Origin: an uncultured Gammaproteobacteria bacterium
GTDB lineage: Bacteria > Patescibacteriota > Microgenomatia > UBA8517 > JACQJR01
Direction of reading: 5' to 3'
NCBI GenBank assembly: GCA_964442455.1
Contig: CAYTZB010000001.1
Coordinates: forward strand, 85,910-149,909
Length of the DNA: 64,000 nucleotides
Part shown: one piece after another, positions 1 to 64,000 of the stretch
How positions within the stretch are numbered: the stretch's first letter is position 1
How the letters are laid out: each line of letters begins with the position of its first letter
Position numbers and translations under genes: made by a program
The notes under the pieces: model-generated
Told to the model about the DNA's origin: nothing
Seen by the model: the letters and a program-made list of their open reading frames with translations, nothing else
Databases searched by the model: none

Positions 1-2
1 CG

Positions 3-302
3 ATTAAAGCTGATTTTCAGTGGGTAGATGTTGGTGACTGGGATGTGGTATGGCAATTAACACACAAGGATAATACTGGTAATGCCATAATCCACTTAAA
101 TAGAAAGGGCGACTGGATTGGTATTGAAACAAGCGAGACGCTCGTACAAACAGAAAAGCTTCTTATTGCAACAATTGGTGTTAAGGACTTGATAATTATT
201 GAAACACACGATGCACTTTTAGTAGCCGATAAAAACAAATCCCAATTAGTGAAAGAATTAGTGAATACCTTAAAAGATGAAAGAAAAGATAAATTTCTGT
301 GA
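3..302 (+). CDS. C-terminal fragment of a ManC/CpsB-like sugar nucleotidyltransferase (5' end outside window)
   Basis: The frame is open from the window edge to the stop at 300-302. FQWVDVGDWDVV and IIIETHDALLVADKN resemble the C-terminal part of mannose-1-phosphate guanylyltransferases. A sugar transferase gene is adjacent. Confidence 0.4.
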   Translation: MKADFQWVDVGDWDVVWQLTHKDNTGNAIIHLNRKGDWIGIETSETLVQTEKLLIATIGVKDLIIIETHDALLVADKNKSQLVKELVNTLKDERKDKFL

Positions 303-329
303 CTAAAAAATAGTGAAAGGTTGGGTATT

Positions 330-974
330 ATGAAAGATGATTACGATACCATTAAACGAGCTATGGATATTTTTTTTGCCATTTTTCTAGGCATCATCTT
401 TTTGCCGGTTATGGCTGTGGTAGCCGTTGCAATAAAACTTACGTCCCTTGGTCCAATTTTAGCTCAAACACCAATGAGGATGGGTAAAGATGGGAAACTT
501 TTTCGTTTGTATAAGTTTCGTTCAATGGTTGCAAATGCACACGAGTTGTTGACGAATGACCCAAAATTTAGGAAACTGTATGAAGAGTACAAAAAGTCGG
601 GGTATAAATTGAGGGAAGATCCGAGAGTTACGTCGGTTGGTCGCATTATCCGCCGCCATTCTCTTGATGAGTTGCCGCAACTTTTTAATGTATTGAGGGG
701 CGAGATGAGTATTGTGGGTCCGAGACCTTATTACCTTGATGAATTGCGCGAGCAACAAAAGCGCTATTCAGGAACGCACGAGTTAGTTCGCGAGGTACTG
801 TCCGTTCGACCGGGTATCACAGGGCTCTGGCAAGTATCTGGTCGTTCAGAGATTAATTTTGAGAAACGGATTACACTGGATGCGGAGTACGCTCGCCGTA
901 AATCGCTGTTACTTGACTTGAGTATCTTAATTAAAAGCCCGTGGGTGATGATAACCGGAAAAGGAGCGGTATAA
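330..974 (+). CDS. Polyprenyl-phosphate sugar-1-phosphate transferase (bacterial sugar transferase family)
   Basis: An N-terminal TM helix is followed by the family hallmark LYKFRSM...DPRVTSVGRIIRRHSLDELPQLFNVLRGEMSIVGPRP. ATG 330 is preferred over TTG 321. Confidence 0.85.
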   Translation: MKDDYDTIKRAMDIFFAIFLGIIFLPVMAVVAVAIKLTSLGPILAQTPMRMGKDGKLFRLYKFRSMVANAHELLTNDPKFRKLYEEYKKSGYKLREDPRVTSVGRIIRRHSLDELPQLFNVLRGEMSIVGPRPYYLDELREQQKRYSGTHELVREVLSVRPGITGLWQVSGRSEINFEKRITLDAEYARRKSLLLDLSILIKSPWVMITGKGAV

Positions 975-980
975 TGAAGT

Positions 981-3002
981 ATGAAAAAACAAGAAGAAAT
1001 AATCGGTGAAAATTTGTTAGCAAAGGAAGAGGTCAACCAACCACAGAATTCTACGGGAGAAAGTTCCAAACCCGTTTTGCAACAACTTCCAACCATTGGA
1101 AAGAAACTGTCCATCAGCGCTCTTGCCGGAACTCTAGGGGTTGGCCAAAACAAAAAGGTATGGATAATAACAAGTGCAATAGTTCTTATCCTGCTCTTCT
1201 TTGCTATGCTCCCATTGTTTGGTGTGGTACGCGCGGTGGGTAAACTCTCGCGAACAGTCAAACAAGTTCAGGATGGTTTCCGTGCACAAGATTTAGGGTT
1301 AGTGAAGCAGGGTTTAACACAGCTTGACAGTGATCTTACTGGGTTTGAGAGAAGTTTAACGCCACTGGTGTGGGTGAGAGTTCTCCCTTGGGTTGGTCTC
1401 TATTGGCGTGATGCAAAACAAGCTACTGTCGCAGCAAGAGAGGGCATTGAGGCTGCACAGATTCTTATTCCCGCAGTTGAGCCATTTGCTGATATTTTAG
1501 GATTTGGAGGAGCTGCTCCGCCATCTGGTGAAGCGGACGGTGCAAAAACAGCGGAGGAACGTATTGACTTTATTGTTGCTTCTTTGCCCTCAGTTTTGCC
1601 AAAAATTGACGAGGTAAAAGGAAAACTTATTACTGCGCGAGATGCCATTAATACTATTGATGCTTCCCGCTACCCCGCTACATTCCGTGGGAAACAGATA
1701 CGTTCAACAGTGCTCACCTTACAAACGTTTATTAGTCAAGCGAGCTCGCTTTTGGTGGATGGTAAGCCACTCTTGGAACGTCTTCCTTACCTTCTCGGTA
1801 TGGAGGCGGAGCGCACCTACTTAGTGATATTTCAAAATGACAAAGAATTGCGTCCGACAGGCGGTTTTATGACTGCATACTCCTTAATGAAAGTCAAAAG
1901 CGGCAAAATTCAGCCGGTAAACTCAGATGATATTTACAACCTCGACAAGCGATACCGTGCCCATATCACCGCACCCAAACCCTTCCTTACCCATATTAAG
2001 CAGCCCTACGGTGCCAATCCTAATTGGCGGCTGCGGGATATGAACTGGTCGCCTGATTTTAAGACGGCAATAAGCTTATTTATTGAGGAAGCAAAGACAG
2101 CTGGGCTCAAGGAAGTAGATGGAGTTATTGCGGTTGATACTAATATACTCGTGTCACTCCTTGAGGTGACGGGCCGAATTGGTGTGCCAGAACAAGGGAA
2201 TTTCTCAGCAGAAAAAGACCCTCGCTGTGATTGCCCTCTGGTGATTTATGAGCTTGAGTCATATGCTGATGTTGAGAAACCGATTGTGTGGGATCCAAAC
2301 ACCGGTAAAATTGTGTATGGAGAAATTGTTGATAACAGAAAAGCGATACTTGGACCACTGGTTAATTCCGTTATCGCCAATTCCCTCGCGCAACCAAAAG
2401 AAAAAGTTCCTGTCCTTGCCCAAGCAGTTCTTTCGAATTTAATGGACAAGCACGTACTGTTCTACATGTTTGATGAGGATACGCAGAAAGCAATAGAGAC
2501 ATTTAACGTGGGAGGAAGAGTGAAAGATACGAAGGGAGATTATCTTCAAATTGTTGATGCAAATATTGGTGGTCGCAAAGCCAACTTGTATGTTCAGCAA
2601 GAGGTGGTAGATAAAGTTACGAAAAAGGGTGATAAAGTCGTACATGAGCTTGAAATTACCTATAAAAATCCACAAAAACATGACGGATGGCTCAATTCGG
2701 TGCTTCCTAACTTTATGCGTGTGTATGTCACACCTGGAGCAAAACTCATTTCTTCCTCTGGTGCTGGAGATATAGAGACTTCAGAGGAATTTGGTAAAAC
2801 CGTATTTAATGGATTCTTTGAACTTCGACCCGAAGGAGTAGTAAAAGTGATGCTTGAGTACGAAGTGCCCAAGGTGGGAGAGCCTTATACATATCTTGTT
2901 CAACAACAACCGGGTAAACCTGTATCACGCTATACCATTACTGTCGGAAAGGACAGCGAGGAGTTTGAACTGAAGAATGACCGGCAACTTCGTTTTCATT
3001 GA
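981..3002 (+). CDS. DUF4012-family membrane-anchored envelope protein
   Basis: 673-aa ORF with an N-terminal TM segment (IITSAIVLILLFFAMLPLFGVV). The central motif LVIFQNDKELRPTGGFMTAYSLMKV is typical of DUF4012. Confidence 0.65.
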   Translation: MKKQEEIIGENLLAKEEVNQPQNSTGESSKPVLQQLPTIGKKLSISALAGTLGVGQNKKVWIITSAIVLILLFFAMLPLFGVVRAVGKLSRTVKQVQDGFRAQDLGLVKQGLTQLDSDLTGFERSLTPLVWVRVLPWVGLYWRDAKQATVAAREGIEAAQILIPAVEPFADILGFGGAAPPSGEADGAKTAEERIDFIVASLPSVLPKIDEVKGKLITARDAINTIDASRYPATFRGKQIRSTVLTLQTFISQASSLLVDGKPLLERLPYLLGMEAERTYLVIFQNDKELRPTGGFMTAYSLMKVKSGKIQPVNSDDIYNLDKRYRAHITAPKPFLTHIKQPYGANPNWRLRDMNWSPDFKTAISLFIEEAKTAGLKEVDGVIAVDTNILVSLLEVTGRIGVPEQGNFSAEKDPRCDCPLVIYELESYADVEKPIVWDPNTGKIVYGEIVDNRKAILGPLVNSVIANSLAQPKEKVPVLAQAVLSNLMDKHVLFYMFDEDTQKAIETFNVGGRVKDTKGDYLQIVDANIGGRKANLYVQQEVVDKVTKKGDKVVHELEITYKNPQKHDGWLNSVLPNFMRVYVTPGAKLISSSGAGDIETSEEFGKTVFNGFFELRPEGVVKVMLEYEVPKVGEPYTYLVQQQPGKPVSRYTITVGKDSEEFELKNDRQLRFH

Positions 3003-3046
3003 GGCGAATAGTTTTCATCTTCCTTGGGTTTTAATTGTCCATAACG

Positions 3047-3595
3047 ATGAGAGAGAAAACATACAAGGCTGAGGCGATTATCTTGGCCCGTCGTAATATA
3101 GGGGAGGCGGACAGGCTTCTTACGGTCTTTTCGAAGCATAATGGAAAGTTACGGATCATTGCAAAAGGAGTAAGGCGACCGACGAGTAGAAAACGAGGGT
3201 CTTTAGAGCTCTTTGCCTGCGTGCGACTTTTTCTGGTAAAAGGAAAAACGTTTGATATTGTGACCGAAGTAGAATTAAAAGAGAATTTTAATTCGTGGAG
3301 GGAGAGTTTGGTGCGTGTGGGTGTTGCCTACCATCTTGCAGAGGTGGTTAGTAAATTGACCAGAGAAGATCAAGAAAATAAAGTTGTTTATGGTATCCTC
3401 TTTAACGCTTTCTCACGATTGCACATAATAAATTATTGGCAATTGCATCATTTTATTTCGGAATTTAAGCGCCAGATTTTAGTCGAGCTTGGGTTTTTAG
3501 GAAGAAGTAAGGAGGAGAAAGAGCTTGATGACTATATCGAAGAGCTAACTCAGAGTAAACTCCGCACAAAGAGATTTTTACGCTCCCTTTCCTAA
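3047..3595 (+). CDS. recO: DNA repair protein RecO
   Basis: The N-terminal OB-fold signature AIILARRNIGEADRLLTVFSKHNGKLRIIAKGVRRPTSRKRGSLELF matches RecO. ATG 3047 is preferred over TTG 3035. Confidence 0.7.
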   Translation: MREKTYKAEAIILARRNIGEADRLLTVFSKHNGKLRIIAKGVRRPTSRKRGSLELFACVRLFLVKGKTFDIVTEVELKENFNSWRESLVRVGVAYHLAEVVSKLTREDQENKVVYGILFNAFSRLHIINYWQLHHFISEFKRQILVELGFLGRSKEEKELDDYIEELTQSKLRTKRFLRSLS

Positions 3596-3676
3596 GTTTG
3601 TCTAACTTCTATATGAGAACAGAATTTGTCATCCTTCTATTTTTTTAATTTCTTTTCTGATATCATAAACTCAGGT

Positions 3677-4978
3677 ATGGTTACCATGGAAAAAATTGTG
3701 GCTCTTTGTAAGCGGCGAGGATTTGTATATCCGGGGAGTGAAATTTATGGAGGAGTGGGAGGATTTTGGGACTTTGGGCCGTTAGGTGTAGTCCTCAAAA
3801 ACAATATTAAAAAAGCATGGTGGAAGGCAATTGTAAAACAGCGAGAAGATGTCTATGGACTTGATTCTTCAATTATTCATAATCCTAAGGTATGGGAAGC
3901 CTCGGGGCATACACTTTCATTTACTGACCCTCTTGTCGAGTGTAAATCATGCCATCAAAGGTTTAGAGCTGACAAGATTAAAACAAACCCCGAAGGGGTG
4001 CCTTCGGCATGTCCAGAGTGTGGTGGAAAATTAACAGAAGTAAAGCAGTTTAACCTCATGCTTCAAACGCATGTTGGACCGGTTGAGGATTCGTCGACGT
4101 TGACCTATCTTCGTCCTGAGACAGCCCAAGGAATCTTTATCAATTTTGCGAATGTGGTAGACAGCATGCATCCCAAAATTCCATTTGGTATTGCTCAAGT
4201 GGGAAAAGGGTTCAGAAACGAGATTACCCACGGTGATTTTATTTTTAGAGATAGAGAATTTGAAATGATGGAGCTTGAGTATTTTGTAAGACCAGGAGAA
4301 GACAGCGACTGGCATGACAAATGGATTGAGAATAGAATGGCATGGCACAAAAGTATGGGTCTATCCGAAAAACATCTAAGGCTTTATGAACATCCTAAAC
4401 AGAGTTTATCTCATTATTCAAAACGTACAGTCGATATTGAATATGAATTTCCCTTTGGATGGGCAGAACTTGAGGGGATTGCAAACAGGGCGGATTTTGA
4501 TTTAAAAAATCACGAGTTACACTCGGGTCGTGATTTGTCATTTACAGATGAAGAAGGAAGTAAATTCTACCCCTTTGTTATTGAGCCATCGTTGGGTGTT
4601 GAACGCATGATGCTTGCACTGTTGTCTGAGGCGTATACCGAGGAGAAGGACCGCGTGGTATTACAACTTACCCCAAAACTCGCACCACATAAAGTTGCAG
4701 TATTTCCGTTAGTTGCCAATAAACCTGATTTAGTAAATAAAGCGCATTCTGTCTACTCACAACTTAGAACTCATAACTCATTACCAATTATTTGGGATGA
4801 TCGCGGGAACATTGGAAAGAGATATTACGCCCAAGACGAGATTGGAACACCGTGGTGCGTAACAATTGATTATCAAACTTTGGAAGATGATACCGTAACG
4901 GTGCGCGACAGGGATACAACTAAGCAGGAAAGGGTAAAGTTGGAGCAGTTGAAATCAGTTATTGACAAGAGATTATAA
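3677..4978 (+). CDS. glyQS: Glycine--tRNA ligase (homodimeric class II, GlyQS type)
   Basis: MEKIVALCKRRGFVYPGSEIYGGVGGFWDFGPLG, FRNEITHGDFIFRDREFEMMELEYF and a C-terminal anticodon-binding region are present. The start is ATG 3677 or 3686; the ORF-track TTG 3626 is unlikely. Confidence 0.9.
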   Translation: MVTMEKIVALCKRRGFVYPGSEIYGGVGGFWDFGPLGVVLKNNIKKAWWKAIVKQREDVYGLDSSIIHNPKVWEASGHTLSFTDPLVECKSCHQRFRADKIKTNPEGVPSACPECGGKLTEVKQFNLMLQTHVGPVEDSSTLTYLRPETAQGIFINFANVVDSMHPKIPFGIAQVGKGFRNEITHGDFIFRDREFEMMELEYFVRPGEDSDWHDKWIENRMAWHKSMGLSEKHLRLYEHPKQSLSHYSKRTVDIEYEFPFGWAELEGIANRADFDLKNHELHSGRDLSFTDEEGSKFYPFVIEPSLGVERMMLALLSEAYTEEKDRVVLQLTPKLAPHKVAVFPLVANKPDLVNKAHSVYSQLRTHNSLPIIWDDRGNIGKRYYAQDEIGTPWCVTIDYQTLEDDTVTVRDRDTTKQERVKLEQLKSVIDKRL

Positions 4979-5006
4979 ATAGTAAATAGTAAATGATACA
5001 TACCTC

Positions 5007-5735
5007 ATGAAATCGTATCTGCCCATTTTTTTATTGGTTGGAGGGTTGCTTGTTATTTCGTTGGTAGGGTTTGCAGTATTTAACCTTCGCTCCAAAGAAA
5101 CTCCAGTTGAGAATGAGGAAGAAATTGTTCCTTCTGTTCCCGCCCCCTTTATAATACTAACTCCTGATAGTGCTGGTCGTGAGCTAACACTCAATGTTTC
5201 AAAGATTGACCAAACTGCTGCGAGCCTTGAATATGAGCTTGTCTATAATACTCAAGCAAATGTCCTCCAAGGGGTGCCAGGAACGGTTGATGTAACCGGA
5301 CAAGCGAGTATTTCTCGTCAATTGACGTTAGGAACCTGCTCATCTGGTGTGTGTCGATATGATAAGGGAGTAAAAGACATCACGCTCACCATTCGTCTTC
5401 GCAATAAAAGTGGAAAACTGCTTAATAAGTTTAGTAGTGGAGTTTCCCTTTCAACGAAAGAAAAGAAGCTTTCAGCAACCGACGGAAAGTTTACGCTTAC
5501 ACTAGATAAAACACCTACGGGATATTATGTCGTTACTCAAACAGGTAGCGCTCCAAGTGGCGCTCCTGGAGAGTTGACCAGCGGTCCTTATGGAGTCTTT
5601 GCCAGCGGAGGCACGTTGCAAAGCGGCACAGTTACACTTACGGGAGTAAAAATTTATCTGTGGGATGGAAAGGCATGGCAAGAACTCAGTTCTGGGAAGA
5701 CAAAGACGTTAGGAGTGTTTATTGCTACACAATAG
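5007..5735 (+). CDS. Hypothetical membrane-anchored/secreted protein
   Basis: 242-aa ORF with an N-terminal hydrophobic helix (LPIFLLVGGLLVISLVGFAVF). No recognisable catalytic motif. Confidence 0.5.
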   Translation: MKSYLPIFLLVGGLLVISLVGFAVFNLRSKETPVENEEEIVPSVPAPFIILTPDSAGRELTLNVSKIDQTAASLEYELVYNTQANVLQGVPGTVDVTGQASISRQLTLGTCSSGVCRYDKGVKDITLTIRLRNKSGKLLNKFSSGVSLSTKEKKLSATDGKFTLTLDKTPTGYYVVTQTGSAPSGAPGELTSGPYGVFASGGTLQSGTVTLTGVKIYLWDGKAWQELSSGKTKTLGVFIATQ

Positions 5736-6546
5736 GTCTTGGTGCTGGTGGTCTTGCGACGGCTTCAAATCCTTTTACCCAACAACCTTGTGGGTCTTCT
5801 TGTTTTCCGCAGTAACTATAGAGAGTAAGTAATTCCTGTATAAATTTATCAAGTTTAAGACCCTTAGTTAAGAGACCTGTCTTATTATCGTAGATAATTA
5901 CTTTTTCTATTGTTTCCCTCCATGCTTGTGCCTCAGTGAGGGCAAATATATCTTTTCCATCCATAGAGAGATAGTCTCCAAATGAAATTCCCTGAGCGCG
6001 AGCGTTTTCCGCTTCGCGTTCCAAAAGTTGCCATTGCCGATACGAAGCAAAAAGATGTAGTCCCAGAGCTTCTGGTGATCTCGAACTTATCAGATTTTCA
6101 TTGGTAGTTAAGGAATATTCCCATGACTCCTCTGTCGGGAACTGCACGCCACCCCACAGTGGGCGAGGAAGTGGGGGGTCAAATGTCTGGCCGTTAAATG
6201 CGTTTTCCGTAAAATAAAGATTGAGTTTCCAGCCAAGGGTGGGTATAGTATTTCCTGCTTCTTGTAGTTTTGGGTGCGGCGACTCCATGAGTGTAAGGAT
6301 TGCGATACCCAATTGGGTATTAATTTCTCGCACTGCACTATCTATCCGCCATTCAGCGGGAGCAGGAGAGAAAAATTGAGGAAGTTTTTCTGCAAGGGTA
6401 TACAGTGTGCGAGTGTCTTGAAACTCGTGTTGTGCTGAAAATTTTTCAAATACGGCTCTTATTCCAATAGTCCCCGCAAGGAACGTTAGTCCTGCAAAGA
6501 GAACACGCCATCTTGTGTCAATTTGCCCAAGCCGTTCTCTATTCAT
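5725..6546 (-). CDS. Hypothetical protein with N-terminal TM anchor
   Basis: 273-aa ORF, convergent with the previous gene and overlapping it by 11 nt. It has an N-terminal hydrophobic segment. No family recognised. Confidence 0.45.
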   Translation of the reverse strand: MNRERLGQIDTRWRVLFAGLTFLAGTIGIRAVFEKFSAQHEFQDTRTLYTLAEKLPQFFSPAPAEWRIDSAVREINTQLGIAILTLMESPHPKLQEAGNTIPTLGWKLNLYFTENAFNGQTFDPPLPRPLWGGVQFPTEESWEYSLTTNENLISSRSPEALGLHLFASYRQWQLLEREAENARAQGISFGDYLSMDGKDIFALTEAQAWRETIEKVIIYDNKTGLLTKGLKLDKFIQELLTLYSYCGKQEDPQGCWVKGFEAVARPPAPRPIV

Positions 6547-6672
6547 GAAAGTGTGAGATACTCACAAAAAAAACCTGGCTGATGCCAGACTTTTACAAAC
6601 CCAAAGTACCTTTTTATATTTATACCACATTTTGTACTAAAAGTCAACACCCCGATAGTGGAATTTCCCCTC

Positions 6673-6701
6673 TTGACAAGTGCGTGAAAACCCTTCAAAA
6701 T
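6673..6701 (+). promoter_or_regulatory. Candidate dcw (Pmra-like) promoter
   Basis: TTGACA (6673-6678), a 17-nt spacer, then CAAAAT (6696-6701), directly upstream of mraZ. Confidence 0.55.
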
Positions 6702-6723
6702 GGAGAAAAGTGGGGAAAAGTGG
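6697..6723 (+). promoter_or_regulatory. Three MraZ-box-like direct repeats (AAAATGG / AAAGTGG / AAAGTGG) at exact 10-bp spacing
   Basis: The repeats lie at 6697-6703, 6707-6713 and 6717-6723. Published MraZ operators are triple direct repeats containing GTGG/TGGG with about 10-bp phasing, located at the mraZ promoter. Confidence 0.55.
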
Positions 6724-6762
6724 AGGACGTCAAACGTCCTAAAGGAAATCTGCCCGTATGAA

Positions 6763-7209
6763 GTGCTCATTGGATATTACCTTACCAAACTGGATGAGAA
6801 AGGACGGCTGGCAGTTCCCAAGCGGTTCAGGGGAGAGCTTGGGGAAAAGCTTGTCGCTGCCCGCTGGTATGAGGGCTGTATCCTTTTGGTGGATAGGAAA
6901 GTATGGCAAAGTTTGGTCGCTCGTCTTACCGGGGGTGAACTTGCCACCCTCTCTGCTCGGGATACTGACAGGTTTTTGCTTGCTGGCTCTTTTGAAATTG
7001 ACTTGGACAAACAAGGCAGGTTTGTAGTGCCTGAGTCATTACGAGGGTATGCACAACTCGCCCAAGAGGTTGTATGTGCAGCATTAGGAGATAGGGTAGA
7101 ACTATGGAGCAAGAGTGCATGGGAAGAACGGGAGAAAGTGTTGTTGAAAGAATCAGGTGAGAAGATAGAAAAGTTGTATAGGGAGAGAAAGGGAAATGCG
7201 CGAACATGA
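6763..7209 (+). CDS. mraZ: Transcriptional regulator MraZ
   Basis: Both duplicated SpoVT/AbrB-like halves are present: LDEKGRLAVPKRFR and LDKQGRFVVPESLR. A GTG start at 6763 gives the canonical N-terminus (M)LIGYYLTKLDEKGRL. The ORF-track ATG 6700 lies inside the operator/-10 region. Confidence 0.85.
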   Translation: MLIGYYLTKLDEKGRLAVPKRFRGELGEKLVAARWYEGCILLVDRKVWQSLVARLTGGELATLSARDTDRFLLAGSFEIDLDKQGRFVVPESLRGYAQLAQEVVCAALGDRVELWSKSAWEEREKVLLKESGEKIEKLYRERKGNART

Positions 7210-8101
7210 ACCGGTTTTACTTAATGAAGTTCTAGAGTTTTTGAACGTTAAAAATGGTGGTCGCTACATTGATGCGACAGTCGGTGCTGGAGGACATGCA
7301 GGAGAGATTTGTCGTAGAGGTGGTAAAGTTTTGGGAATGGATTGGGACAAGGAGTCATTGGCTATAGCGAAACGACATCTTAAGGACGTCTGCCCTGATG
7401 TCGTTTTAGTACATGCAAATTTCGGCAAGATTGCCGATGTTGCCAAAGTTCATGGGTTTGTCCCGGTAGACGGAGTGCTCTTTGATCTCGGTATTTCGAG
7501 TATGCAATTGAAAGACGAGCGGCGTGGCTTTTCTTTTCAAACTGATGCACCGCTTGACATGCGGATGAATAAAAAAGAGCAAGGTGTAACAGCCGCTGAT
7601 CTGCTAAACGGTTTGCGAGAGGACCAGTTGTATGAATTATTTATTCAAACGACTCAAAAAAACGTTGCTCGGGCAGTTGCTCGTGCTGTTGTTCGCTCCC
7701 GTAGAAATAAGAGAGTTGAGCGGACGAGCGAATTAGTTAATTTAGTGAGTCAAGTTTATTCCGCCAGGAACAAGCTTGCTTACAGAGGGAGAGCAAGAAA
7801 GATTAGCCCGGCAACGACAATTTTTCTGGCACTCCGGATGGCAGTTAATTCGGAGCTTGAAAATTTAGAAAAAGGACTTGAGGGAGCTCTCAATGTACTG
7901 GGTTTTGGGGGAAAACTTGTTGTTATCAGTTTTCATTCCGGAGAGGATAGAATTGTTAAAAATTTCTTAAGAGAAAAACAAAAAAGTGGCATGTTACACA
8001 TTTTGACCAAAAAGCCGCTAACGCCGCAAGACGCGGAAATACAAAAGAATCCAAGAGCCCGGAGCGCAAAACTGCGCACAGGAGAAAAATTAAGAATATG
8101 A
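7196..8101 (+). CDS. rsmH: 16S rRNA (cytosine1402-N4)-methyltransferase RsmH
   Basis: HEPVLLNEVLEFL, YIDATVGAGGHA, DLGISSMQL and ISFHSGEDRIVK motifs are present, in the conserved position after mraZ. Confidence 0.9.
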   Translation: MREHEPVLLNEVLEFLNVKNGGRYIDATVGAGGHAGEICRRGGKVLGMDWDKESLAIAKRHLKDVCPDVVLVHANFGKIADVAKVHGFVPVDGVLFDLGISSMQLKDERRGFSFQTDAPLDMRMNKKEQGVTAADLLNGLREDQLYELFIQTTQKNVARAVARAVVRSRRNKRVERTSELVNLVSQVYSARNKLAYRGRARKISPATTIFLALRMAVNSELENLEKGLEGALNVLGFGGKLVVISFHSGEDRIVKNFLREKQKSGMLHILTKKPLTPQDAEIQKNPRARSAKLRTGEKLRI

Positions 8102-8394
8102 TGAAATTGCCTACCATTACTCAATATTCAGCCTTGCTTGTTGTTGTTCTTTTAGTCGTACAAATTCTGGTCAGCGTGATCTTTTCAAGTGCAGGTGTGA
8201 CATTAGGCGAGCTTGAAACAAAGGTCTCACAGTTGTCATTTGAAAATCAATTACTGGAAGAGAGGGTGGCGGCATCTGGGTCACTCCAAGAGATTGCGAA
8301 GCGAGCAACTGAGCTTGGATTTATATCTTCAGCCACCGCGTATCTGCCCCCAGAGACACCTCACGCACAGATACTTACCACGCAGAGCCGTTAA
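8098..8394 (+). CDS. ftsL: FtsL-like cell division protein
   Basis: 98 aa with one TM helix followed by a coiled-coil-like segment (LGELETKVSQLSFENQLLEERV). It occupies the conserved slot between rsmH and ftsI and overlaps both neighbours (ATGA-type junctions). Confidence 0.5.
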   Translation: MMKLPTITQYSALLVVVLLVVQILVSVIFSSAGVTLGELETKVSQLSFENQLLEERVAASGSLQEIAKRATELGFISSATAYLPPETPHAQILTTQSR

Positions 8395-8395
8395 T

Positions 8396-10126
8396 ATGGA
8401 TAATAGAGCTCGTTTTGTGGGAATACTGCTTGGCGCAGGCACACTTTTACTGATAGGACGACTTTTCTTTTGGCAAGTTGTGAAGGGAGCACAACTTGCT
8501 CAATATGCACGTTCTCAATACCTTCGCGCTGAAGAAATTGCAACACAGCGAGGTTCAATACTTGCCAACGATGGGGGGGTACTCGCGACCTCTCAAATTA
8601 CATGGCAAGTGTGGGCAGATCCGACAAAACTCACCAAAACGCCCGTTGATATTGCCCGTCTTTTGGCGCCTATTTTTTCCCGAGAACTACTCCCGGAAGA
8701 TGCTTCGGGAGAAGCTGAGCTTTCTTTTATTGAGAGAAAAGAGGAGCAACTGGAGAAAGCACTTGCCAAGCGTGATATACGGTGGGTGCTTCTTGCCGAT
8801 AAGTTGTCAAATGAGGGAAAACGCGTAGTTGAGAATTTGTCACTTCCCGGAGTGGGATGGACACTGGGGGAAAAACGGTTTTATCCCGAGGGAAGCGCGG
8901 CCGCGCACTTATTGGGATTTGTGGGAAAAGATGAGAGCGGAGAGCGGGGATATTTTGGACTAGAAGGGTTTTATGATATAACGCTTAAAGGTGTGAAAGG
9001 GATACAGAGAGCGGAGCGTGATGTGCGGGGAAATCCTATCCCTTTTGGGTTGTTTAATGAGATTGCCCCAACACAGGGACTTGATATCGTGACGTTTATT
9101 GACCGAACGGTACAGTATATTATAGAGAGGCATTTAGCTTCTGGTATTGAAAAATATGGGGCAAAGGGAGGCAGTGTGGTAGTGATGAAGCCGACAGGAG
9201 AGATACTTGCAAGTGCAACTTTTCCCTCATATGACCACACGCGGTACAGCGAAGCCGACTCATCTCTGTTTAAAAATCCGGCGGTTGCCGACTCATTTGA
9301 GCCGGGGTCTGTATTTAAGATTCTTGTGATGGCAGCGGCACTGGATAGCGGAGCGGTCAAGCCGGATATGCGATGTGACGCATGCAGCGGGCCAGTGACG
9401 ATTGGAAAATATCAAATTCATACGTGGGATGACAAGTATTACCCCGAGACAAGTATGACAGATATAATCAAACATTCAGATAACATTGGGATGGTTTTTG
9501 TAGGTGGGAAATTGGGGGGAGATAAAATGTGGGATTATTTGAATAGGTTTGGGATTGGGCGATTAACCGGTATCGATCTTCAAGAAGAATCAACGTCAGA
9601 GCTTAGGCCAAAGGGTAGGTGGGGTGATATTGATGTGGCAACCGCGTCATTCGGGCAGGGGGTTGCGGTGACCCCCGCTCAGTTACTCCGAGCGGTTGCG
9701 GCGATTGCCAATCATGGTGTTCTTCCGGTACCCCGGGTTGTAGATAAGATGAGAGAAGGTACATGGGAAGAGGAGACTGAGGTAAAAGACGAAGGAAGAG
9801 TAATTAGCGAGGATGCAGCGGTGAAAATTACAGAGATGATGATTGAAGCTGTACGCGCAGGTGAGGCAAAATGGGCAGCACCAAAGGGATTTTTGATTGC
9901 GGGAAAAACCGGAACCGCACAAATTCCTATTGCCGGACACTACGATCCTGAAAAAACAATTGCATCATTTATTGGTTTTGCGCCTGCGGACTCGCCAGAA
10001 TTTGTCATGCTCGTCTCGCTTAGAGAGCCAACATCGTCTCCTTTTGGTTCCGAAACAGCCGCGCCTCTTTGGTTTTCTATTGCCCGTGACCTCTTTCCAT
10101 ATTTCGGCATTGGTCCATCTCAATAA
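8396..10126 (+). CDS. ftsI: Peptidoglycan D,D-transpeptidase (class B PBP, FtsI)
   Basis: TM anchor present. PBP dimerisation region, then the transpeptidase motifs SVFK (SxxK), HSDN (SxN-like) and KTGTA (KTG). ATG 8396 is preferred; the ORF-track start 8213 overlaps ftsL. Confidence 0.85.
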   Translation: MDNRARFVGILLGAGTLLLIGRLFFWQVVKGAQLAQYARSQYLRAEEIATQRGSILANDGGVLATSQITWQVWADPTKLTKTPVDIARLLAPIFSRELLPEDASGEAELSFIERKEEQLEKALAKRDIRWVLLADKLSNEGKRVVENLSLPGVGWTLGEKRFYPEGSAAAHLLGFVGKDESGERGYFGLEGFYDITLKGVKGIQRAERDVRGNPIPFGLFNEIAPTQGLDIVTFIDRTVQYIIERHLASGIEKYGAKGGSVVVMKPTGEILASATFPSYDHTRYSEADSSLFKNPAVADSFEPGSVFKILVMAAALDSGAVKPDMRCDACSGPVTIGKYQIHTWDDKYYPETSMTDIIKHSDNIGMVFVGGKLGGDKMWDYLNRFGIGRLTGIDLQEESTSELRPKGRWGDIDVATASFGQGVAVTPAQLLRAVAAIANHGVLPVPRVVDKMREGTWEEETEVKDEGRVISEDAAVKITEMMIEAVRAGEAKWAAPKGFLIAGKTGTAQIPIAGHYDPEKTIASFIGFAPADSPEFVMLVSLREPTSSPFGSETAAPLWFSIARDLFPYFGIGPSQ

Positions 10127-10268
10127 ATATCTTGACAACAGCCGAAAATATGTAATACCCTTTACGTAGGACATAAAACCTGTTTCAAAACTTGCGCATC
10201 AGCTTTACTGGTTTGCTTAAGGTAGGTTTTGTGAAGCCGTTTTGAAACGACTTCATAGTAATTAATTT

Positions 10269-10646
10269 ATGTCAGCAGAACTGCCCCGCTGGACGTTTGA
10301 TGCTGCTGGGAGACCCCAAGACTTAATTCATAATGGAAAAATTGTGCTTCAAGACGGAAGACCAGTATTTGCGGAGAATAATTGTATTACTTTCGAGGAA
10401 GGCAAAAGTGGTGCACTTTTAGTAATCCGTGAACCAGAGAGTTCCGTATCATCATCTCTTTACATATTACGGCCAGAAGTAGGTAACTTTAGACTTATTC
10501 AAAATAGTATTGAGAGGAGGTTAAGTCTCGTGCCTTTGAGCGGGCAAATCGATGGAAACGGAAGGTCATTCACAATTCCCGACATGAGTTCAGTTTTGAG
10601 ACAAATAAGACTTCGTTTAGAAAAGCTTCCAAGAACCTCGCAATAA
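10269..10646 (+). CDS. Hypothetical protein (orphan, 125 aa)
   Basis: ATG-initiated ORF in an AT-rich insert between ftsI and murE. No recognisable motif. Confidence 0.45.
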   Translation: MSAELPRWTFDAAGRPQDLIHNGKIVLQDGRPVFAENNCITFEEGKSGALLVIREPESSVSSSLYILRPEVGNFRLIQNSIERRLSLVPLSGQIDGNGRSFTIPDMSSVLRQIRLRLEKLPRTSQ

Positions 10647-10733
10647 CTTCTTTTGAACTTAATTGTGGTATAATTCTTTGTTAAATCGTATGAATTGTTA
10701 AACAATTCTTAGCCTTGAATTTTTGAAACTTAG

Positions 10734-10818
10734 ATGTGTAGGCACCTTCGAGGTGTACGCAGGTATGGTACTATTACCACACTACAGAATATGGCAGTTG
10801 TTTAGTAATCTAATGATT
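10734..10818 (+). repeat. Copy A of a duplicated intergenic module (41-nt identical core 10743-10783, two hairpins, 23-codon micro-ORF)
   Basis: CACCTTCGAGGTGTACGCAGGTATGGTACTATTACCACACT is identical to 11741-11781. TATGG(C/T)AGTTGT and CTAATGAT are also shared downstream. Confidence 0.8.
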
Positions 10819-10842
10819 TAAATCACTGGATCAGTATGTTGG

Positions 10843-10870
10843 TTGACAAACGGATTACATTTGCTATAGT
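10843..10870 (+). promoter_or_regulatory. Promoter of the 272-aa orphan ORF
   Basis: TTGACA (10843-10848), a 16-nt spacer, then TG-n-TATAGT (10865-10870), followed by TAAGCTAAATTTATG. The architecture matches 11844-11871. Confidence 0.6.
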
Positions 10871-10882
10871 TAAGCTAAATTT

Positions 10883-11701
10883 ATGGCAGCTTCAATTGCT
10901 GAACGATTGGGGGTGACTTTAGAGCGTTTAGGTAAGGGGTTACAAGAAAGAGCAAGACCAAAAGAATCAACTTCTCCGGAACTTCTTCGTGATAAAGCAT
11001 TAGAATTATGGAGATTGACTGCTCCTGGACGCAAAGCTGATCCAAGCACCTCTGCTATTTCTTATTTCGTTTTCTCCTCTTCAGAAGGAGTTACTGCAGA
11101 CACTCAGGAAAAACAACTATTTGATGATTTATTAAAACCATATTGGCATGTCCATGATTATGATGGTTTTATGGTTATACTTTCAGTAAATCCGGATAAA
11201 CTTCCTAGTGTTTCATTTAAACTCTCCATTTTAGCTCCAGCTCCACCACAATTACCCTTTGAAGGTAAGTCTGCTGTTTTAGCATTTAGAGAATTTCCTC
11301 CAGATAGGAGTCGAAGGAGAGACTATCCTTATAATTTGCTTATTCAAGGAGAAAATAGAAATTTTTATTCTGATATATTGGATCAAGAAGTTACCGGTTT
11401 TGATCCTACTCAAGGATTACAATGGCAACAATTAGAAAAATACTCTGTTGATTATCAACCAAGAGGTGATATTGAATGGAGAAAAAAATTCACAAGCGAT
11501 GTTCTTGATCTCTTAATCGATATTATTAAAAAAATAGGATACGATGAAGTTGCTCAGGCTAGGATGGATCAATTTTGGAGGAGAAGTAGCATGATTCGGG
11601 GACGGTGGCTTGGTGAAGTTGAAAGTGAAAATCGGGAAGTAGATTATCGCCGACATTTTAATAATACTTCCTTGTCCCGCCGTAACAGGTTTAGTGTTTA
11701 A
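10883..11701 (+). CDS. Hypothetical protein (orphan, 272 aa)
   Basis: ATG-initiated ORF with its own promoter. A spot-counted 60-nt line (11161-11220) is about 30% G+C. No family recognised. Confidence 0.55.
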   Translation: MAASIAERLGVTLERLGKGLQERARPKESTSPELLRDKALELWRLTAPGRKADPSTSAISYFVFSSSEGVTADTQEKQLFDDLLKPYWHVHDYDGFMVILSVNPDKLPSVSFKLSILAPAPPQLPFEGKSAVLAFREFPPDRSRRRDYPYNLLIQGENRNFYSDILDQEVTGFDPTQGLQWQQLEKYSVDYQPRGDIEWRKKFTSDVLDLLIDIIKKIGYDEVAQARMDQFWRRSSMIRGRWLGEVESENREVDYRRHFNNTSLSRRNRFSV

Positions 11702-11728
11702 CTGTAATCGGTATTTTGAGGCTAATTA

Positions 11729-11816
11729 ATGGTGCAGACACACCTTCGAGGTGTACGCAGGTATGGTACTATTACCACACTCGGTGTATGGTAGTTGTAC
11801 AACGACTCTAATGATA
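11729..11816 (+). repeat. Copy B of the duplicated intergenic module (core 11741-11781, 21-codon micro-ORF preceded by GAGG)
   Basis: Same 41-nt core as copy A and the same downstream conserved blocks. Confidence 0.8.
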
Positions 11817-11843
11817 TGTATTATTAGAGCGATACCTTTTTTA

Positions 11844-11871
11844 TTGACAATTGAATCCTCTCTGATATAGT
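11844..11871 (+). promoter_or_regulatory. Promoter of the 183-aa orphan ORF
   Basis: TTGACA (11844-11849), a 16-nt spacer, then TG-n-TATAGT (11866-11871), followed by TAAGCTGAATTTAT. Confidence 0.6.
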
Positions 11872-11893
11872 TAAGCTGAATTTATAAGCTATT

Positions 11894-12445
11894 ATGACTG
11901 AATTAAGTCGCACCGACGGATTAGGAGAACCAGGTGAGCATGAAGCGTTTGAAGAATTAGATCCTCACAGAATTGCCCAACTTTTTGGAACAACAGCGAA
12001 ATTAACTTATTATGAAATTCGTTATGAGCTTGAAACAAATAAAGAAATTAAGAGAATTCCTGTGTGGGTGATTGATATTATAGAAAGGTCAAAATTAAGA
12101 CTTGTACAGCTATTCGTTGCACCAGAGATAAGACAAGTAGGTGTGGTTTCTAGTTTGCTTTTCAGCTCAAATTTACCACCCAACGTTGAGCCTGATCGGT
12201 ACGGTGAGACAAACCATACAGCCCGACTTGAGGGTGTGCAACAAGTTGAAGTTCGAAGATATCCTTTTTCCTCCCCATATACCAACGTAAGTTTTATTAT
12301 AGAAGACGAAAAAACAAAGTCAGTGCTACAAGTTGACTCTCGAGCAACATTCAGATTTGACTTTATGCAGAAAGAAGAATTAGGTAAGTATGCAATAGGT
12401 TTAGAAGAGATAAGGAACTTTTTCCGACGCGTTTCTCATTTTTGA
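11894..12445 (+). CDS. Hypothetical protein (orphan, 183 aa)
   Basis: ATG-initiated ORF. No recognisable motif. Confidence 0.55.
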   Translation: MTELSRTDGLGEPGEHEAFEELDPHRIAQLFGTTAKLTYYEIRYELETNKEIKRIPVWVIDIIERSKLRLVQLFVAPEIRQVGVVSSLLFSSNLPPNVEPDRYGETNHTARLEGVQQVEVRRYPFSSPYTNVSFIIEDEKTKSVLQVDSRATFRFDFMQKEELGKYAIGLEEIRNFFRRVSHF

Positions 12446-12455
12446 ACCTAAATCG

Positions 12456-12464
12456 TGGTATAAT
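12456..12464 (+). promoter_or_regulatory. Extended -10 promoter (TGgTATAAT) 7 nt upstream of the murE ATG (leaderless-type)
   Basis: TG at 12456-12457, TATAAT at 12459-12464, ATG at 12472. Confidence 0.5.
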
Positions 12465-12471
12465 TTACATA

Positions 12472-13818
12472 ATGGATGTGGTGAAGACGGTATTTGGGAA
12501 GAGTCGTTGGTATGGGCCGATCAGAAACTTCCAACACTTCGTAGAAGCAGTCTTCGCAGTTATTAAAAATGGATATCCTGCGCGAGATTTAACGGTTATT
12601 GGTGTGACAGGAACAGACGGAAAGACAACAACGTCGCACATTATCTCATCAATTCTTCAAGAAGCAGGAATTAAAACTGCGCTTATCTCAAGCGTCGGTG
12701 CATTTATTGGTGATGAGGAGGTCGATACAGGCTTCCATGTAACGACTCCTGATCCAAAATTACTTCAACCACTTCTCGTAAAGATTAAAGAGAAAGGAAT
12801 AACCCATGTTGTTATAGAAGCAACATCTCATGGACTTGACCAACACAGACTTCTTGGATGTAATTTTAAAGTGGGAGTTTTGACAAATATTACTCATGAA
12901 CATTTAGATTACCATCAGACGTTTGAAAGATATAGAGACGCTAAAGTAAAGTTGTTTCGCGGTGTTAAAACTGCTGTTTTAAATAGAGACGATGACTCAT
13001 TTTCCTACATAAAATCAAAAACAAATCCTGGTACTCGTGTCATTGCTTACAGCGTAAAACAAAATGCTACGTTATGGGCAGATAAAGTTTCATTTAATTG
13101 GAAGGGTATGGAATTTCGTGTGAGAGAAGGAAGATCAAGTATTACGCTTACAACAAAACTTATTGGTGAATATAATGTTTCAAATATACTCGCTGCTGTT
13201 GGAGTCGCGCGCGGAATTGGAATTTCATGGGAAGCGATTAAGGAAGGGGTCGAAAGGTTTGGAGGAATTCCAGGAAGGATGGAAAGAGTTGATGAAGGAC
13301 AAACGTTTGCCACCTTTATTGATTTTGCACATACACCAGCGGCTCTTGAGAGCGTATTGACACTTCTTAAGAAATTAAAAACTCGAGATAGTAAACTCAT
13401 CGTTGTATTTGGAGCAGCAGGAGAACGGGATGTTAGCAAGAGGGCTTTGATGGGTGAAATTGCCGCCCGTTTGGCTGATTTTACCGTGTTGACTGCCGAG
13501 GATCCGCGTACCGAGAATCTTAACAGGATTATTGATGATATTACACGGGGGATAAGGCAAAATGCTAAAGTGTGGGATGGTGTTGTGGATTGGAGAAAAG
13601 AAGGAAGCTGGTGTATTCGAGTTCCTGAGCGGGGTGAAGCGATTGCATTTGCCGCTCAAAAGTTGGCGAAAGGTGGGGATATTTTGGTGATTTGCGGAAA
13701 AGGCCATGAGAAATCAATGGCATTTGATCACACCGAATACCCATGGTCAGACCAGGAAGCAGCTAGGGTAGCGCTCAAAGGGAAAATTAAAAGAGTAAAA
13801 AGAGGACAATTAACCTAA
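12472..13818 (+). CDS. murE: UDP-N-acetylmuramoyl-L-alanyl-D-glutamate--2,6-diaminopimelate (or L-lysine) ligase MurE
   Basis: Mur ligase P-loop VIGVTGTDGKTTT, central domain TNITHEHLDYH, and the C-terminal motif DFAHTP. Confidence 0.9.
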   Translation: MDVVKTVFGKSRWYGPIRNFQHFVEAVFAVIKNGYPARDLTVIGVTGTDGKTTTSHIISSILQEAGIKTALISSVGAFIGDEEVDTGFHVTTPDPKLLQPLLVKIKEKGITHVVIEATSHGLDQHRLLGCNFKVGVLTNITHEHLDYHQTFERYRDAKVKLFRGVKTAVLNRDDDSFSYIKSKTNPGTRVIAYSVKQNATLWADKVSFNWKGMEFRVREGRSSITLTTKLIGEYNVSNILAAVGVARGIGISWEAIKEGVERFGGIPGRMERVDEGQTFATFIDFAHTPAALESVLTLLKKLKTRDSKLIVVFGAAGERDVSKRALMGEIAARLADFTVLTAEDPRTENLNRIIDDITRGIRQNAKVWDGVVDWRKEGSWCIRVPERGEAIAFAAQKLAKGGDILVICGKGHEKSMAFDHTEYPWSDQEAARVALKGKIKRVKRGQLT

Positions 13819-13922
13819 TTGACCTAATTATTCTAATTTCTAAAGAATGTCTAATGACAATTTTAAGAATTTCATATTTGGGATTTCTTTAGGTTAATTA
13901 GAAATTAGTAATTAGAAATTTA
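13809..13922. repeat. Imperfect long palindrome built from phased CTAATT / AATTAG units (element E1)
   Basis: Left arm: TAACCTAATTGACCTAATTATTCTAATTTCTAAAGAA. Right arm: TTCTTTAGGTTAATTAGAAATTAGTAATTAGAAATT. It fills the murE-murC spacer and is homologous to 36451-36590. Confidence 0.7.
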
Positions 13923-13929
13923 AGTTTTT

Positions 13930-15354
13930 ATGGATATAAAAACTTTGAAACATATCCATTTCACCGGCATTAAGGGTGTCGGTATGACAGCGCTTGTCTT
14001 ATGTGCACAGGATTTGGGGATAAAGGTAACCGGTTCTGATGTTGCCGAGGTATTTGTGACGGATGAGACACTAGAAAAGCGTGGGATAAGATGGAATGTG
14101 GGATTTGGTGAAAAGAATTTAGACCCGAGGCCTGATTTAGTTATTACCACCGGTGCTCATGGTGGATTACGCAATCCTGAGGTAGTGGCAGCACAAAAAA
14201 TGGGTATCCGAGTGTTAACACACGCCCAGGCGCTGTATGAATTTACGAAGGGGAAAGAAGTTATCGCGGTATGCGGAGTAGGTGGTAAATCAACGACCTG
14301 CGCAATGATTGCAACGATTTTTGATGAAGCAGGACTTCATCCGTCGTTTGCTATAGGCGTGGGGGACATTCCATCACTTGGTGCTCCGGGAAGATACGAT
14401 AAGAAGGGGAACGTGTTTATTGTTGAGGCGGACGAATATGCAATTTCTCCGGGGGTTGATAACCGGCCGCGGTTTAGTCTACTTTCTCCGCGAGTCATTG
14501 TTGTTACTAATATTGAGCATGACCATCCTGACATTTATAAAACTTTAGAGGATACGAAAAGAGCGTTTCGAGAATTTTTTGAAAAATTACCCAGCGATGG
14601 TTTGCTTGTTGCAAATGGAAACAGTGAGAATGTCCGCACGATAACTAAAAATCTCAAAGTAAGAGTTATAATGTACGATATTGAAAATTTAGAACTTTCT
14701 ATTCCTGGTAAGTTTAATCAGGCAAATGCGACTGCAGCTTCTGCAGTTGCAAAATTTTATAACAGCATTCAAGAATACTCCGCAATTTATTGCGGAGATG
14801 AATTGAACGCTGATATGTCATCCTCCTTTAGAGGGAAACCCAGCTCGTTAGAGCGGGGAGGATGTCATAAAATCCCAGAAGAAATAATTAAAAGAGGACT
14901 CCAAAATTTTAAAGGTGTTAGACGTCGGTTTGAAAAAATGGGTGAAATAAATGGAGTATTGTTTTATGATGATTACGCTCATACCCCAAATGAAATAAGG
15001 GCTACACTAGGAGCCGCTCGTGAATGGTTTAATAACCAACGCATAGTTGCAGTTTTTCAACCTCATACCTATTCTCGAACAAAAGCGTTACTTAGCGAAT
15101 TCGCGAAGAGTTTTAGTGATTCGGACATAGTTGGAGTTATGGATATTTATGCTTCCGCTCGGGAGAATGATACTTTAGGTATGTCGGGAGAGCTACTTGC
15201 AAAAGAAATTTCTCGATACCACAAAAATGTTGCCTATACGGGTAATCATGAACGAACTATTGAGTGGATTAAAAAAAATAGTAAAAGCGGTGATATAGTT
15301 TTGACTTTAGGGGCAGGCGATATTTTTTTATTGCACAGGATAATTAATTCATAA
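13930..15354 (+). CDS. murC: UDP-N-acetylmuramate--L-alanine ligase MurC (carries an in-frame ~38-codon repeat-element insertion)
   Basis: HFTGIKGVGMTAL, GVGGKSTT, NIEHDHPD, FKGVRRRFE and YDDYAHTP motifs are present. The segment NSIQEYSAIYCGDELNADMSSSFRGKPSSLERGGCHK is encoded by the repeat at 14757-14870. Confidence 0.9.
   Translation: MDIKTLKHIHFTGIKGVGMTALVLCAQDLGIKVTGSDVAEVFVTDETLEKRGIRWNVGFGEKNLDPRPDLVITTGAHGGLRNPEVVAAQKMGIRVLTHAQALYEFTKGKEVIAVCGVGGKSTTCAMIATIFDEAGLHPSFAIGVGDIPSLGAPGRYDKKGNVFIVEADEYAISPGVDNRPRFSLLSPRVIVVTNIEHDHPDIYKTLEDTKRAFREFFEKLPSDGLLVANGNSENVRTITKNLKVRVIMYDIENLELSIPGKFNQANATAASAVAKFYNSIQEYSAIYCGDELNADMSSSFRGKPSSLERGGCHKIPEEIIKRGLQNFKGVRRRFEKMGEINGVLFYDDYAHTPNEIRATLGAAREWFNNQRIVAVFQPHTYSRTKALLSEFAKSFSDSDIVGVMDIYASARENDTLGMSGELLAKEISRYHKNVAYTGNHERTIEWIKKNSKSGDIVLTLGAGDIFLLHRIINS
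14757..14870 (+). mobile_element. MITE-like hairpin element, long form, copy 1 (inside murC, in frame)
   Basis: 114 bp, homologous to 58021-58133 and to 25471-25538. Termini TTATAACA...TGTCATAA form inverted repeats. There are two internal 8-bp hairpins. Confidence 0.7.
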
Positions 15355-15361
15355 TATCGAT

Positions 15362-15379
15362 ATATTCATATATGAATAT
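15362..15379. promoter_or_regulatory. 18-bp perfect palindrome ATATTCATATATGAATAT overlapping the murB start codon
   Basis: The 16-bp core TATTCATATATGAATA recurs identically at 52856-52871. Confidence 0.4.
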
Positions 15380-16313
15380 CCGCATCACAGAAAACATTTT
15401 ATTCTCTTCCCTTACGACTCTCAGAATTGGTGGGCCCATAAAGTATTTTGCACCTGCAACTACAGAAGAGGAACTATTTCATTTAATTGAAATGGCAAAA
15501 GGGAAGAGCTTGCATTACTTGATTATAGGTGGCGGAAGTAATCTACTCGTATCAGGCGATGGATTTGATGGATTAGTTATTCAAAATCTTATTCAATCAA
15601 TTGAAAAGAAAGACGATGTTTTGGAGGTTGGTGCTGGTACAGATTTGCAAGCCCTTGTATGGTATGCAAATAAAAGTGGAATTTCTGGTTTTGAAAAACT
15701 GGCGGGTATTCCGGGAAGCGTGGGGGGGGCGGTGTATGGGAATGCAGGAGCATATGGACAGGCTATTTCTGACAATGTTTTGTGGATTGAAGTAGGAGAA
15801 CCAAAAGATGGAACAACGAAAAAACTAAAAAGTGAAGAATGTGGATTTGGTTATAGAAAGAGCAAGTTTAAAGAAACAAAAGATTTGATACTACGGATGG
15901 GATTTTCAATTACACCTGGTGACAGTAAGGAGCTTCTCAAAACTTCTCAAGAAATTGTGAAGATGCGAATGCAAAAATATCCTCCGGGTATTGCCTGTCC
16001 GGGAAGCTTTTTTAAGAATGTAGAAGTAGATAAACTTGATAAAGGCATTCTTTCCCGCATTCCAAAAGATAAAATTATGTTTGGGAAAATTCCCGCAGGT
16101 TGGTTGCTTGAAGAAGTTGGGGCAAAGGGAGCAAGAAAAAATGGTGTAGAGATTGCACCGTGGCATGGAAATTTATTTGTGAACCAAGGTGGGGGAAGAG
16201 CAGAAGACTTTTTATATTTAGCAAAAGAATATAGGCAAAAGGTTAAAGAACGGTTTGGTATCGAACTTGAGCCAGAAGTACAGTTGGTTGGATTTAAAGA
16301 GAATATGTTTTAA
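15372..16313 (+). CDS. murB: UDP-N-acetylenolpyruvoylglucosamine reductase MurB
   Basis: FAD-binding pattern LTTLRIGGP...LIIGGGSNLLV and a C-terminal MurB domain. Confidence 0.9.
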   Translation: MNIRITENILFSSLTTLRIGGPIKYFAPATTEEELFHLIEMAKGKSLHYLIIGGGSNLLVSGDGFDGLVIQNLIQSIEKKDDVLEVGAGTDLQALVWYANKSGISGFEKLAGIPGSVGGAVYGNAGAYGQAISDNVLWIEVGEPKDGTTKKLKSEECGFGYRKSKFKETKDLILRMGFSITPGDSKELLKTSQEIVKMRMQKYPPGIACPGSFFKNVEVDKLDKGILSRIPKDKIMFGKIPAGWLLEEVGAKGARKNGVEIAPWHGNLFVNQGGGRAEDFLYLAKEYRQKVKERFGIELEPEVQLVGFKENMF

Positions 16314-16340
16314 TTCGCTTCATGCTACAATTAACACATC

Positions 16341-16991
16341 GTGGAGGCGGCGTATTTTGAACTTAACCCAAAAGGAAGAAATAAGAACGAACTCAAACAC
16401 ATGCTACTTCTTCACGGATGGGGTGTAACGAAGGAAATGTTGCGGCCCTTAGGAAAGCGGTTAGCGCGGTCAGGATGGCATGTGGTGGGGCTTGATTTGC
16501 CTGGATTTGGGAAGACCCCTACCCTAACCTCTGTATGGAATCCTTCTGATTATGTAAAATTTGTGCGAGTATTTGCAAAAAGAGTGTTTGATACTGCTCC
16601 CTTTATTGTGTTTGGTCATTCTTTCGGAGGTAGAATTGCCATACAGTTGGCTGCTACTCGCCGAAAAGATATTCTAGGAGTGGTTTTGTGCGCTCCTGCC
16701 GGCATTTACCGACCTATGGATGTACGACATCTTATTCGCAGGGTAATGCGCCGCACCCGCTGGGAAGATATGAAGCCGCTTTTACCAAAAATTACCGTCC
16801 CCTCTCTTATTCTGTGGGGTAAACAGGACAAGATAACCCCGGTCAGAGGGGCGTATAGTGCGAAAAACTTATTACCCCGCGCACTTCTTAAAATTTTCCC
16901 TTCTATTGGTCATTCACTTCCGTATCGGCGGCCTGCGGCAATCGCGCGCGAAATCACTTTGTGGAGTAAAACGTTCCATGACCACACATAA
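16341..16991 (+). CDS. Alpha/beta-fold hydrolase (short, 216 aa)
   Basis: HGWG oxyanion region, nucleophile elbow GHSFGG, and a C-terminal IGHSLPY histidine. The start is uncertain (GTG 16341 or ATG 16401). Confidence 0.65.
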   Translation: MEAAYFELNPKGRNKNELKHMLLLHGWGVTKEMLRPLGKRLARSGWHVVGLDLPGFGKTPTLTSVWNPSDYVKFVRVFAKRVFDTAPFIVFGHSFGGRIAIQLAATRRKDILGVVLCAPAGIYRPMDVRHLIRRVMRRTRWEDMKPLLPKITVPSLILWGKQDKITPVRGAYSAKNLLPRALLKIFPSIGHSLPYRRPAAIAREITLWSKTFHDHT

Positions 16992-18246
16992 CCAACCTCT
17001 TCCAAGACTGTTACAGTGGTGGGTTACGCCACAGTTACCCTCCCACTACTTTTTTTCGCTTCCTCGCCCTAAGACTGTTGTGAGTATTGCCCGCCATTAT
17101 TTAGTACAACTCCTCGTTCATCCCATTAAAAGAAGGATTGCGAAATATCATGTGAAGTTTTTGCAAACGGTAGGGAGAACACAAGTCATAGGGATTACGG
17201 GAAGCGTGGGTAAAACAACCACAAAAGAGATGATTGCTTCGGTTCTTTCTCAAAAATACAGAACTGTCTCATCTTTGGGAAACATTGATCCGGTGTATAA
17301 CATTCCTACTACAATTCTTACCGCGACGCTACGTACTCAAATGCTTGTCCTTGAAATGGGTGTTGAGTATCCGGGAGATTTAGATTTCTACCTTTGGATA
17401 GTCCAACCTTCGGTTGGAGTGCTCACTAACATTTATTGGACGCATACAGAGTTTTTAGGAGGGATTGAAGGTGTAGCAGCAGAAAAGAGCAAACTCATTC
17501 TCTCTTTGCCAAAAAACGGGTGGGCGGTACTCTGTGGTGATGATAGAAGGGTCGCTGTGTTAAAAAGCGAAACCCGCGCGCGAGTCATAATGATGTATGG
17601 CCGGGGAGCCAAAGAAGAGATACGTGCGGAAGACGTGCGGATTACTAAAGAGCTGCACACAGAGTTTACATTGCATATAGGGGATGATTCAGAGAAAGTT
17701 CAGATGCCCGTCCTCGGCGAGCATTTTGTCTATAGTGCACTTGCTGCAGCCGCAGTAGGGCATACCCAACAGGTACCCATTACCGCTATTAAGCGGGGGC
17801 TTGAAACGTTTACACCACAACCACATCGCATGGTGCCAGTAAAAACTAAAAGCGGTGCACTTCTTTTGGACGATACCTATAACAGCAATCCGCTGGGGGC
17901 AAAGGCAGCGCTTGAAACACTGGTGCAAGTAGGAAAAGATAAAAAGAAAATTGCAGTTTTGGGGGATATGTTGGAGTTAGGCGCCTACACAGAAAAAGGA
18001 CATAAAGAGGTAGGAAGGTGGGCAGCACAAAAGGGCGTCGATATGCTCTTCTGCGTGGGAGAATATGCAAATTTTTTGGCCGAGGGTGCGCTGGAAGGAG
18101 GGATAAAAAAAGAAAATATTGTGTTGTTTTCCAATGGTCGTAGTGTGCTCAAAACACTCAAATCTCTTTTGTCAAAAAACAGCGTAGTGCTGCTTAAAGC
18201 TTCCCGGAAACTCGGCTTTGAACACCTGGTCGAAATCCTCCTTTAA
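16978..18246 (+). CDS. murF: UDP-N-acetylmuramoyl-tripeptide--D-alanyl-D-alanine ligase MurF
   Basis: VIGITGSVGKTTTKEM P-loop, TNIYWTHTEFLG, and DDTYNSNP. ATG 16978 is preferred; the ORF-track start 16858 overlaps the hydrolase. Confidence 0.85.
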   Translation: MTTHNQPLPRLLQWWVTPQLPSHYFFSLPRPKTVVSIARHYLVQLLVHPIKRRIAKYHVKFLQTVGRTQVIGITGSVGKTTTKEMIASVLSQKYRTVSSLGNIDPVYNIPTTILTATLRTQMLVLEMGVEYPGDLDFYLWIVQPSVGVLTNIYWTHTEFLGGIEGVAAEKSKLILSLPKNGWAVLCGDDRRVAVLKSETRARVIMMYGRGAKEEIRAEDVRITKELHTEFTLHIGDDSEKVQMPVLGEHFVYSALAAAAVGHTQQVPITAIKRGLETFTPQPHRMVPVKTKSGALLLDDTYNSNPLGAKAALETLVQVGKDKKKIAVLGDMLELGAYTEKGHKEVGRWAAQKGVDMLFCVGEYANFLAEGALEGGIKKENIVLFSNGRSVLKTLKSLLSKNSVVLLKASRKLGFEHLVEILL

Positions 18247-18266
18247 TAGTGTGGTATAATACCATA

Positions 18267-18455
18267 ATGGCTCTTGCAATGGACAAAGTTTCAATAAATG
18301 AGCTAATTGCTTTATTCACCCAAAAAGGCGGTCGCATCCATAAGTATTATCTTCAAAACCCACAAAAAAGCAGGCAAACCCTGGTTCATTTAAACGGGTG
18401 GTTTAGTGGACACAATATCCGCGAAGCAATTTTAAGAGCCCTCGCAGGTCAGTAA
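18267..18455 (+). CDS. Small hypothetical protein (62 aa), apparently leaderless
   Basis: TGgTATAAT (TATAAT 18255-18260) lies 6 nt before ATG 18267. No motif recognised. Confidence 0.35.
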   Translation: MALAMDKVSINELIALFTQKGGRIHKYYLQNPQKSRQTLVHLNGWFSGHNIREAILRALAGQ

Positions 18456-18534
18456 AAAAAGTTTCCAATTTTTGCTTCTTGGTAGGCATTTCGTGTACAA
18501 TAAAAATGTACACTTGTAGTGAGCGTGTCGAACT

Positions 18535-19791
18535 ATGGCTCAGCTGAGAATTACCGGTGGAAAACCCCTCAAAGGGAAAATTCAGGTTGCAGGAAACAAG
18601 AATTCAGTCTTGCCTCTTATGGCTGCCTCTTTGGTTGTTAACGGGCCGGTTACCTTAACCAATGTTCCTCATCTTAGAGATGTTGTGTTGATGGCAGAAA
18701 TAATCAAGGGTTTGGGTGGGGAAGTGAGAGGGGTTGGAACAAGTAAACTTGTGATTGATCCAGCTGGTCTTTCTTCCTGGGAGCCTAACCCAGAACTTGT
18801 ATGTAAATTTAGAGGGTCAGTGCTCCTTATTGCGCCACTCCTTGCTCGCTTTGGAAAAGTGCGTATTGCTACTCCTGGTGGCGATTCAATTGGTGAACGG
18901 CTTCTTGATACTCATTTTGAATTACTCTCTGCATTTGGTGTATCAGTGAAAGAGATAAACGGAAACTATGATTTGAAAGGCAGGGCCAAACAGGCGTCGC
19001 TTTTTTTGGATGAAGCCTCCGTTACCACAACGGAATTGGGGCTTATGATTGCAGCGACATTGCCTGGTAAAACGGTTATAGAGGATGCAGCTGCTGAGCC
19101 CCACGTTCAAGATTTAGCTTTATTTCTCACAAAAGCTGGTGCGACAATTGCCGGTAGCGGGACAAACACGCTTAGTATTCAAGGAAAGAAAAATCTTTCA
19201 AGTGTCACTCACCGTGTGCGTGATGATCACATTGAGGCAGGCACATTTGCAATTGCGACAGCAATTACTGGCGGACACGTGCAGATTGTTGGAGCACACG
19301 AGGAGGATCTTAAAATGACACTTGCTTACCTTTCCCATATGGGGGTGGAGTGGAAAATTAAGGATAACTCGCTTGAAATACTTCCCAGTGAACTTGTTGC
19401 AACTCGCAAAACGTTTCAAACCCGCCCATGGCCTGGTTTTCCTACAGATTTAATGAGCCATTTTATAGTATTAGCAACACAAACAAAAGGAACAGTTCTG
19501 TGCCATGATTGGATGTTTGAATGGCGTATATTTTTCGTTGATCATTTAATTAGGATGGGAGCAAATATTACTATTGCCGATCCCCACAGAATAATTGTGA
19601 CCGGTCCGACCAAACTTCACGCAGAAGTGATTCCTACCACTGACATTAGGGCTGGGGCAGCTCTGGTTTTAGCGGCGCTGGCGGCACGTGGCGAATCAAC
19701 GATTGAACATGCGGAGATTATCGAGCGGGGATATGAGGATTTGGATGGAAGGTTGGCAAAACTAGGAGCGGAAATTAAAAAAGTAGAATAG
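18535..19791 (+). CDS. murA: UDP-N-acetylglucosamine 1-carboxyvinyltransferase MurA
   Basis: LRITGGKPLKGKIQVAGNKNSVLPLMAASL at the N-terminus and an EPSP-synthase-like fold over the full length. Its location inside the dcw cluster is unusual. Confidence 0.9.
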   Translation: MAQLRITGGKPLKGKIQVAGNKNSVLPLMAASLVVNGPVTLTNVPHLRDVVLMAEIIKGLGGEVRGVGTSKLVIDPAGLSSWEPNPELVCKFRGSVLLIAPLLARFGKVRIATPGGDSIGERLLDTHFELLSAFGVSVKEINGNYDLKGRAKQASLFLDEASVTTTELGLMIAATLPGKTVIEDAAAEPHVQDLALFLTKAGATIAGSGTNTLSIQGKKNLSSVTHRVRDDHIEAGTFAIATAITGGHVQIVGAHEEDLKMTLAYLSHMGVEWKIKDNSLEILPSELVATRKTFQTRPWPGFPTDLMSHFIVLATQTKGTVLCHDWMFEWRIFFVDHLIRMGANITIADPHRIIVTGPTKLHAEVIPTTDIRAGAALVLAALAARGESTIEHAEIIERGYEDLDGRLAKLGAEIKKVE

Positions 19792-19793
19792 CT

Positions 19794-19848
19794 AAATGGC
19801 TGGATGGTCAAATGGTTAACAATTAGCCATGTAACCATTTTAACCATT
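19794..19848. repeat. Imperfect palindrome of AATGG / CCATT units followed by a T-run (element E2; possible murA terminator)
   Basis: AAATGGTTA (19810-19818) pairs with TAACCATTT (19832-19840). Outer AATGG/CCATT units are also present, and T8 follows at about 19852-19859. Confidence 0.5.
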
Positions 19849-19859
19849 AAATTTTTTTT

Positions 19860-20900
19860 ATGGCTTTATCTCTAGGACTACTTATTTTTTCATTCATTAT
19901 CACCGGGATTCTAATTATCCCGTTTATTAATCTCCTTTATCGGTTGAAATTTACCCGCAAAGTTGAGGCACCGAAAGGAAAAAAGAAAGTCTCCCTTTTC
20001 GACGTGATGCATGATTGGAAGGCGGGAACACCGGTTGGAGGAGGAATTCTCATTATTGGAGTCGTGTCTCTCCTTTTTCTTTTTATTTTTCCTTTCGTTG
20101 TCTACTTTGGCCTTCGGGTAAACAGCGCGTATCCCTTGCCAGACGAATTGCGTATTATTTTTCTCACCTTTGTTGCGTTTGGGATGCTGGGATTTTATGA
20201 TGATTTGATTAAGTTTTTCGGCAAACCAAAAGCAGGGCAACTGGGGCATATTTTTGGTCTTCCCCGACGATGGAAATTTTTTCTTCAATGGATTATCGCC
20301 CTCACTATTGGATTTTTACTCTGGGGTCGGTTGGGGATTGATATCGTATATATCCCCATCGTTGATTTTGTGATACATCTTTCGTGGTGGTATGTTGTAT
20401 TTGCAGCGTTCATAGTTGTGGCATTTACCAACGCGGTGAATATCACAGATGGGTTAGATGGTTTGGTGGGTGGACTTCTTGTTATATGCCTTTTTGCATT
20501 TTGGATTATTGCCTCATCAGTGATTGACACTCCGCTTTCAGTATTTATTCCTCTTTGGATTGGTGCACTTTTTGCGTTTTTGTATTTTAATGTCTGGCCC
20601 GCACGTATTTGGATGGGAGATGCGGGAGCGCTTGCATTTGGTGCAACGCTTGCGGTAATTGGACTTTTAACCGGAAAGATTTTTACACTTCTTGTTATTG
20701 GGGCGATATTTGTGGCTGAAGTTGTCTCAAGTTCGATACAGATTTTTGGATGGAAGGTGTTCAAACGTCCTATTTTTCGAATTGCACCCTTTCATTTATT
20801 ACTCCAGTCAATCGGGTGGGAAGAGCCGAAAATTGTGATGCGGGCGTGGCTTGCTGGAGCAATGCTTGCAATATTTGGATTATGGTTGGCGTTTATATGA
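19860..20900 (+). CDS. mraY: Phospho-N-acetylmuramoyl-pentapeptide transferase MraY
   Basis: Polytopic membrane protein with NAVNITDGLDGL and the W/GDAGALAFG motif. Confidence 0.9.
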   Translation: MALSLGLLIFSFIITGILIIPFINLLYRLKFTRKVEAPKGKKKVSLFDVMHDWKAGTPVGGGILIIGVVSLLFLFIFPFVVYFGLRVNSAYPLPDELRIIFLTFVAFGMLGFYDDLIKFFGKPKAGQLGHIFGLPRRWKFFLQWIIALTIGFLLWGRLGIDIVYIPIVDFVIHLSWWYVVFAAFIVVAFTNAVNITDGLDGLVGGLLVICLFAFWIIASSVIDTPLSVFIPLWIGALFAFLYFNVWPARIWMGDAGALAFGATLAVIGLLTGKIFTLLVIGAIFVAEVVSSSIQIFGWKVFKRPIFRIAPFHLLLQSIGWEEPKIVMRAWLAGAMLAIFGLWLAFI

Positions 20901-21087
20901 TTAATTGGGAAGCTTCGGCAACACTTTTTTCGAAACCGCTCGGCGTACGTGTGGGTGGAATAGTTCGTATGCTCCGAGCGCCTCGCTTGGATCCGCTCAA
21001 GACACCGTACTTACAAGAAAGTGATTGCCTTCTTCATCTGTCTTTCGCTCTACATTTCTCAAAAAGGTTGCCTTCGCTTTCTTAAAC

Positions 21088-22455
21088 ATGGATTTTTCAA
21101 ACAAAAATGTCGCCATCATTGGGGCAGGTTTAGAGGGTAAAGATGTCCTGCGATTTTTGAGTAAGAAGGGCGCAAAAATTACGGTTTTTGATCAAAAAGA
21201 AAAAGAAGAACTGGACTTATCTGACGTAGAAAAAATTCCCGCTCAATTTATAACCGGCCCTGGCTATCTTGATAGAGGACTACGCAACTTCGACTATATT
21301 GTTCGTTCTCCAGGAGTAAGACCTGATTTACCCCAAATAGTAGATGCGGAAAAGGGTGGTACAGAAATAACAAGCGCCATCAACATATTCTTTTCTTTTA
21401 GTCCTGCTTCTGCTATTGGTGTGACCGGAACAAAAGGAAAGGGGACAACGGCAACGCTCGTGGCAAAGTGTCTAGAATCAAACCTGCCTGCGCAGACAGG
21501 TGGCAAGACCGTGTACTTGGCTGGTAATATTGGAACTCCTTATCTTGAACTTTTAGAAAAATTAAAATCTAGCGATACTGTTGTTCTTGAACTTTCTTCT
21601 TTTCAACTCCTCGATATTAAAAAATCTCCTCATATTGCAGTGGTATTAAACATTACGACCGATCACCTTGATTGGCACAAAGACAGAGAGGAGTACGTCC
21701 GAGCAAAAGAGAATATTGTGAGGTTTCAAACGCAAAAAGATTACGCGGTGTTAATCAAAGATTACGAAACGCCTGCCAGTTTTGCTCAAAAAACAAAAGC
21801 TCAAGTTTGCTGGGCGAGTGCAAAAGAGCAGGTGAGGGGAGTGTATGTATTGCATGGAAAAATTGTCGTGAATATTGATAAGAAAGAAGAGGTAGGTTCT
21901 GTAGATAAACTGTTGCTTCGGGGGCGACATAATTGGGAAAATGTGACAGCGGCTGCATGTGCTTCGTACTTGGCTGGGGCAACAGTGGAAGGGATAAGAA
22001 AAGGAGTCTTTTCATTTAAAGGACTCCCCCATCGTCTGGAGTTGGTTGGAACCTATAATGGAATTACTTTCTATAACGACTCGTTTGCTACAAGTCCTGC
22101 TCCAGTTTTAGCAGCTGTTGCCAGCTTTACCGAGCCGGTAATTTTAATTTTGGGTGGCTCAAGTAAAGGGCTCTCATACGACGAATTTGGGAAAGAATTG
22201 GCGAATAAAAAACAAGTAAAAGCGGTTCTTATTATTGGAGAAGTAGGCCCAGAAATACAAAAAGCGCTGGAGGTTGGTGGATTTACTGGAAAAATAGTGG
22301 TCGGTGGAAAGAATATGGTTGAGATTGTACAGAATGCGATTACCCTTGCCCAGACTGGTGACGTGGTACTCCTCTCCCCAGCTGCTGCGTCGTTTGATAT
22401 GTTCCGAGATTACAAAGACAGAGGGGAACAGTTTAAGGAAGTCGTAACCCAATAA
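21088..22455 (+). CDS. murD: UDP-N-acetylmuramoylalanine--D-glutamate ligase MurD
   Basis: N-terminal Rossmann NVAIIGAGLEGK, P-loop GVTGTKGKGTT, and NITTDHLDWH. ATG 21088 is preferred over the ORF-track start 21025. Confidence 0.9.
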   Translation: MDFSNKNVAIIGAGLEGKDVLRFLSKKGAKITVFDQKEKEELDLSDVEKIPAQFITGPGYLDRGLRNFDYIVRSPGVRPDLPQIVDAEKGGTEITSAINIFFSFSPASAIGVTGTKGKGTTATLVAKCLESNLPAQTGGKTVYLAGNIGTPYLELLEKLKSSDTVVLELSSFQLLDIKKSPHIAVVLNITTDHLDWHKDREEYVRAKENIVRFQTQKDYAVLIKDYETPASFAQKTKAQVCWASAKEQVRGVYVLHGKIVVNIDKKEEVGSVDKLLLRGRHNWENVTAAACASYLAGATVEGIRKGVFSFKGLPHRLELVGTYNGITFYNDSFATSPAPVLAAVASFTEPVILILGGSSKGLSYDEFGKELANKKQVKAVLIIGEVGPEIQKALEVGGFTGKIVVGGKNMVEIVQNAITLAQTGDVVLLSPAAASFDMFRDYKDRGEQFKEVVTQ

Positions 22456-22469
22456 CTTAAAGCAGATCA

Positions 22470-23585
22470 ATGAAAAAAAATATTGTTTTGAAAACACAGC
22501 AGAGTAAAGTAGATAAAGTACTTTTAATTTTACCTATAGTCTTGACAATAGTTGGTCTTGTCATGATGACCAACGCGTCAGTTGCCCAAGCGCAAAATTT
22601 ATTCGGTGATAAGTTTTTTTTCGCAAAGCAACAGCTTATGTGGGCGGCCCTTGGCCTCGTAGGTTTTTTTATTGCCGCACGAATTCCCTTTTCTCTCTGG
22701 GAAAAAATTGCAACCCCTCTTTTCTGGCTTACTGTTGTTGCGCTAGCGCTCGTTCTTGTGCCAGCAGTTGGTACCATGGCGCTTGGTGCACGACGCTGGA
22801 TAACACTTGGACAGTTTAGCCTCCAGCCGGCAGAGATTGCAAAACTTACCTCTATTCTTTACTTTTCTCGCTTATTCACGAAACAGCAGGTTTTAGGTTG
22901 GACTCATGTGTTTACTTTTCTTTTCGCAGTAACCCTCGCTGGTGGTCTGATAGTTGTAGAACCTGATTTGGGTACCAGTGTTGTCATTGGTGTGACTTCG
23001 TTTGTACTGTTCTTTGTAAGTGGAGTACCGCTAACCCTTTTTATTGCACTTATCCCTCTCCTTGTGGGAGTTACGTTGCTGCTCTCCCTTTCTTCTTCTT
23101 ATCGAAAACAGCGTCTCCTTTCTTTTCTTTCCGGTGTGTTTGATCCGTTCCAGGCTTCCTATCATGTAAAGCAGGTCCTGCTTGCTGTTGCGTCTGGGGG
23201 CTTATTTGGAGTAGGATTAGGGGAGAGCAGACAAAAGTTTCTCTTCTTGCCAGAGGCAGCAACTGATTCAATTTTTGCAGTTATTGCTGAAGAAACAGGG
23301 TTTGTTGGATCGCTCTTTGTTATCTTCCTGTTCGTTGTTCTTGTCGCACGTATATTTGTTGTTGCACAGGGAGTGGGGGTTGACTTTGCGAAGTTGGTAG
23401 CGGTAGGCATTGGGACATGGATTGGAGTGCAGGCACTGGTTAATATTGCGGCAATGACTGCCACCCTTCCCTTAACCGGTATTCCACTCCCCTTTTTCTC
23501 GTATGGTGGGTCGTCTCTTTTTGTAACCCTTTTCGCACTGGGGATTGTGGTAAATATTTCAAAAATGAGGATGCTCAAGCGATGA
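22470..23585 (+). CDS. ftsW: SEDS-family peptidoglycan glycosyltransferase FtsW
   Basis: Roughly 10 TM helices. SEDS motifs QPAEIAKL, EPDLGT, LPEAATDSIFAVIAEETGF and PLPFFSYGGSS are present. Conserved dcw position. Confidence 0.85.
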   Translation: MKKNIVLKTQQSKVDKVLLILPIVLTIVGLVMMTNASVAQAQNLFGDKFFFAKQQLMWAALGLVGFFIAARIPFSLWEKIATPLFWLTVVALALVLVPAVGTMALGARRWITLGQFSLQPAEIAKLTSILYFSRLFTKQQVLGWTHVFTFLFAVTLAGGLIVVEPDLGTSVVIGVTSFVLFFVSGVPLTLFIALIPLLVGVTLLLSLSSSYRKQRLLSFLSGVFDPFQASYHVKQVLLAVASGGLFGVGLGESRQKFLFLPEAATDSIFAVIAEETGFVGSLFVIFLFVVLVARIFVVAQGVGVDFAKLVAVGIGTWIGVQALVNIAAMTATLPLTGIPLPFFSYGGSSLFVTLFALGIVVNISKMRMLKR

Positions 23586-24661
23586 GAAAGAAAACGTTAC
23601 TCGTTGTCGGAGGACATCTTACACCCGCACTGGCAGTTATTGAGCAAATACGTCGTACCACAGACTGGAATATTTCGTGGGTTGGCCGGAAATTTGCAAT
23701 GGAGGGAATGGAAGTTCATTCTTTGGAATATGAAATCATACCAAAGCTTGGTATTCCCTTTTACACGCTTCACACCGGGCGCCTCCAGAGAAGATGGACC
23801 CGTTGGACTGTCCCCTCATTCGCCCGCATTCCTCTTGGATTTCTTCAAGCTTTCTTTCTTCTTATTAAAGTCAAACCTCGTGTTATCCTTTCATTTGGTG
23901 GATACCTTTCTCCCCCTGTGGTAATTGCGGGATGGGTACTCTCTATTCCTTCGGTGGTGCATGAACAGACGGCAGCTTCAGGTTTAAGTAATCGAATTGT
24001 ATCCCCTTTTGCCCGTGTGATTGCACTCTCCTACCATACTAGTGCTCCCGAGTTTCCCCATGAGAAAACAGTATTGACAGGCAATCCGGTAAGGCGCGAA
24101 ATTCTTGAGATAAAAAGAAGGCGTACCCGCCCCCAGCTTATTTTTATTACCGGAGGAAATCAGGGTTCGCAAACGATTAATCGAGCAGTTGAGCGAATAC
24201 TCCCTAAGCTTGCTGCTCGCTACCGTGTCATTCATCAAACAGGGACACTTGATTACAAAAAATTTGTAACCAAACAGCGGCGCTACTCATCTCGCTACCG
24301 AGTTTATGCAAATTTGGCACCTTCTGAGATTCCTAACATATTGGCTCGTGCATCGCTTGTTGTGGGTAGAGCGGGAGCAAATACGGTCGCTGAGGTTGCA
24401 GCGGTTGGGGTGCCCACAATTTTTATTCCTATTCCGTGGAGTGAGCGAGGGGAACAGGTGAAAAACGCGCAGCTTCTCTCCTCAGCAGGTCTTGCACGCG
24501 TAATTCTTCAAGAACAACTAACACCCGAGCTTTTACTTTCGACCATTGAGGAGATTTTGCACGCTCCTGTCTCACGGAGCGCTGTGCGTGCTGCAAAAAA
24601 ACTGGTCCAAAAAGATGCAGCCGAAAAGCTAGTGGATCTGGTCAAGAAATATATGGAATGA
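23582..24661 (+). CDS. murG: UDP-N-acetylglucosamine--N-acetylmuramyl-(pentapeptide) pyrophosphoryl-undecaprenol GlcNAc transferase MurG
   Basis: GGHLTPALAV N-terminal glycine-rich motif, HEQTAASGLSNR, and C-terminal GRAGANTVAE. There is a 4-nt overlap with ftsW. Confidence 0.9.
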   Translation: MRKKTLLVVGGHLTPALAVIEQIRRTTDWNISWVGRKFAMEGMEVHSLEYEIIPKLGIPFYTLHTGRLQRRWTRWTVPSFARIPLGFLQAFFLLIKVKPRVILSFGGYLSPPVVIAGWVLSIPSVVHEQTAASGLSNRIVSPFARVIALSYHTSAPEFPHEKTVLTGNPVRREILEIKRRRTRPQLIFITGGNQGSQTINRAVERILPKLAARYRVIHQTGTLDYKKFVTKQRRYSSRYRVYANLAPSEIPNILARASLVVGRAGANTVAEVAAVGVPTIFIPIPWSERGEQVKNAQLLSSAGLARVILQEQLTPELLLSTIEEILHAPVSRSAVRAAKKLVQKDAAEKLVDLVKKYME

Positions 24662-24662
24662 G

Positions 24663-25346
24663 ATGACAAATTTCAAATTCCCCTTAATACTTTTGATGCT
24701 TTTGGTACTTTTGGTACCCTTTTCAGGTTCTATCAAAGTAAAAAAAATTACCTGTAAAACTCAATATGGTCCGTGTACAGCAAGCCTTGAGGAGCAGTTA
24801 TCGCGGCTCATGGGAGCACGTCTTTTGACAGTCTCAACGCACGCGATAGAGGATATTGCATTATCATTACCCTCAGTGCGTGAAGTCCATGTTTATAAGT
24901 ACTTTTACGGGAAATTAGAGGTTGTGCTTAACATCACCAAACCTTATGGTGCCATTCAACTTCGTCTTCCGAATGGCGAACTCTCTCAACAATTATTTCT
25001 TGTTGACCAGGGGGGGCGCAGAGTGGGGACAACAGATGTCACTTCTTTACCAACTCTCGTTATTCCTTCTTCCCTTATGAGTATTTCCGACTACAATCCT
25101 AATTTATCACCTTACCTTGGGGTTGCCGACCTTATGAACAGGGCTCGAGGTATAAAAACAGTTGAGTTGACGGCTGACGCACTCATTTTTCGAGTTGAGA
25201 ACGTCGTCGTGTGGTTCCCGCAAGAAACTATAGACCCTCGTCTTTTAGTCGGCTCTTTACAATTTATCCTTGCCCGTTCTACAATTGAGGGCAAACAACC
25301 TGTGAAAATAGATATGAGATTTAAAAATCCAGTTGTTGTATTTTAA
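24663..25346 (+). CDS. ftsQ: FtsQ-like cell division protein (TM + POTRA-like)
   Basis: 227 aa with a single N-terminal TM helix, in the position between murG and ftsA. Sequence similarity is weak, so the call relies mostly on context. Confidence 0.5.
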   Translation: MTNFKFPLILLMLLVLLVPFSGSIKVKKITCKTQYGPCTASLEEQLSRLMGARLLTVSTHAIEDIALSLPSVREVHVYKYFYGKLEVVLNITKPYGAIQLRLPNGELSQQLFLVDQGGRRVGTTDVTSLPTLVIPSSLMSISDYNPNLSPYLGVADLMNRARGIKTVELTADALIFRVENVVVWFPQETIDPRLLVGSLQFILARSTIEGKQPVKIDMRFKNPVVVF

Positions 25347-25470
25347 ATTCGAAGCACGAAGCTCGAAACAATATCTAAATTCAAATACCCAATGTTCAAA
25401 AAGGTTTAGAATTTTGAATTTTACTTATTTGAAATTTGTTTAGGATTTCGAATTTAGAATTTCGGATTTA
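25347..25470. repeat. Imperfect long palindrome of TTCGAA / TCTAAATT-type phased units (element E3)
   Basis: Left arm: AAATTCGAAGCACGAAGCTCGAAA...TCTAAATTCAAATA. Right arm: TATTTGAAATTTGTTTAGGATTTCGAATTTAGAATTTCGGATTT. Confidence 0.6.
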
Positions 25471-25538
25471 TTATAACAGCATTCAAGAAAACTCCCGACT
25501 TTTAGTCGGGTGATGAATTGAACGCTGATATGTCATAA
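25471..25538 (+). mobile_element. MITE-like hairpin element, short form, copy 2 (abuts the ftsA start codon)
   Basis: 68 bp, TTATAACAGC...GATATGTCATAA. It equals the long form minus the segment between two ATGTCAT direct repeats. Confidence 0.7.
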
Positions 25539-25541
25539 GTT

Positions 25542-26810
25542 ATGGCTAAAGGAAAAGTTATTGCCGGAATAGATATTGGTTCTTCCAAAGTTGCGACCGT
25601 CATAGGCAGTGCAAATCCAGAGGAAGAAGTACTACAAGTTTTGGGAGTGGCGTCTGTTCCTGCTCCGCCTGATGGAATTAAGAAGGGGCAAATTGTTGAT
25701 ATTGAGAAAGCCTCTGGGGCGGTTGTAGCTTCGGTTGAGAAAGCAGAACGGATGGCGGGGTTTGCACTCGATAACGTCGTCGTTGTTATTAATGGTGGAC
25801 ATATTCAGGGTCAAAACTCTCATGGGGTTGTTGCAATATCCTCCCCGGAGGGAGAGATAGAAGGAAGTGATGTTGAGCGGGTCATTGATGCCGCGCGTGC
25901 GATATCTCTTCCAGCTGGTCGCGAAGTTATTCATGTGCTCCCTTGTGAGTTTATTGTAGATGGGGAGAAAGGGATAAAGGATCCGGTGGGAATGAGTGGG
26001 GTGCGGCTTGAGGTAGAAGCGCATATTGTAACCGCGTCAACAACTGCCATTCGCAATTTAACCAAGTGTGTAAGTGAGGTGGGAGCGAGAATTTCCGGTG
26101 TGGTGTTCTCGGGGTTTGCCGCCGCCGCATCGGTGCTTTCTGATACCGAACGGGAACTAGGAGTCGTGTTAATTGACCTTGGAGCGGGGACGACCTCAAT
26201 TGCCGTTTTCACCGATGGCGCACTGGTTCACTCGCGAGTGCTTCCTATTGGTTCAAAAAATATTACCAATGATTTAGCTATAGGACTGCGCACCTCGCTT
26301 GAGAGTGCTGAGAAGATTAAAATTTCTCTCTCCGCAGCAAGTAAAAAAGACAAAGAGGAAGACGAGATAGACGTGTCGGGGTTGGGTGTTGATGGAGGGG
26401 AACGGACTGTGTCAAAAAGGACCCTTTCAGAGGGGATTATACGGCCTAGACTCAACGAAATTTGGAGTATGGTAGGGATGGAGCTCAAGGCCACGGGTCT
26501 TGGAGGGAGAACCCCGGCAGGAGTGGTGATTACCGGAGGGGGAGCGTTAACGGTAGGAGCGGTTGAGTCAGCACGGCGAATCTTAGCCCTTCCTGTTCGG
26601 GTGGGAATTCCCACCGGTATTTCGGGATTGGTTGACGATGTCTCAACGCCCGCATTTGCCGCAACGGTTGGGGCGGTTGCGTGGGCAGCACAAAACGTTG
26701 CCCCTCCTTCGGGTTTTCGTATTGGTCAGTTCACCCGTCCCTTCGAAAGCCTCCCTGTAAAAGGAGTGGTAGGCAAGGTGGTTGAGGTTATAAAAGGATT
26801 GCTGCCATAA
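25542..26810 (+). CDS. ftsA: Cell division protein FtsA
   Basis: Actin-like ATPase motifs GIDIGSSKV and LIDLGAGTTSIAVF, with the characteristic C-terminal region. Confidence 0.9.
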   Translation: MAKGKVIAGIDIGSSKVATVIGSANPEEEVLQVLGVASVPAPPDGIKKGQIVDIEKASGAVVASVEKAERMAGFALDNVVVVINGGHIQGQNSHGVVAISSPEGEIEGSDVERVIDAARAISLPAGREVIHVLPCEFIVDGEKGIKDPVGMSGVRLEVEAHIVTASTTAIRNLTKCVSEVGARISGVVFSGFAAAASVLSDTERELGVVLIDLGAGTTSIAVFTDGALVHSRVLPIGSKNITNDLAIGLRTSLESAEKIKISLSAASKKDKEEDEIDVSGLGVDGGERTVSKRTLSEGIIRPRLNEIWSMVGMELKATGLGGRTPAGVVITGGGALTVGAVESARRILALPVRVGIPTGISGLVDDVSTPAFAATVGAVAWAAQNVAPPSGFRIGQFTRPFESLPVKGVVGKVVEVIKGLLP

Positions 26811-26823
26811 AAGTTCATGGTTG

Positions 26824-26849
26824 AAGCGCGTCAGAAAACGCCGCTTTTC
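26824..26849 (+). terminator. Weak hairpin/T-tract after ftsA
   Basis: AAGCGCGT-CAGAAA-ACGCCGCTT forms an 8-bp stem with one bulge, followed by TTCG. The T-tract is short. Confidence 0.3.
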
Positions 26850-27021
26850 GATTAGCATACGAGGAATCAAAATTTTTTACTCCGTTGTCCCCTTGAGAAC
26901 TGCTAAAAATTTATTCACCTAAAACCTGAGGATATTTCTCGACTATAGGCTCATTTTGTGCTAAAATACGCTTGAAATGGTAGAAAAAGAAATCTTTTTG
27001 GTATAATTAAGGCAAAATTTT

Positions 27022-28794
27022 ATGATCGCTGAACGTCAAGAAAATAAAGCCGTTCAATTGAACGGTCGAGATTGGTTATCCCCTGAGGTTGATGATATTG
27101 CACGTCAAGCAATTAGAGATATGGTGCCGCAGAGATCTGAGGATGGTAATGGTTTGCATTCACAGGAAGAGTTAAATAATGCATTATCAATTTCTTCCTT
27201 TCGTAGAAATGGTCTCCTTGGAATGTTACATATAAAATTTGATGGCGATATTGAGCAAGCTTTAAGATTTGCATATCCTGAGATTTTTAGAAAACCACTT
27301 TTACATCTTGATGAACCTCATTATGGTGATCCTTTTCAAGAAACATGGAGGGAAAGAGAACGCGAAATTGAAGGCAGAATAATATCGACGATGGAAAGGA
27401 GTAGGTTAGGTCATATCTATTTCTACGATAATGAAGTTATTGATAGTGATCAAAAAGCAAGGAAACTTATGAAATTGGGTAGACGGGTCGAGCGCCATGT
27501 AAACCGAAGAAATACCCGTGAACGTCATCACGAAAAAATAGACGTTGACGAATGGCAGGGAAGAGAAAATGAAGATTTTCAAAGAGCAATAGTTCGTTTT
27601 CTAAAACTTGGTGATAGCGTCGCAGGTTTTCTCGGCAGCAACGATACTGAAATTCCACGTTCTATTTTAAATCGAATTGGACAACAAGGAGTATTTTATA
27701 TGATAGGTCGCAGAAATTATCCTTATAACGAACTCGCCGGTTCATTTCCTAACGCAAATAATAGAGGAATCGAGGACGAACTTTTAGCAAGAGCTCTTGA
27801 GTTGGGAGAGTCTTTAATATTGAACAACTACGATCAAGAACAAATAAAAAAAACACTTAACGGTCATAAAATCTATCCAGTTGTCTACAGACCTCCCAAT
27901 CTTCCTGAAGAAATTTCTCGACATTCTTTAAATGCTTTCATTGTGAGCGATCGAGTAAGGGAAATTTTGGAAGAATTTAGGGAAGATTTCCTATGGGCAA
28001 TAGATTCAGCTTTAAAACAAGGTGGATATTTAATTTTTCGAGAAAACGCCAGGCAACAGACAAATATTGAGTACTATGGCCAAGATCTTTGGTCTAGCAG
28101 ATATCAAAGAGTAGGGACGGGAACGAAATCGGCCCAATTAATGATTTTTCGTAAAGTTGCTACAGGTAATTCTATGGTTAGTATTTCTCAAACAGTTTCA
28201 GAAAGTTCTCAATCGACTGAAAATGAAGAGGAATTTGGAGTGTGTACTATTGAACATAAGTGGGAATTTGAAAACGGAGAAGGGGCTGATAAGCAAATTT
28301 ACGCAGCACTTAAGCATGTTATTGAACAAAAACATAGATTAAACGGGGAAGTTACAGAAGCTCAACAGATAGACGAGTTACTAAAAGGAACGTTGAGCGT
28401 AAGTTGGTTTAGGAAAACTGGGCTTTTGCCAATCTTATTTAGTCGGTTTGGCGGAAGTGTTGAAAAAGCAGCGGAGTTTGTTATAGAACATAACCAAGCA
28501 GGAAGAACTCCTCCAACTATTATCCAAAGATCTCCTGAAGGGGCAAAATCCTCTTATAATCTCTACGATCTTGCCAAAGAATTGGGAGTTAGGATAGATG
28601 TTATTAGAAAAACTCTAAATAATGCTGGTATAAAAGGAGTACAGTCACAAAGAAATAAAGGGAATTTTCACCCCCAAACAAGTAGAATGCAATTTTCTTA
28701 TCAGGAGTTTTTAACATTAAGAGATGTATTACGGAGGGATTTAAATGTAGAAAAGGCTACCAAGGAAAGGAGCGATAATGCAGAGAGAATTTGA
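27022..28794 (+). CDS. Hypothetical 590-aa protein with two copies of a ~75-aa module shared with the SNF2-sigma protein, plus a C-terminal HTH-like segment
   Basis: Module copies lie at nt 27073-27287 and 28261-28493 (W..(F/L)..., L(S/N)xSxF(R/Q)(R/K)xGLL...FxGxxxxAxxF). The C-terminus YNLYDLAKELGVRIDVIRKTLNNAGIKG is HTH-like. There is a 17-nt overlap with the next ORF. Confidence 0.7.
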   Translation: MIAERQENKAVQLNGRDWLSPEVDDIARQAIRDMVPQRSEDGNGLHSQEELNNALSISSFRRNGLLGMLHIKFDGDIEQALRFAYPEIFRKPLLHLDEPHYGDPFQETWREREREIEGRIISTMERSRLGHIYFYDNEVIDSDQKARKLMKLGRRVERHVNRRNTRERHHEKIDVDEWQGRENEDFQRAIVRFLKLGDSVAGFLGSNDTEIPRSILNRIGQQGVFYMIGRRNYPYNELAGSFPNANNRGIEDELLARALELGESLILNNYDQEQIKKTLNGHKIYPVVYRPPNLPEEISRHSLNAFIVSDRVREILEEFREDFLWAIDSALKQGGYLIFRENARQQTNIEYYGQDLWSSRYQRVGTGTKSAQLMIFRKVATGNSMVSISQTVSESSQSTENEEEFGVCTIEHKWEFENGEGADKQIYAALKHVIEQKHRLNGEVTEAQQIDELLKGTLSVSWFRKTGLLPILFSRFGGSVEKAAEFVIEHNQAGRTPPTIIQRSPEGAKSSYNLYDLAKELGVRIDVIRKTLNNAGIKGVQSQRNKGNFHPQTSRMQFSYQEFLTLRDVLRRDLNVEKATKERSDNAERI

Positions 28795-31700
28795 ATCTCA
28801 AAGAACGATAGAAATAACACCGGGCAAATCTCCAACTAATGAAGTTATAGAAAGGGTAGGTAGAGAAATAACTCACTGTGATTTGCTCCATATGTGGAAT
28901 TTTGAGGTGGATGGGAGGAACCAGCAAGAGATAGATGAAGAACTTCAGGAAGCAATAAGGCATGTTGTAACGTATACACATACCATCAATGGTGCAGAGT
29001 ATGGAGGCTACCTACCTGATGAGACACTTGAAGAAAAATTGAATTTAGCGTGGTTTCAGAAAGTGGGACTGTTAAAACCAGTGGCGTTGCAGTTTAAGGG
29101 TGAAATTGCAGATGTTGTTCGGTTTGCGTGGCCTGAAGGATTTCACCAGGAAGAGCAAGAGAGAGTCCAGGCGTTTCGTTTGAGACCAGATACAATTGAA
29201 TTTTGGCAGGAATTAAAGAAAGATCTAGAAGGAATACAAACGCCCAAAAATATGGCACTTTCAACTTTTATGATGTATTACGATCCTCGAACAAAAAGGC
29301 AATCTTATCTTGAGGGAGGTAAATATATATACCTTTACGGCCTCTTTTTTCAGGATACATTAGCTGAAGAGTCGATTCATAACCCGGTTGATTATTTAAG
29401 CTCCCGATTCAATCCACCTCGTGATAATCAAGAATTTATTGATCTAGTCAAGGAAACACGTGAGCTTGCGGAGATAAAGCTTCGTAAACCCTATGGAAGT
29501 GTTATGGACATACAAGAAAGGCTTGCAGATCCTAGTTTTTTGGAAGAGTTTGTAATAGATTTGAACGAATATACTGAAGATTTCACTTTTGCTAACTTTA
29601 TGCAAGGCTGGTTGAATTATACAACTCCCAATGGTGACATCATACGGTGGAGTGCTAGAGGAAAGTACAGAGAGCTTCTCAATGATCTTTTAGCACGAAG
29701 GTGGATTGCACAACTGGGCGAAAATGCCGGTTCTGAATCTACACCAAAAAAACCCGCTGAAATATTTTATGAAGCTGCTCCGCAGAACCTCAAACTTTTA
29801 CTTTTGGCGAAATTTCCGAAGGATTTTTCCCATCTTACACTCGAAAGTTTGGAACAGAGTCAGGTAGTGTCAGATGAAGTTCGTGCAATACTTGAAGAGA
29901 CCAGCTTACTGGGAGTTGATAGTCAAGATCGTATTTTAGAGACGCTTGGGAATTATATCTTAGCTAAACATAAAAATAATGAAAGTCTTAATTATCTTGA
30001 TGGTCAACGAATTAAGACGATTTTACTTCAAGTTTCTCAACAAATTCTTCCCGCAGTTATTAGAAGAGCTGCTTCTTCCAAAACGGAGAGCGTTTTAACC
30101 GATAGTCGCATAGTTCCTACAGTTTTGAGCGAAGCAAACTCAGAGAATCAAGAAGTTGCTGACTCTGCCCAAGAGTTGTTGGAATCTCTTAGGGAGGCGT
30201 ACTACTTTCCCCTGCTTAAAAGTTTACTTTACAAACCAACAGCGCTTTTTTGGACTTCATATTTAACTGAGCACCCCGAAGAGGTAACAGTTCCTCCTGC
30301 CATGTTAATTAATTTCCTTGAAAAGCATTTAAAAGGAAGAGTAGAAGAAATTGCTCTTCAAGGCGATCAAAAAGAGGTTCTTGGTTATTTAAGTCAAGAG
30401 GTACTTCCTAATGTCTATCGCCACTTTGCTGAAGTTGCTACCTTTGCCCAGACAATTGCTCACTTTAGAACAAAGGATATTGAAGGGAAACCTCAACATT
30501 TACTTTTTCACCAAGTAGAAGGAATTAAGAAATTGATCGAAGATAAAGGCGGAATTGTATCAGATGAACCTGGTACTGGCAAAACACTTATACTTGCGCT
30601 TTCTGCACTTAATCTGATGGACAGAAGCGGAATTGTTGGACGAGGTACACCTGGGCGCGCTTTAGTAGTTGGGACAAAATCAGTAATAGATAATTGGGAA
30701 AGTGAACTGGATGCACATATACGAACAGACTATATAGATGTTGTAAATGTCAACTTCACCAATCAGAAAGATAGACAAGTGAGTAGAGATGAGTTACAAG
30801 CCCGGTTACGTGAGCTAGAAAGATTACTTCGAAACCCTAGACATCAGAGACAAATGGTATTGGTCAATTACGATTTGTTCAGACACCCTACATTTAAAAA
30901 GATTTTGGGATCTTATCCGTTTGATTCTGTGATAGTTGATGAGGCACATAACGTTAAATCTCGGTTTCTTGAATCAATTAATACCTATGAGAAAAGCGAT
31001 GATTTACGGAGTAGCACGAGTGTAGCTAAAAGAACAAGGGGTCTTTATAGCTACATCAGAACTAGTCCTGACCTTTCTGTATTTTTTGCCACGAGTACAC
31101 CTTATGTTAAAGAGCTTGTCGAACCTCTTATTATGGCGCATTTAGTTAACGAACAACTTGTACCTAGAGAAAGGGTACAACAACTTATGGAAGATACTGT
31201 TGGAACTCACCAAGTATTAAGACAAGTGATGATTCGCAGAAAGAAAGAGGAGATAGCTGACTTACCACCTAAAGAAACGGTAGTAGTTCCGATTGATCTT
31301 ACTTTGCTTTCCGAGGAGGAGAAGCAAGAGTTTAAAGCAATAGCACAAGAGATTATGGAGAACGAAAATTTTGCTGCACGGTTTTATTCAATGCTTTCGC
31401 TTGAAGGTTTGGCCAAATATCCCTGGTTGACAGAAAAGGTTAAAGAGCTTATTTCAGATGGTCGCAAGGTAATTATCTTCACCCCCTTTGTGGTTGGAGA
31501 AAATCGATATACTGCGCCGATTAGTACCGCACGAATAGCAGCAAAATTAATGGGTGCAGGAATTCCAATCAACTCAGTTGCTGTTTTGGACGGAAGTTTA
31601 GATGAAGGAGAACGAATTAGTGTGCAAGGACGTTTTCGTAACCAGCGAGATCCGAAAGTTTTAGTTGGTAATTACATTACCGCAGGAGAGTCAATAACAC

Positions 31701-34700
31701 TCAACTCACCCACCAATAGAGCTACGGAAGTAATTATCTTTGTGGGGCCAAATACAATTACTCGCTATATTCAAGGGGTTGACCGAAGCCACAGAATTGG
31801 GCAAACAGAAAAAGTTACCATTCACATACCATATGTTACTGGAGATTTGCTTGGACGAGGTGAGACCTACGACGAAGCAGTAATTAAACGACTTATGGAT
31901 GAACTGGTAGTTTTTGGAGCTGTCGTCGACGGGCGATTCTTTATGGAGCCAAAAGATATCTATCAATCAATTATTCAAACAGATAGAGCAAAACCGAGAG
32001 GTAGTGTTGAATTTACACGAGAGCATCGACAACGATCAAGAGAGAGGCGACGTGGTCCTTATACACCTCGGTTGCCCGGAGAACCAACTCCAAGAGTAAT
32101 GATAAGTGAAGATGAGGTTATCGATTTTGGATGGATGCAAAATATTCGTGAGGTTGTTACTCGTGAGAGCGAGTCTGAACAGGATATAGTGAGAATGTAT
32201 CTAGAGCAGATAGGACAATACCCACTATTTAATCCGGATAATCCAAATCACGAAAGATTGGCGTTCGATTATTTTAAAAGTGACAGAACCCTTGATGAAT
32301 TAAAGATAGATTCAGAATTTCTTTCAATGATTAATCCGCGAGATAGAGAAGATTTTGGACGTGTTCTGACTGATAGCCAAAGTATTCAAGATTTAATTAT
32401 TAACTGTAATCTCCGCTTGGTAGTTTCAGTAGCTCGTCAACGTCAAGGTCGCGGCTTACCCCTTTTGGATTTAATACAAGAAGGAACATTTGGCTTAATG
32501 CATGCGGTTGAACTCTTCGAACCCGAGCGAGGAAATAAATTTTCAACATACGCAACGTGGTGGATACGCCAAAGTATAAACAGAGCGATCATGAATTCTT
32601 CGCAGACAATCCGATTGCCAGTTCATATGTATGAAAGAATTGGTTTGGCTCGGAGATTTGCAAGAGAATTTGAAGCTACAAATGGTCGCACCCCAAAAGT
32701 GAGTGAGCTGCGCGAGTTAGTTTTAACTCAAACAAAGTTTTCCGAAAGTGAAGTTGACTCTGTAATCGAAACCATTGCTTCAGGAGTTATGCAAATGGGC
32801 ACTTTGGACTTTGAGATTGGGGAAGATGGAGAAGATACATTATATGATGTCGTTGCCGACAAGAGAATGGATGTTGAAGCAACTGTTTTGGAAGAAACAG
32901 AGGATGATGAGCTGAATACTGAGGTAAAGAGGGCTCTGAAAGAGAATTTGGATGAAAGAGAAAGAAGAATAATAGAGTTAAGATTCGGTTTGGGTGAAAC
33001 AAGAGAGAGAACTCTAGAAGAAGTCGGACAAGAATTTGGATTGACACGAGAACGTGTTAGACAGATTCAGGAAAGAAGTTTAGGCAAACTTAGTAGAGAC
33101 AAACAATTACGCGCTCGGTGGGAAGGCGATGCTCCGAGTTTTGTGTATCATACGAGTGCAGAGCAAGCAGCCATCAGGTTAGGATTATTCAATAAGAAGC
33201 AAAGTTATGTCGAGAAAGTTGTCGCAGAGTTACCTCCCCATCTTCAGAGTGTGCTTAATCAACGTATTCTCAAAGCAGCATCTTTGATAAATGGAGATGC
33301 ACAAAATGGGACTTCCGAAGTGGATCAAAGTTATCAATTTACACTTGCACGACTTGCAGTATGGGAGAAGTTAGGGACACTTTATCCAGACGATTTAACT
33401 GACTCACGGCAACGTCGTGAAATATATGGAAAAGATTTTGGGCCATATTTTGACCTATCGCTTATGAAACGGTTGTATGAGCGAAGGGATGGTAGAGTTA
33501 GACTGTTAGATAATCGAGTGTTATCGCACTTTTTTGGATTTGGCGATGGTCAGAAACCCCTCTTAAGTGTAGAGAAAGTTACTCAAGAGCTAGGAATTCC
33601 ACAGGATACAGTTACCGCGGGTCTTCATAAGGGGTTGCAGGTACTTGAAGCTCCACCAGAGAAGAAAACCAGAGCAGAAGAGCTCAGCAGAGAACACAGC
33701 ATTGTTGCACAGGCGTTTCGCAATCAAGAGATTTGGGATCAAATTCCTGATAGAGAAAAAAGCATATTAACACTCTATTTCATACGTGGTGGCGATCAAC
33801 AAGTATTAAAAGAGAATTTTTCGAGAATTTTCGGGATTTCTCTGCCTGAAGTAGATGCACGAATAAACGCTGCAGTAGAGTTAACTGAACGACTTTTAAC
33901 AGAAATTCAGGCTAAACCAGAACGTCAACGAAGGGTAACAAGAGGAGAACTTAGAGATATGGTTGAAGGATTATTGAAAGAGTATCCTTGGTTGAGCAAT
34001 AGCGAAGTAACAGAGCATCTTTCAACAAAACTAAAACAAGATTTAAGCAAAGCTCGTGTTGACCAAGCGAGGAAGAGCTTGGTTGCCCTTGAGAGAGTAG
34101 AGTCACGGCGTGGAAAATTAGATATACTTGACTCAAGAGTCGAAGCATTACTACTCCAAGGATTAAAACCCCAGCAAATTGCTGAGAGTTTGGTTCAATC
34201 AGAAAAAAGAGTTATTGCTTCTATAAGAAGATTGATTAGCACAGGAAATCTTGATACCCAACTTATTCAGTGGAGAAACGATGGCCTTTCAAAGGAAGAA
34301 ATTGCTGAAAGAATAGGAAGTTCAGCTGTTACCATAGGGAGAAGGCTCCGGGTACATGTTGAATCTGGTGCTCTACCTTTCCATCCTCGTGATCCTCGGA
34401 CAGTTGATGATTCTGGAGTTACCGAGCACGTCAGAAACCTAGACGGTATGGTTGAGTCATTGATTCTTCAAGATCCAAAAATAAAAACTAAAGAAATTAT
34501 TGCTGCATTGGAACCTACAGTAGGAAAATACATGGCGGAATTAACAATCCGGAGAGCAAAGAAGCGGCTGGTAGCTGCAGGGAGAATACCTTCTCATTTA
34601 TTTAATCTTACCCATGAGGAAGCAGTAGCTTTAGATCAACAAGTAGAAGAATTGGTAAAAAACGGAAATCTCTCTTATAAAGAGATAGCTGCTGCATTGA

Positions 34701-34951
34701 ATCAGCCAATCAGCAGAATTAGAAATTCTAAAGAAAGACTTGTCAAGACTCGCAGAATTGAGCCTAATCCAAAGTATGTTGACAAAGGAGCTAGTGCAGC
34801 TCTAGAGGAGTACTTATCAACACATCATGGTGATGAAATTAATTTATCAGAGTTTGCGCGCTCTATTGGTATTAGCCGCGAACGCGCAAGCCAACTCTAC
34901 AAGCGGTTAACCAATTCGCAGCTTAAGGAATTAATGACGCGGAGGAAGTAA
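28778..34951 (+). CDS. Giant fusion protein: N-terminal shared module + SNF2-family ATPase + complete primary-type sigma-70 factor + C-terminal array of ~8 HTH-like units
   Basis: SNF2 motifs: SDEPGTGKT (nt ~30563), [11 protein letters not shown] (~30938), [17 protein letters not shown] (~31781). Sigma motifs: region 1.2 [16 protein letters not shown] (~32182), region 2 [49 protein letters not shown], region 4 [13 protein letters not shown]...[17 protein letters not shown]. It is a single uninterrupted ORF. Confidence 0.88.
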   Translation: [2057 protein letters not shown]

Positions 34952-34995
34952 GAAAGTTGCTTTTACGCTTCTTGTAAGCTATACTACACACCGAT

Positions 34996-36351
34996 ATGGC
35001 AATAGAGAAACTTTTTTCAAGAATGAGGCAAGATGCCCTCGATAGCGCTTCTGGCCTTTCTGAAGAGCAAGCACATTTATTGCGTGAGGGAAAGGTAGAA
35101 GATGCTGAACAGAGAATGAACCAGGTGAAAATCGAGATAGCTAAAGCAAAAAAGGTTAATAGGATCGTTGCTGATATGTTGGATATTTTACGTGCAGCAG
35201 GTTTTGAACAACCTCCTGCTGAGTATCTTGAGCAAGTAGTAGCAAGAGAAGTATCAACTCCCGAACCCGTTTATGTAAAAGGGCAAAAATCGGGTCTTTT
35301 TAGTTTCCTCGCTCGATTATTTCCTTCAAAACAAGAACAAATATTTATTCCTGGACGACCCATTTCTCCTCTTAATCTTGTCGAAGAAGTTATGGGATCA
35401 AGACCAGTTGTAGAGGAGACAAGCGAAGAAGTGAAAGAGATTGGAGATATAGATAGAGAAGGAGAGGAAGTGGTAGCGGCAGTACCAACTCCTCCAATTG
35501 AAGCCAAAAGAGTGAGAGGTGATTTTGTGGAGCGCGAAGAAAAATTAGTATACGCAGCTCTTGCTGTTAATCCTAATAGAGATGGATTTCAATTTGAATC
35601 ATGGAGGAGTGTGTGGCGCCAGGCGTTTTCTGATGCCTTCGAGAATATTACCGATGAAAGAGAGCGTGACGATAAAGAAAAAAATTCGCAGATAGCCTCA
35701 TATTCTGCCCGCAGTGCTATTATTGTCAAACTTCAAAGAGTCAAAACTAATGCTCAGGACATTCCCCCTAAAGTAGCGAGTTTTCTTGAATGGGTTAAAA
35801 CTCAACCAGAATACGTTAATCTAAGTGTTGATGATATCTCCCTAATTATACAAAGACAAATAACCTTTGATGAAATTCGTCAAAAGGCAAGCCAAGCAGT
35901 AAATATCTTGCAAATAGAATCGCAACCCACAGAAGAGCAAGCGGTTTCTGGGGAACAAACTGAGTCAGTTCCACAACTGCCCTCGATTCAAGCATCAGAA
36001 AGCAGGGCAACAGAGCCACAAACGCTACAGTTAACAGGGCCAGAGCTTCACTTGCTTGCGCAGAAGTTACTTCAGGCAGCGCCAGCAGTATTAGAAAGAA
36101 CAGGAATAAGAATTCACACTGCAGATAGAGAAGAGATAGGTGGAATTATGGGGCGGCTCGCAAGTTCACCAGAAACTCTTCGTGCAAGCGAAACTTCTCT
36201 TGAAAGTCTCACACAGAAACTTGCTGCATATCTAAAAGACAAAGAAAAAGTATTTATGGAAAATGTCAGCAATGAGGATGCTCAGTATTTGATTACGTTT
36301 GTTGCGGGTATCAGTTCTGAAGACCTATTAAAAGAGTTTTTAAGTAGTTGA
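34996..36351 (+). CDS. Hypothetical acidic 451-aa protein (third gene of the ftsA-ftsZ insert)
   Basis: It has its own TTGCTT-17-TATACT promoter (34957-34985), an N-terminal coiled-coil-like segment and E/Q/S-rich linkers. No family recognised. Confidence 0.6.
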   Translation: MAIEKLFSRMRQDALDSASGLSEEQAHLLREGKVEDAEQRMNQVKIEIAKAKKVNRIVADMLDILRAAGFEQPPAEYLEQVVAREVSTPEPVYVKGQKSGLFSFLARLFPSKQEQIFIPGRPISPLNLVEEVMGSRPVVEETSEEVKEIGDIDREGEEVVAAVPTPPIEAKRVRGDFVEREEKLVYAALAVNPNRDGFQFESWRSVWRQAFSDAFENITDERERDDKEKNSQIASYSARSAIIVKLQRVKTNAQDIPPKVASFLEWVKTQPEYVNLSVDDISLIIQRQITFDEIRQKASQAVNILQIESQPTEEQAVSGEQTESVPQLPSIQASESRATEPQTLQLTGPELHLLAQKLLQAAPAVLERTGIRIHTADREEIGGIMGRLASSPETLRASETSLESLTQKLAAYLKDKEKVFMENVSNEDAQYLITFVAGISSEDLLKEFLSS

Positions 36352-36407
36352 CGCTTCTTTCCTCTCACCCAGAGATTCCCAGATGGCGATACGGCTCACT
36401 CGACCCC

Positions 36408-36436
36408 TTGACAACTCCTGAAAATTTATCCACAAT
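36408..36436 (+). promoter_or_regulatory. Candidate ftsZ promoter
   Basis: TTGACA (36408-36413), a 17-nt spacer, then CACAAT (36431-36436). The predicted ~150-nt 5'UTR contains element E4. Confidence 0.55.
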
Positions 36437-36450
36437 AGGCCACAAGTGAA

Positions 36451-36590
36451 ATTAACCTAATTAACCTAATTGCTCTAATTGATCTAAATTTTGAAGATTT
36501 GTAGTTTAAAAATTGGGATTTATTTAGAAATTAGAATAATTAGAAATAAGCAGAGCTTGTTTCTCGCAAGCTCGAAATTAGAAATTTTTA
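36451..36590. repeat. Imperfect long palindrome of CTAATT / AATTAG phased units (element E4, homolog of E1) plus an internal 7-bp hairpin
   Basis: Left arm: ATTAACCTAATTAACCTAATTGCTCTAATTGATCTAAATT. Right arm: TTTAGAAATTAGAATAATTAGAAAT...GAAATTAGAAATT. The hairpin is GAGCTTG-TTTCTCG-CAAGCTC. Confidence 0.65.
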
Positions 36591-36592
36591 AA

Positions 36593-37720
36593 ATGGCTCT
36601 TGTTAAACCAGATACCACGCGGTTGGCAAAAATTCGAGTAATTGGGGTTGGTGGCGGTGGGGGGAACGCAATTAACTCCATGATCTCCCAAGATAAGATT
36701 TCCGGAGTTGAGTTCATTGCCGTTAATACAGATGCACAAGTCCTTCTCTCAAACCTCGCGTCCACAAAAGTTCAAGTTGGTGAAAAATTGACGCGCGGGT
36801 TGGGTGTTGGGGGAAATCATGAGCTTGGGAAACAAGCAGCGGAGGAATCAAGAGAAAAAATTAAAGAACTGCTTCTTGACTCTGATATGGTATTTATTAC
36901 TGCAGGTATGGGTGGAGGGACTGGAACTGGGGCTGCACCGATTATTGCCGAGGTCGCGCGTGAGGTGGGGGCGTTGACGATTGCTATTGTTACCAAACCT
37001 TTTGCCTTTGAAGGTGCACGGCGCGCAGTAGTAGGAGAAGAGGGAATTGAAGCGCTTAAAGGAAAGGTTGATACGCTCATTATCATTCCCAATCAGCGGT
37101 TGATGGATGTCATTGACCGGAAGGTGACGCTACTTGATGCGTTCCGCCTGGCCGACTCGGTGCTCTCGCAAGGTGTACAAGGAATTTCTGAAATTATCAC
37201 CCAACCGGGACTTATTAACGTTGACTTTGCGGATGTAAAAGCAATTATGACCCAAGCAGGCTCAGCGCTTCTTGGCATTGGTACGGGAGTTGGTGAAGCG
37301 CGGGCACAAATGGCAGCACGGGCAGCAATTTCCTCTCCTCTTCTTGACTTATCAATCGAGGGTGCAAAGGGAGTGTTGTTTAATATCTCGGGTGGCCCGG
37401 ACTTGACTATGGCGGAGGTTGATGAGGCAGCGCGAATTATCGCCGAGCATTCCGATGCAGACGCAAACATTATTTTTGGTGCATCAATTGACCAACGGTT
37501 GTCCGATCAAGTACGTATTACAGTTATTGCGACCGGTTTTGATGAGGCGCGGGCACGACTTGCGCAAATAACCCAAACCGCAGTCAAACCTCAACCAACC
37601 CTTGAGTCGACAGAAGAGACTCGTGGGGAAAACGAGGAGGAAGAAAAGGCAGAAGAACCCAAGGATGATGAGTTTGGAGAACGCTTCGAAATACCAGCGT
37701 TTCTAAGACAGGGCCGCTAG
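36593..37720 (+). CDS. ftsZ: Cell division GTPase FtsZ
   Basis: GVGGGGGNAIN, tubulin signature GGGTGTGAAPIIA, NTDAQ, and the C-terminal conserved peptide FEIPAFLRQGR. ATG 36593 is preferred; the ORF-track TTG 36491 extension runs through the palindromic repeat. Confidence 0.92.
   Translation: MALVKPDTTRLAKIRVIGVGGGGGNAINSMISQDKISGVEFIAVNTDAQVLLSNLASTKVQVGEKLTRGLGVGGNHELGKQAAEESREKIKELLLDSDMVFITAGMGGGTGTGAAPIIAEVAREVGALTIAIVTKPFAFEGARRAVVGEEGIEALKGKVDTLIIIPNQRLMDVIDRKVTLLDAFRLADSVLSQGVQGISEIITQPGLINVDFADVKAIMTQAGSALLGIGTGVGEARAQMAARAAISSPLLDLSIEGAKGVLFNISGGPDLTMAEVDEAARIIAEHSDADANIIFGASIDQRLSDQVRITVIATGFDEARARLAQITQTAVKPQPTLESTEETRGENEEEEKAEEPKDDEFGERFEIPAFLRQGR
37669..37707 (+). repeat. Direct repeat copy 1 (last 39 nt of the ftsZ body before its final 13 nt)
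   Basis: TGAGTTTGGAGAACGCTTCGAAATACCAGCGTTTCTAAG is identical to 40512-40550. Confidence 0.9.
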
Positions 37721-37781
37721 CTTCTAGGATAAAACCTATAATATTTCTTCTACTCTTTAGTTGATATGGTATACTATCGGC

Positions 37782-40514
37782 ATGATTGCAACAACCGAAA
37801 GAGCTATACCAATAGGATTGACTGGCGATATCTCAAAGGATGGAATTCTTTCTCCAGGAACACAAATAGAGCTTGATCGTCTCCAAACTAATGCGGCTGA
37901 TGCTTGCATGGAATATCTAGATAGAATGGCACCAGATGCACCATTTCCTCTAGTTTTTATGGCAACTGGCGTCGGTAAGGGAAAAATTATTCACGAACTG
38001 ATTAAAAGGCAAAAAGCTCGAAAACAAGACTCGAAGATTTTGTTAGTTACAGGTACAAAAATTGTTTTAGTTGATCAGACTGATCAAGCTTTAACTGCTT
38101 ATCAGCAAGAACAAAATGATTTTGATATGGATGAGGATCTTGAACTGGACCAGATGGATTTTGAAAAAGAAGCGTTTGGAGAATACACATTTGATAAGTA
38201 TGGTAATCCGGATGTGGATGTTCAACTGGCAACAATTCAAAGAATTCAAAGGCAGCATAAAGAGGGGAAACTTAATGCGAATGATTTCGATCTACTAATA
38301 GTAGATGAAGTACATAATGTAGGAACCCAGAATAGGTTTAATGCAATTGATAACTTTCAAAGGGTTGTTGGTTTTACTGCTACTCCATATCGCTACACTG
38401 GCCCAATGAAAACACCACAAAGTTATGGATTTGAAATAATTACTTCGCTGTCCCTTCCCGAAGCACAAGAAAGGAAAATTCTTCCGCCTCTTTATGCACT
38501 GCAGATTAATACATCAGAATTACTAAAAGACGAACAAATACCTACCACGAGAACTGGAAAGATCGATTATTCGAAACTCGAGAAAGTTCTCAAGGCACAT
38601 CCGGAATTAAGGGAATTCATTGCGAATAGAGTTGCACCAATTATCAATTTTGAAGGGAGAAGTTATAAAACTGTTGTAACTGTTAACTTTGTGTGGGAAG
38701 CCCTGGAACTTGCCTGGTTATTTAGGGATAAAGGAATTAAGGTTGGTTTAGCAGTTAATCAATATGCCGCAAAGAATATTGATACCAAAGAAATACCAGC
38801 ATTGGACACGATTAGGAGATATAAACTGCCGGAAGGCGATCCAGAAAGCCTCCAGGTTTTAATTTCTCCTTATGTTATTTCGGAAGGTTTTGATGCTCCG
38901 GCAACAGAGATTTTAGTTTGGGCGTCTCCAACTGATTCATATCTGCGATACACGCAATATACTGGACGGCTGGCCAGAAGACATTTTGGTAAAGCTTATG
39001 GACTAGTTGTTGATTGTTTATACCAAACAAGCCAGTATGGTTGGACCTACAACTTTGCAATGTGGATGAAGGGATATGTACAAGAGTTAGAACCTGGACT
39101 TTTATATCTTGGCCCGATGTCAGAAATCAAAGATGTTGAAGTACTTAGACGCATACACGAGATTTCGGATAATATCCATATTCGTGAATTACAAAGGGAA
39201 GGAATACTACCTATTCAAGAAAACGACTTGCCGCTTTCACAAAATTGGATTCGACCTCTTTTCCAGGGAGATTGGCTTAGATTAACTTCTTTAATCGATG
39301 AGATTAAAGAAGAGTATAGAATCACTGGTGAGGAGGTATTTAATCAACTATTCACAACCAGGCTTAGTGGTAATCAACTTGTGCTCGTATGTACAAATAG
39401 AGATATTTTTATTCAACGGCTAATAGACAAAGGTGCTAAACCAAAGGTTGAAAAACCACGAGAGGGAGAGATTCCTTTGACTCAGATTAATCTACCCAAA
39501 CTCTTTGTTGGTAATTTTGAAGATACTTTGAGACCTATGCTTAATTCAATAATGGCGCGTATTAAAAATGAAGATCCAGAGGAATACCAGCGACTCTTTG
39601 CCAAACGAATGCAGGGTAGGGAAATCTATGTTTGCACAAATAAGGATAGACTTATTCAACTTATGGTTGAAGCTGGCGCAAAACTCAGGCCAGGGACTAA
39701 GGTAGCAAAAGAGAAAATGCAAACTAGCGATTTTGCTCTTACAGCAGATAATCTCGGAGAAACTTTTATTACTGGAAGAACAAAGAAGATAAGAGAAGTA
39801 ATAAGGAAAATAAAAGAAAGTTTGCCAGAAGGGGACTCTTTATTTACTTTTAGAGAATACAAGTATGCCGATGTTGAGGTAGTAACTGATTTCGATAGAT
39901 TTGTGCAATTAATGCTACAAACTGGAGTCAAACTCAGACCAAAAAATTTTATTCCAATTCAACCAAATGATATACAATTAAGTAGGGATTTATTAAAAAC
40001 ATTTTTAGGGCAATGGCGTGAAATTTCTACAACAGCGCAGCGAGCTAAAGAAAGACTTGAAAGACAATTCCCCGATGACTGTGATACTCTTTTTGTAGTT
40101 AGGACAACGAGAGTCCAAAATAAACCTCTTTGGATTGATGTATGTACAGACAGGTCTAAATTTATAAAAGCAATGGTAGAGGAAGGAGCTCGATTGAGAG
40201 ATCAGGCAGATATTAACCTTCTACCTATTCAAGAAAATGATATTGTTTTGAGCTTTGAATCTTTCTATTCGATTTCTACTACAAACTGGAGTAAATTAAA
40301 AGTTGTAATTAGACGAATTAAAGATAGGATAAAAGAGGAAATGCCAGAGGAATTCGAAAAGTTATTTGTAAAAAGGAAAAACCGTCGGGGGAAAAGTGAG
40401 GTCTGTACAGATAGAGGTTTATTTATTAAGTGGCTTGAAGAAGAGGGTGTTAAGCTAAGGCAAATTCCGCTAGTTGTGCGACATAGAAGTAGTAACTCTA
40501 ATCGTAACTCTTGA
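37782..40514 (+). CDS. SF2 helicase (ResIII/DEAD-like N-terminal ATPase + helicase-C) with five tandem ~84-aa C-terminal repeats
   Basis: Motif I FMATGVGKGK, motif II LLIVDEVHNV, motif III GFTATP, motif VI QYTGRLARR. TGgTATACT lies 6 nt before ATG 37782. The repeats span nt ~39204-40465. Confidence 0.85.
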   Translation: MIATTERAIPIGLTGDISKDGILSPGTQIELDRLQTNAADACMEYLDRMAPDAPFPLVFMATGVGKGKIIHELIKRQKARKQDSKILLVTGTKIVLVDQTDQALTAYQQEQNDFDMDEDLELDQMDFEKEAFGEYTFDKYGNPDVDVQLATIQRIQRQHKEGKLNANDFDLLIVDEVHNVGTQNRFNAIDNFQRVVGFTATPYRYTGPMKTPQSYGFEIITSLSLPEAQERKILPPLYALQINTSELLKDEQIPTTRTGKIDYSKLEKVLKAHPELREFIANRVAPIINFEGRSYKTVVTVNFVWEALELAWLFRDKGIKVGLAVNQYAAKNIDTKEIPALDTIRRYKLPEGDPESLQVLISPYVISEGFDAPATEILVWASPTDSYLRYTQYTGRLARRHFGKAYGLVVDCLYQTSQYGWTYNFAMWMKGYVQELEPGLLYLGPMSEIKDVEVLRRIHEISDNIHIRELQREGILPIQENDLPLSQNWIRPLFQGDWLRLTSLIDEIKEEYRITGEEVFNQLFTTRLSGNQLVLVCTNRDIFIQRLIDKGAKPKVEKPREGEIPLTQINLPKLFVGNFEDTLRPMLNSIMARIKNEDPEEYQRLFAKRMQGREIYVCTNKDRLIQLMVEAGAKLRPGTKVAKEKMQTSDFALTADNLGETFITGRTKKIREVIRKIKESLPEGDSLFTFREYKYADVEVVTDFDRFVQLMLQTGVKLRPKNFIPIQPNDIQLSRDLLKTFLGQWREISTTAQRAKERLERQFPDDCDTLFVVRTTRVQNKPLWIDVCTDRSKFIKAMVEEGARLRDQADINLLPIQENDIVLSFESFYSISTTNWSKLKVVIRRIKDRIKEEMPEEFEKLFVKRKNRRGKSEVCTDRGLFIKWLEEEGVKLRQIPLVVRHRSSNSNRNS

Positions 40515-40563
40515 GTTTGGAGAACGCTTCGAAATACCAGCGTTTCTAAGGCAAGGAAGATGA
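40512..40563 (+). pseudogene. Orphan duplicate of the ftsZ 3' end (encodes EFGERFEIPAFLRQGR-stop)
   Basis: 39 nt are identical to 37669-37707. The next 13 nt differ from the ftsZ tail at 7 positions, yet both tails translate to RQGR-stop. It is not in frame with the helicase ORF. Confidence 0.8.
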
Positions 40564-40571
40564 GGGTAACA

Positions 40572-41147
40572 CTACCTTCTCGGGAGTATGATTGAAGTTG
40601 GCGGCTCAAGCGAAAGGTTTCCCATCTTCAAAAACATACACGCAAGTGCAAACCCATAATCATCTTTTAATGACTCGGGTACTGTTAATGCTTCTCTGAA
40701 TCTGCGTGGCCATAATACCTTTATTACTCTCTCCCCGTTTTCTCGCTTGGAACTTTCAAGACCGGCTACGACTTCTACATGAGGCAAAAGCGACAAGATA
40801 AGTTGTCGAGCCAACGGATCGCGAGTGTTAGGGAATGGTTGTCTCGGAAGTGATTCAATAATCCCATTAACCAGATTAAGTTCTTGTTTCACTTCTTCTT
40901 GTGTGGTTGCGGTGAAATCAAATTCCATAAAACGGATAGTCCCTGAAATTTCATCAAAATAGACGATATAGACACTCTGTAGATGTCTTGTCTGGTCAGG
41001 TCCTATTTGTGCTCGGGTAGGTCGGACAATTCTATGACGGAATTCTTCTGACATGTAGAGTTGTTCAAGAAGATCTGCAACACGTGCCTGATCGCTTGAT
41101 TTAAGCTGTTCTATTATTGGGGCAATACCAGTACGTTCCTGCCGCAT
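40572..41147 (-). CDS. Hypothetical protein (191 aa)
   Basis: ATG-initiated ORF divergent from 41230. No family recognised. Confidence 0.5.
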   Translation of the reverse strand: MRQERTGIAPIIEQLKSSDQARVADLLEQLYMSEEFRHRIVRPTRAQIGPDQTRHLQSVYIVYFDEISGTIRFMEFDFTATTQEEVKQELNLVNGIIESLPRQPFPNTRDPLARQLILSLLPHVEVVAGLESSKRENGERVIKVLWPRRFREALTVPESLKDDYGFALACMFLKMGNLSLEPPTSIILPRR

Positions 41148-41229
41148 ATAGGGTGTCAGTATAGCACTTGCCCGATACCTCCTTCAATTTCTGTCCGAGT
41201 TTTAGTATAATACCTCGAGAAGAACAAGT

Positions 41230-41883
41230 ATGAGACCAGAACAGGGAAGGGGTATTACTCCTTCACAAATTATTACACAAGCAGAGATGACGACGTTGCT
41301 ATCCGAGAGAAGTGGACATCCCTTTTCTCTGTTGCGAACGCGTGCACTCGCACTTAATTATGTCGGGAGGGAAGCGGTTAATTCGGTATTAGATAGGTTG
41401 GGCACAAGAGGGAATATAATTGCAGCAATTTCACCAGATACTCGTTTCTATGCACGGCGATTACAAGGAACACAACAAGAGCAGATATTTGACGAAGGAG
41501 TTGGGTGTATTATTCTTGGAACAACCATTCTTTCTCTTGAAGATGCTATTTTAGACTGGGAGTGGAAGGACAAACTGCTTGAGGATAATTTCAACCGCGT
41601 GGTTAGTGGTACTCCTCTGCCAAAACTGCCTTTAGAAGCGATTGTCCGAAAAACTCCGGCAAATAAAAGAGATATATCTCCCAAACAAGTCTTCGATCGG
41701 ATATTACGGGAGGCGGCGCGCGATACAAGTTTTCAAGGATTTTTTACGTCCGAAGGCATGGAAGTTAACCCTCCGGCGGTGGTTAGTACGTTCCTTCGTG
41801 CGAATGAACGGTCAGTCAGAGCAGCATTACTTCTCTATCGTGAAGTCGTTGCTGCGGGTTTAAAGCAGCATCTTCAATTTTGA
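41230..41883 (+). CDS. Hypothetical protein (217 aa)
   Basis: ATG-initiated ORF preceded by TAGTATAAT. No family recognised. Confidence 0.5.
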   Translation: MRPEQGRGITPSQIITQAEMTTLLSERSGHPFSLLRTRALALNYVGREAVNSVLDRLGTRGNIIAAISPDTRFYARRLQGTQQEQIFDEGVGCIILGTTILSLEDAILDWEWKDKLLEDNFNRVVSGTPLPKLPLEAIVRKTPANKRDISPKQVFDRILREAARDTSFQGFFTSEGMEVNPPAVVSTFLRANERSVRAALLLYREVVAAGLKQHLQF

Positions 41884-41907
41884 TTCCTTTTTATGTACAA
41901 TTGAGGC

Positions 41908-44877
41908 ATGGCAAAGCGAACAGAAGGACCTTTCTTTAAGCCGGTATCCTCTCACCCTGACTTTCCAAAGATGGAGAAGGAGCTGCTTTCCCATTGGTAT
42001 AGAGCGGGAATTGTCAAGAAATATCTCACAAAAAATAATAAAAGCAGAAAACTGTTTCGTTTCTTAGACGGGCCAATTACCGCCAACAATCCCATGGGAG
42101 TTCATCATGCGTGGGGACGAACGTACAAAGACCTATGGCAACGCTATAAAAATATGCAAGGGTATAGGCAGCGGTTTCAAAACGGATTTGACGCGCAAGG
42201 ATTGTGGGTTGAGGTGAATGTGGAGCGGGAGTTGAAACTTAAAAGTAAACACGATATTGAGAATTTGGTCCCAGGGGACAAATTCCGCTCTATTGCCCGC
42301 TTTGTTGAGGCGTGTAAAGAAAGAGTGAACCACTTTGTCAAAGTCCAAACCTTGCAATCAAAACGCCTGGGATATTTTATGGATTGGGATAACTCATACA
42401 TTACATACTCCCCCGAGAACAACTATATGATTTGGAACTTCTTGAAAAGGTGTCATGAGCGGGGTTTAGTTTATGAGGGGTTGGATGCGGTGCCGTGGTG
42501 TCCGAGATGTGCGACTGCCATATCAAACCACGAGATTTTGACCGAAGGGTATCGGGAACTTACCCATACCGCAGTCACGCTCAAATATCCTATTGCAGGC
42601 AGAGTTAGGGAGTATTTGCTGGTGTGGACTACCACACCATGGACCCTTCCCGCAAACGTGGCAATTGCGGTAAATCCGAAGATTATTTATAGCAGAGTGA
42701 AAGTTGGGCGAGACCTGCCTGCGCAGGCAGGTATCTACTATATTGCACGTGATAGGATAGTGCCGGTTCTTGGAAGAGATGTAGAAGTGCTCGAGGAATT
42801 AACTGGCGACCGACTGCTCAATATTTCTTATAAAGGTCCTTTTGATAACTTACCTGCAGTAGATAGTGCTCGGCGCGAAAACCCACGCACATTTCATAAA
42901 ACAATTGATGGGGGAGAGCTGGTAACAAGTGAGGAGGGGACAGGACTCGTACACATTGCGCCAGGTGCCGGTCATGAGGATTTTGTGCTCGGCCGCAAAT
43001 TCGAACTTCCCACAATTATGGTTATCGATGAGCAGGCGCATTTTATAGACGGATTTGCCTTTCTCACCGGTCGCCGAGCAGCGGACGCCCGTCCGATAAT
43101 TAACTATTTAAAGAAAGAAAAACCCGAAGGTTCAAAAATGGGGTGGTTGGTGAAGCAGGAGGAGTATTCACATCGCTACCCTGTATGCTGGAGATGCGAG
43201 ACGGAACTTGTATTTCGGGCAGTACCTGAATGGTATATTGCAATGGATCCAATTCGCGAAAAAATGGCAGAAATGGCGAAGAAGATTACTTGGATTCCTG
43301 AATTTGCTAAAGAAAGGGAGCTTGACTGGATTCGCAATATGGGTGATTGGCTGATTTCAAAGAAGCGATATTGGGGTCTTGCGTTGCCTATTTGGAGATG
43401 CAGCGCGTGTGGGTGGTTTACGGTAATAGCAGGGAAAGAGGAATTAAAAGAGAGAGCAGTTGAAGGTTGGGAAAAGTTTTCAGGACATTCCCCTCACCGA
43501 CCCTGGATTGATGAGGTAAAAGTCACTTGTGAGCGGTGTAGTGAGCGGGCTTCCCGCATTCCTGATGTCGGCAATCCATGGCTTGACGCTGGTATTGTGC
43601 CATTTTCAACCCTAATAGATCCGAGGTCTAAGAAAGTTTCATACATGACGGACAAGAAATATTGGCAAGAGTGGTTTCCGGCGGACTTTATTACTGAAAG
43701 TTTTCCGGGCCAGTTTAAAGGTTGGTTTTATAGTCTTTTGGCAATGAGCGCGGTACTGGAAAACGTTCAACCTTTTAAAACGGTGCTTGGGTTTGCGACC
43801 TTGTTTGGTGAGGATGGACGACCAATGCACAAAAGTTGGGGAAATGCCGTCGAATTCGGGGAGGGGGCAGACAAAATTGGAGTTGATGTGATGCGCTGGA
43901 TGTACGCAAAAGCCTCCCCGGCCCAAAACCTATTGTTCGGCTACACACTGGCTGATGAGACTCGCAGGAATTTCCACCTCCCACTGTGGAATGTATACAA
44001 CTTTTTTGTAACATATGCTAACTTCGACAAATGGTCTCCGAGGGGGGCACGAGTACCAAAGGTACCACGAGTATCAAGCATTTTAGATAAATGGATTCTG
44101 GCACGGCTCAAAGAGATGGCGTACAATGTTGGGCAGTCTCTTGATAAATATGATGCTCAAACAGCATCAAGTGAAATAGAAAGATTTGTTGATGATTTAT
44201 CGACGTGGTATATCAGGCGTTCTCGTTCACGAGTAGGGCCAAGCAATACCGATACAACGGATAAAGAAGAGTTTTATCCTACGACTTATTTTGTATTGGT
44301 GACGCTTTCCCAACTTCTTGCACCCTTTTTGCCGTATTTGTCCGAGTTTATCTTTACTTACCTGACCCATGAAGAATCGGTACATTTGACACAATGGCCC
44401 GACACTCCCGCACCTGATACGCGGGAGATTGAACTTATTGCTACAATGCACGAGCTGCGAGAAGCGGCCCAAGTAGGACACGCTATGAGAAAAACTGCGG
44501 GCATCAAAGTGCGCCAACCATTAAATCGTGCCACAGTCGGCGCACCGAGTAAATCTCCCACACGTCCCTTTCTAACTCTTCTGGGAGAAGAGTTGAATGT
44601 TAAAGAAGTTGTTTGGAAAAAGAAACGGGTACAAAAAGCGGTTGTAACTCTCAATACACGTATTACTCCAGTTCTGGTTGAGGAGGGAGAGGCACGAGAA
44701 TTGGTGCGCAGAATTCAAGAGGAGCGGCGACGGCTTGGTTTGGGTCTAACTGAGCGCGTGCGCGTCACTGTACCTCACATACCGACGGACAAAAAGCTTT
44801 TTAATTGGATAAAAGCGAAAACGCTGGCGCAAGATTTAAGTCAGGGAGACGAATTTATTGTTACAAAAATGGAATGA
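41908..44877 (+). CDS. ileS: Isoleucine--tRNA ligase
   Basis: Class I signature region GPITANNPMGVHHAWGRT (HIGH-variant), WTTTPWTLPANVAIAVNP (IleRS editing-domain hallmark), the KMSKS-variant PMHKSWGN, and Zn-like CxxC pairs. Confidence 0.85.
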   Translation: MAKRTEGPFFKPVSSHPDFPKMEKELLSHWYRAGIVKKYLTKNNKSRKLFRFLDGPITANNPMGVHHAWGRTYKDLWQRYKNMQGYRQRFQNGFDAQGLWVEVNVERELKLKSKHDIENLVPGDKFRSIARFVEACKERVNHFVKVQTLQSKRLGYFMDWDNSYITYSPENNYMIWNFLKRCHERGLVYEGLDAVPWCPRCATAISNHEILTEGYRELTHTAVTLKYPIAGRVREYLLVWTTTPWTLPANVAIAVNPKIIYSRVKVGRDLPAQAGIYYIARDRIVPVLGRDVEVLEELTGDRLLNISYKGPFDNLPAVDSARRENPRTFHKTIDGGELVTSEEGTGLVHIAPGAGHEDFVLGRKFELPTIMVIDEQAHFIDGFAFLTGRRAADARPIINYLKKEKPEGSKMGWLVKQEEYSHRYPVCWRCETELVFRAVPEWYIAMDPIREKMAEMAKKITWIPEFAKERELDWIRNMGDWLISKKRYWGLALPIWRCSACGWFTVIAGKEELKERAVEGWEKFSGHSPHRPWIDEVKVTCERCSERASRIPDVGNPWLDAGIVPFSTLIDPRSKKVSYMTDKKYWQEWFPADFITESFPGQFKGWFYSLLAMSAVLENVQPFKTVLGFATLFGEDGRPMHKSWGNAVEFGEGADKIGVDVMRWMYAKASPAQNLLFGYTLADETRRNFHLPLWNVYNFFVTYANFDKWSPRGARVPKVPRVSSILDKWILARLKEMAYNVGQSLDKYDAQTASSEIERFVDDLSTWYIRRSRSRVGPSNTDTTDKEEFYPTTYFVLVTLSQLLAPFLPYLSEFIFTYLTHEESVHLTQWPDTPAPDTREIELIATMHELREAAQVGHAMRKTAGIKVRQPLNRATVGAPSKSPTRPFLTLLGEELNVKEVVWKKKRVQKAVVTLNTRITPVLVEEGEARELVRRIQEERRRLGLGLTERVRVTVPHIPTDKKLFNWIKAKTLAQDLSQGDEFIVTKME

Positions 44878-44878
44878 C

Positions 44879-45901
44879 ATGCGTATTGATGGTGCATTAT
44901 TGGGTGCGGTAATACTCCTTCTTGTAGTGGGCAATACTATTCTTCTCTCTGTTGAGCCGCGGCTTTTTCCGCTCCAATTTTTGTATATCGGTGCGGCCGT
45001 AGTTGTATTTTTCCTTGTTGCTAGAGTGGACGCTGCCGTATTGCGTGCCTTTGCACCCCTTGGGTATTGGCTAGTGATAATTTTTTTGGCAGTTACGTTA
45101 GTTATTGGAGTAATAAGTCATGGAGCAGTGAGATGGTTACCAATAGGACCTGTTACGGTGCAACCGTCTGAATTTGCAAAACCCGCTATTGCTTTAATGA
45201 CTGCGTGGCTCCTATCAGGAAATATTAAAAATAGCTTTTTAGCTTCTTTGTTGGTCAGCTTTTTAGCTTCTTTGTTGGTATTTATTCAACCAGATTTCGG
45301 AACCGCTGTGATTCTGGGTGTATCATGGTTGGGAGCTGTCTTAGCAAGCGGAGTATCGTTTAAAACTGTTTTTAGGTTTTTAATTTTTTTCATTCTTTTA
45401 ATTCCTTTAGGTTGGTTTATTCTAGCACCGTACCAGCGAGAAAGAATAACTTCATTTTTAAACCCGACGAGCGACCCCGCAGGTGCTGCGTACCAAGGAC
45501 GACAAGCAATGATTGCTGCCGGTTCGGGAGGACTCCTTGGCCGAGGGTTGGGACAGGGAAGTCAAACACAGCTTGCATTTTTACCAGCGCGCTCAACTGA
45601 CTTTGCATTCGCAAGCGTGGGAGAGGAGCTTGGATTCGTGGGGATGGCGCTCGTTTTGGTAGGATTTTTTGTGGTTTTTTTGAGGATTGTAGGGGTGTTA
45701 AGGGAAGCGCGCGAGCCGTTTGTGAAAGCTGCACTTGGTGGAATTTTTCTTTTTCTTTTCGCCCAAACAACGGTGAATATTGCCATGAATCTTGGTATGC
45801 TTCCCATCGCCGGTGTGCCGCTACCCCTTATTTCTGCCGGCGGCTCGGCGCTTGTCTCAACGATGTTAAGCTTAGGGATTGTCGTGGCTCTTCGGAAGTA
45901 G
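44879..45901 (+). CDS. rodA: SEDS-family protein RodA (second FtsW/RodA paralog)
   Basis: QPSEFAKP, QPDFGT, LPARSTDFAFASVGEELGF and PLPLISAGGSA motifs are present. It contains a 24-bp in-frame tandem duplication. Confidence 0.8.
   Translation: MRIDGALLGAVILLLVVGNTILLSVEPRLFPLQFLYIGAAVVVFFLVARVDAAVLRAFAPLGYWLVIIFLAVTLVIGVISHGAVRWLPIGPVTVQPSEFAKPAIALMTAWLLSGNIKNSFLASLLVSFLASLLVFIQPDFGTAVILGVSWLGAVLASGVSFKTVFRFLIFFILLIPLGWFILAPYQRERITSFLNPTSDPAGAAYQGRQAMIAAGSGGLLGRGLGQGSQTQLAFLPARSTDFAFASVGEELGFVGMALVLVGFFVVFLRIVGVLREAREPFVKAALGGIFLFLFAQTTVNIAMNLGMLPIAGVPLPLISAGGSALVSTMLSLGIVVALRK
45233..45280 (+). repeat. 24-bp tandem duplication inside rodA (SFLASLLV x2)
   Basis: AGCTTTTTAGCTTCTTTGTTGGTC followed by AGCTTTTTAGCTTCTTTGTTGGTA (23/24 identical). 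Confidence 0.9.
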
Positions 45902-45914
45902 TATAATTGCCCCT

Positions 45915-46235
45915 ATGGAACTATTTGCAATTGTACAAATTGGCAGCAAACAGTATAAGGTTGCTGAAGGGAGTGAGCTGCTTGTAGATAAGCTCAACGC
46001 GGAGAGTGGTGAGGTTACTTTAGATAAGGTTTTACTCTTTGCTCGCGGGGGGGAAGTGAAAATTGGTACCCCCACCGTTTCGGGTGTTCAGGTTGTTGCA
46101 AAAGTATTAGGACAAGAAAAGGGTGAAAAAGTGACCGTGCTCAAGTTTAAAGCCAAATCGCGATATCGAAGAAAACTTGGTTTCCGCGCTGCGTTAACAA
46201 GAATTAAAATTGAAAAGGTACTTCAAAAGAGGTAA
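45915..46235 (+). CDS. rplU: 50S ribosomal protein L21
   Basis: MELFAIVQIGSKQYKVAEG...KVTVLKFKAKSRYRRKLGFR. TATAAT (45902-45907) lies 7 nt before the ATG. Confidence 0.9.
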   Translation: MELFAIVQIGSKQYKVAEGSELLVDKLNAESGEVTLDKVLLFARGGEVKIGTPTVSGVQVVAKVLGQEKGEKVTVLKFKAKSRYRRKLGFRAALTRIKIEKVLQKR

Positions 46236-46308
46236 AACTATATCAAACCACCCTCTTGACATTTGTGAAAATTTACCGTAAATTAAATTTTAGGGAAATA
46301 GGTTAATT

Positions 46309-46557
46309 ATGGCTCATACAAAAGCAGGCGGCGCAAAAGCTGCACAAGGAAGTGAACGGCGAGGAAAGCGCTTGGGCGTGAAGATTTTTGGTGGCCAAAA
46401 GGTTCAACCGGGAGATATTTTAGTAAGGCAGCGAGGCACGAAGTTTCACCCGGGAATAAATGTAGGGATGGGACGGGATTTTACATTGTTTGCTAAGAGA
46501 GAAGGCAAAGTTACTTATAAGGTAAGGCACGGAAAGCAAATATTAACAGTAATTTAG
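46309..46557 (+). CDS. rpmA: 50S ribosomal protein L27
   Basis: [56 protein letters not shown]-17-TAAATT promoter lies upstream at 46255-46283. Confidence 0.92.
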
Positions 46558-46581
46558 GTTGTTAGGTGGCTAAGCCCAATT

Positions 46582-47448
46582 ATGGCTGAAGAAATAGCTC
46601 AATTACCAGTAGATGAGTTGCAACCCAATCCGCTTCAACCCCGTGGTGTTATCAGCCCCGAAAGTTTGGTTGATTTAATTGACTCAATTCGAGAGCATGG
46701 AGTGCTTGAGCCGCTTGTGGTAGCCAAGACCCCTGCGGGCCACCAGATTATTGCGGGTGAGCGGCGTTGGAGGGCCGCGAAGTTATCGGGTCTTACCCAT
46801 GTACCGTGTATTATTCGCGAGACGACACCTCAAGGGATGCTTGAGATGGCATTGGTAGAGAATGTCCAGAGAATTGATTTAAATCCGATTGACCGAGCGA
46901 AAGGATTTAAACGCTTGATGGATGAATTTAGCCTCCACAACACTCAAATTGCTCAAAGAATAGGCAAAAGTAGCGCTTATGTGTCCAATACCCTTAGACT
47001 TCTTGAACTACCGGATGCACTAAAAGATGGATTGCTCCAAGGGCTCGTTACAGAAGGACACGCCAGAGCGCTCGCTGCCATTGAAGATTCCTCCCTTATG
47101 ATTGAGGCATACAAGATTGTGTTACGAGAGGCGGCGTCGGTGCGGCGTGCAGAAGACCTTGCTCGACGTATGAAAACTCGGCTTGGTCAAGCACCCAGCA
47201 CCCCCGCTACCCCCATTGTGAGCGATGAAATTGATGAAATGGAAAAAGAACTTGAGTCCTCGCTTGGAGGAAAGGTTAAGGCCCAGGTGAAACTCCGTCG
47301 CTCACGAGTACAAACACGGCTGCTTTTTATCTTGAAAGGAGATTTAAATGAGACGGACGAGTCGCTCCAGCAAATTTATAAGGGAATTGCGCAAAACAAA
47401 GAAACCAAACGAGAGAAACAAGAATCCTCTGCCGCTGCTACTGCTTAG
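46582..47448 (+). CDS. parB: ParB/Spo0J-family chromosome partitioning protein
   Basis: LQPNPLQPR box, GERRWRAAKL, and an HTH (TQIAQRIGKSSAYVSNTLRLL). No adjacent parA and no obvious parS were seen. Confidence 0.85.
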   Translation: MAEEIAQLPVDELQPNPLQPRGVISPESLVDLIDSIREHGVLEPLVVAKTPAGHQIIAGERRWRAAKLSGLTHVPCIIRETTPQGMLEMALVENVQRIDLNPIDRAKGFKRLMDEFSLHNTQIAQRIGKSSAYVSNTLRLLELPDALKDGLLQGLVTEGHARALAAIEDSSLMIEAYKIVLREAASVRRAEDLARRMKTRLGQAPSTPATPIVSDEIDEMEKELESSLGGKVKAQVKLRRSRVQTRLLFILKGDLNETDESLQQIYKGIAQNKETKREKQESSAAATA

Positions 47449-48029
47449 AAATTCGCAAAGCTTACTCGCGGGATAATTCCAATTTTGTTTGGTGGCCAAT
47501 AGACAATCCATGCTCTCCCAATGATATCCTCTTTTTTAATAGGTCCCCAAAATCGTGAATCGGAAGAATGACCGCGGTTATCTCCAAACATAAAATATTC
47601 GTCTTGACCTAATGTGAATATCTTTTCTTCGGATAGGAATGGCCCTCCAAACGTCAGTATGGTTGCAGGAAGATAATTTTCTTGGAGCTCTTTATCGTTG
47701 AGCCACACTTTCCCCGCTTTTATTGCAATAGTATCACCAGGCAATCCTACTATCCGTTTTATAAAGTCCTCATTTCTAGTTGGCGGTGCGGCAAATACTA
47801 CTACGTCCCCTCTTTTTGGTTCGCCTATCCGATACGAGAGTTTATCGGTAAGCAAATATTCTCCATCATAAAAGTTCGGATCCATAGAATGACCACGTAC
47901 CTGGTGTGGTTGAAGGAGGAACAGGTATACAATCGCAAAAATTCCAAGTGCGAGCGCAACCGTTTGGAGAACTTCGAATAGAAAACTTCGGAGTTGTGAC
48001 ATATATCTATTATCATTATAGTAAAGCAA
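47445..48029 (-). CDS. lepB: Signal peptidase I
   Basis: TM anchor present. Catalytic boxes GHSMDPNF (Ser), KRIVGLPGD (Lys) and GDNRGHSSDSR. Confidence 0.85.
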   Translation of the reverse strand: MLYYNDNRYMSQLRSFLFEVLQTVALALGIFAIVYLFLLQPHQVRGHSMDPNFYDGEYLLTDKLSYRIGEPKRGDVVVFAAPPTRNEDFIKRIVGLPGDTIAIKAGKVWLNDKELQENYLPATILTFGGPFLSEEKIFTLGQDEYFMFGDNRGHSSDSRFWGPIKKEDIIGRAWIVYWPPNKIGIIPRVSFANF

Positions 48030-48061
48030 AAAGATATTTGCTATAATAAGTTTGTCAAGAT

Positions 48062-48135
48062 GGACCCGTAGCTCAGCTGGTTAGAGCGTTCGATTCACAT
48101 TCGAGAGGTCGATGGTTCGAGTCCATCCGGGTCCA
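48062..48135 (+). tRNA. tRNA-Val (anticodon CAC)
   Basis: Manual cloverleaf: acceptor GGACCCG/CGGGTCC, D arm GCTC-AGCTGGTTA-GAGC, anticodon arm TTCGA-TTCACAT-TCGAG, T arm GATGG-TTCGAGT-CCATC. CCA is not encoded. A TGCTATAAT promoter lies upstream. Confidence 0.9.
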
Positions 48136-48139
48136 CTAA

Positions 48140-48781
48140 ATGTTCATCATTAAAGTAATCCTTGTTTCGCTTTATATCATCCTTCTTTTTATTCCCGGTT
48201 ACACCATCGCACGGAGTTCTGACGTACTTCAGGATACATTTTCGTTAAATAATCCAACAATTGTTTACTTTTTTCTGCGCTTGGCAGCATTATACGGTAT
48301 TACCTTGCTTTTCATTCAATTAATACTGGGGGCGTTTATGCAACCATTGACGAGAGTTTTCCCAGGACTTTTGCGATGGCACATTGTTGAGGGAACAATA
48401 ACTTATGGGATAATTTTAGCTCACCCAATGCTCTATACGATTTATACTTACGAAACAATTGGAATTTTCAATCCGCTACTTACACTTTGGCCCAATTTTT
48501 CGGTGCAAAACGAATTCTACATAAGTTTTGGCAGAGTTGCCCTATATCTGCTAACTATAGGTATTATTGCGGGACTTTTTCGACGGAGTACTTTCCTTTC
48601 CCGCCATTGGCGAAAATTTCATATCTTAAACTACTTTGCATTTGCGGCAGTCCTTTGGCATTCGTGGAACATTGGCTCCGACACCCACTCAACTCCATTT
48701 ATATTTCTATATCCGCTCTTTGTTGTTGGTCTCATTGTTTCTCTCTCTTATCGCCGCATCTATCGTGTCTTAAAGAGATAA
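48140..48781 (+). CDS. Polytopic membrane protein, possibly ferric-reductase-like (di-heme) TM domain
   Basis: About 6 TM helices. Two intramembrane His pairs are spaced 13-14 residues apart (WHIVEGTITYGIILAHP; FHILNYFAFAAVLWHS), as in FRD/MsrQ-type domains. The function is tentative. Confidence 0.4.
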   Translation: MFIIKVILVSLYIILLFIPGYTIARSSDVLQDTFSLNNPTIVYFFLRLAALYGITLLFIQLILGAFMQPLTRVFPGLLRWHIVEGTITYGIILAHPMLYTIYTYETIGIFNPLLTLWPNFSVQNEFYISFGRVALYLLTIGIIAGLFRRSTFLSRHWRKFHILNYFAFAAVLWHSWNIGSDTHSTPFIFLYPLFVVGLIVSLSYRRIYRVLKR

Positions 48782-48823
48782 GATTAGGACGTATCAATTA
48801 ATTGAAATAGGTGAATATGCTTT

Positions 48824-49996
48824 TTAAGCAAGACCATCTAATAAGAAATTAACCTCTTCAAGGAGAAGATTGTAGCCATTGAGATTTATGTGATTTTCTT
48901 TTTGCGCTTCAAGTTGATTAAGAAATGCGTTGAGAATATTGCGTGCAGATTTAGTTTTTCCACTGTCTGCTTGTTGTTGCGCCGCAATGAGTTTGTCGCG
49001 TAGACCCACATAGACATCCTCATCATCAATCCATCCAAGCAACCACAGAATCTGAAGGTCTTGAAGAGAAGATTCCAACGTCGGTTCATTTTCTTCAAGA
49101 GATGGAGTGTTTGAGTCCTGGTCGTAATTAATGTGCAGTGTCTCCGGCATTCCTTCTAATGCGAGACCATTAAGAGTAGAAGGAAGATTATCTATAAGGT
49201 TTCCTTGTTTGTCATAAAGATATGCATCAAGTTGAAACGGTCCATCTCCACCTTCTATTTCAACTGTATACTCGCTCTGCGGTGGTTCTTGGAAAATAAG
49301 GACACGTAATGTCTCGCCACTTGTTGTTGTTCCATCAATGTCGTCCTCCAATGGTTCCTGAAGATAAGAAATTGCGTCAATAGGACTACCAGAGGAGTCA
49401 AAAAGAGAAATATTTGTATCCCCATCAACAACTAGCATGATTGCGGAAAGATCGGTTGAGGTAATTGTATATCTACCAAACGAAGTGAATGTGTTTCCAT
49501 ACGACTCGAGGGTTGGGCGGTCAGTATACCCTGGGTCATTGATTGCAAACGTACTATCCTGCTCTCCTTTTGCGACAACAAAATGGCTGGGTTCGCCAAG
49601 GATAATCGGATGTCCGGCATCAAGTTCGCTCGCGAGAGTGGTCATATCTGCATTTTGGATTTTTCTATACTGGAGAATTGGGTAGGCACCGTTTGCGGCA
49701 TTTTGTGCTCGTGTGTATCGTGAGATAGCAAGCCAATTTGTAACACCATTACGGATATAACCGTCGGGTTGACTCTTAAGCCATGCATTTAGTCCGCCGG
49801 GATCTGTAGGATGTCCATAAAATTGTAATATCATCGCTGCAGATGTTACCGCACATCCCCACCGCGCCATTGAAGGATCAGTTGGGTACCAACGATTTGC
49901 ATCATTGTATACATCATCTCCCCAGGGTAGTGAAAATTGCTTAAGGTCTGGGACAGGGAGAAAGGTGGGTGGCGGAACGCTTTCAACTTCTGCCAC
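48824..49996 (-). CDS. Papain-like (peptidase C39-like) cysteine peptidase domain protein with C-terminal helical domain
   Basis: WGCAVTSAAMILQFYGH resembles the C39_2/BtrH-type catalytic Cys context, with a downstream His (PSHFVVAKG). There is no signal peptide on this ORF. Confidence 0.55.
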   Translation of the reverse strand: MAEVESVPPPTFLPVPDLKQFSLPWGDDVYNDANRWYPTDPSMARWGCAVTSAAMILQFYGHPTDPGGLNAWLKSQPDGYIRNGVTNWLAISRYTRAQNAANGAYPILQYRKIQNADMTTLASELDAGHPIILGEPSHFVVAKGEQDSTFAINDPGYTDRPTLESYGNTFTSFGRYTITSTDLSAIMLVVDGDTNISLFDSSGSPIDAISYLQEPLEDDIDGTTTSGETLRVLIFQEPPQSEYTVEIEGGDGPFQLDAYLYDKQGNLIDNLPSTLNGLALEGMPETLHINYDQDSNTPSLEENEPTLESSLQDLQILWLLGWIDDEDVYVGLRDKLIAAQQQADSGKTKSARNILNAFLNQLEAQKENHINLNGYNLLLEEVNFLLDGLA

Positions 49997-50006
49997 AAAT
50001 ACACTA

Positions 50007-51056
50007 CTAAAATATAAAATATCCGCCTGGAAGACCGTTATGGCCGCCGGTCAAATAAACTTTATTGCCCCATGCAACCAGAGGAGAACAACAATTTACT
50101 CTTGGTAAATTATTTGGGCTTGTTGACCATTCACTAATACTTCCGTCTGGATTAATATGTGCAGAGAAAACAAGGTTTAAATAACTACTACCGTAGATTC
50201 CACCGGCGGAAATCAAAGTATTTCCTGCTCGTGTTATGCTTGCTCGGAGTACGGGATATGGTAAGGGAGGTAACTCTGTCCAACTTCCAAGGGTTCCATC
50301 AGGATTAATTTCTGCACTTCGAACATTTGCGAAAGATCCCGAACTTAGACCTCGACCACCAATTATGACAATATGGTTATTAATTTCAACCATTCCAAAA
50401 CCTATCATTGAGTCAGGTAGCAATCCTGCTTCAGTCCAGTCTCCAATAGTCCCATCGAGATTGATGTCTGCTTTATATACCTTTTGTTTTGCGCCAGACA
50501 CTTCTTGTCCTGAAGTGCTTCCTCCAGCAAAGTAGAGTCTGTTACCTATCACCACTGCTGCTCCTAATGCCAAACTTTGTGGGAGAGGATGAGTTAATGT
50601 CTGCCAGGATCCGATATTTCCACTTTCCTCAATTATTCCCATAAATACATTGCTAGTATTTACGAGTGGAGGGTAGGTTACTCCACCCAAAATGTAAACA
50701 AAGTTATCTTTTAAAGCAGTTGCATGCCAAAATACAGGAGGAGATGGTACAGAGGATGATATCCACTCCGATAATAAACCATCAGGTTGCACTGTGGAGA
50801 ATATAGAGAGTGGAACAACAGTTGTATTTGCACCTCCTATCACATAAATTTTTCCGTTGTGAGCAAAGGAAGTATGGCTTGCAATTGAGGATGGTAAACT
50901 TGTAGTACTAGACCAACTACCTACTATATCGGAAGCAAGCAGTTTGAGTGGTATTAAAAAGAGCCCTACAAAGAGGGCTGAAGCAATTAAGCCAAAAGAA
51001 CTTAAAATTCTATTCACTACTTTTAAATATAATTTAAAGTGACTTTTAGTTGTCAA
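50007..51056 (-). CDS. Kelch-repeat beta-propeller protein, membrane-anchored/secreted
   Basis: Six blades marked by GKIYVIGG, NFVYILGG, NRLYFAGG, NHIVIIGG, NTLISAGG and NKVYLTGG, each followed by a W. N-terminal TM/signal helix present. Confidence 0.75.
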   Translation of the reverse strand: MTTKSHFKLYLKVVNRILSSFGLIASALFVGLFLIPLKLLASDIVGSWSSTTSLPSSIASHTSFAHNGKIYVIGGANTTVVPLSIFSTVQPDGLLSEWISSSVPSPPVFWHATALKDNFVYILGGVTYPPLVNTSNVFMGIIEESGNIGSWQTLTHPLPQSLALGAAVVIGNRLYFAGGSTSGQEVSGAKQKVYKADINLDGTIGDWTEAGLLPDSMIGFGMVEINNHIVIIGGRGLSSGSFANVRSAEINPDGTLGSWTELPPLPYPVLRASITRAGNTLISAGGIYGSSYLNLVFSAHINPDGSISEWSTSPNNLPRVNCCSPLVAWGNKVYLTGGHNGLPGGYFIF

Positions 51057-51069
51057 GTACCAATTTTAA

Positions 51070-51846
51070 ATGAGAAAGCAAAATGATCCATTCAAAGTTG
51101 AGAAAATAAGAGCAGAATTAGCCGCGCAACTTCGATTTTCTGAGTTATTTAAGACTTATTCTGAATCTTATCCTGAAATAAAGGATTTCAATACATCGAA
51201 ACTCTGGGATAAGCTTAATTTTCAAAAGTTAATCTCAAGAGAAAACAATCCTATGATGAGGGATAGAGTGGATACTGTGGCCAGTTTAATTAAAGGAAAT
51301 AACATAAAAGTACTAAATATTGGATTTGGATCTGCAATTTTAGAACAAATCATTTTTGAGAACTTGGGTAATTTTAAATGGTATGGCATTGACATCTCAC
51401 CACGATCTGTTAGAGACGCTTGCAAGAAGTATTCACAAGGAATATTTAAGATTGGTATTATTACCAACATTAAACACAAACCGAGTTATTTTGACTATGT
51501 TGTCATATTAGAAGTGCTAGAACATATTAGACCAAGCCAGACCTTCAAGGCCTTAAAAGAGATATATCGCGTTCTTAAGAGAGGTGGAAAAGCTATAGTT
51601 TCTGTTCCTTTAAATGAGAAACTTAAAGAAATGGTGGCAAAAGGAGAGAATCCGAATGCTCACGTTCGGACATATACCCATAATCTTATAAAAGCTGAGT
51701 TAAGAATTGCGGGATTTAAAATCTTAAAAGAAAAAACCCTTTTTGCTTTTAATAAAAATTACAAAATTAAAACAATTATTGCTAAATATATATTCCATGG
51801 AATAAGAGAACCAAATAACATTATTGTGCTTGCTCAAAAACCATGA
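51070..51846 (+). CDS. Class I SAM-dependent methyltransferase
   Basis: Motif I VLNIGFGSA, VILEVLEHI, and LKRGGKAIVSVP. Confidence 0.7.
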   Translation: MRKQNDPFKVEKIRAELAAQLRFSELFKTYSESYPEIKDFNTSKLWDKLNFQKLISRENNPMMRDRVDTVASLIKGNNIKVLNIGFGSAILEQIIFENLGNFKWYGIDISPRSVRDACKKYSQGIFKIGIITNIKHKPSYFDYVVILEVLEHIRPSQTFKALKEIYRVLKRGGKAIVSVPLNEKLKEMVAKGENPNAHVRTYTHNLIKAELRIAGFKILKEKTLFAFNKNYKIKTIIAKYIFHGIREPNNIIVLAQKP

Positions 51847-52850
51847 ATATTCTTTTCTTAACTCGTTTATATTATCCTCATATTGGGGGAGTGGAGAAGC
51901 ATGTTGGGGAAGTGGGAAAAAGATTAATTAAGAAAGGGTATAAAGTTACCATAGTTACTGAGTTGCTAGGTGAAACAAAGAGAGAAGAAATAAGAGATGG
52001 AATAAAAATAATAAGATTTGCTTATCCGAAAGTAAAGTTTTTGGGACTGATTTTTATCTGGCTACAGCTTTTAAGAAGATTTCAATTAATTAAAACGTCT
52101 GATATTTTACATGTACATGATGTATTTGTGTGGTATTTACCTTTTAAATTTTTATTTCCTCAAAAATCAGTGTATGTGACGTTTCATGGATGGGAGGGAA
52201 AGTACCCGGTACCTTGGAGTAATAAATTTTTGCGAAAAGTTGCAGAAAAGCTCTCTTGGGGGAATATCTGTGTTGGTGATTACCTTAAGAAATGGTATGG
52301 AACAAATCCTACCTTTGTTACTTATGGCGGAATTAATATAATTCAAAATTTAAAAGTCCTAGCAAAATTCAAAATTGTTTTTATTGGGAGGTTAACTGGG
52401 GAATCTGGGCTAGTTACGTATTTAAAAACCCTAAAACTTTTAAAATTCCCTCATGACCAAATTGTTTTTTTAGGGGACGGGCCACTTAGAGATGAGGCTA
52501 ATAAATTCGGGCAAGTTTGTGGGTTTATTGAAAATATAAATCCATACCTATCAAATTCTCGATTTGTGATAGCCTTAGGCTTTCTTTCCATTCTTGAAGG
52601 AATGGCGGCCAGAAAACTTATTTTCTCAGTTTATAATAATCCACTTAGGCAGGATTATTTAAAAATGGCACCATTTGCGAGGTGGATTGTCGCTGAAAGT
52701 TCGCCGAAAAAATTAGCCGAGAAAGTAGAGTATTATTTAAAACACCCTGAAGAAGAAAAAAAACTAGTGGAAGAGGGGTATAACTGGATACAACAACAAA
52801 CATGGGATAAAGTTGTGGAAATATATCTAAGACTTTGGAGGTTTCAATAA
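51843..52850 (+). CDS. Glycosyltransferase family 4-like (GT-B)
   Basis: MNILFLTRLYYPHIGGVEKHV N-terminal GT4 signature. The C-terminal half is short/atypical. Confidence 0.65.
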   Translation: MNILFLTRLYYPHIGGVEKHVGEVGKRLIKKGYKVTIVTELLGETKREEIRDGIKIIRFAYPKVKFLGLIFIWLQLLRRFQLIKTSDILHVHDVFVWYLPFKFLFPQKSVYVTFHGWEGKYPVPWSNKFLRKVAEKLSWGNICVGDYLKKWYGTNPTFVTYGGINIIQNLKVLAKFKIVFIGRLTGESGLVTYLKTLKLLKFPHDQIVFLGDGPLRDEANKFGQVCGFIENINPYLSNSRFVIALGFLSILEGMAARKLIFSVYNNPLRQDYLKMAPFARWIVAESSPKKLAEKVEYYLKHPEEEKKLVEEGYNWIQQQTWDKVVEIYLRLWRFQ

Positions 52851-52855
52851 TCATA

Positions 52856-52871
52856 TATTCATATATGAATA
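52856..52871. promoter_or_regulatory. Second copy of the 16-bp perfect palindrome TATTCATATATGAATA
   Basis: Identical to 15363-15378. It lies in the GT4-GT2 spacer, 13 nt before ATG 52884. Confidence 0.4.
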
Positions 52872-52883
52872 GCAGATTGTGAT

Positions 52884-53795
52884 ATGAAGACTTCGATTGT
52901 AATTACAGTATTAAATGAAGAAAAGACGATTAGAAAACTTATTACATCACTTTTTAATCAAACGAAAAGTCCGGATGAGGTAATTATTGTGGATGGAGGA
53001 TCAACCGATGCTACTACATCGATAGTTTCCAATGAAAATTTAAAACTTAGATTGCTGGTTAAACTTGGGAATAGGGCTATTGGTAGAAATTATGGGATTG
53101 AACAGGCAAAAAATGAGATTATTGTGATAACGGATGCTGGTGGATATCCTAAAAATGATTGGTTGGAAAAGATTGTCTCTCCGTTTAAAAATCCTCGTGT
53201 TAAAGTAGTAAGCGGATATTATGTTTCTCTTGCAAAGACTTCTTTCGAAAAGTGCGTAGCCCCCTATTTTTTGGTTATGCCGGACGCGCTCCCCAAAGAT
53301 GGGGAATTTCTACCTTCTTCCCGCTCCGTTGCATTTCGGAAAAGTGTATGGAAGAAAGCGGGTGGATATCCTGAGAAATTTTCTCATAATGAGGATTTAG
53401 TATTCGATTATAATTTGAAAAAAATGGGAATTTCATTTTTCTTTAATCAAAAAGCAGTGGTGTATTGGTATCCACCCCAGAATCTTTTTTTTGCTGCCAA
53501 GAAATTTTTTAGATTTGCTTATGGCGATGCACAAGCGGGAATAAAACGTCCTAGGGTGCCTTTTATTTTTATGCGGTATGGAGTAGCATTACTGCTTTTG
53601 GCAGCAGGCGCATATCCTCTTCTTTTTTTACTCATTTTTCTTTATGGATTTTGGGTAATAGGGAAACACTTTAAATATGTGAAGCAACCCAGTGCACTTT
53701 TTTGGTTGCCGATTATTCAAGTTACAGCTGATTTTGCTATTATGAGTGGAACTCTTATTGGTAAGATGCGAAAAGTGAGGGTACAAGATAAATGA
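52884..53795 (+). CDS. Glycosyltransferase family 2 with C-terminal TM helices
   Basis: SIVITVLNEEKTI, VIIVDGGSTDAT, and ITDAG (DxD-like). Confidence 0.8.
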   Translation: MKTSIVITVLNEEKTIRKLITSLFNQTKSPDEVIIVDGGSTDATTSIVSNENLKLRLLVKLGNRAIGRNYGIEQAKNEIIVITDAGGYPKNDWLEKIVSPFKNPRVKVVSGYYVSLAKTSFEKCVAPYFLVMPDALPKDGEFLPSSRSVAFRKSVWKKAGGYPEKFSHNEDLVFDYNLKKMGISFFFNQKAVVYWYPPQNLFFAAKKFFRFAYGDAQAGIKRPRVPFIFMRYGVALLLLAAGAYPLLFLLIFLYGFWVIGKHFKYVKQPSALFWLPIIQVTADFAIMSGTLIGKMRKVRVQDK

Positions 53796-54535
53796 AAATT
53801 TCTGTTATAGTTTTGGCCAAAAATGAAGAAAAAAATATTAAGGAGTGTTTAGAAAGCCTTAAATTCTGTGAAGAGATGATTGTTATTGATGACAATTCAG
53901 ATGATAAAACGCGAGAGATTGCAAAAGAGATGGGGGCAAAAGTGTTTATACGCGCACTTGAAGGGAATTTTGCAGCACAAAGAAACTTTGGATTGGAACA
54001 GGTGAGGGGAGAGTGGGTCTTGTTTGTGGATGCGGATGAGATTATTTCACCCACGTTGCGGGATGAAATAAAATCCGAAGTCCGAAGCACGAAATTCGAA
54101 ATTAATGGATATCTCTTTAAAAGAGAAGACATGTTATGGGGAAGAAAATTGAGGTACGGAGAGGTGGGAAACATTCAATTGCTTAGATTGGCACGAAAGG
54201 GCAGTGGTATATGGAAACGGCGGGTGCATGAGTATTGGGATGTGAGAGGAAAAGTTGGTGAGTTAAAAAATCCTTTGCTTCATTTTCCCCATCAAACATT
54301 AAATGAGTTTGTCAAAGATATTGAATTTTATTCTACTCTTCATGCGCAACAAAAAAAGGATGATAATGAGCGCTCAAGTATAGTTAAAATCGTGCTATGG
54401 CCATTGGCTAAATTCACAAAAGATTGGATACTTAAAGGCGGATTCTTGGATGGGGTACCAGGCTTAATACATGCATTACTGATGAGCCTTCATTCGTTTC
54501 TTGCGTGGAGTAAATTATGGTTACTCAAGCATTGA
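53792..54535 (+). CDS. Glycosyltransferase family 2
   Basis: ISVIVLAKNEEKNI, IVIDDNSDDKT, and FVDADE (DxD). Confidence 0.8.
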   Translation: MKISVIVLAKNEEKNIKECLESLKFCEEMIVIDDNSDDKTREIAKEMGAKVFIRALEGNFAAQRNFGLEQVRGEWVLFVDADEIISPTLRDEIKSEVRSTKFEINGYLFKREDMLWGRKLRYGEVGNIQLLRLARKGSGIWKRRVHEYWDVRGKVGELKNPLLHFPHQTLNEFVKDIEFYSTLHAQQKKDDNERSSIVKIVLWPLAKFTKDWILKGGFLDGVPGLIHALLMSLHSFLAWSKLWLLKH

Positions 54536-55812
54536 GAAAAATTCTTTGGTTTTTAGTTTTTTTATACCTTGTTTCATTTCCCTTTGGGCAATTAACAAAA
54601 CTACCGTTATCTCTTCCCTTTCCAGAAATACGAATTTACGCAACAGACGTACTTGTCGGAGTCGTGGGATGTTTGTGGGCAGTAGGGTGGGTGGTGATAA
54701 GGAAGAAACGAAATACACCGCCATTTACTAAAGAGTTATTGGTATTTCTAGCAGTTGCTCTTTTTTCACTCATCCTGAATAGTCCCCTCTTTGAGGGTAG
54801 GGAAGTACTGGTGTCCTCCTTATATCTTATTCGTGTTATTACGTATGTGCTTTTCTATTTTGCGGTAGGGAGCGTTCTAGAAACAGCACAAGAAAAAAAA
54901 TTATTGCTTTCGTCTCTCATTGCAGTTGGGTCCATGCTCGCGGTGTTTGGGTGGGTTCAATATTTTCTGTTTCCGGACATTCGCCCATTCATTGAGTTTG
55001 GCTGGGATGAACATTTGAGCAGGATTGTCGGTACATTTCTCGACCCTAATTTTAGCGCCCTTATTCTTGTTTTGACATTGGTACCACTAACGTTTTCCGC
55101 CTTCGCCAAAGGCTACGGTGGATCCTCCATAGCCTTCAGCGACGGAGGACAATTAATTAAAAAGAAAAGTTTATCGATTTCTCTTTTATGGATTTTTGTA
55201 TTCGTAACGCTTTTATTTACCTATTCCCGCAGCGGCTATCTTACATTTTTAGTTTCAATGGCGGCTATATCATTTTTAATGAAGAAACCGCAACTTTTAC
55301 TCATTTCAGTACTTCTTTTAGTAGTTGGTATCGCGTTGTTGCCGCGGCCCGGTGGTGAAGGCGTACAGCTTGCCCGCACTGCGAGTAACATCGCTCGATT
55401 AGAGAATTGGAGTGAGGCACTTTCGTTTACATCCGACTCTCCCCTTTTTGGAGTAGGATTTAACAATTTACGGTATGTGAGAGAGCGCAAAGGATTACTC
55501 GAAGAACCATATGGGCCCTCTCACGCGGCGGCTGGAATTGATAATAGTTTTTTGTTTGTGCTGGCAACTACAGGAATTGCTGGATTATTAGTGTTTGCAG
55601 CACTGGTTACACAGCTTTTCAAAGCGGCATGGCAGGTCTACCTGCCCCGCCTGCGCGAGCAGGGCAGGCAGGCACGCACGGACGAAGGAAATGCGCTTTT
55701 CGTATCTTTAGTAGCGGTTGTTGCCCATTCTCTATTTTTAAATAGTATGTTTTATCCGTGGGTTATGGGATGGATGGCCGTTCTTTTGGCTCTAACTACA
55801 AGGAGAAAGTAA
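54517..55812 (+). CDS. O-antigen ligase/polymerase-like (Wzy_C) polytopic membrane protein
   Basis: At least 10 TM helices. YSRSGYL motif and a large periplasmic-type loop. Confidence 0.65.
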   Translation: MVTQALRKILWFLVFLYLVSFPFGQLTKLPLSLPFPEIRIYATDVLVGVVGCLWAVGWVVIRKKRNTPPFTKELLVFLAVALFSLILNSPLFEGREVLVSSLYLIRVITYVLFYFAVGSVLETAQEKKLLLSSLIAVGSMLAVFGWVQYFLFPDIRPFIEFGWDEHLSRIVGTFLDPNFSALILVLTLVPLTFSAFAKGYGGSSIAFSDGGQLIKKKSLSISLLWIFVFVTLLFTYSRSGYLTFLVSMAAISFLMKKPQLLLISVLLLVVGIALLPRPGGEGVQLARTASNIARLENWSEALSFTSDSPLFGVGFNNLRYVRERKGLLEEPYGPSHAAAGIDNSFLFVLATTGIAGLLVFAALVTQLFKAAWQVYLPRLREQGRQARTDEGNALFVSLVAVVAHSLFLNSMFYPWVMGWMAVLLALTTRRK

Positions 55813-56509
55813 GAATAAGCTCTTTTTCCGTACTATTTCCCGCCTCATCCATAGCTTTAATAATAAATTTGTTTTCTCCGGGAGAAAGTTTTATTTGGGT
55901 TGAAAAATTGTTTTCCGCATCTTGGGTAACGAGACGGTCATTGACCGATATTTGTGCTTCTTCATTCACCCAACCACGGATAGTAACGGTTTCTTGGCTC
56001 TTGCCTGAAAAATTTGTTGTTTGGGGCTCGGTAATAGCAATCTCAGGTGGCGTGGTATCTAGAGTTACGCTGAGAGGTTCTGAATTTTGACTTTCATTTC
56101 CTGCCTCGTCTTTTGCGCGTGCAACAAAAGTATTTTCCCCCTCAAGAAGGGTTATTCCCTTTTGAAAGAGTGCGCTCTCGTCAGCGGTGACTTTTCCTAG
56201 TTCGCCCCCATTTCGGAAAAGTGTAACTTCCGAGTTTGCCTCGCTTGTACCGGAGATAATGAGGGTTGCGCTATTCGTGGCAAGTTCCAACGTTGAGAAG
56301 CGAGGTATGGGTGGAGGTGTGGTGTCGTTCTTGTTTGCTTGAGAGGTGCTATTGCGCAGATCAGAAATAAATGCGCCTAAGCGGGCAACGGTAGGGATAC
56401 CAAAAAAAATAAGGAGAACGAAGAGAGCGATGGTAAGAAATGTGTAGAGCGCTGCTCGCCTACGATGTTTTCGCTCTTCAACGGTAAGTAGTCGTGAGTA
56501 TCTTCGCAT
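55796..56509 (-). CDS. Membrane-anchored protein with tandem bacterial Ig-like domains
   Basis: N-terminal TM helix present. Two Ig-like units end in NTFVARAKDEAGNESQNSEP...TTPPEI and NKFIIKAMDEAGNSTEKELI. Confidence 0.55.
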   Translation of the reverse strand: MRRYSRLLTVEERKHRRRAALYTFLTIALFVLLIFFGIPTVARLGAFISDLRNSTSQANKNDTTPPPIPRFSTLELATNSATLIISGTSEANSEVTLFRNGGELGKVTADESALFQKGITLLEGENTFVARAKDEAGNESQNSEPLSVTLDTTPPEIAITEPQTTNFSGKSQETVTIRGWVNEEAQISVNDRLVTQDAENNFSTQIKLSPGENKFIIKAMDEAGNSTEKELILTFSL

Positions 56510-56525
56510 TTTTAAAAGCCAAATG

Positions 56526-56597
56526 AGCCGGAGGTGGGATTTGAACCCACGACTTGCTCTTTACGAAAGAGCTACTCTACCGCTGAGTTACTCCGGC
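56526..56597 (-). tRNA. tRNA-Thr (anticodon CGT)
   Basis: Manual cloverleaf: GCCGGAG/CTCCGGC acceptor, ACTC-AGCGGTA-GAGT, GCTCT-TTCGTAA-AGAGC, GTGGG-TTCAAAT-CCCAC. CCA is not encoded. Confidence 0.9.
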
Positions 56598-56649
56598 ATT
56601 ACTATCTCATTATACCAAAATAATGTGGTACAATAAATTTTTAAACGGC

Positions 56650-57189
56650 ATGTTGCACGAAAGACGACAAGAGATTGAAGACACTGGCAAAAAGCCGGAT
56701 ATTTTTTTAATGGAGCCTGATGAGTACTTAGAACTCATGGGAGATGGCTTATTGAATGGTCACCATGCGTTTGATTTGCTCGATTTAACAAAGTTTAGCG
56801 AGTATTCTCATTTGCGTGTACCTGATTACGTATTAGTTCATAATGCACCAAAAATTCATATTCCTCCTCTACGACATCACGAATCGTCGTCTTTGTATTT
56901 GATAAACGAGTGGTATGAAGGGAATGATAGAATTTTACTCTCAATTTTACCGCCTTATTCTAAAAGTTCAACACACCATCATCCGCAACCGGTGAGAGAG
57001 TTTTATTGGTGTTTATGGGGAGAATTTAGTGTGAATGGGGTATTACTTAGGCGTGGGGATAGACACTTAATACTTCCCGGAGAAGTACATCAGGCAGCGA
57101 CTGAAGGAGAGTTAGCGATAATACTTATTCGGATGGAAAATGCAAAAGGCGTCCCAGAAAGCCAATTGCATACCCGTTCTATTACTTAA
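56650..57189 (+). CDS. Cupin-domain protein
   Basis: HHHPQPVREFYWCLWGEF...GDRHLILPGEVHQA matches the two-motif cupin metal-site pattern. ATG 56650 is preferred; GTG 56623 lies in a TGTGGTACAAT -10 element. Confidence 0.5.
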   Translation: MLHERRQEIEDTGKKPDIFLMEPDEYLELMGDGLLNGHHAFDLLDLTKFSEYSHLRVPDYVLVHNAPKIHIPPLRHHESSSLYLINEWYEGNDRILLSILPPYSKSSTHHHPQPVREFYWCLWGEFSVNGVLLRRGDRHLILPGEVHQAATEGELAIILIRMENAKGVPESQLHTRSIT

Positions 57190-57739
57190 AAGGAGCTTCA
57201 AGCACCTCTTTTGCCCCCGAGATAGCCGTCTTAAGGGAATTCTTGACAGCTTCAGCGGTTTCTGTGCTTATGCTTTCTGCTGCTTCAACAGCTGCTAATA
57301 CCGCCTTTTTTGTTGTTCCGCCTACATCCCCGCCAACTTCTGTCGTAGCATCAATCGCACCTTGCACGGCCCCTACTGCGACTTGTGCAACGTCTCCGCC
57401 GACATCCGCTGTTTGTTTGATAGTTCCTTTTACCGCATTTCCCGTTGCTTCTACAATATCCCCGCCGACATCAGATACTCCTTGGACAATTGCCTTTACG
57501 CCTGTCCGTGCTGCTGAGACCAAAGACACGCCAGTCGTACTTGCCCCTAAAATTACCCCTTGGGCAACGTCAGTTGCAACCTGAACTGTAGTTGTAGCTA
57601 TGTCTCCGCTAGCGCGCAATGAATTAACTACTGTATCACGAACGAGCTTTGTCGCTTCTGCCGTTATTTCGTTTGTTCCTCTGATGGCTGCAACAATGCC
57701 GTCTTTCACCTCGTTTACAATGTTTGCCAATATTGCCAT
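57182..57739 (-). CDS. Ala/Gly/Val-rich repeat protein (VGGD(I/V) ~22-aa periodic repeats)
   Basis: DVGGDIVEATGNAVKGTIKQTADVGGDVAQVAVGAVQGAIDATTEVGGDVGGTTKKAV. Strong SD (AGGAGGAGGTGAG) and a TTGACA-17-TACAGT promoter are present. Confidence 0.5.
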   Translation of the reverse strand: MAILANIVNEVKDGIVAAIRGTNEITAEATKLVRDTVVNSLRASGDIATTTVQVATDVAQGVILGASTTGVSLVSAARTGVKAIVQGVSDVGGDIVEATGNAVKGTIKQTADVGGDVAQVAVGAVQGAIDATTEVGGDVGGTTKKAVLAAVEAAESISTETAEAVKNSLKTAISGAKEVLEAPFK

Positions 57740-57821
57740 AATTTCTCACCTCCTCCTGTTTAACTGTATGAGGTATAAAGGCACTTGTCAAGAATTGAAA
57801 GAATTTACATTGACACCTATT

Positions 57822-58007
57822 TCAAGTGAAGAAATAAATATAGACTACTAAGGAATCGATTATCAAACCACCAATGCCTATGATAAGCAAGGCTATTGTT
57901 GCCCATTGAGGGATAAAATGACCAGTTTTCAGGGACCACGCTGATAACACAGTAATGAAACCGAAGACACCTACTCCTAGGATATCAAAAACCTCTGGTC
58001 TGAACAT
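57822..58007 (-). CDS. Small two-TM membrane protein (61 aa)
   Basis: Two hydrophobic helices. No family recognised. Confidence 0.35.
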   Translation of the reverse strand: MFRPEVFDILGVGVFGFITVLSAWSLKTGHFIPQWATIALLIIGIGGLIIDSLVVYIYFFT

Positions 58008-58020
58008 AGCAGTGAGTTTA

Positions 58021-58133
58021 TTATAACAGCATTCAAGAAAACTCCCGACTTTCAGTCGGGAGATGAATTGAACGCTGATATGTCATCCTCCTTTAGAGGA
58101 AACCCCGCTTTTCAAAGCGGGGAGGATGTCATA
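58021..58133 (+). mobile_element. MITE-like hairpin element, long form, copy 3 (intergenic)
   Basis: TTATAACAGC...GGATGTCATA, with hairpins CTCCCGAC-TTTCA-GTCGGGAG and CCCCGCTT-TTCA-AAGCGGGG. Confidence 0.75.
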
Positions 58134-58149
58134 GTATAATTCTTTTGAC

Positions 58150-58239
58150 ATGAAATTTGCGGTTGGGAGCGATGAGAAGACTAAGATAACGGACTTTGTG
58201 GTCGATTATCTTAAAACACGTACAAAAACTCTATATTGA
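58150..58239 (+). pseudogene. Possible N-terminal remnant of an RpiB/LacAB-family sugar-phosphate isomerase (29 codons, then stop)
   Basis: MKFAVGSDEKTKITDFVVDYLKTR resembles the RpiB N-terminus (MK.A.GSDh.g..lk..i..yL). It is truncated by TGA at 58237-58239, where the next promoter begins. Confidence 0.35.
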
Positions 58240-58286
58240 CGTTTATTAAAAACTAATTTCATAATAAAAGATAGAAAGGGGGTAAG

Positions 58287-58436
58287 ATGACTGCAACAGG
58301 TGAAAAACATTGGCACGCAAGCTATTACTTTCCTGCATTTATTTTATGGACACGTCATGATGAAGAAGGGAATGTAACTTTGGAGATTCTTGCCGCACTT
58401 GGTATAATTCCAATTGCGGTTAAGTTAAACTTCTAA
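58287..58436 (+). CDS. Small hypothetical protein (49 aa)
   Basis: A TTGACG-17-CATAAT promoter (58236-58264) and strong SD GAAAGGGGG precede ATG 58287. The hydrophobic C-terminus is LEILAALGIIPIAV. Confidence 0.4.
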   Translation: MTATGEKHWHASYYFPAFILWTRHDEEGNVTLEILAALGIIPIAVKLNF

Positions 58437-58675
58437 AGGTATAAAGTACACGTACGGGTCCTATCTAATGGTCAATTCTTTTCTTTCGCGCTCGACCCGC
58501 ACCCGAGCGCGCAACGCGGATTCTTCTTGTGAGCTCTTGAACGTATTTTACAGCTTAAAGCACTGAAAGACCACTTTCTCCAATCTTCTGGAATTAAGTT
58601 CTATCATTCTCTGTTAATTCCTGTTATACTATGGAGTAGACCGCTAACGTCTGACCAAAGGCGGTTTTTTGTTTT

Positions 58676-60514
58676 ATGAATATACGAAACGTTGCCATTA
58701 TTGCTCATGTTGACCACGGAAAAACCACTCTCGTGGATGCTTTGCTGCGCCAAAGCCACACCCAATTAAATAAAGAACAATCTGAGGAAAACCAAATAAT
58801 GGACAGTAATGAGCTTGAACGTGAGCGCGGCATAACGATTTTCTCCAAAAACGCTTCTGTTGAATACAAAGGCACAAAAATTAATATTATCGATACTCCA
58901 GGACATGCCGATTTTGGCGGAGAGGTCGAACGTGTTCTTTCCATGGCTGATGGAGCTTTGCTTCTAGTTGATGCAACAGAGGGGCCCATGCCCCAAACGA
59001 GATTTGTCCTTAAGCAGGCCTTAAAAATGGGCCTTAAAGTTATTGTCATTATAAATAAAATTGACGCTAAAAATGCTAAGCCCGAACATGCTCTTGGTAA
59101 AACATTTGATTTATTTGTAGAGCTGGGGGCAGACGAAGAAACCGCATTTTTCCCAACTGTTTATGCTTCAGGACGCGACGGTAAAGCAGGAATAGGGACC
59201 GATTTAGGAAAAATGACAGACATTATTCCCATTTTTGATGCAATTTTGAAATATGTACCGGAACCGCGTGTTCATGGCCTAAAACCACTTCAGATGAGAG
59301 TTTCGACTATCGGCAAGGATAACTATAAAGGCAGAATTGCCATTGGGAAGATTTATTCGGGAATAATTAAAAACGGCCAAGATGTTGCACACATTAACCG
59401 CGAAGGAATAATTTCTAAATATAAAATTACGTCTCTTTCTACATTTAAGGGACTCGGGAAAACTGATGTGGAAGAAGCCCAAGCAGGAGATATTGTTGCC
59501 GTTGCAGGAATTGCCGATGTAAATATTGGGGAAACCATTGCAGATCCGGTTACACCGGTTGCCTTACCGCTTTTATCAATTGAAGAACCAACCGTAAAAA
59601 TGATTTTTATGGTTAATAATTCTCCGTTTGGAGGACATGAGGGAGAATTTAAAACCTCACGTCAAATAAGCGCCAGGCTTCATAAAGAGCTTGAAACTGA
59701 CGTTGCCTTGAGGGTTGAAGACAATTCGGACGGTACCTGGACAGTTTCGGGGCGTGGTGAACTTCACTTGGCAATCTTAATTGAGAGAATGAGAAGGGAA
59801 GGATACGAGTTTCAGGTAAGCCGTCCCCACGTTATTAACAAAACTATTAATGGAGTGAAGATGACGCCTTTCGAAAAAGTGTATATAGAAGTCCCTCAAG
59901 AGTATTCCGGAACTGTTATTCAAAAAATGGGCCAGAGACACGCCAAAATGGACACTATGGAAACCCGTGAGGGAGTAATTTACTTGGTGTTTACGGTTGC
60001 AACGAAGGAGCTCATCGGATTTAGAAGCGAGTTTATTACGGATACAAAAGGACTTGGAGTTATTAACGCTGCATTTTTTGAATTTCAACCGGACGACAGT
60101 TTTCAAAGGGAAAGGGAAAGAGGGTCCTTGGTTGCGTATGAAAGTGGAGAGACAAGACTTTACGGCTTAACCGGAGTCCAGGACAGAGGTGGGCTTTTTG
60201 TCGGCCCGGGGATATTAGTTTATAAAGGCCAGATTATTGGCCAAAATTCACGATCGGGGGATATGAGAGTTAACGTTTGTAAAGAAAAGAAACTCAGTAA
60301 CATGCGCTCAAAAGGTGACGGAACAAGGGAGCATTTTAATGCCCCAAAAATAATGGGTCTTGAGGATGCGCTTGAATATATCGACGACACGGAACTAGTT
60401 GAAGTTACTCCCAAAAGCATTAGGATTCGCAAAATGATTTTGGATGAAGTGGAAGAGCGCAAAAACCAAAAACTTCGTCAGGTTTCAGACGAATCACCTG
60501 TCTTGAGCGGGTGA
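58676..60514 (+). CDS. typA: Translational GTPase TypA/BipA
   Basis: AHVDHGKTTL, DTPGHADFGGE and NKID G-motifs, with EF-G-like domains over 612 aa. Confidence 0.92.
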   Translation: MNIRNVAIIAHVDHGKTTLVDALLRQSHTQLNKEQSEENQIMDSNELERERGITIFSKNASVEYKGTKINIIDTPGHADFGGEVERVLSMADGALLLVDATEGPMPQTRFVLKQALKMGLKVIVIINKIDAKNAKPEHALGKTFDLFVELGADEETAFFPTVYASGRDGKAGIGTDLGKMTDIIPIFDAILKYVPEPRVHGLKPLQMRVSTIGKDNYKGRIAIGKIYSGIIKNGQDVAHINREGIISKYKITSLSTFKGLGKTDVEEAQAGDIVAVAGIADVNIGETIADPVTPVALPLLSIEEPTVKMIFMVNNSPFGGHEGEFKTSRQISARLHKELETDVALRVEDNSDGTWTVSGRGELHLAILIERMRREGYEFQVSRPHVINKTINGVKMTPFEKVYIEVPQEYSGTVIQKMGQRHAKMDTMETREGVIYLVFTVATKELIGFRSEFITDTKGLGVINAAFFEFQPDDSFQRERERGSLVAYESGETRLYGLTGVQDRGGLFVGPGILVYKGQIIGQNSRSGDMRVNVCKEKKLSNMRSKGDGTREHFNAPKIMGLEDALEYIDDTELVEVTPKSIRIRKMILDEVEERKNQKLRQVSDESPVLSG

Positions 60515-60518
60515 AACG

Positions 60519-61280
60519 CTATCGATCCTCCCTTAAGGATGGGGTTGCTCTTTTTATGAAGTCAGCTTTTGTTTGATAAACCAAGACTTGGTTTTTGTAT
60601 GCCTCCAATGATTCCCGCATTTGCGCATCCATACGATTTATTGGATCGCTTAATCCCAAATCAAACAGTCTATAAAGTTCAGAGGGAAATGGATGTCCTT
60701 CTATATTAAATCCCCATCTTCGAGCGGCAATAGTTCCCATGCGGGGATGGGTCAACCCAACAACAAAATCTCCTCTCATACTGTTCAATATAATTGAATC
60801 AGCCACGAGTTCAAACGATCTTGTTAGCATCGCTGGTGTTACGACCGTACCAGCAGGACTGTCTTCGAAATTAACTTTGGGAATTTGGAGATCAATGGTC
60901 TGGGTTCCTCGAGGAATGATAGTTTCACCGTTCTCATTAACGAAATCCCAATCAGTAGTATCTTCTCTGAAATAAAGGATACCTAATCGTTTGTACTGAC
61001 GAGGGTCATACTCATGCGGTTTTTCTATGAAACGGTGAATAGTGCTAAAAGGAACAGTGAGTATTCCTCCTCCTTTAAGACTATTACGTAAATGATTAAA
61101 TAAACCCGTGATATTTTCTTCTGCTCCCCTCGTTTTTTCTTCTTCACTAAGAGTTTCTTTAACTGTATCCTCAATTGTATCCACATAATCTAATGCGTCG
61201 GCTATGTCAAGATCATCTATATAGTAATCTCTACCGACTTTTTTATTAGATTCGGCTCCTGTGAATTCGGCTTTACTCAT
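60519..61280 (-). CDS. Hypothetical protein (253 aa)
   Basis: ATG-initiated ORF convergent with typA. No family recognised. Confidence 0.5.
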   Translation of the reverse strand: MSKAEFTGAESNKKVGRDYYIDDLDIADALDYVDTIEDTVKETLSEEEKTRGAEENITGLFNHLRNSLKGGGILTVPFSTIHRFIEKPHEYDPRQYKRLGILYFREDTTDWDFVNENGETIIPRGTQTIDLQIPKVNFEDSPAGTVVTPAMLTRSFELVADSIILNSMRGDFVVGLTHPRMGTIAARRWGFNIEGHPFPSELYRLFDLGLSDPINRMDAQMRESLEAYKNQVLVYQTKADFIKRATPSLREDR

Positions 61281-61398
61281 ACTAGGTGAAATTACTTTTG
61301 TGAGCGGGTGACCGTACTTTGCTCGAACCTGTACGATTCAATCACCCCTGACTTGATGTTACAACTTAATATATTGAAAAGCCATTTAGGACACGAGT

Positions 61399-61761
61399 TT
61401 AGTTATTGAATTCAGTAACTGGTTTTGATTCAACGACTCCATTCTTAAAACAAGTTTGGACAAGGTAGTAAGAAAAGTCAGCGTATGGCCATAATTTACC
61501 ATCTGTTGAATATCTCCAACAAATGTAATTAGGATTATTACTTCCATAGTTATGCTTATCAAGTGGTTTACCCAGTATAGCCTCTACTTGTTCTTGAGTC
61601 ATTCCAAGTTCAACTCTGTTAAATTTTTCCCACGCAAAATCTTTAGCAAAAATGGTATCGACATAAGGATTAAATGGAAAATGCATTTCTAAAGAAGAAT
61701 ATAGTTTTAAACCTAGAAGTAAAACGAGGATAGCAAGGACAATCTTAACTTTTTTGTTCAT
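61399..61761 (-). CDS. Small membrane-anchored protein with SmpA/OmlA(BamE)-like fold motif
   Basis: N-terminal TM helix present. GMTQEQVEAILGKP is typical of the SmpA_OmlA/DUF3862-type domain. Confidence 0.4.
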   Translation of the reverse strand: MNKKVKIVLAILVLLLGLKLYSSLEMHFPFNPYVDTIFAKDFAWEKFNRVELGMTQEQVEAILGKPLDKHNYGSNNPNYICWRYSTDGKLWPYADFSYYLVQTCFKNGVVESKPVTEFNN

Positions 61762-61801
61762 AAATCTAACTTTCTGTGTATTTTTGTAGATAACTGTTGA
61801 T

Positions 61802-61844
61802 TGGAGCGGGTGATGGGATTTGAACCCACGGCCTCTTCCTTGGC
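61802..61844 (-). pseudogene. 3' partial tRNA-Gly(GCC)-like fragment (anticodon to CCA)
   Basis: GCCAAGGAAGAGGCCGTGGGTTCAAATCCCATCACCCGCTCCA has a T arm (GTGGG-TTCAAAT-CCCAT), a Gly-type acceptor 3' strand and U73-CCA. No matching 5' half (GCGGGTG...) is present. Confidence 0.6.
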
Positions 61845-61855
61845 CCTGCCATTTC

Positions 61856-61929
61856 TGGAGCGGGATACGGGAGTCGAACCCGTCTTTCTACCATGGGAAG
61901 GTAGTGTTGAGCCGCTCAACTAATCCCGC
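61856..61929 (-). tRNA. tRNA-Gly (anticodon CCC), CCA encoded
   Basis: GCGGGAT/ATCCCGC acceptor, GTTG-AGCGGCT-CAAC, CTACC-TTCCCAT-GGTAG, ACGGG-TTCGACT-CCCGT, and U73-CCA. Confidence 0.9.
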
Positions 61930-61945
61930 ATAGGATATGGCGGGG

Positions 61946-61965
61946 TACCGCTGAACTACGTCCGC
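61946..61965 (-). pseudogene. 5' partial tRNA fragment (acceptor 5' strand + D-arm 5' half)
   Basis: GCGGACGTAGTTCAGCGGTA matches positions 1-21 of Gly-type tRNAs and then diverges (no GAAC D-stem return). It is preceded by a TGTGGTAAAAT -10 element (plus-strand 61983-61993). Confidence 0.55.
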
Positions 61966-62035
61966 ACTTCATCTTTCTTTTCATTTTACCACAACCACAA
62001 AGACAGGCTTTTAATTAAATGAAACCTATGCGAAA

Positions 62036-62593
62036 TTAGCGGGGTAGGTTCAAAATGTTCCCTGCGTGAATAAGGTCGGGATTTGCTAATTCATTCGCTT
62101 GGGCTATTTTTACCCACTGATACCCATCTCCATACGCTCGAACCGCAATATTCCAGAGATTATCATCTCGCACAACAGTATAAGAGTCACCAGTGATAGC
62201 ATTACCTGATATATCAGCAGAAACAGTGGGAGATGTCGCTGCCTGTACTACTTTCGGTTCAACTTTAGGAATTATTAATGTTTGTCCTACTGCGAGTAAA
62301 TTTGCATTCAAAAGATTATTTTCACGCGCTATATCCACCCAGTTGTAACCTGAATTGTAATATTTTTCGGCAATTCCCCACAGGTTTTCACCAGCGCTTA
62401 CCGTATGTTCTGTAGGCAAGGTGGGTGTTAGTCTTTCCTCTGTTGTTATAGATCCGGGAGTTGTAGTGGTTCGTAGTCCTCGGAAATAGTTGATAACTAG
62501 GATACCGACGACTACCACCACAATTGCACCAAGTAGCATGCTTATTGTTCCTTCATTAAGCTTAACTGCCTTGAGTATATTTTTAAGGTCCAT
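62036..62593 (-). CDS. LysM-repeat protein (two LysM domains, N-terminal TM anchor)
   Basis: HTVSAGENLWGIAEKYYNSGYNWVDIARENNL...GQTLIIP and YTVVRDDNLWNIAVRAYGDGYQWVKIAQANEL...GNILNLP. ATG 62593 with SD GGAAGGAGGTG is preferred over the ORF-track start 62665. Confidence 0.8.
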   Translation of the reverse strand: MDLKNILKAVKLNEGTISMLLGAIVVVVVGILVINYFRGLRTTTTPGSITTEERLTPTLPTEHTVSAGENLWGIAEKYYNSGYNWVDIARENNLLNANLLAVGQTLIIPKVEPKVVQAATSPTVSADISGNAITGDSYTVVRDDNLWNIAVRAYGDGYQWVKIAQANELANPDLIHAGNILNLPR

Positions 62594-62684
62594 TATGTGA
62601 CTTTTCACCTCCTTCCTTGATATAGGCAGGCCTGCCTGCGCAGACAGGAGTTTGTGAGCAGTCAATAAAAGTTTAGCTGTTCTG

Positions 62685-62757
62685 CGGACCCGACCGGAAT
62701 CGAACCGGCGATCTTCCGCGTGACAGGCGGATGTGTTAACCGCTACACCACGGGTCC
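62685..62757 (-). tRNA. tRNA-Asp (anticodon GTC)
   Basis: GGACCCG/CGGGTCC acceptor, GTGT-AGCGGTTA-ACAC, TCCGC-CTGTCAC-GCGGA, GCCGG-TTCGATT-CCGGT, and G73. CCA is not encoded. Confidence 0.9.
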
Positions 62758-62833
62758 ATTTTGCTTACTATATCATAAGCTTCTTGGTCTCGTCAACAAG
62801 AGGTGATATTATTAAAGTGCCAACCTTTGTAGG

Positions 62834-64000
62834 ATGAAAATGCATCGTAACATGACTAATCAGGAGGTTGCTCAGCTTCTTCAAGCTGTTGCTGCGGCAC
62901 ACCAGTTAAAACCTGGCGGGGCAAATACCCGTTTCCGAGTAGTAGCCTATGAGCGAGCTGCAGATGCCGCTGAACACGCAACAAGTGAACTCAAAGACGT
63001 TTGGGAAGAAGGGAAGCTTGATACCATTCCTGGTTTTGGTTCAAATATTACTGGGTACTTAGACGAGCTTTTTAAAACCGGCAAAGTTTCGCACTTTAAA
63101 ACAATCTTTGCCGGGCTGCCTCCTGCTCTTTTTGAACTTATCCGGGTTCCGGGAGTAGGAGTGAAAACAGCATTCAAATTGACTAAAAAACTTGGAATCA
63201 AAGATGAAAGCCGTGCTATTGAGTTACTCGAGCGTGCCGCTAGGGAGGGGAAAATCCGCACAATTCCAGGTTTTGGGGAAGATTCCGAGGCTGATATCAT
63301 ACGCAGTATTGAGGAAATTAAAGGACGGACGGGAAGAATGCTTCTGCCCTATGCAACCCAAATTGCTGAGGATGTGGTCGGTTGGTTGCGGAAACACCCA
63401 GCAGTAGTGCGTGCTGACCCTCTAGGAAGCCTCAGGCGTCAAGTTGCGACCGTAGGTGATGTTGACGTTGCTGTTGCCTCTAAAAAGCCCCGAGAAGTCA
63501 TTGAACACTTCACAAAGTATCCTAAAAAGGCACGGGTACTTGAGGCAGGAGAACGCACGTCTTCTATTGTTCTACCTGGGGGTTCACAGGTTGATCTGAT
63601 GGTTCAGCCTCCAGAGTCTTACGGCTCACTTCTTCAACATTTCACAGGCTCAAAACATCATAATATTGCTCTTCGTGAGTTTGCTCTGAAACACGGGATG
63701 AGCCTATCGGAGTATGGGATTAAGATTCATGGGAAACTTCGTAACTTTAAGACTGAAGAAGAGTTTTATAAGGCACTAGGCCTTGACTGGATTCCACCAG
63801 AATTACGGGAAGATACAGGAGAGATTGAGGCTGCCCTTGAGGGAAAATTACCAAAATTAATTGATATAGATGACATTAAAGGCGACCTCCATTTACATTC
63901 AAGTTTTCCAATAAAGACCAGCCATGACGAGGGGACTGCAAATTTTGAGGAAATGATTAGAAGAGGAGAAGAGCTTGGATATCAGTATCTTGGTTTTAGC
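62834..64000 (+). CDS. polX: Family X DNA polymerase with PHP domain (3' end outside window)
   Basis: The frame is open to the window end. HhH motifs (IPGFGSNITGYL, VPGVGVKTAFKL), the Pol-beta-like GSLRRQVATVGDVDVAV, HFTGSKHHNIALR, and then the PHP start GDLHLHSSF. Confidence 0.85.
   Translation, partial: MKMHRNMTNQEVAQLLQAVAAAHQLKPGGANTRFRVVAYERAADAAEHATSELKDVWEEGKLDTIPGFGSNITGYLDELFKTGKVSHFKTIFAGLPPALFELIRVPGVGVKTAFKLTKKLGIKDESRAIELLERAAREGKIRTIPGFGEDSEADIIRSIEEIKGRTGRMLLPYATQIAEDVVGWLRKHPAVVRADPLGSLRRQVATVGDVDVAVASKKPREVIEHFTKYPKKARVLEAGERTSSIVLPGGSQVDLMVQPPESYGSLLQHFTGSKHHNIALREFALKHGMSLSEYGIKIHGKLRNFKTEEEFYKALGLDWIPPELREDTGEIEAALEGKLPKLIDIDDIKGDLHLHSSFPIKTSHDEGTANFEEMIRRGEELGYQYLGFS

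What the first reader, a model, noticed from the sequence alone, without database searches (positions are those of the whole stretch)
27073..29143. A ~75-85-aa module occurs three times across the two adjacent proteins
Three segments align:
- M1, nt 27073-27287: WLSPEVDDIARQAIRDMV...EELNNALSISSFRRNGLLGMLHIKFDGDIEQALRFAYPEIF
- M2, nt 28261-28493: WEFENGEGADKQIYAALKHVI...IDELLKGTLSVSWFRKTGLLPILFSRFGGSVEKAAEFVIEH
- M3, nt 28894-29143, N-terminus of the SNF2-sigma protein: WNFEVDGRNQQEIDEELQEAIRHVV...LEEKLNLAWFQKVGLLKPVALQFKGEIADVVRFAWPEGF
The shared pattern is W-x-(F/L)...(I/L)xxA(I/L)(R/K)xx(V/I)...L(S/N)xSxF(R/Q)(R/K)xGLLxxxxxxFxGxxxxAxxF. A module shared between neighbouring genes suggests a common interaction or targeting domain (homo- or heterotypic association, or a common ligand) and a common origin for the two genes. 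I could not match it to a known family from memory.
Basis: seen in the sequence. Interest (0 to 1): 0.5.

Follow-up and report, generated by a model that had tools for sequence, protein, structure and literature searches.

The report
DUF4046-like domain shared by sigma-operon proteins
Three old copies of an ~85-residue helical domain, a distant relative of the uncharacterised Pfam family DUF4046, sit in two adjacent genes (a methyltransferase-fold protein and a giant SNF2-helicase/sigma-factor fusion); related proteins repeatedly join this domain to sigma factors, so it may be an unrecognised accessory domain of transcription initiation.

Summary
M1 (A aa 14-98), M2 (A aa 406-494) and M3 (B aa 32-125) are homologous: BLASTP E = 2e-8 to 5e-16, and Smith-Waterman z = 12-19 against shuffles. 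The window holds no fourth copy.

The module has a family. A profile of the three copies retrieved 116 protein clusters, and at least 46 of them pass Pfam DUF4046 (PF13255). hhalign against those repeats gives 99% probability (E = 3e-18). Pfam's own model misses M1-M3.

M2 and M3 share a subtype with conserved Cys/His positions (C, H, H, H), possibly a Zn site. M1 lacks it.

An A-like gene sits directly upstream of a sigma70 gene in all 8 contexts examined. Module presence is facultative, and M2/M3 are not strictly co-dependent (6 of 8 concordant).

The domain is also fused to sigma domains in other architectures. I therefore read it as a docking domain for the transcription-initiation machinery. 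This is an inference, not a demonstration.

The parts
27061..27315 (+). M1: N-terminal DUF4046-like module of protein A (aa 14-98). This subtype lacks the Cys/His positions and the beta-hairpin.
   Evidence: HMM envelope. The full-A AlphaFold2 model shows helices 21-34, 48-54, 57-62, 66-73 and 77-84. M1 copies from different genomes score higher with each other than with M2 or M3 in 2 of 3 M1-M1 pairs.
28237..28503 (+). M2: second module of protein A (aa 406-494). This subtype has C408, H412, H432 and H438 plus a beta-hairpin.
   Evidence: AlphaFold2 pLDDT 90. C/H positions are invariant in the A-like alignment and in 18 subtype members.
28871..29152 (+). M3: N-terminal module of protein B (aa 32-125). 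Same C34/H38/H62/H68 plus hairpin subtype as M2. Acidic (pI 4.65).
27022..28794 (+). Gene A (590 aa): M1, class I methyltransferase-fold domain, M2, C-terminal HTH and a long helix.
27544..28161 (+). Class I (Rossmann) SAM-methyltransferase-fold core of A (about aa 175-380). Motif I is degenerate: LGSND here, LGGxD in the family.
28534..28791 (+). C-terminal HTH-like region and long helix of A (aa 505-590).
   Evidence: Sub-threshold IF2_N hit at aa 514-538. Conserved 'SYTxxDLAxELG' block. HTH_17 hit in one homologue.
28778..28794 (+). 17-nt overlap between the end of A and the start of B, with GGAG at 28769-28772 five nt upstream of the B ATG. This layout suggests translational coupling.
   Evidence: Sequence. 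The same 17-nt overlap occurs in L005 and L007. A-to-sigma gene spacing is -17 to +17 nt in all 8 contexts.
28778..34951 (+). Gene B (2057 aa): M3, a 430-aa family-specific region, an SNF2 ATPase, sigma70 regions 1.2-4, and a ~600-aa tail with extra HTH units.
   Evidence: Pfam and NCBIfam. B-like alignment.
30497..31897 (+). SNF2-family ATPase of B (aa ~574-1040).
   Evidence: PF00176, PF00271. PDB sequence hits to HELLS, DDM1 and ISWI.
32183..33106 (+). Primary-like sigma70 regions 1.2, 2, 3 and 4 of B (aa 1136-1443).
   Evidence: Pfam. RpoD/SigA-family NCBIfam hits below the equivalog cut-offs.
34996..36351 (+). Gene C (451 aa), a conserved third gene of the cluster. It carries no module.
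   Evidence: C-like genes follow the sigma gene in L005, L007, L013 and L015. The C-terminal domain of C is fused to the N-terminus of the sigma protein in L017.

Best explanation
M1, M2 and M3 are three anciently diverged copies of one small, independently folding domain of about 85 aa: a helix, an optional beta-hairpin, and four short helices built around the motif LSxSWF(R/Q)KxGLLxxLxxxFxGxxxxAxxFAYP. The domain is a divergent member of the DUF4046 (PF13255) superfamily.

In this lineage it is an accessory, facultative domain of a transcription-initiation gene cluster. M3 caps the N-terminus of a primary-like sigma factor. That is the position of region 1.1, and in this window it is separated from region 1.2 by an inserted SNF2 motor. 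M1 and M2 flank the methyltransferase-fold core of the protein encoded immediately upstream, which is probably translationally coupled to the sigma gene.

The most likely role is a protein-docking module. It would bring A and the sigma/SNF2 protein to the same partner or place, namely the RNA polymerase / sigma initiation complex. It is less likely to be an obligate M2-M3 pairing device.

Shown: homology, fold prediction, domain architecture, gene linkage, repeated fusion to sigma domains.
Inferred: the docking function, its target, and Zn binding by the C/H/H/H positions of the M2/M3 subtype.
For: Homology of the three copies.

Superfamily link:
- A 3-sequence profile retrieves 116 clusters out of 1.84 billion representatives, 45 of them at E <= 1e-10.
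- PF13255 is significant in 42 of 94 of these, plus P0006, P0009, P0032 and P0034.
- An HMM of 133 repeats from proteins outside the A/B families scores M1, M2 and M3 at 50, 30 and 36 bits.
- hhalign gives 99% probability, E = 3.4e-18.

Confident compact fold: pLDDT 90.

Three orthologous lines (M1s, M2s, M3s), with no within-genome excess similarity and no DNA similarity. This points to an old duplication, with each copy conserved separately.

Association with sigma:
- An A-like gene lies directly upstream of a sigma70-domain gene in 8 of 8 contexts.
- The module sits at the N-terminus of sigma proteins both with SNF2 (P0003, P0010, P0013, P0016, P0026) and without it (P0028, P0063).
- DUF4046 repeats are fused to an ECF-like sigma region 2 in P0011 and P0034.

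Against obligate M2-M3 pairing, and so in favour of a common target: the discordant loci L019 and L017.
Against: No direct evidence for any binding partner.

The sigma association rests on a few lineages that may be related to each other. Most DUF4046 proteins are plain tandem-repeat proteins with no sigma domain, for example the gut-metagenome arrays next to recG.

B-like proteins can lack the module altogether (L015, L016, L017), so it is not essential for the sigma function.
Confidence: 0.4

Rival explanations
1. Homotypic adaptor. The same domain in adjacent genes mediates direct module-module association (M2, and perhaps M1, of A with M3 of B). This would tether the methyltransferase-fold protein to the sigma/SNF2 protein, as effector-associated adaptor domains do in other bacterial operons.
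For: - Same domain in neighbouring, overlapping genes.
- M2 and M3 share one subtype, with C/H/H/H positions and a hairpin, and score nearly as high with each other as within their own groups.
- 6 of 8 loci are concordant for full M2 and M3: four have both, two have neither.
- Tandem DUF4046 arrays imply repeat-repeat packing.
Against: - L019 has a truncated M2 but a complete M3. L017 has a complete M2 but a sigma partner without M3.
- No within-genome co-evolution signal: window M2 scores 129 against its own M3, and 138 and 110 against foreign M3s.
- All A-likes that are intact over that region keep at least the C-terminal half of a module even when B has none, so M3 cannot be their only partner.
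Confidence: 0.22
2. Nucleic-acid-binding module. The domain is a small HTH-like DNA (or RNA) binder. Several copies, within one protein or across A and B, would read or clamp an extended nucleic-acid site near promoters.
For: - Tandem DUF4046 repeats are on average basic: mean net charge +2, median pI 8.7.
- Repeats in P0012 carry a 'GRKPTxEDL' motif with a sub-threshold hit to the homing-endonuclease-associated repeat PF18780.
- Host proteins are rich in other HTHs.
Against: - The three window modules are acidic (pI 4.97, 5.9, 4.65; net charge -4, -2, -8), and A/B-type modules are acidic on average.
- The conserved residues are mostly hydrophobic core positions. The last helix (xxAxxFAYP) does not look like a recognition helix (read from the alignments).
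- No HTH Pfam family hits the modules.
Confidence: 0.2
3. Analogue of region 1.1. M3 is the lineage's replacement for sigma region 1.1: an acidic N-terminal autoinhibitory or DNA-mimic domain occupying the RNAP channel. The modules of A would compete for the same site, making A an anti- or co-sigma regulator.
For: - In P0028 and P0063 the module lies at the extreme N-terminus, followed by a linker and then region 1.2. That is exactly the region 1.1 position.
- M3 is strongly acidic: pI 4.65, net charge -8.
- It is small and helical.
- No Sigma70_r1_1 domain is detected in B.
Against: - No sequence match to PF03979.
- In B, about 1000 residues including an SNF2 motor separate M3 from region 1.2.
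- Some B-likes lack the module.
- The same domain forms basic tandem arrays in unrelated proteins.
Confidence: 0.12
4. Chance or compositional similarity: there is no real shared domain.
For: None found.
Against: z = 12-19 against shuffles. BLASTP E down to 5e-16. 116 database relatives. Confident common fold.
Confidence: 0.01

Closest known systems
Pfam PF13255 (DUF4046), a domain/repeat of unknown function
   Same: Homologous at profile level (hhalign 99%, E = 3e-18). Same core motif: helix, then L(S/N)xxxFxxxGLxGMLxxxFxxSxxxAxxxAYPxxF. The unit length is similar: tandem repeats recur about every 75 aa and the Pfam model has 90 positions. Where both match, Pfam profile positions and module HMM positions line up.
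   Different: - The Pfam model does not detect M1-M3, even at E <= 1.
- The window copies are single, separated domains rather than 3-10 tandem repeats.
- The M2/M3 subtype adds an N-terminal C-x3-H strand, two further His and a beta-hairpin (HxIxGxxYGG). Canonical DUF4046 has Trp or hydrophobic residues at those positions.
- The host architectures are new: sigma70, SNF2-sigma70, methyltransferase fold, Zn-ribbon.
- No paper in the searchable library mentions DUF4046 or PF13255.
Sigma-70 region 1.1 (PF03979)
   Same: Position at the extreme N-terminus of a primary-like sigma factor, ahead of region 1.2 (P0028, P0063). Small, helical and acidic.
Homing-endonuclease-associated repeat (PF18780, HNH_repeat)
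   Same: My recollection of the family is a short helical repeat starting with Trp and ending in an 'FGSWxxAxxxAG'-like helix pair. That is a lead, not a test. One relative (P0012) has a sub-threshold hit: 25.4 bits against a cut-off of 26.
   Different: None of the 50 aligned modules hits PF18780 at E <= 1. The P0012 match covers only about 15 profile positions.
RapA/HepA, the RNAP-associated SNF2 ATPase (context for protein B, not for the module)
   Same: A bacterial SNF2 ATPase functionally tied to RNA polymerase (PMC8501970, listed). B physically joins an SNF2 motor to sigma70.
   Different: The SNF2 part of B is not specifically RapA-like by sequence; its best PDB hits are HELLS, DDM1 and ISWI. 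RapA is not fused to sigma and has no DUF4046-like domain.

Membership tests
Pfam DUF4046 (PF13255), family in the strict sense | Match to the PF13255 HMM at or above the gathering score (22.8 bits) | tested here: not met
   No PF13255 hit for A or B at E <= 1. Only 5 of 50 aligned modules give weak hits (best E = 0.0025), and none of them is a window copy.
DUF4046 superfamily (profile-level homology) | Significant reciprocal profile similarity to repeats of proteins that do pass PF13255 | tested here: met
   The window profile retrieves PF13255-positive proteins at E down to 1e-30. An HMM of their repeats scores M1, M2 and M3 at 50, 30 and 36 bits. hhalign 99%, E = 3.4e-18. Caveat: the repeat set was itself collected with the window profile.
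DUF4046 superfamily | Head-to-tail tandem arrangement with a period of about 75 aa | tested here: not met
   M1 and M2 are about 310 residues apart with a methyltransferase fold between them. M3 is single.
Sigma-70 region 1.1 | Sequence match to PF03979 or fold match to solved region 1.1 structures | tested here: not met
Sigma-70 region 1.1 | Acidic domain at the N-terminus, directly upstream of region 1.2 | tested here: inconclusive
   Met in P0028 and P0063, and M3 has pI 4.65. In window B, however, about 1000 residues including SNF2 intervene.
HTH DNA-binding domains (TetR_N-like) | Significant fold or sequence match to an HTH family | tested here: inconclusive
Homing-endonuclease-associated repeat (PF18780) | Match to the PF18780 HMM | tested here: not met
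   Absent from the hits of 50 modules at E <= 1. There is only a sub-threshold partial hit in P0012.
Homotypic adaptor domains shared between operon partners | Correlated presence and absence of the domain in both partners across genomes | tested here: inconclusive
   6 of 8 loci are concordant. L019 (M2 truncated, M3 present) and L017 (M2 full, M3 absent) are discordant. The sample is small.
Homotypic adaptor domains shared between operon partners | Physical module-module interaction | not testable with these tools
   No multimer prediction, and neither model coordinates nor PAE were available.
Zinc-binding domain (for the M2/M3 subtype) | Four conserved Cys/His ligands clustered in space, and bound metal | tested here: inconclusive
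   C-x3-H...H...H is conserved in 17 of 18 subtype members; one has Tyr at the fourth position. Spatial clustering and metal content could not be checked because no coordinates were available.
Class I SAM-dependent methyltransferase (central domain of A) | Rossmann-like methyltransferase fold | tested here: met
Class I SAM-dependent methyltransferase (central domain of A) | Intact SAM-binding motif I (GxGxG) and an acidic residue at the end of beta-2 | tested here: not met
   The alignment shows LGSND in the window and LGGxD in the family in place of GxGxG. There is no conserved D/E after the 'YVVTP' strand. No Pfam methyltransferase hit for window A itself. Activity is therefore doubtful.

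The most novel reading that the evidence does not exclude
The M2/M3-type module is a Cys-His3 zinc-binding domain that replaces sigma region 1.1 in an unsampled bacterial lineage. A (a pseudo-methyltransferase carrying two copies), B (sigma fused to an SNF2 motor) and C would then form a previously undescribed three-protein transcription-initiation system. In this system the shared module docks A and sigma competitively or cooperatively on RNA polymerase. By extension, the many DUF4046 tandem-repeat proteins of Firmicutes-like gut bacteria would be RNAP- or sigma-binding regulators.
Probability: 0.12. Interest if true: 0.8.

Novelty: new variant of a known kind. Interest (0 to 1): 0.5.

Why it matters
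DUF4046 is a catalogued domain with no function, no structure, and no mention in the searchable literature.

This locus offers a first functional handle. A divergent subtype of the domain is wired into sigma factors in several architectures:
- at the N-terminus of a primary-like sigma, with or without an SNF2 motor;
- in arrays fused to an ECF-like sigma region 2;
- in a methyltransferase-fold protein that is always encoded next to the sigma gene.

If the domain docks on the transcription machinery, two things would follow. It would define a new class of sigma accessory domain, possibly a functional replacement of region 1.1. It would also give a testable hypothesis for the DUF4046 repeat proteins found here, 46 of the 116 retrieved clusters.

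The host protein is unusual in itself: a 2057-aa SNF2-sigma70 fusion lying between ftsA and ftsZ.

Tried and rejected
Searches that found nothing or could not run:
- Word-indexed homologue search with the 3-module and the 50-module alignments. The index is too insensitive for this short domain; the exhaustive representative search was needed.
- Degenerate-pattern scans for A-like and B-like genes in GTDB species genomes (2 scans), JGI metagenome contigs and IMG/VR. The organism's taxon is therefore undetermined. Relatives came only from Logan, ENA, JGI and NCBI contigs retrieved through exact-protein look-ups.
- The Foldseek afdb50 library was unavailable.
- BFVD viral structures: no match.
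- PDB sequence-profile search: nothing significant. The best hit, an AR9 phage RNAP beta subunit at E = 0.72, is a chance-level curiosity.

Ideas tested and dropped:
- M2/M3 strict co-occurrence looked promising at 6 of 6 loci. Two further loci, L019 and L017, broke it.
- Recent duplication or gene conversion between M2 and M3: no DNA similarity and no within-genome excess score.
- Anti-phage defence reading. PADLOC hits on B cover only the generic sigma (MzaA) and SNF2 (ZorD, DpdE) parts, A and C have no hits, and the cluster sits in a dcw operon.
- Low-complexity or coiled-coil artefact: rejected by the shuffles.


Full report
**Setting**

The window is a bacterial cell-division and cell-wall (dcw) cluster: MraW, a PBP transpeptidase, Mur ligases, MurB, MurA-like, MraY, MurD, FtsW, MurG, FtsQ and FtsA.

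Three genes lie between ftsA (25542-26810) and ftsZ (36491-37720):
- A (27022-28794, 590 aa).
- B (28778-34951, 2057 aa).
- C (34996-36351, 451 aa).

Pfam finds SNF2 and Helicase_C domains plus sigma70 regions 1.2, 2, 3 and 4 in B. It finds nothing significant in A or C.

**Check of the observation**

The three quoted segments are present.

BLASTP of the isolated segments gives E = 1.9e-8 (M1-M2), 3.4e-11 (M1-M3) and 4.8e-16 (M2-M3). In a comparison of full A with full B, the only significant hits are the modules.

Smith-Waterman scores of 77, 93 and 115 stand against shuffle means of 23-25 (z = 12-19). None of 2000 shuffles reaches the observed value.

An HMM of the three copies finds no fourth copy in the six-frame translation of the window. 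There is no DNA-level similarity between the copies.

**What the module is**

A profile of the three copies, run exhaustively against 1.84 billion cluster representatives, gave 116 hits at E <= 1e-3 and 45 at E <= 1e-10.

Many hits are proteins made of 3-10 head-to-tail repeats with a period of about 75 residues. Their consensus is W..E.A..A..WLIEEKLKWSDEEIK..LS...F..NGL.GML...FN.SPY.AI..AYP.KFK.WEF.

Pfam DUF4046 (PF13255) is significant in 42 of 94 of these hits and in four more. Where both models match, the Pfam profile positions and my HMM positions coincide.

An HMM built from 133 repeats of proteins outside the A and B families scores M1, M2 and M3 at 50, 30 and 36 bits. hhalign between the window profile and those repeats gives 99% probability, E = 3.4e-18.

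The Pfam model itself does not detect the window copies. The module is therefore a divergent member of the DUF4046 superfamily, not a member of the Pfam family as currently defined. No paper in the searchable library mentions DUF4046 or PF13255.

**Structure**

With a 50-sequence alignment, AlphaFold2 models M2 at pLDDT 90 and pTM 0.80. The fold is a short N-terminal strand, a helix, a beta-hairpin and four short helices. M1 in the full-length A model has the same helices but no hairpin.

**Subtypes and history**

M2 and M3 share extra features with all B-like N-termini and with a set of small proteins:
- a C-x3-H-x-W strand;
- a His in helix 1 (AIRH);
- a His at the start of the HxIxGxxYGG hairpin.

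The C/H/H/H pattern is present in 17 of 18 members, and the positions are invariant in the A-like and B-like alignments. I infer a Zn site from this.

M1-type copies and canonical DUF4046 repeats lack these residues.

A score matrix over four genomes shows an orthologous M2 group and an orthologous M3 group, a weaker M1 group, and M2 closer to M3 than to M1. There is no excess similarity within a genome. The duplication is therefore old and each copy has been conserved separately.

**The rest of A and B**

Motif I is degenerate (LGSND in the window, LGGxD in the family), and no conserved acidic residue follows beta-2. A may therefore be a pseudo-enzyme.

A ends with a conserved HTH-like block.

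**Conservation of the gene cluster**

An A-like gene lies immediately upstream of a sigma70-domain gene in all eight contexts I could read. The spacing ranges from a 17-nt overlap to a 17-nt gap.

| Context | Sigma-gene product | Full M2 (C/H/H/H) | M3 |
|---|---|---|---|
| Window | 2057-aa SNF2-sigma | yes | yes |
| L004 | 1900-aa SNF2-sigma | yes | yes |
| L005 | 486-aa module-plus-sigma, no SNF2 | yes | yes |
| L007 | 1892-aa SNF2-sigma | yes | yes |
| L015 | 1610-aa SNF2-sigma | no | no |
| L016 | B-like, cut by the contig end | no | no |
| L019 | B-like, cut by the contig end | no | yes |
| L017 | 1385 aa: C-like domain, sigma, HTH repeats | yes | no |

In the window the overlap is 17 nt, with GGAG five nt before the B start codon. 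The same 17-nt overlap recurs in L005 and L007.

C-like genes follow the sigma gene in L005, L007, L013 and L015.

**Test of the interaction idea**

If M2 and M3 were obligate partners, they should be gained and lost together. After six loci the pattern was perfect. L019 and L017 then broke it, as the table shows.

All A-likes that are intact over that region keep at least the C-terminal half of a module. M3 therefore cannot be the only partner of the modules of A. A strict heterotypic pairing is weakened, though not excluded.

**Association with sigma factors**

The domain is attached to sigma domains in several other ways:
- Module plus sigma70 without SNF2 (P0028, P0063).
- DUF4046 repeats flanking an ECF-like sigma region 2 (P0011, P0034; 'DLVQVGRAGVWEAV'-type region 2.2).

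In the minimal forms the module sits where region 1.1 sits in other primary sigma factors. M3 is acidic (pI 4.65). There is no sequence or fold evidence of homology to region 1.1.

**Interpretation**

- Best reading (confidence about 0.4): an accessory docking domain that places its hosts on a common partner in the transcription-initiation complex.
- Rival, direct homotypic A-B adaptor: about 0.22.
- Rival, region 1.1 analogue with A as competitor: about 0.12.

All of these are inferences. What is shown is homology, the predicted fold, the domain architectures, the gene linkage and the repeated fusion to sigma.

**Origin of the sequence**

Identical copies of A occur only in NCBI and Logan assemblies, in runs SRR12113420, SRR12113422 and SRR12113383. 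A paper assigns the neighbouring run SRR12113421 to groundwater from Modesto, California (bioRxiv 10.1101/2024.02.19.580942). This is a lead, not an identification.

No A-like or B-like gene was found in GTDB species genomes, JGI contigs or IMG/VR. The taxon was not determined.

**Verdict**

This is a real, old, conserved domain triplication. It is a new variant of the known but uncharacterised DUF4046 family, found in new sigma-linked architectures. Interest is moderate for the module itself. The SNF2-sigma fusion that hosts it is the more striking object.

Noticed in passing
window 28778-34951 (+): Protein B is a 2057-aa fusion of an SNF2-family ATPase with a primary-like sigma70 (regions 1.2-4). 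It also has a ~600-aa C-terminal tail holding further sigma4/HTH-like units (Sigma70_r4_2, HTH_24, HTH_3 and GerE partial hits). Relatives exist with SNF2 (1498-1900 aa) and without it (467-486 aa). I found no description of such a fusion in the paper library.
   Followed up: partly
window 26811-36490: The A-B-C trio sits between ftsA and ftsZ inside an otherwise canonical dcw cluster. ftsA is also directly upstream of A on contig L002.
   Followed up: partly
window 34996-36351 (+); L017 11656-15813: Protein C (no Pfam hit) is a conserved downstream partner of the sigma gene in L005, L007, L013 and L015. In L017 its C-terminal domain (aligning to window C aa 345-442) is fused to the N-terminus of the sigma protein, in the place of M3. 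This Rosetta-stone-type fusion hints that C binds sigma.
   Followed up: partly
proteins P0020, P0022, P0024, P0039, P0075: These small proteins (146-228 aa) consist of an M3-type module followed by a conserved Cys/His motif, CxHHWxIExPxGPxSxGxCxxCGxxxxFRNSxxD, which looks like a zinc ribbon. No Pfam match at E <= 0.001 for the two scanned, P0022 and P0024. The one context obtained was too short to be informative.
   Followed up: partly
proteins P0011 (L011 393-4517) and P0034: These large proteins have DUF4046 repeats on both sides of an ECF-like sigma region 2. P0011 comes from run SRR12113383, a run that also carries the window's protein A.
   Followed up: partly
L008 288-3194, L009 280-3186: In human-gut metagenome contigs, three consecutive genes (119, 408 and 331 aa) all consist of DUF4046 repeats. 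They lie upstream of recG and near a sortase gene.
   Followed up: no
window 37761-40514 (+): A 917-aa ResIII/DEAD helicase lies directly after ftsZ. It has PADLOC hits to PbeA and to type IV methyl-directed restriction enzymes.
   Followed up: no
window 22470-23585 and 44858-45901 (+): Two FtsW/RodA/SpoVE-family paralogues occur within 22 kb of each other. The second overlaps the end of the IleRS gene.
   Followed up: no
window 981-3002 (+): A 673-aa protein with a DUF4012 domain lies at the start of the window, upstream of a class II aminoacyl-tRNA synthetase.
   Followed up: no
proteins P0004, P0007, P0023, P0099: Another repeat subtype carries four His per unit (HLWHPWDF ... AIRHLxE.HEGW) at the positions where the M2/M3 subtype has C/H/H/H and canonical DUF4046 has Trp or hydrophobic residues. 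This suggests a metal site that is gained or lost within the superfamily.
   Followed up: no

Follow-up and report, generated by a model that had tools for sequence, protein, structure and literature searches.

The 64-kb stretch of DNA analyzed here (the window) carries an intact, in-use ftsZ gene (36593–37720, plus strand; 375 aa; Pfam Tubulin 1.1e-47, FtsZ_C 6.8e-36) whose stop codon, TAG, lies at 37718–37720. Within its 3' end is a 39-nt block (37669–37707) that recurs exactly, in direct orientation, at 40512–40550, 2843 nt away start to start; no leftward extension of this match was found. The window contains only two perfect direct repeats of at least 39 nt, of which the ftsZ-tail pair is one. 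The bracketed DNA holds a single real ORF, a putative superfamily 2 (SF2) helicase gene (37782–40514, plus strand; 910 aa from ATG 37782, or 917 aa from TTG 37761), plus its promoter. An earlier interpretation made from the DNA alone (the sequence-only reading) had described such a repeat around only a promoter and a helicase gene, and its coordinates were exact; it was also right that the helicase stop codon TGA (40512–40514) is the first three bases of the downstream copy. That copy and the 13 nt that follow it form a 52-nt stranded ftsZ tail (40512–40563, plus strand), which is intergenic and out of frame with the helicase ORF; no in-frame ATG was found behind it.

The helicase 5' region (37721–37781, plus strand) has an extended −10 box, TGgTATACT (37767–37775), 6 nt ahead of the ATG. 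A Shine–Dalgarno sequence is absent from this region, and a strict two-hexamer promoter scan of it gave zero sites. With no Shine–Dalgarno sequence and a −10 box so close to the ATG, the mRNA is probably leaderless; most helicase homologues have a −10-like box 6–11 nt ahead of their ATG. The protein consists of a core (approximately aa 1–450) followed by five C-terminal units of ∼80 aa (aa 477–895, nt 39210–40466). Pfam gave ResIII/DEAD matches (ResIII, 4e-19 over aa 29–204; Helicase_C weak, 0.006), the GxGK and DEvHN motifs were invariant among 31 homologues, and we classify the predicted protein as a superfamily 2 (ResIII/DEAD-like) helicase. Across the family the C-terminal array has two to seven units, some duplicated very recently, and the unit fold gives weak winged-helix-like matches. 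We found no nuclease, integrase, or HUH domain in the protein, nor a homing nuclease domain (LAGLIDADG, GIY-YIG, HNH, or similar), so a free-standing homing endonuclease gene was rejected. The bracket lacks an integrase by ORF and domain search, as had been claimed; recombinase matches inside it were zero (Pfam, NCBIfam, and PADLOC), no transposase domain was found with Pfam, and terminal inverted repeats were absent from the insert ends (37721 and 40511). A transposon or insertion sequence was rejected for want of a transposase, inverted repeats, and a duplication of fixed length. The G+C content is 49% in ftsZ, 37% in the insert, and 42% in the whole window, confirming the reported contrast between gene and insert; it is weak as an argument for foreign origin, however, because helicase homologues elsewhere also lie up to ∼4.5 points below their own surroundings.

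Past the 39-nt block, ftsZ runs on as ACAGGGCCGCTAG (37708–37720, plus strand), which completes ..RQGR and the stop codon, and the downstream copy runs on as GCAAGGAAGATGA. The two endings differ at seven of 13 nt, all synonymously, and the 51-nt frames of both copies, read up to the stop codon, give the same FtsZ C-terminal peptide, EFGERFEIPAFLRQGR, as stated before. When seven random substitutions were placed in the tail, the peptide remained unchanged in none of 200,000 simulations. The purely synonymous divergence and these trials together indicate that both tails evolved as real ftsZ ends, in line with the earlier proposal that FtsZ constraint had shaped them.

Comparison with related genomes suggested which tail is native. 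Four loci whose FtsZ is 97%–98% identical (L053–L056) have ftsZ followed by orfA, orfB (minus strand), and IleRS; the helicase is missing, and the rest of the neighborhood is that of the window. A more distant relative, L064, has the ftsZ-to-IleRS synteny of the window and also lacks the helicase. Parsimony therefore favors a gain in the window lineage, and the helicase is best read as an insertion behind ftsZ. Close relatives end ftsZ with AGG CAA GGT AGA TGA or AGG CAA GGG AGG TAA. The stranded tail ends with AGG CAA GGA AGA TGA and the in-use gene with AGA CAG GGC CGC TAG. The stranded tail aligns with the ftsZ 3' end of L053 (6823–6874), with one mismatch in its last 13 nt, and the natural ftsZ tail of L064, AGA CAA GGG CGA TAG, resembles the in-use ending. 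Since the relatives match the stranded copy and not the in-use one, we infer that the stranded tail is the resident end and that the in-use gene received its final 13 nt by import. The sequence-only reading had proposed both an inserted helicase and one resident plus one imported tail, and the empty sites and the relatives' endings agree with it on each point.

The window ftsZ is 92% identical to that of L053 in nucleotides and 98% in amino acids, and near its 3' end mismatches set in abruptly. The in-use gene has no mismatches to L053/L056 across 37658–37692 (35 nt), but between 37693 and the stop codon, a stretch of 28 nt, it differs from L053 at 13 positions; the switch point therefore lies inside the 39-nt block. 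Such a switch has the appearance of a recombination joint and not of drift. Block positions 25–39 complicate the picture: There, the stranded and in-use copies share six synonymous differences from L053/L056, which a simple reciprocal crossover does not predict. They need a resident tail that already differed (P ∼ 0.04 by our own calculation from the observed third-position divergence), gene conversion, or a donor from which the entire structure was imported.

Helicase homologues occur in many genomic contexts, and approximately 27 of 32 distinct homologue loci had no flanking repeat at the DNA or peptide level. The two closest homologues (L051/L052) lie upstream of ftsZ, between ftsA and ftsZ. 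Four other helicase loci are bracketed by duplicated tails, which belong to EF-G (L002/L028; 29/30 nt, the sole difference synonymous), a class-I W/Y-type aminoacyl-tRNA synthetase (TrpRS-like; L030), a PBP-like gene (L019), and one further gene (L065; peptide-level tails ..AQVYER and ..AQIYER, each followed by a stop). The suggested search for other flanked helicase copies thus succeeded, but the tails are those of other genes, which speaks against an element that specifically targets ftsZ. At L019, a PIN toxin–antitoxin pair and the helicase are set apart by three PBP-like tails. Of the 13 codons that differ, 10 are synonymous (P = 5e-5), and the third tail, which follows the helicase, contains an indel and an internal stop codon. 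This locus looks like an array of orphan tails from successive insertions, the presumably oldest being the most decayed.

The same scar surrounds unrelated cargo, the PIN pair of L019 included, so the helicase unit does not appear to be the self-contained mobile element first supposed. A Fic-gene tail brackets an EEP-nuclease pair (L005; all six differing codons synonymous, P = 5e-6), and a Mur-ligase-like tail brackets Bro-N and TIG proteins (L003). An orphaned, diverged 3' fragment lies downstream of the new DNA in the window and at L002, L003, L005, L019, L030, and L065. Perfect blocks of 25–41 nt are present in the window, L003, and L005, whereas L065 lacks one; a block of this kind at the joint would favor a homologous over an illegitimate second joint. 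The duplications are short and vary between loci (30–72 nt), which may reflect stability and detection limits, and the repeat cores, compared by eye at five loci, showed no common motif. The scar occurs at a higher rate at helicase genes (five of ∼33) than at neighboring genes in the same ∼0.5 Mb, and the helicase could therefore be more than passive cargo.

The neighborhood of ftsZ has been rearranged in other ways. The resident downstream neighbor, orfB (40572–41147, minus strand), lies 8 nt from the stranded tail and is homologous to the minus-strand ORF of L053/L056 (67%–69% aa), which evolves fast between those two as well; Pfam and NCBIfam searches of orfB and orfA gave no matches. An orfA segment (41182–41880, plus strand; gene 41230–41883) has the 9-nt direct repeat CTTCAATTT at both ends (41182–41190 and 41872–41880). 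In L053/L056, orfA lies directly behind ftsZ, and the site of the 9-nt repeat is single-copy. A second insertion occupies the ftsA–ftsZ interval (26889–36429, plus strand; 9.6 kb, three ORFs) and is bounded by two copies of the ftsZ promoter (26889–26914 and 36404–36429; 23/26 nt). L056 lacks it and has a 75-nt ftsA–ftsZ spacer; the ftsZ-proximal promoter copy is identical to L056 at 37 of 37 positions. The window differs structurally from its close relatives in three places, and each of these is bounded by native direct repeats, of 52, 26, and 9 nt.

We think it probable, with moderate confidence, that the helicase arrived as cargo through integrase-free homologous recombination of the Campbell type, in which the end of the resident gene recombined with a related end on incoming DNA. 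The model starts from cargo already joined to a gene tail: A 2.8-kb single-gene insert, the SF2 helicase gene with its own promoter, would have been gained directly behind the ftsZ stop codon in a Microgenomates (CPR) lineage when the resident ftsZ 3' end recombined with a related ftsZ 3' segment on helicase-bearing DNA. The topology would be a single reciprocal crossover or, equivalently, a double crossover of a cassette that already had a tail copy on both sides. The outcome seen is a donor-type extreme end on the working ftsZ, then the cargo, then the displaced resident end as a 52-nt untranslated relic. Host recombination functions, and not an element-encoded integrase, would be the agent, with the helicase as a passenger. 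The surviving events would be only those anchored in a gene tail or promoter, because these leave the essential gene intact, and long duplications would disappear or be shortened. Two points count against the model: A homology of 39 nt is at the lower limit for RecA-type exchange, and neither a circle nor an excised form of the insert was seen.

Recurrence of the scar with other target genes and other cargo argues for this model, as does the lack of an integrase or transposase in the bracket, of terminal inverted repeats, and of a common core motif. The helicase is 57%–62% identical (aa) to those of L051/L052, and the core genes MurG, FtsW, and MurD are 56%–65% identical; this equal divergence is in keeping with exchange among relatives, a precondition of homology-dependent integration. 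A variant would suit the helicase 3' junction. The helicase 3' end, AACTCTTGA, aligns with L051 ACCCCTTGA, where the ftsZ promoter has the aligned TGA in its −35 box; the ftsZ sequence at the joint is GATGA/TGAG (slash marking the joint), and helicase and tail share a TGA microhomology where they meet. A donor in which the helicase was followed by the ftsZ promoter and then ftsZ could have recombined through longer ftsZ homology, after which a TGA/TGA microhomology deletion would have removed the second ftsZ copy except its last 52 nt.

Against this homologous-recombination account, we weighed an integrative element, self-mobilizing or specifically mobilized, with the recoded gene tail as its attachment site. 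Site-specific activity at the 3' ends of conserved genes would come from the helicase itself, through its variable C-terminal array, or from a recombinase in trans. Tail duplications at five helicase loci, in five different genes and both orientations, are as expected of such an element, as are the raised scar rate and an insert that is always promoter plus gene and nothing more; an array of two to seven units with very recent duplicates would suit a fast-evolving recognition module, and the unit fold has winged-helix-like matches, albeit weak. We nonetheless judge it unlikely, given a protein with no nuclease, integrase, or HUH domain, repeat cores with no shared motif, insert ends with no inverted repeats, the same scar on brackets that hold unrelated cargo and no helicase, the lack of a repeat at most homologues, and a family absent from viral contigs.

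Another rival dispenses with horizontal transfer and invokes local rearrangement alone. It would begin from an ancestor arranged like L051/L052, with the helicase first, then the ftsZ promoter and ftsZ; one tandem duplication plus two deletions would then place a full ftsZ ahead of the helicase and leave the last 52 nt of the old copy behind it. The position of the closest homologues directly upstream of ftsZ fits, as do the L051 alignment reaching the TGA of the −35 box, the TGA microhomology, and a helicase divergence equal to that of core genes. Duplicates start out identical, however, and seven synonymous differences in 13 nt beside 39 identical nt are unexpected. The required ancestral order is also unparsimonious, since L053, L056, and L064 share the downstream synteny and have the helicase on neither side of ftsZ; nor does this route explain why such a scar occurs at other genes and with the orientation reversed. 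We consider this route quite improbable.

There is very little chance that the structure is an assembly artifact, in which a free 2.8-kb circle or second-strain DNA was threaded into ftsZ via the shared 39-mer. The repeat does exceed k = 31, and the Logan graph breaks there: An independent unitig (L001; SRR12113430, 2864 nt) matches window 37678–40541 with zero mismatches and ends 30 nt inside each repeat copy. It covers the bracket interior and those 30 nt, with the two outer junctions outside it, and is compatible with an integrated or a circular form of the segment. Its break points are the result of a k = 31 graph with all four repeat arms present. But 39 nt is far below read length and is spanned by ordinary assemblers; a Logan unitig of the same sequence occurs in two samples, with branch points as expected for the integrated form; equivalent structures are present in other genomes, which were assembled independently; and a circular element would itself have to carry an ftsZ tail. 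Least credible of all is a long target-site duplication from a transposition-like staggered cut with later drift of the unused copy, which would explain native-sequence direct repeats around the insert and an insertion point at the stop codon but stands contradicted by the polarity of the tail differences (the copy that departs from relatives is the one in use, and not the relic), by changes that drift would not keep purely synonymous or restrict to the last 13 of 52 nt, by a length that is not fixed across loci, and by the failure to find a transposase or terminal inverted repeats.

Several known systems share parts of this pattern. IMEX elements are integrase-less, use host XerCD at dif, and have direct repeats at their ends, each a dif-like site that carries a conserved motif. 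Here the repeat cores are instead unrelated coding sequences, and, with no motif in common among them by eye (five loci), an IMEX element was rejected. In Neisseria, minimal mobile elements are gene slots of variable content that lie between conserved genes; they are exchanged when transformation is followed by homologous recombination, through a double crossover in both flanking genes, and no duplication is left. Similarly, the ftsA–ftsZ and ftsZ–IleRS intervals carry different genes across relatives, and movement would need host recombination only; the helicase insertion differs in duplicating one flank. The term minimal mobile elements appears in PMC3787668. The integrase-less microcin H47 island of Escherichia coli has short direct repeats and RecA-independent excision between them, according to the abstracts (PMC3191183, PMC5426353). 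It, too, is described there as small, with short direct repeats at its ends and no site-specific recombinase encoded, but these abstracts say nothing of repeats that regenerate gene ends, of synonymous recoding, or of a multilocus pattern.

The closest parallels lie in two other systems. According to the account in PMC13626634 (citing Hill et al. 1989), e14 (and phage 21) in E. coli icd leaves the icdC 3' pseudogene, supplies a mostly synonymous substitute gene end, and restores the gene by recombination between the ends. As in that account, the window has an insertion in the 3' end of a housekeeping gene, a substitute end, and a short resident relic on the far side; a flanking direct repeat and empty sites were found as well. 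The integrative-element logic at gene 3' ends invoked by the sequence-only reading therefore holds for the substitute end and the empty site and fails on the recombinase: No tyrosine or serine recombinase gene was found in the bracket, and orfA and orfB had no matches. Whereas e14 is 15 kb long, with its own integrase/excisionase and a defined att core, the helicase insert consists of one gene and encodes no recombinase, and this type of scar recurs at the ends of many unrelated genes. In Rhs loci and V. cholerae T6SS effector–immunity arrays, C-terminal displacement by homology-facilitated illegitimate recombination pushes the old 3' part downstream as an orphan that keeps a conserved piece, and repeated events build arrays (PMC5361080). 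There, as proposed here, incoming DNA anchors in a conserved stretch and brings a new 3' part plus cargo, and the L019 array is comparable; the swapped 3' part, however, is a functional variable toxin tip that changes the protein, whereas synonymous recoding leaves the FtsZ end unaltered and the cargo forms a gene of its own. By analogy with e14/icd and Rhs C-terminal displacement, the logic at ftsZ would be a known one, operating here in an integrase-free form with a helicase as its cargo.

The ftsZ gene (36593–37720, with Tubulin and FtsZ_C domains) is followed by an SF2 helicase gene (37782–40514; 910 aa, with ResIII/DEAD helicase motifs), and a perfect 39-nt direct repeat lies across the 3' ends of the two genes (37669–37707 and 40512–40550). 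Perfect repeats of at least this size number two in total in the 64-kb window. The repeat has no leftward extension, the first triplet of its downstream copy is the helicase TGA, and from each copy a further 13 nt lead to a stop codon (ACAGGGCCGCTAG and GCAAGGAAGATGA). We refer to the upstream copy, which ends the working ftsZ, as the in-use copy, and to the downstream 52-nt relic as the stranded copy. Both frames translate to EFGERFEIPAFLRQGR and a stop; the tails differ at seven sites, every one synonymous, and none of 200,000 simulated random placements of seven substitutions kept the peptide. The exact repeat and its synonymous tails, as described by the sequence-only reading, are thus confirmed. 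In an independent run (SRR12113430), one Logan unitig matches 37678–40541 exactly and ends 30 nt inside each repeat copy, as expected with all four repeat arms present in the k=31 graph. An exact look-up of the 375-aa FtsZ gave no record, since the public gene call begins at an upstream TTG.

Between the repeats there was no second credible ORF, no Rfam family, and no inverted repeat at the segment ends, and the Rfam scan of the window gave four tRNAs only, with no match to the repeat. The bracketed segment holds no recombinase, which bears out the earlier claim that it carries no integrase. We discount the low G+C of the insert as a sign of foreign origin because, in other genomes as well, members of the helicase family are richer in A+T than the DNA around them.

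Direction was assigned by comparison with four close relatives (L053–L056; FtsZ 97%–98% identical), in which ftsZ is followed by orfA (+), orfB (−), IleRS, and FtsW, and from all four of which the helicase is absent. The extreme ftsZ end of these relatives aligns with the stranded copy: The last five codons are AGG CAA GGT AGA TGA in L053, AGG CAA GGG AGG TAA in L056, and AGG CAA GGA AGA TGA in the stranded copy, matching closely enough to identify the latter as the resident tail. The in-use ending (AGA CAG GGC CGC TAG) is unlike those of the close relatives but close to the ftsZ tail that occurs naturally in a more distant genome (L064, 81% FtsZ identity; AGA CAA GGG CGA TAG). Over 37658–37692 the in-use ftsZ has no mismatches to L053 or L056, and in the final 28 nt it has 13 mismatches to L053; read from the alignment, this abrupt switch inside the identical block marks a putative recombination joint. 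Six of the 13 differences (block positions 25–39) are common to the stranded copy too, and may reflect a resident tail that already differed (ATACCAGCGTTTCTAAG), conversion, or import of the whole structure from a donor already having it. The tail that a donor ftsZ would carry is GCGTTTCTAAGACAGGGCCGCTAG joined to CTTCTAGGATAAAACC. The empty sites and the polarity of the tails support the proposed insertion with a regenerated ftsZ tail. We rejected duplication of a target site followed by drift, given that polarity and the fact that the differences are synonymous.

Helicase homologues (n = 89) were all from Patescibacteria, mostly Microgenomates, with identities of 36%–61% besides the self-hit. 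We retrieved ~32 distinct helicase loci from genome and metagenome collections, and most of them had no flanking repeat at the DNA or peptide level. Four loci besides the window did have one. At the Daviesbacteria locus (L002/L028), a 30-nt repeat (29/30) comprises the last nine codons and stop of a convergent EF-G gene, its sole mismatch being synonymous; at L030, the repeat (~57 nt) is the tail of a gene, likewise convergent, for a TrpRS-like class-I W/Y-type aminoacyl-tRNA synthetase; at L019, tails of a PBP-like gene lie at either side of the helicase; and at L065, the copies are visible at the peptide level, ending in SDFTTTAQVYER and LTFDTKAQIYER, each followed by a stop.

The two closest homologues, L051 (61%) and L052 (53%), are located upstream of ftsZ, with ftsA on their other side, and have no repeat. 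Amino acid identity to the window at these two loci is 57%–62% for the helicase and 56%–65% for MurG, FtsW, and MurD; helicase divergence equals core-gene divergence, so the gene circulates within the clade and did not come from far away. The final nine bases of the window helicase (AACTCTTGA) align with ACCCCTTGA of L051, where the helicase stop TGA forms part of TTGACA, the −35 hexamer in the conserved promoter of ftsZ (L051 3355–3400), so that the helicase ORF overlaps the promoter of the following gene. The ftsZ sequence at the joint is GATGA/TGAG. This arrangement hints that the helicase may once have stood directly before an ftsZ gene, with the joint at the TGA microhomology. A −10 box lies 6–11 nt ahead of the ATG in most homologues, suggesting that helicase mRNAs may be leaderless.

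The helicase protein contains no nuclease or recombinase domain. We rejected a viral origin on the IMG/VR result: The family had only generic SF2 matches there (23%–26% identity), with no viral relatives, and the foreign-tail 24-mer is absent from it. We likewise rejected a frameshift that would fuse the helicase with the FtsZ peptide of the stranded copy: The sequence offers no slippery site, and at other loci the relic is on the opposite strand.

The scar, a short duplicated gene end with copies of different lineages, was found at the window locus and six similar loci, and it is not confined to the helicase. L005 has the final 17 codons of a Fic-domain gene on both sides (1873–1923 and 3674–3724) of a 1.8-kb gene pair, one unknown gene and one EEP-family nuclease; the six codons that differ between the copies are all synonymous (P = 5e-6). 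In L003, the tail of a Mur-ligase-like gene contains a 25-nt block (989–1013) that is repeated perfectly 4.2 kb downstream (5158–5182), the two copies bracketing a TIG-domain 1098-aa protein and a Bro-N protein that matches the PADLOC candidate PDC-S13 at 4.5e-105; after the block, a diverged tail continues in the same frame, and the tails stop at different lengths. Three PBP-like tails in L019 (1–3700) separate an RHH-like/PIN toxin–antitoxin pair and a helicase cassette. The first two, around the toxin–antitoxin pair, have 10 synonymous codons out of 13 that differ (P = 5e-5), and the third, behind the helicase, is decayed, with an internal stop and an indel; together they form an ordered array of successive insertions. 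In the five cases with tails aligning to stop codons, the duplication ends at the anchor gene's stop. By eye, the repeat cores of five loci share no common motif, and a screen for tail duplications in ~100 kb of later-fetched loci (~86 kb ftsZ-centered plus two viral contigs) gave no further cases. The idea of a helicase element that targets ftsZ is not supported, given the other anchors, the unrelated cargo, and the many homologues with no repeat. Separately, intergenic direct repeats in L033 (391–508 and 3143–3202; 30 nt at 97% and 27–29 nt perfect) flank a 2.7-kb multi-gene segment between a PBP-like gene tail and a helicase homologue.

Set against L053 and L056, the window shows two further putative events of the same kind as the helicase insertion. 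A 9.6-kb insertion (26889–36429) between ftsA (25542–26810) and ftsZ is absent from L056 and has a copy of the ftsZ promoter at each end (26889–26914 and 36404–36429; 23/26 nt), of which the ftsZ-adjacent copy is identical to that of L056. Of its three ORFs, those of 590 and 451 aa had no Pfam, NCBIfam, or PADLOC match; the other, of 2057 aa (28778–34951, +), fuses an SNF2/ResIII helicase (aa ∼578–1008) to sigma-70 regions 1.2, 2, 3, and 4 (aa ∼1136–1438), with a further HTH near aa 1960. The other event concerns orfA (41230–41883), which in the window lies between orfB and IleRS, with a 9-nt repeat (CTTCAATTT) at 41182–41190 and 41872–41880. In L053 and L056 this site is single-copy and orfA is directly behind ftsZ; given this different position, orfA, too, behaves like a mobile unit of one gene. 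At another place in the window, a duplicated promoter-bearing intergenic region of ~145 nt (10743–10884 and 11741–11885; core of 41 nt perfect, CACCTTCGAGGTG...) lies on both sides of a gene (10883–11701) for a 272-aa protein of unknown function; this duplication looks like an insertion scar of the same kind, anchored in a promoter region.

The ftsA–ftsZ and ftsZ–IleRS intervals of relatives hold a HepT/MNT pair, a 555-aa ORF, a sortase, and a Y1 transposase. The last, of IS200/IS605 type, is encoded in L064 (7170–7832, −), where it occupies the ftsZ–IleRS slot in place of orfA/orfB or the helicase. We considered orfB (−) as a hidden recombinase and rejected it: It had no Pfam, NCBIfam, or PADLOC match and is dissimilar to this transposase in the same slot. 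Import of orfB along with the helicase was also rejected, as its low identity to relatives scales with its own high rate of change between L053 and L056.

Several smaller features of the region were recorded. The sigma-like neighbor in distant helicase loci (L010–L012) matches aa 1202–1438 of the 2057-aa ORF. The ftsZ 5' untranslated region (36440–36592) is ~140 nt longer than that of L056, and the extra sequence is AT-rich, with reiterated AATTAACCTAATT-like motifs that are present at 13808–13846 too. A 70-nt element with an internal hairpin and no Rfam family match occurs three times (14752–14821, 25467–25536, and 58017–58086); two copies are 97% alike, one finishes 5 nt before the ftsA start, and a second shared piece lies at 14834–14869 and 58098–58133. 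The FtsW/RodA-family gene (44858–45901) contains a perfect 23-nt tandem duplication (45233–45279; 24 nt start to start), an in-frame 8-codon repeat.

In the window, then, a helicase was gained behind ftsZ, leaving a chimeric in-use tail and a displaced resident tail; the outcome recurs with other anchors, orientations, and cargo, and the bracket is recombinase-free. We infer that two ftsZ alleles recombined by homologous exchange, with the joint inside or beside the short identical block. A topology that duplicates the homology would be produced by Campbell-type integration of a circle or by a double crossover of a cassette with two tail copies. In a variant, longer ftsZ homology would be followed by microhomology deletion of the redundant copy, which would fit the helicase 3' joint. 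Tail- or promoter-anchored events would survive because the essential gene stays whole. For the loci with no identical block (L065 and L019), a homology-facilitated illegitimate joint would fit as well, and there may be more than one integration route.

Most probably, then, the helicase is cargo, brought in by a general route of recombination that needs no integrase and whose scar can be recognized. A more speculative reading, which we consider quite improbable, is that CPR/Microgenomates genomes carry "tail-anchored cassettes," an undescribed class that is integrase-free and mostly consists of single genes. Their portable attachment arm would be the synonymously recoded last 10–25 codons of a conserved host gene, cassettes would stack into arrays behind that gene, and the SF2 helicase, with its rapidly varying array of 2–7 winged-helix-like units, would be an active partner, and not just cargo, that recognizes tails or promotes recombination.

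The general route has partial counterparts in known systems. The elements e14 and phage 21 integrate in icd and leave an icdC relic, following a gene-end regeneration logic (PMC13626634); the present locus shares this logic, but the integrase that defines that family was sought in the bracketed segment and is absent. Homology-facilitated illegitimate recombination is the explanation that has been given for C-terminal displacement in Rhs/T6SS loci (PMC5361080); the stacked orphans are alike, whereas the protein end is conserved at the present loci and replaced in Rhs/T6SS. Integrase-less islands with direct repeats exist, such as H47 (PMC3191183, PMC5426353), and the variable gene slots of the window and its relatives recall the minimal mobile elements of Neisseria (PMC3787668). 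Xer/dif elements are excluded because the repeats at the present loci have no common site. Our literature search found no account of such a scar for CPR bacteria.

How CPR bacteria, with their small genomes, acquire genes is poorly understood. The scar identifies the incoming DNA and the resident end, with no integrase within the insert. If common, it would provide a simple signature by which recent acquisitions could be recognized from the sequence of metagenome-assembled genomes and would allow successive insertions to be dated and ordered, as in the L019 array. It would also be evidence that, at the ends of conserved genes, very short stretches of homology suffice to capture accessory and defense-like genes beside essential genes such as ftsZ. 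Its value is chiefly as a marker from which gene gain by CPR bacteria can be read.

Follow-up and report, generated by a model that had tools for sequence, protein, structure and literature searches.

A structured and very probably mobile 108-nt element family of Microgenomates genomes, with compensated hairpins and insertion after TTAT

The intergenic repeat at positions 58025-58132 (+ strand) of the window, as the whole 64,000-nt stretch of DNA analysed here is called, is a full 108-nt copy of a short element that is almost certainly both structured and mobile. The element constitutes a new family that is specific to CPR/Microgenomates and is undescribed in the literature searched, coverage of which was incomplete. 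After the removal of duplicates, 105 distinct insertions were found in at least 21 species-level Microgenomates genomes and in metagenomes. The reading favoured here, with a probability of roughly 0.55, is that of a non-autonomous, PATE-like element of the IS200/IS605 type with RPE-like in-frame behaviour; a role as guide RNA is a possibility that can be held only tentatively. The structure plausibly matters as ssDNA for transposition, as RNA, or as both. An earlier note, made from the letters of this DNA, had compared the intergenic copy with a second one inside murC and concluded that their hairpins were kept by compensatory base changes. This pattern extends from those two copies to about 100.

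Copies in the window and across genomes

In total, the window holds three copies, every one on the + strand. The intergenic copy lies between a 61-aa minus-strand ORF and typA/bipA, directly 3′ of a TTAT target motif (TAM-like; 58021-58024, +); it runs from AACAGC to GGAGGATGTCAT, which ends in GTCAT, and is the best match to the covariance model (137.8 bits). The stretch reads TTAT, then AACAGCATTCAAGAAAAC, the hairpin CTCCCGAC TTTC AGTCGGGAG, then ATGAATTGAACGCTGATATGTCAT and CCTCCTTTAGAGGAAA, followed by the hairpin CCCCGCTT TTCA AAGCGGGG and by AGGATGTCAT, with AG beyond the right junction. A second full 108-nt copy (14761-14868, +) is located inside murC (host ORF 13930-15354), behind TTAT at 14757-14760. 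The third is a half copy of 62 nt (25475-25536, +; 71 bits), preceded by TTAT at 25471-25474, which consists of Domain I only, stops at the first ATGTCAT and ends 5 nt upstream of the ftsA-like ATG at 25542. An invariant 25-mer and an invariant 15-mer each occur three times in the window, always on the + strand (0 and about 0.3 occurrences expected, respectively), and both are identical in all copies.

With the covariance model, for which 31 copies were used, 48 sense copies are found in the first set of sequences and 69 more in metagenomes. An exact core 22-mer occurs at 41 loci in 21 species-representative MAGs, all of them CPR/Microgenomates, with Woesebacteria, Shapirobacteria, Blackburnbacteria and 'Microgenomatus' as carrier lineages; two bins that carry the 22-mer and are labelled Gammaproteobacteria are probably mislabelled. 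Among the carriers is the 744-kb contig DYGS01000001. No element copy was seen in the viral contigs scanned. A metagenome scan with the left-end 17-mer returned 120 loci, about half of which are chance matches, while the others are full, truncated or hairpin-expanded copies. None of these loci had an ORF of interest downstream, and no longer parent element sharing the left end appeared among them. Of the 105 insertions, 73 have a net length divisible by three, and in 50 it is 108 nt. MurC proteins of the carrier lineages are only ~50-65% identical, whereas the element hardly differs in its unpaired parts.

Fold and covariation

The intergenic copy is organised in two domains, both on the + strand. 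In Domain I (58028-58076), helix 1 (58028-58036 with 58068-58076; AGC.UUCAA/UUGAA.GCU, with a conserved A.C mismatch) encloses hairpin P1 (58042-58049 with 58055-58062) across an invariant 5x5 internal loop (GAAAA at 58037-58041 and AUGAA at 58063-58067). In Domain II (58079-58133), helix 3 (58079-58089 with 58123-58133; UAUGUCAUCCU/AGGAUGUCAUA, with one U.U mismatch) encloses a three-way junction with the small 3-bp hairpin P2a (58090-58092 with 58097-58099) and with hairpin P2b (58103-58110 with 58115-58122), which has 8 bp and a UUCA loop. The TCAT end motif at 58129-58132 is encoded by the element (TEM-like) and resembles the TTAT target. The fold of the intergenic copy has a free energy of -51.9 kcal/mol as RNA (z -7.95 against shuffles) and of -31 kcal/mol as ssDNA (z -7.84).

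P1 and P2b are the two hairpins of the earlier note, whose description of them is accurate. For P1, CTCCCGAC/GTCGGGAG in the intergenic copy corresponds to CTCCGCAA/TTGCGGAG in murC, with three pairs swapped and complementarity intact; for P2b, CCCCGCTT/AAGCGGGG corresponds to CCCAGCTC/GAGCGGGG, with one compensated pair and one A.G mismatch. By contrast, the conserved flanking blocks, which had been taken as single-stranded, do pair, forming helices 1 and 3. RNAalifold, run on an unfitted MAFFT alignment, recovers helix 1, P1 and helix 3, and two-sided changes in helices 1 and 3 are found in the divergent copies L034:3365-3480, L036:2157-2348 and L011:5658-5768, helix 1 being compensated in the first two. 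Since the conserved blocks are themselves paired, the element consists of two long composite hairpins.

Covariation was measured on a model-fitted alignment of 93 distinct copies. In this set, 96.6% of stem positions are paired, and two-sided changes occur in 28 of 37 pairs (390 cells). Two-sided changes affect all eight pairs of P1, seven of the eight of P2b, eight of the ten of helix 3, and P2a as well; three to five different Watson-Crick identities are seen per pair at all P1 and most P2b pairs. None of 500 shuffles matches any of the pairing or covariation measures, and sliding the partner register by 1-3 columns lowers pairing to 37-44%. The result is the same with 48 copies. In general, the stems vary freely without losing their pairing; loops, junctions and outer helices, by contrast, hardly differ from one species to the next. 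Additional hairpins are tolerated at fixed points (L029, L036, L039, L069 and L160), and short variants (L005, L009, L030 and others) have a plain loop in place of the three-way junction. A K-turn or box C/D reading of GAUGA...CUGA was rejected, as its geometry misfits the helices supported by covariation.

Mispairs are distributed asymmetrically, with 64 G.U against 27 A.C (p ~1e-4 with relatedness ignored). This excess indicates that the top strand is the folded species, as RNA or ssDNA; G.T wobbles are tolerated in ssDNA too, and hence the asymmetry cannot separate the two.

Insertion sites and copies within genes

Filled and empty sites were compared for five insertions. The murC copy of the window has an empty counterpart in the syntenic relative L042, with flanks that are 89% identical and a clean 108-nt difference, and differences of 108 nt also separate L150 (in uppP) from L145 (flanks 99% identical), L064 from L130 (91%) and L061 from L114 (~99.9%). 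In the ftsQ-ftsA spacer, the half copy of the window is absent from L042, the flanks being divergent. Two of the five pairs are polymorphisms between near-identical strains and, consequently, the element is active, now or recently, in bacteria (CPR) that are uncultivated and have tiny, gene-dense genomes.

The junctions define the target. For instance, an empty site with GATATTTAT followed by AAATC becomes GATATTTAT, AACAGC...GTCAT and AAATC when filled, and a second junction, CAAATAATTTAT followed by GAATAC, behaves in the same way. TTAT is already present in the empty sites; thus, in TTATAACA, which had been proposed as the element end, TTAT is the target motif, and the element begins with AACAGC. 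Of the 105 insertions, 95 have TTAT as their left flank, with conservation dropping sharply at -5, and 86 end in ATGTCAT on the right, beyond which A-A/G is weakly preferred; in five, the right end has the variant TTAT. The family therefore yields a precise rule, namely insertion directly after TTAT. The position of the junction is ambiguous by as much as 2 nt, since AT closes both the target and the element. Apart from this AT, no duplicated bases are seen in the five filled/empty pairs, which rules out a TA duplication but formally leaves room for a 2-bp duplication of AT. The two ends of the element are not inverted repeats of each other. With neither terminal inverted repeats nor a target duplication, the element is not a classical MITE, the label used in the earlier note. 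In a single copy with the left flank TTTACC (L034:3365-3480), the 3′ end is TTTTACC, with a matching change in the opposite strand of helix 3.

Copies share the orientation of neighbouring genes in 61 of 95 cases (p 0.007), as do 62% of coding bases, an effect of moderate size. The bias is in keeping with the IS200/IS605 reading, but its size does not decide whether the lagging strand is targeted.

Insertion into genes is tolerated, as the earlier note had suggested. Among ORFs that reach at least 30 codons on either side of the insertion, 12 copies are in sense and 6 in antisense orientation, and all 18 have a length that is a multiple of three and contain no stop codon. Since they are constrained in this way, intragenic copies are read, judging by their reading frames, as being translated into a surface loop of ~36 residues rather than spliced out. 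The stop-free forward phase reported for the intergenic copy, ITAFKKTPDFQSGDELNADMSSSFRGNPAFQSGEDVI, is correct in translation, and a candidate peptide of a translated insert is DELNADMSSSFR. Two sub-families, set apart by a -1/+1 indel pair, are open in different sense phases, with the peptides ITAFKKT...DELNADMSSS...GEDVI (phase 2) and NSIQE...GDELNADMSSS...ERGGCH (phase 0); on the antisense strand, a single phase is free of stops, (N/Y)DILPALKSGVSLQRRMTYQRSIH...LECCY. A Pfam search with five versions of the encoded peptide returned no domain.

Hosts confirmed by Pfam include MurC, a P-type ATPase, ArgRS, Fmt, a DRG/Obg-type GTPase and UppP/BacA, which has two copies, as well as a GT4 glycosyltransferase, a RimK-type ATP-grasp protein, an EEP nuclease/phosphatase and a PMT_2 glycosyltransferase. 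In the window, the murC copy is read through in frame and adds 36 residues, NSIQEYSAIYCGDELNADMSSSFRGKPSSLERGGCH. Among 12 aligned MurC proteins, this insert is present solely in the window protein and absent from its 11 homologues. In an otherwise confident AlphaFold model of this MurC (pTM 0.84), the insert appears as a low-confidence loop (pLDDT 29-37; residues 282-313 below 50) that joins two confident helices.

A relic of a TnpB C-terminus was considered because GDELNAD can be set beside D.D.NAA.NI, the TnpB C-terminal motif, and neither Pfam nor the TnpB motif searches lent it support. A self-splicing intron or self-cleaving ribozyme was likewise rejected, given that intragenic copies are constrained in frame and stop codons, and that no such Rfam match was found at E <=10. 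Entry into murC, uppP, argS, fmt, P-type ATPase and GTPase genes without killing shows how selfish DNA can persist. Loops of 36 residues added to core proteins would be a natural source of protein innovation, and in-frame insertions of this kind are a trap for gene callers and aligners.

Mechanism, rival explanations and known systems

The earlier note had suggested a link to IS200/IS605 or IS630 transposases. The former provides the best-supported mechanism, while the latter is rejected (see below). IS200/IS605 elements, as a rule, insert 3′ of a TAM, bear a TEM similar to it at their right end and cause no duplication; they are excised without a scar, carry hairpins on the top strand and use alternative TEMs flexibly (Meers et al., PMC10055086). 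The present element would be mobilised in trans, as ssDNA, by an HUH/Y1 'peel-and-paste' transposase of the IS200/IS605 type. In such a scheme, TTAT would be the transposon-adjacent motif and TCAT the transposon-encoded motif, and Domains I and II would act as left- and right-end recognition structures, a requirement that would keep the stems paired. The transcript would probably be like the right-end (omega/sot/HgcC-type) RNA of tnpB elements, and it may act in trans. If the internal ATGTCAT served as an alternative end, this would explain both the half copy and the serial 'hairpin + ATGTCAT' modules, although the half copy could as simply have arisen by slippage between the two 7-nt repeats.

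A cognate transposase with matching ends, which the earlier note had proposed to look for elsewhere in the genome, was not detected in the ~1.1 Mb around the copies. Regular expressions for TnpB RuvC-III, the C-terminal zinc finger and Y1 HUH...Y found no Y1 transposase or TnpB in these flanks, and all-against-all clustering of the neighbouring ORFs showed no recurrent partner gene, the sole noteworthy recurrent cluster being that of PBP1A-like housekeeping proteins. Given that ~1.1 Mb is about the size of one CPR genome, this is a weak negative, and a gene present in a single copy per genome is easily missed. If the partner enzyme were found, it would be part of a compact system from an unexplored lineage.

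Some features of the element sit at odds with the IS200/IS605 reading. In IS608, the end motif lies downstream of the hairpin; here, TCAT is inside a stem. Stem sequences also differ between copies of one genome, which is unusual if a transposase reads the sequence of the hairpin. In addition, short variants without P2b occur in several genomes.

Compatible with the IS200/IS605 reading, and not exclusive of it, is the possibility that RNA function is the main constraint, the element being a standalone mobilised omega-RNA or HgcC-type scaffold with a trans-encoded TnpB-like or other RNA-binding protein and with the 3′ flank as guide. This account is tentative. Loops, junctions and the 5x5 loop are invariant in at least 21 species while the stems turn over, which is the pattern of a protein-bound structured RNA, and the account is also in keeping with extra hairpins being tolerated at fixed points (L069, L160, L029 and L036), with G.U being commoner than A.C and with sub-threshold matches to HgcC and sot0042 on the sense strand. 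Moreover, the 3′ end of the scaffold falls on the boundary of the element, as it does in omega RNAs (PMC10055086, PMC10691335). However, no TnpB-like ORF was found near any copy, the sense strand has no evident internal promoter, and of the intragenic copies, one third run antisense to their host gene. A bolder version, which must be considered rather doubtful, would make the family, rather than a transposon relic in decay, a living, phylum-wide set of standalone mobile guide-RNA-like modules that are homologous to HgcC and whose fold is held by a conserved trans-acting protein. If this were true, the partner would be a TnpB-like nuclease or an as yet unrecognised CPR protein, the sequence would have been shaped to be harmless (36 codons, three of six frames open and a -10 box regenerated), and HgcC would gain an origin and a function.

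The last of these features concerns the effects of insertion on promoters. TTAT followed by A is the complement of T followed by ATAA, and thus the element can land in the TATAAT box of a leftward gene. Insertion there rebuilds TGT-TATAAT, an extended -10 by consensus match only. At the intergenic copy, the leftward 61-aa ORF begins 12 nt past the hexamer. At the right end, TAGTATAAT adjoins the element, as the earlier note had stated in proposing a -10 for an rpiB-like ORF; the ORF itself, of 29 aa (58150-58239), has no Pfam match, so that the rpiB-like label is provisional. A promoter scan gives TTCAAA-18-TATAAT in the rightward direction, and both hairpins are terminator-like on the antisense strand, again as consensus matches only.

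Such signals would be expected if the copies were retained by the host as a regulatory repeat, REP/BIME- or Correia-like, that serves nearby genes as a promoter, a terminator or a stabiliser of mRNA. On the opposite strand, the left junction is always TGTTATAA(T/A), an extended -10, and in 13 of the 105 insertions a leftward ORF begins 6-8 nt past that hexamer, at leaderless spacing; the rightward TATAAT at 58135-58140 has a -35-like TTCAAA in the P2b loop, and on the antisense strand both hairpins, followed by U-rich tails, score as terminators. Nevertheless, the regeneration of the promoter is automatic whenever the element inserts between ATTAT and A, the complement of TATAAT, and the U-tract is degraded (UGUUC) in ~40% of copies. 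The copies are, furthermore, polymorphic between near-identical strains and present inside coding regions, which fits a selfish element with ends that minimise damage. Overall, host regulation is an unlikely reason for the persistence of the copies.

Also to be considered is whether compensation is mechanical and arises without structural selection, through templated (quasi-palindrome) correction within hairpins and gene conversion among copies. The earlier note took covariation as showing selection. That pairing is maintained stands; covariation in a multi-copy DNA palindrome is, however, no proof of selection by itself. Templated correction in DNA palindromes can make paired changes in one step, and the independent compensatory events are fewer than the cell counts suggest. 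The contigs L061 and L114, ~99.9% identical over 4.8 kb, show the same replacement of the P1 tip (CAATTCATTG vs GTGTACAC) at both copies that they share, with one extra 108-nt copy in just one of the two contigs, and the same hairpin variants recur at P1 and P2b of different copies. The same replacement at two loci is not stepwise mutation, and gene conversion or segment import must contribute. Yet, such processes cannot explain why unpaired segments are invariant between species, why 64 G.U persist against 27 A.C, or how compensation arose in helices 1 and 3, with arms that lie 30-45 nt apart and enclose other hairpins. Owing to these three observations, a structural requirement remains the main explanation, and a purely mechanical origin is improbable. 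Finally, a classical MITE derived from a DDE transposon (IS630/Tc1, TA target) with the terminal inverted repeats TTATAACA/TGTCATAA is very improbable, for although TTATAACA agrees with the reverse complement of TGTCATAA in 7 of 8 bases, this match consists of the TTAT target and partly conserved flank bases while the ends differ inside the element, the filled sites are longer than the empty ones by exactly 108 nt where a TA duplication needs another empty site, and no DDE transposase was found nearby.

With regard to its behaviour in genes, the IS200/IS605-type element favoured here is comparable to RPEs, which are short palindromic repeats that are often in frame in conserved protein genes and are translated without destroying the fold (PMC10969869). 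The likeness, short palindromic repeats in small-genome bacteria with in-frame translated insertions, is one of shared behaviour. RPEs belong to a different phylum, and no transposition mechanism is given for them in the review (PMC10969869). In contrast, the present element has the TTAT target, an exact 108-nt unit and an HgcC-like fold, and is open in two sense phases and one antisense phase.

REPs resemble the element as hairpin repeats that are long maintained and thought to move as ssDNA, and they are thought to be mobilised through a single-copy trans-acting HUH enzyme (RAYT). REPs, for their part, are extragenic, have a length of ~20-40 nt, form inverted doublets and flank a RAYT gene, features that the present element does not show. 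REP/RAYT systems are mentioned in PMC4615843.

The likeness to PATEs and standalone omega RNAs goes further into the structure of the ends. PATEs often carry omega RNAs that act in trans (Meers et al., PMC10055086), and standalone mobilised omega RNAs exist (Altae-Tran et al., PMC10691335). As in these, the element has no inverted termini (TIR), no target duplication (TSD) and no protein gene, inserts 3′ of a 4-nt motif (TAM) with a similar, related motif (TEM) at its own 3′ end, and bears subterminal stem-loops on one strand together with an 8-bp/UUCA RE-like tetraloop. It differs in that no element encoding TnpA or TnpB was seen to share its ends, its end motif is buried in a stem, its hairpin sequences vary freely, its 5′ end pairs with its own middle and in-frame intragenic copies are frequent. 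Candidate DNA-guide positions vary without correlation to TAM or TEM, of which there are few variants.

Among known RNAs, nothing reached the Rfam gathering score in the window except tRNAs, or at 18 loci except tRNAs, rRNAs and group I introns. The top sense-strand match in three copies is HgcC (RF00062), at 36, 21 and 29 bits, which lie below its gathering score of 50 and do not establish membership. Weak matches (E 0.02-0.04), also below the gathering score, were found to the 3′ end of sot0042, which is transcribed from the 3′ end of tnpB in a haloarchaeal IS1341. The 3′-end RNAs of IS1341 tnpB, HgcC and a PATE-derived RNA have in common the 'RE-like tetraloop', a stem of 8 bp capped by a UUCA loop (Gomes-Filho et al., PMC4615843), and P2b has precisely this form. 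The element also shows the feature order of HgcC, namely a hairpin, GAUGA..UGAAC, a small hairpin, a CCCCGC-UUxA-GCGGGG hairpin and AGGA.GUCA. HgcC, a high-GC ncRNA whose function is still described as unresolved (PMC5732400), differs in coming from hyperthermophilic archaea, and its model has an additional 37-nt segment and no 5′ strand of helix 1. Kinship to the archaeal HgcC RNAs is thus sub-threshold but reproducible; the family links these RNAs to ends of the IS200/IS605 type and offers a clean and deep covariation data set for a two-domain nucleic-acid fold.

Hairpin exchange and copy number in near-identical strains

The contigs L061 and L114, which come from a pair of near-identical strains, share about 99.9% identity across 4.8 kb and have two element copies in common (L061:2155-2268 and 3238-3351; L114:2897-3008 and 1816-1927). 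At both of these shared copies, the distal part of hairpin P1 is swapped in an identical manner (CAATTCATTG versus GTGTACAC). Since the same swap is found at two loci, the sequences point away from point mutation and towards a concerted process such as gene conversion. Copy number also varies between near-identical strains. For instance, a single uppP/BacA gene in L150 contains two in-frame copies of the element (L150:3313-3426 and 3562-3675), while L145, its near-identical counterpart, has only one copy in this gene.

L061 and L114 differ by a second presence/absence polymorphism as well, this one of another kind than the element. It consists of a 222-nt in-frame segment (L061:713-934) that encodes a LAGLIDADG-like motif (LLGILYTDGCLS...) and is absent from the otherwise identical L114.

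Promoter- and terminator-like signals

In most copies, the left junction carries an extended -10, TGTTATAA(T/A), on the opposite strand; examples are found in the window at 58012-58030 (minus strand) and at loci L006, L009, L021, L033, L034, and L095. A leftward ORF starts 6-8 nt beyond this hexamer, a leaderless spacing, in 13 of the 105 insertions. Apparently, the element inserts into TATAAT boxes and restores them. Read on the antisense strand, the two hairpins each run into a U-rich tail and have terminator-like scores (window 58042-58062 and 58103-58122, minus strand). On the plus strand, the loop of hairpin P2b provides a -35-like TTCAAA, which is located 18 nt upstream of a flanking TATAAT (window 58111-58140).

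The murC-murB region and repeats in the window

In the closest relative, MurC and MurB are fused into a single 764-aa protein (L042:10001-12295). The window counterpart (13930-16313) consists of murC (13930-15354) followed by a separate 313-aa ORF (15372-16313) in the place expected for murB. Short periodic repeats of the AATTAACCTAATT type are present upstream of murC (13808-13846) and upstream of the ORF at 36491 (36450-36497).

The window also contains a perfect 41-nt direct repeat, with copies 1 kb apart (10743-10783 and 11741-11781), each followed after 100 nt by a promoter-like TTGACA...TATAGT repeat (10843-10884 and 11844-11885); neither is related to the element. In addition, two consecutive large ORFs each carry at their 3′ end one copy of a 45-nt repeat (37669-37713 and 40512-40556; 96% identity between the copies) that contains a hairpin (GAACGCTTCGAAATACCAGCGTTTC).

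Genomic neighbors and host labels

Some element copies have tRNA genes only 9-13 nt away, at the left end in L007 and L011 and at the right end in L008. At L025 (5645-7282) and L008 (5330-5533), group I introns in or adjoining 23S rRNA are located no more than a few kb from element copies.

Typical copies of this Microgenomates element are also present in MAGs labelled "uncultured Gammaproteobacteria", namely CAYIKF01 (L015, L028, and L041) and CAZBTH01 (L021). Consequently, these two MAGs are probably misclassified CPR bins.
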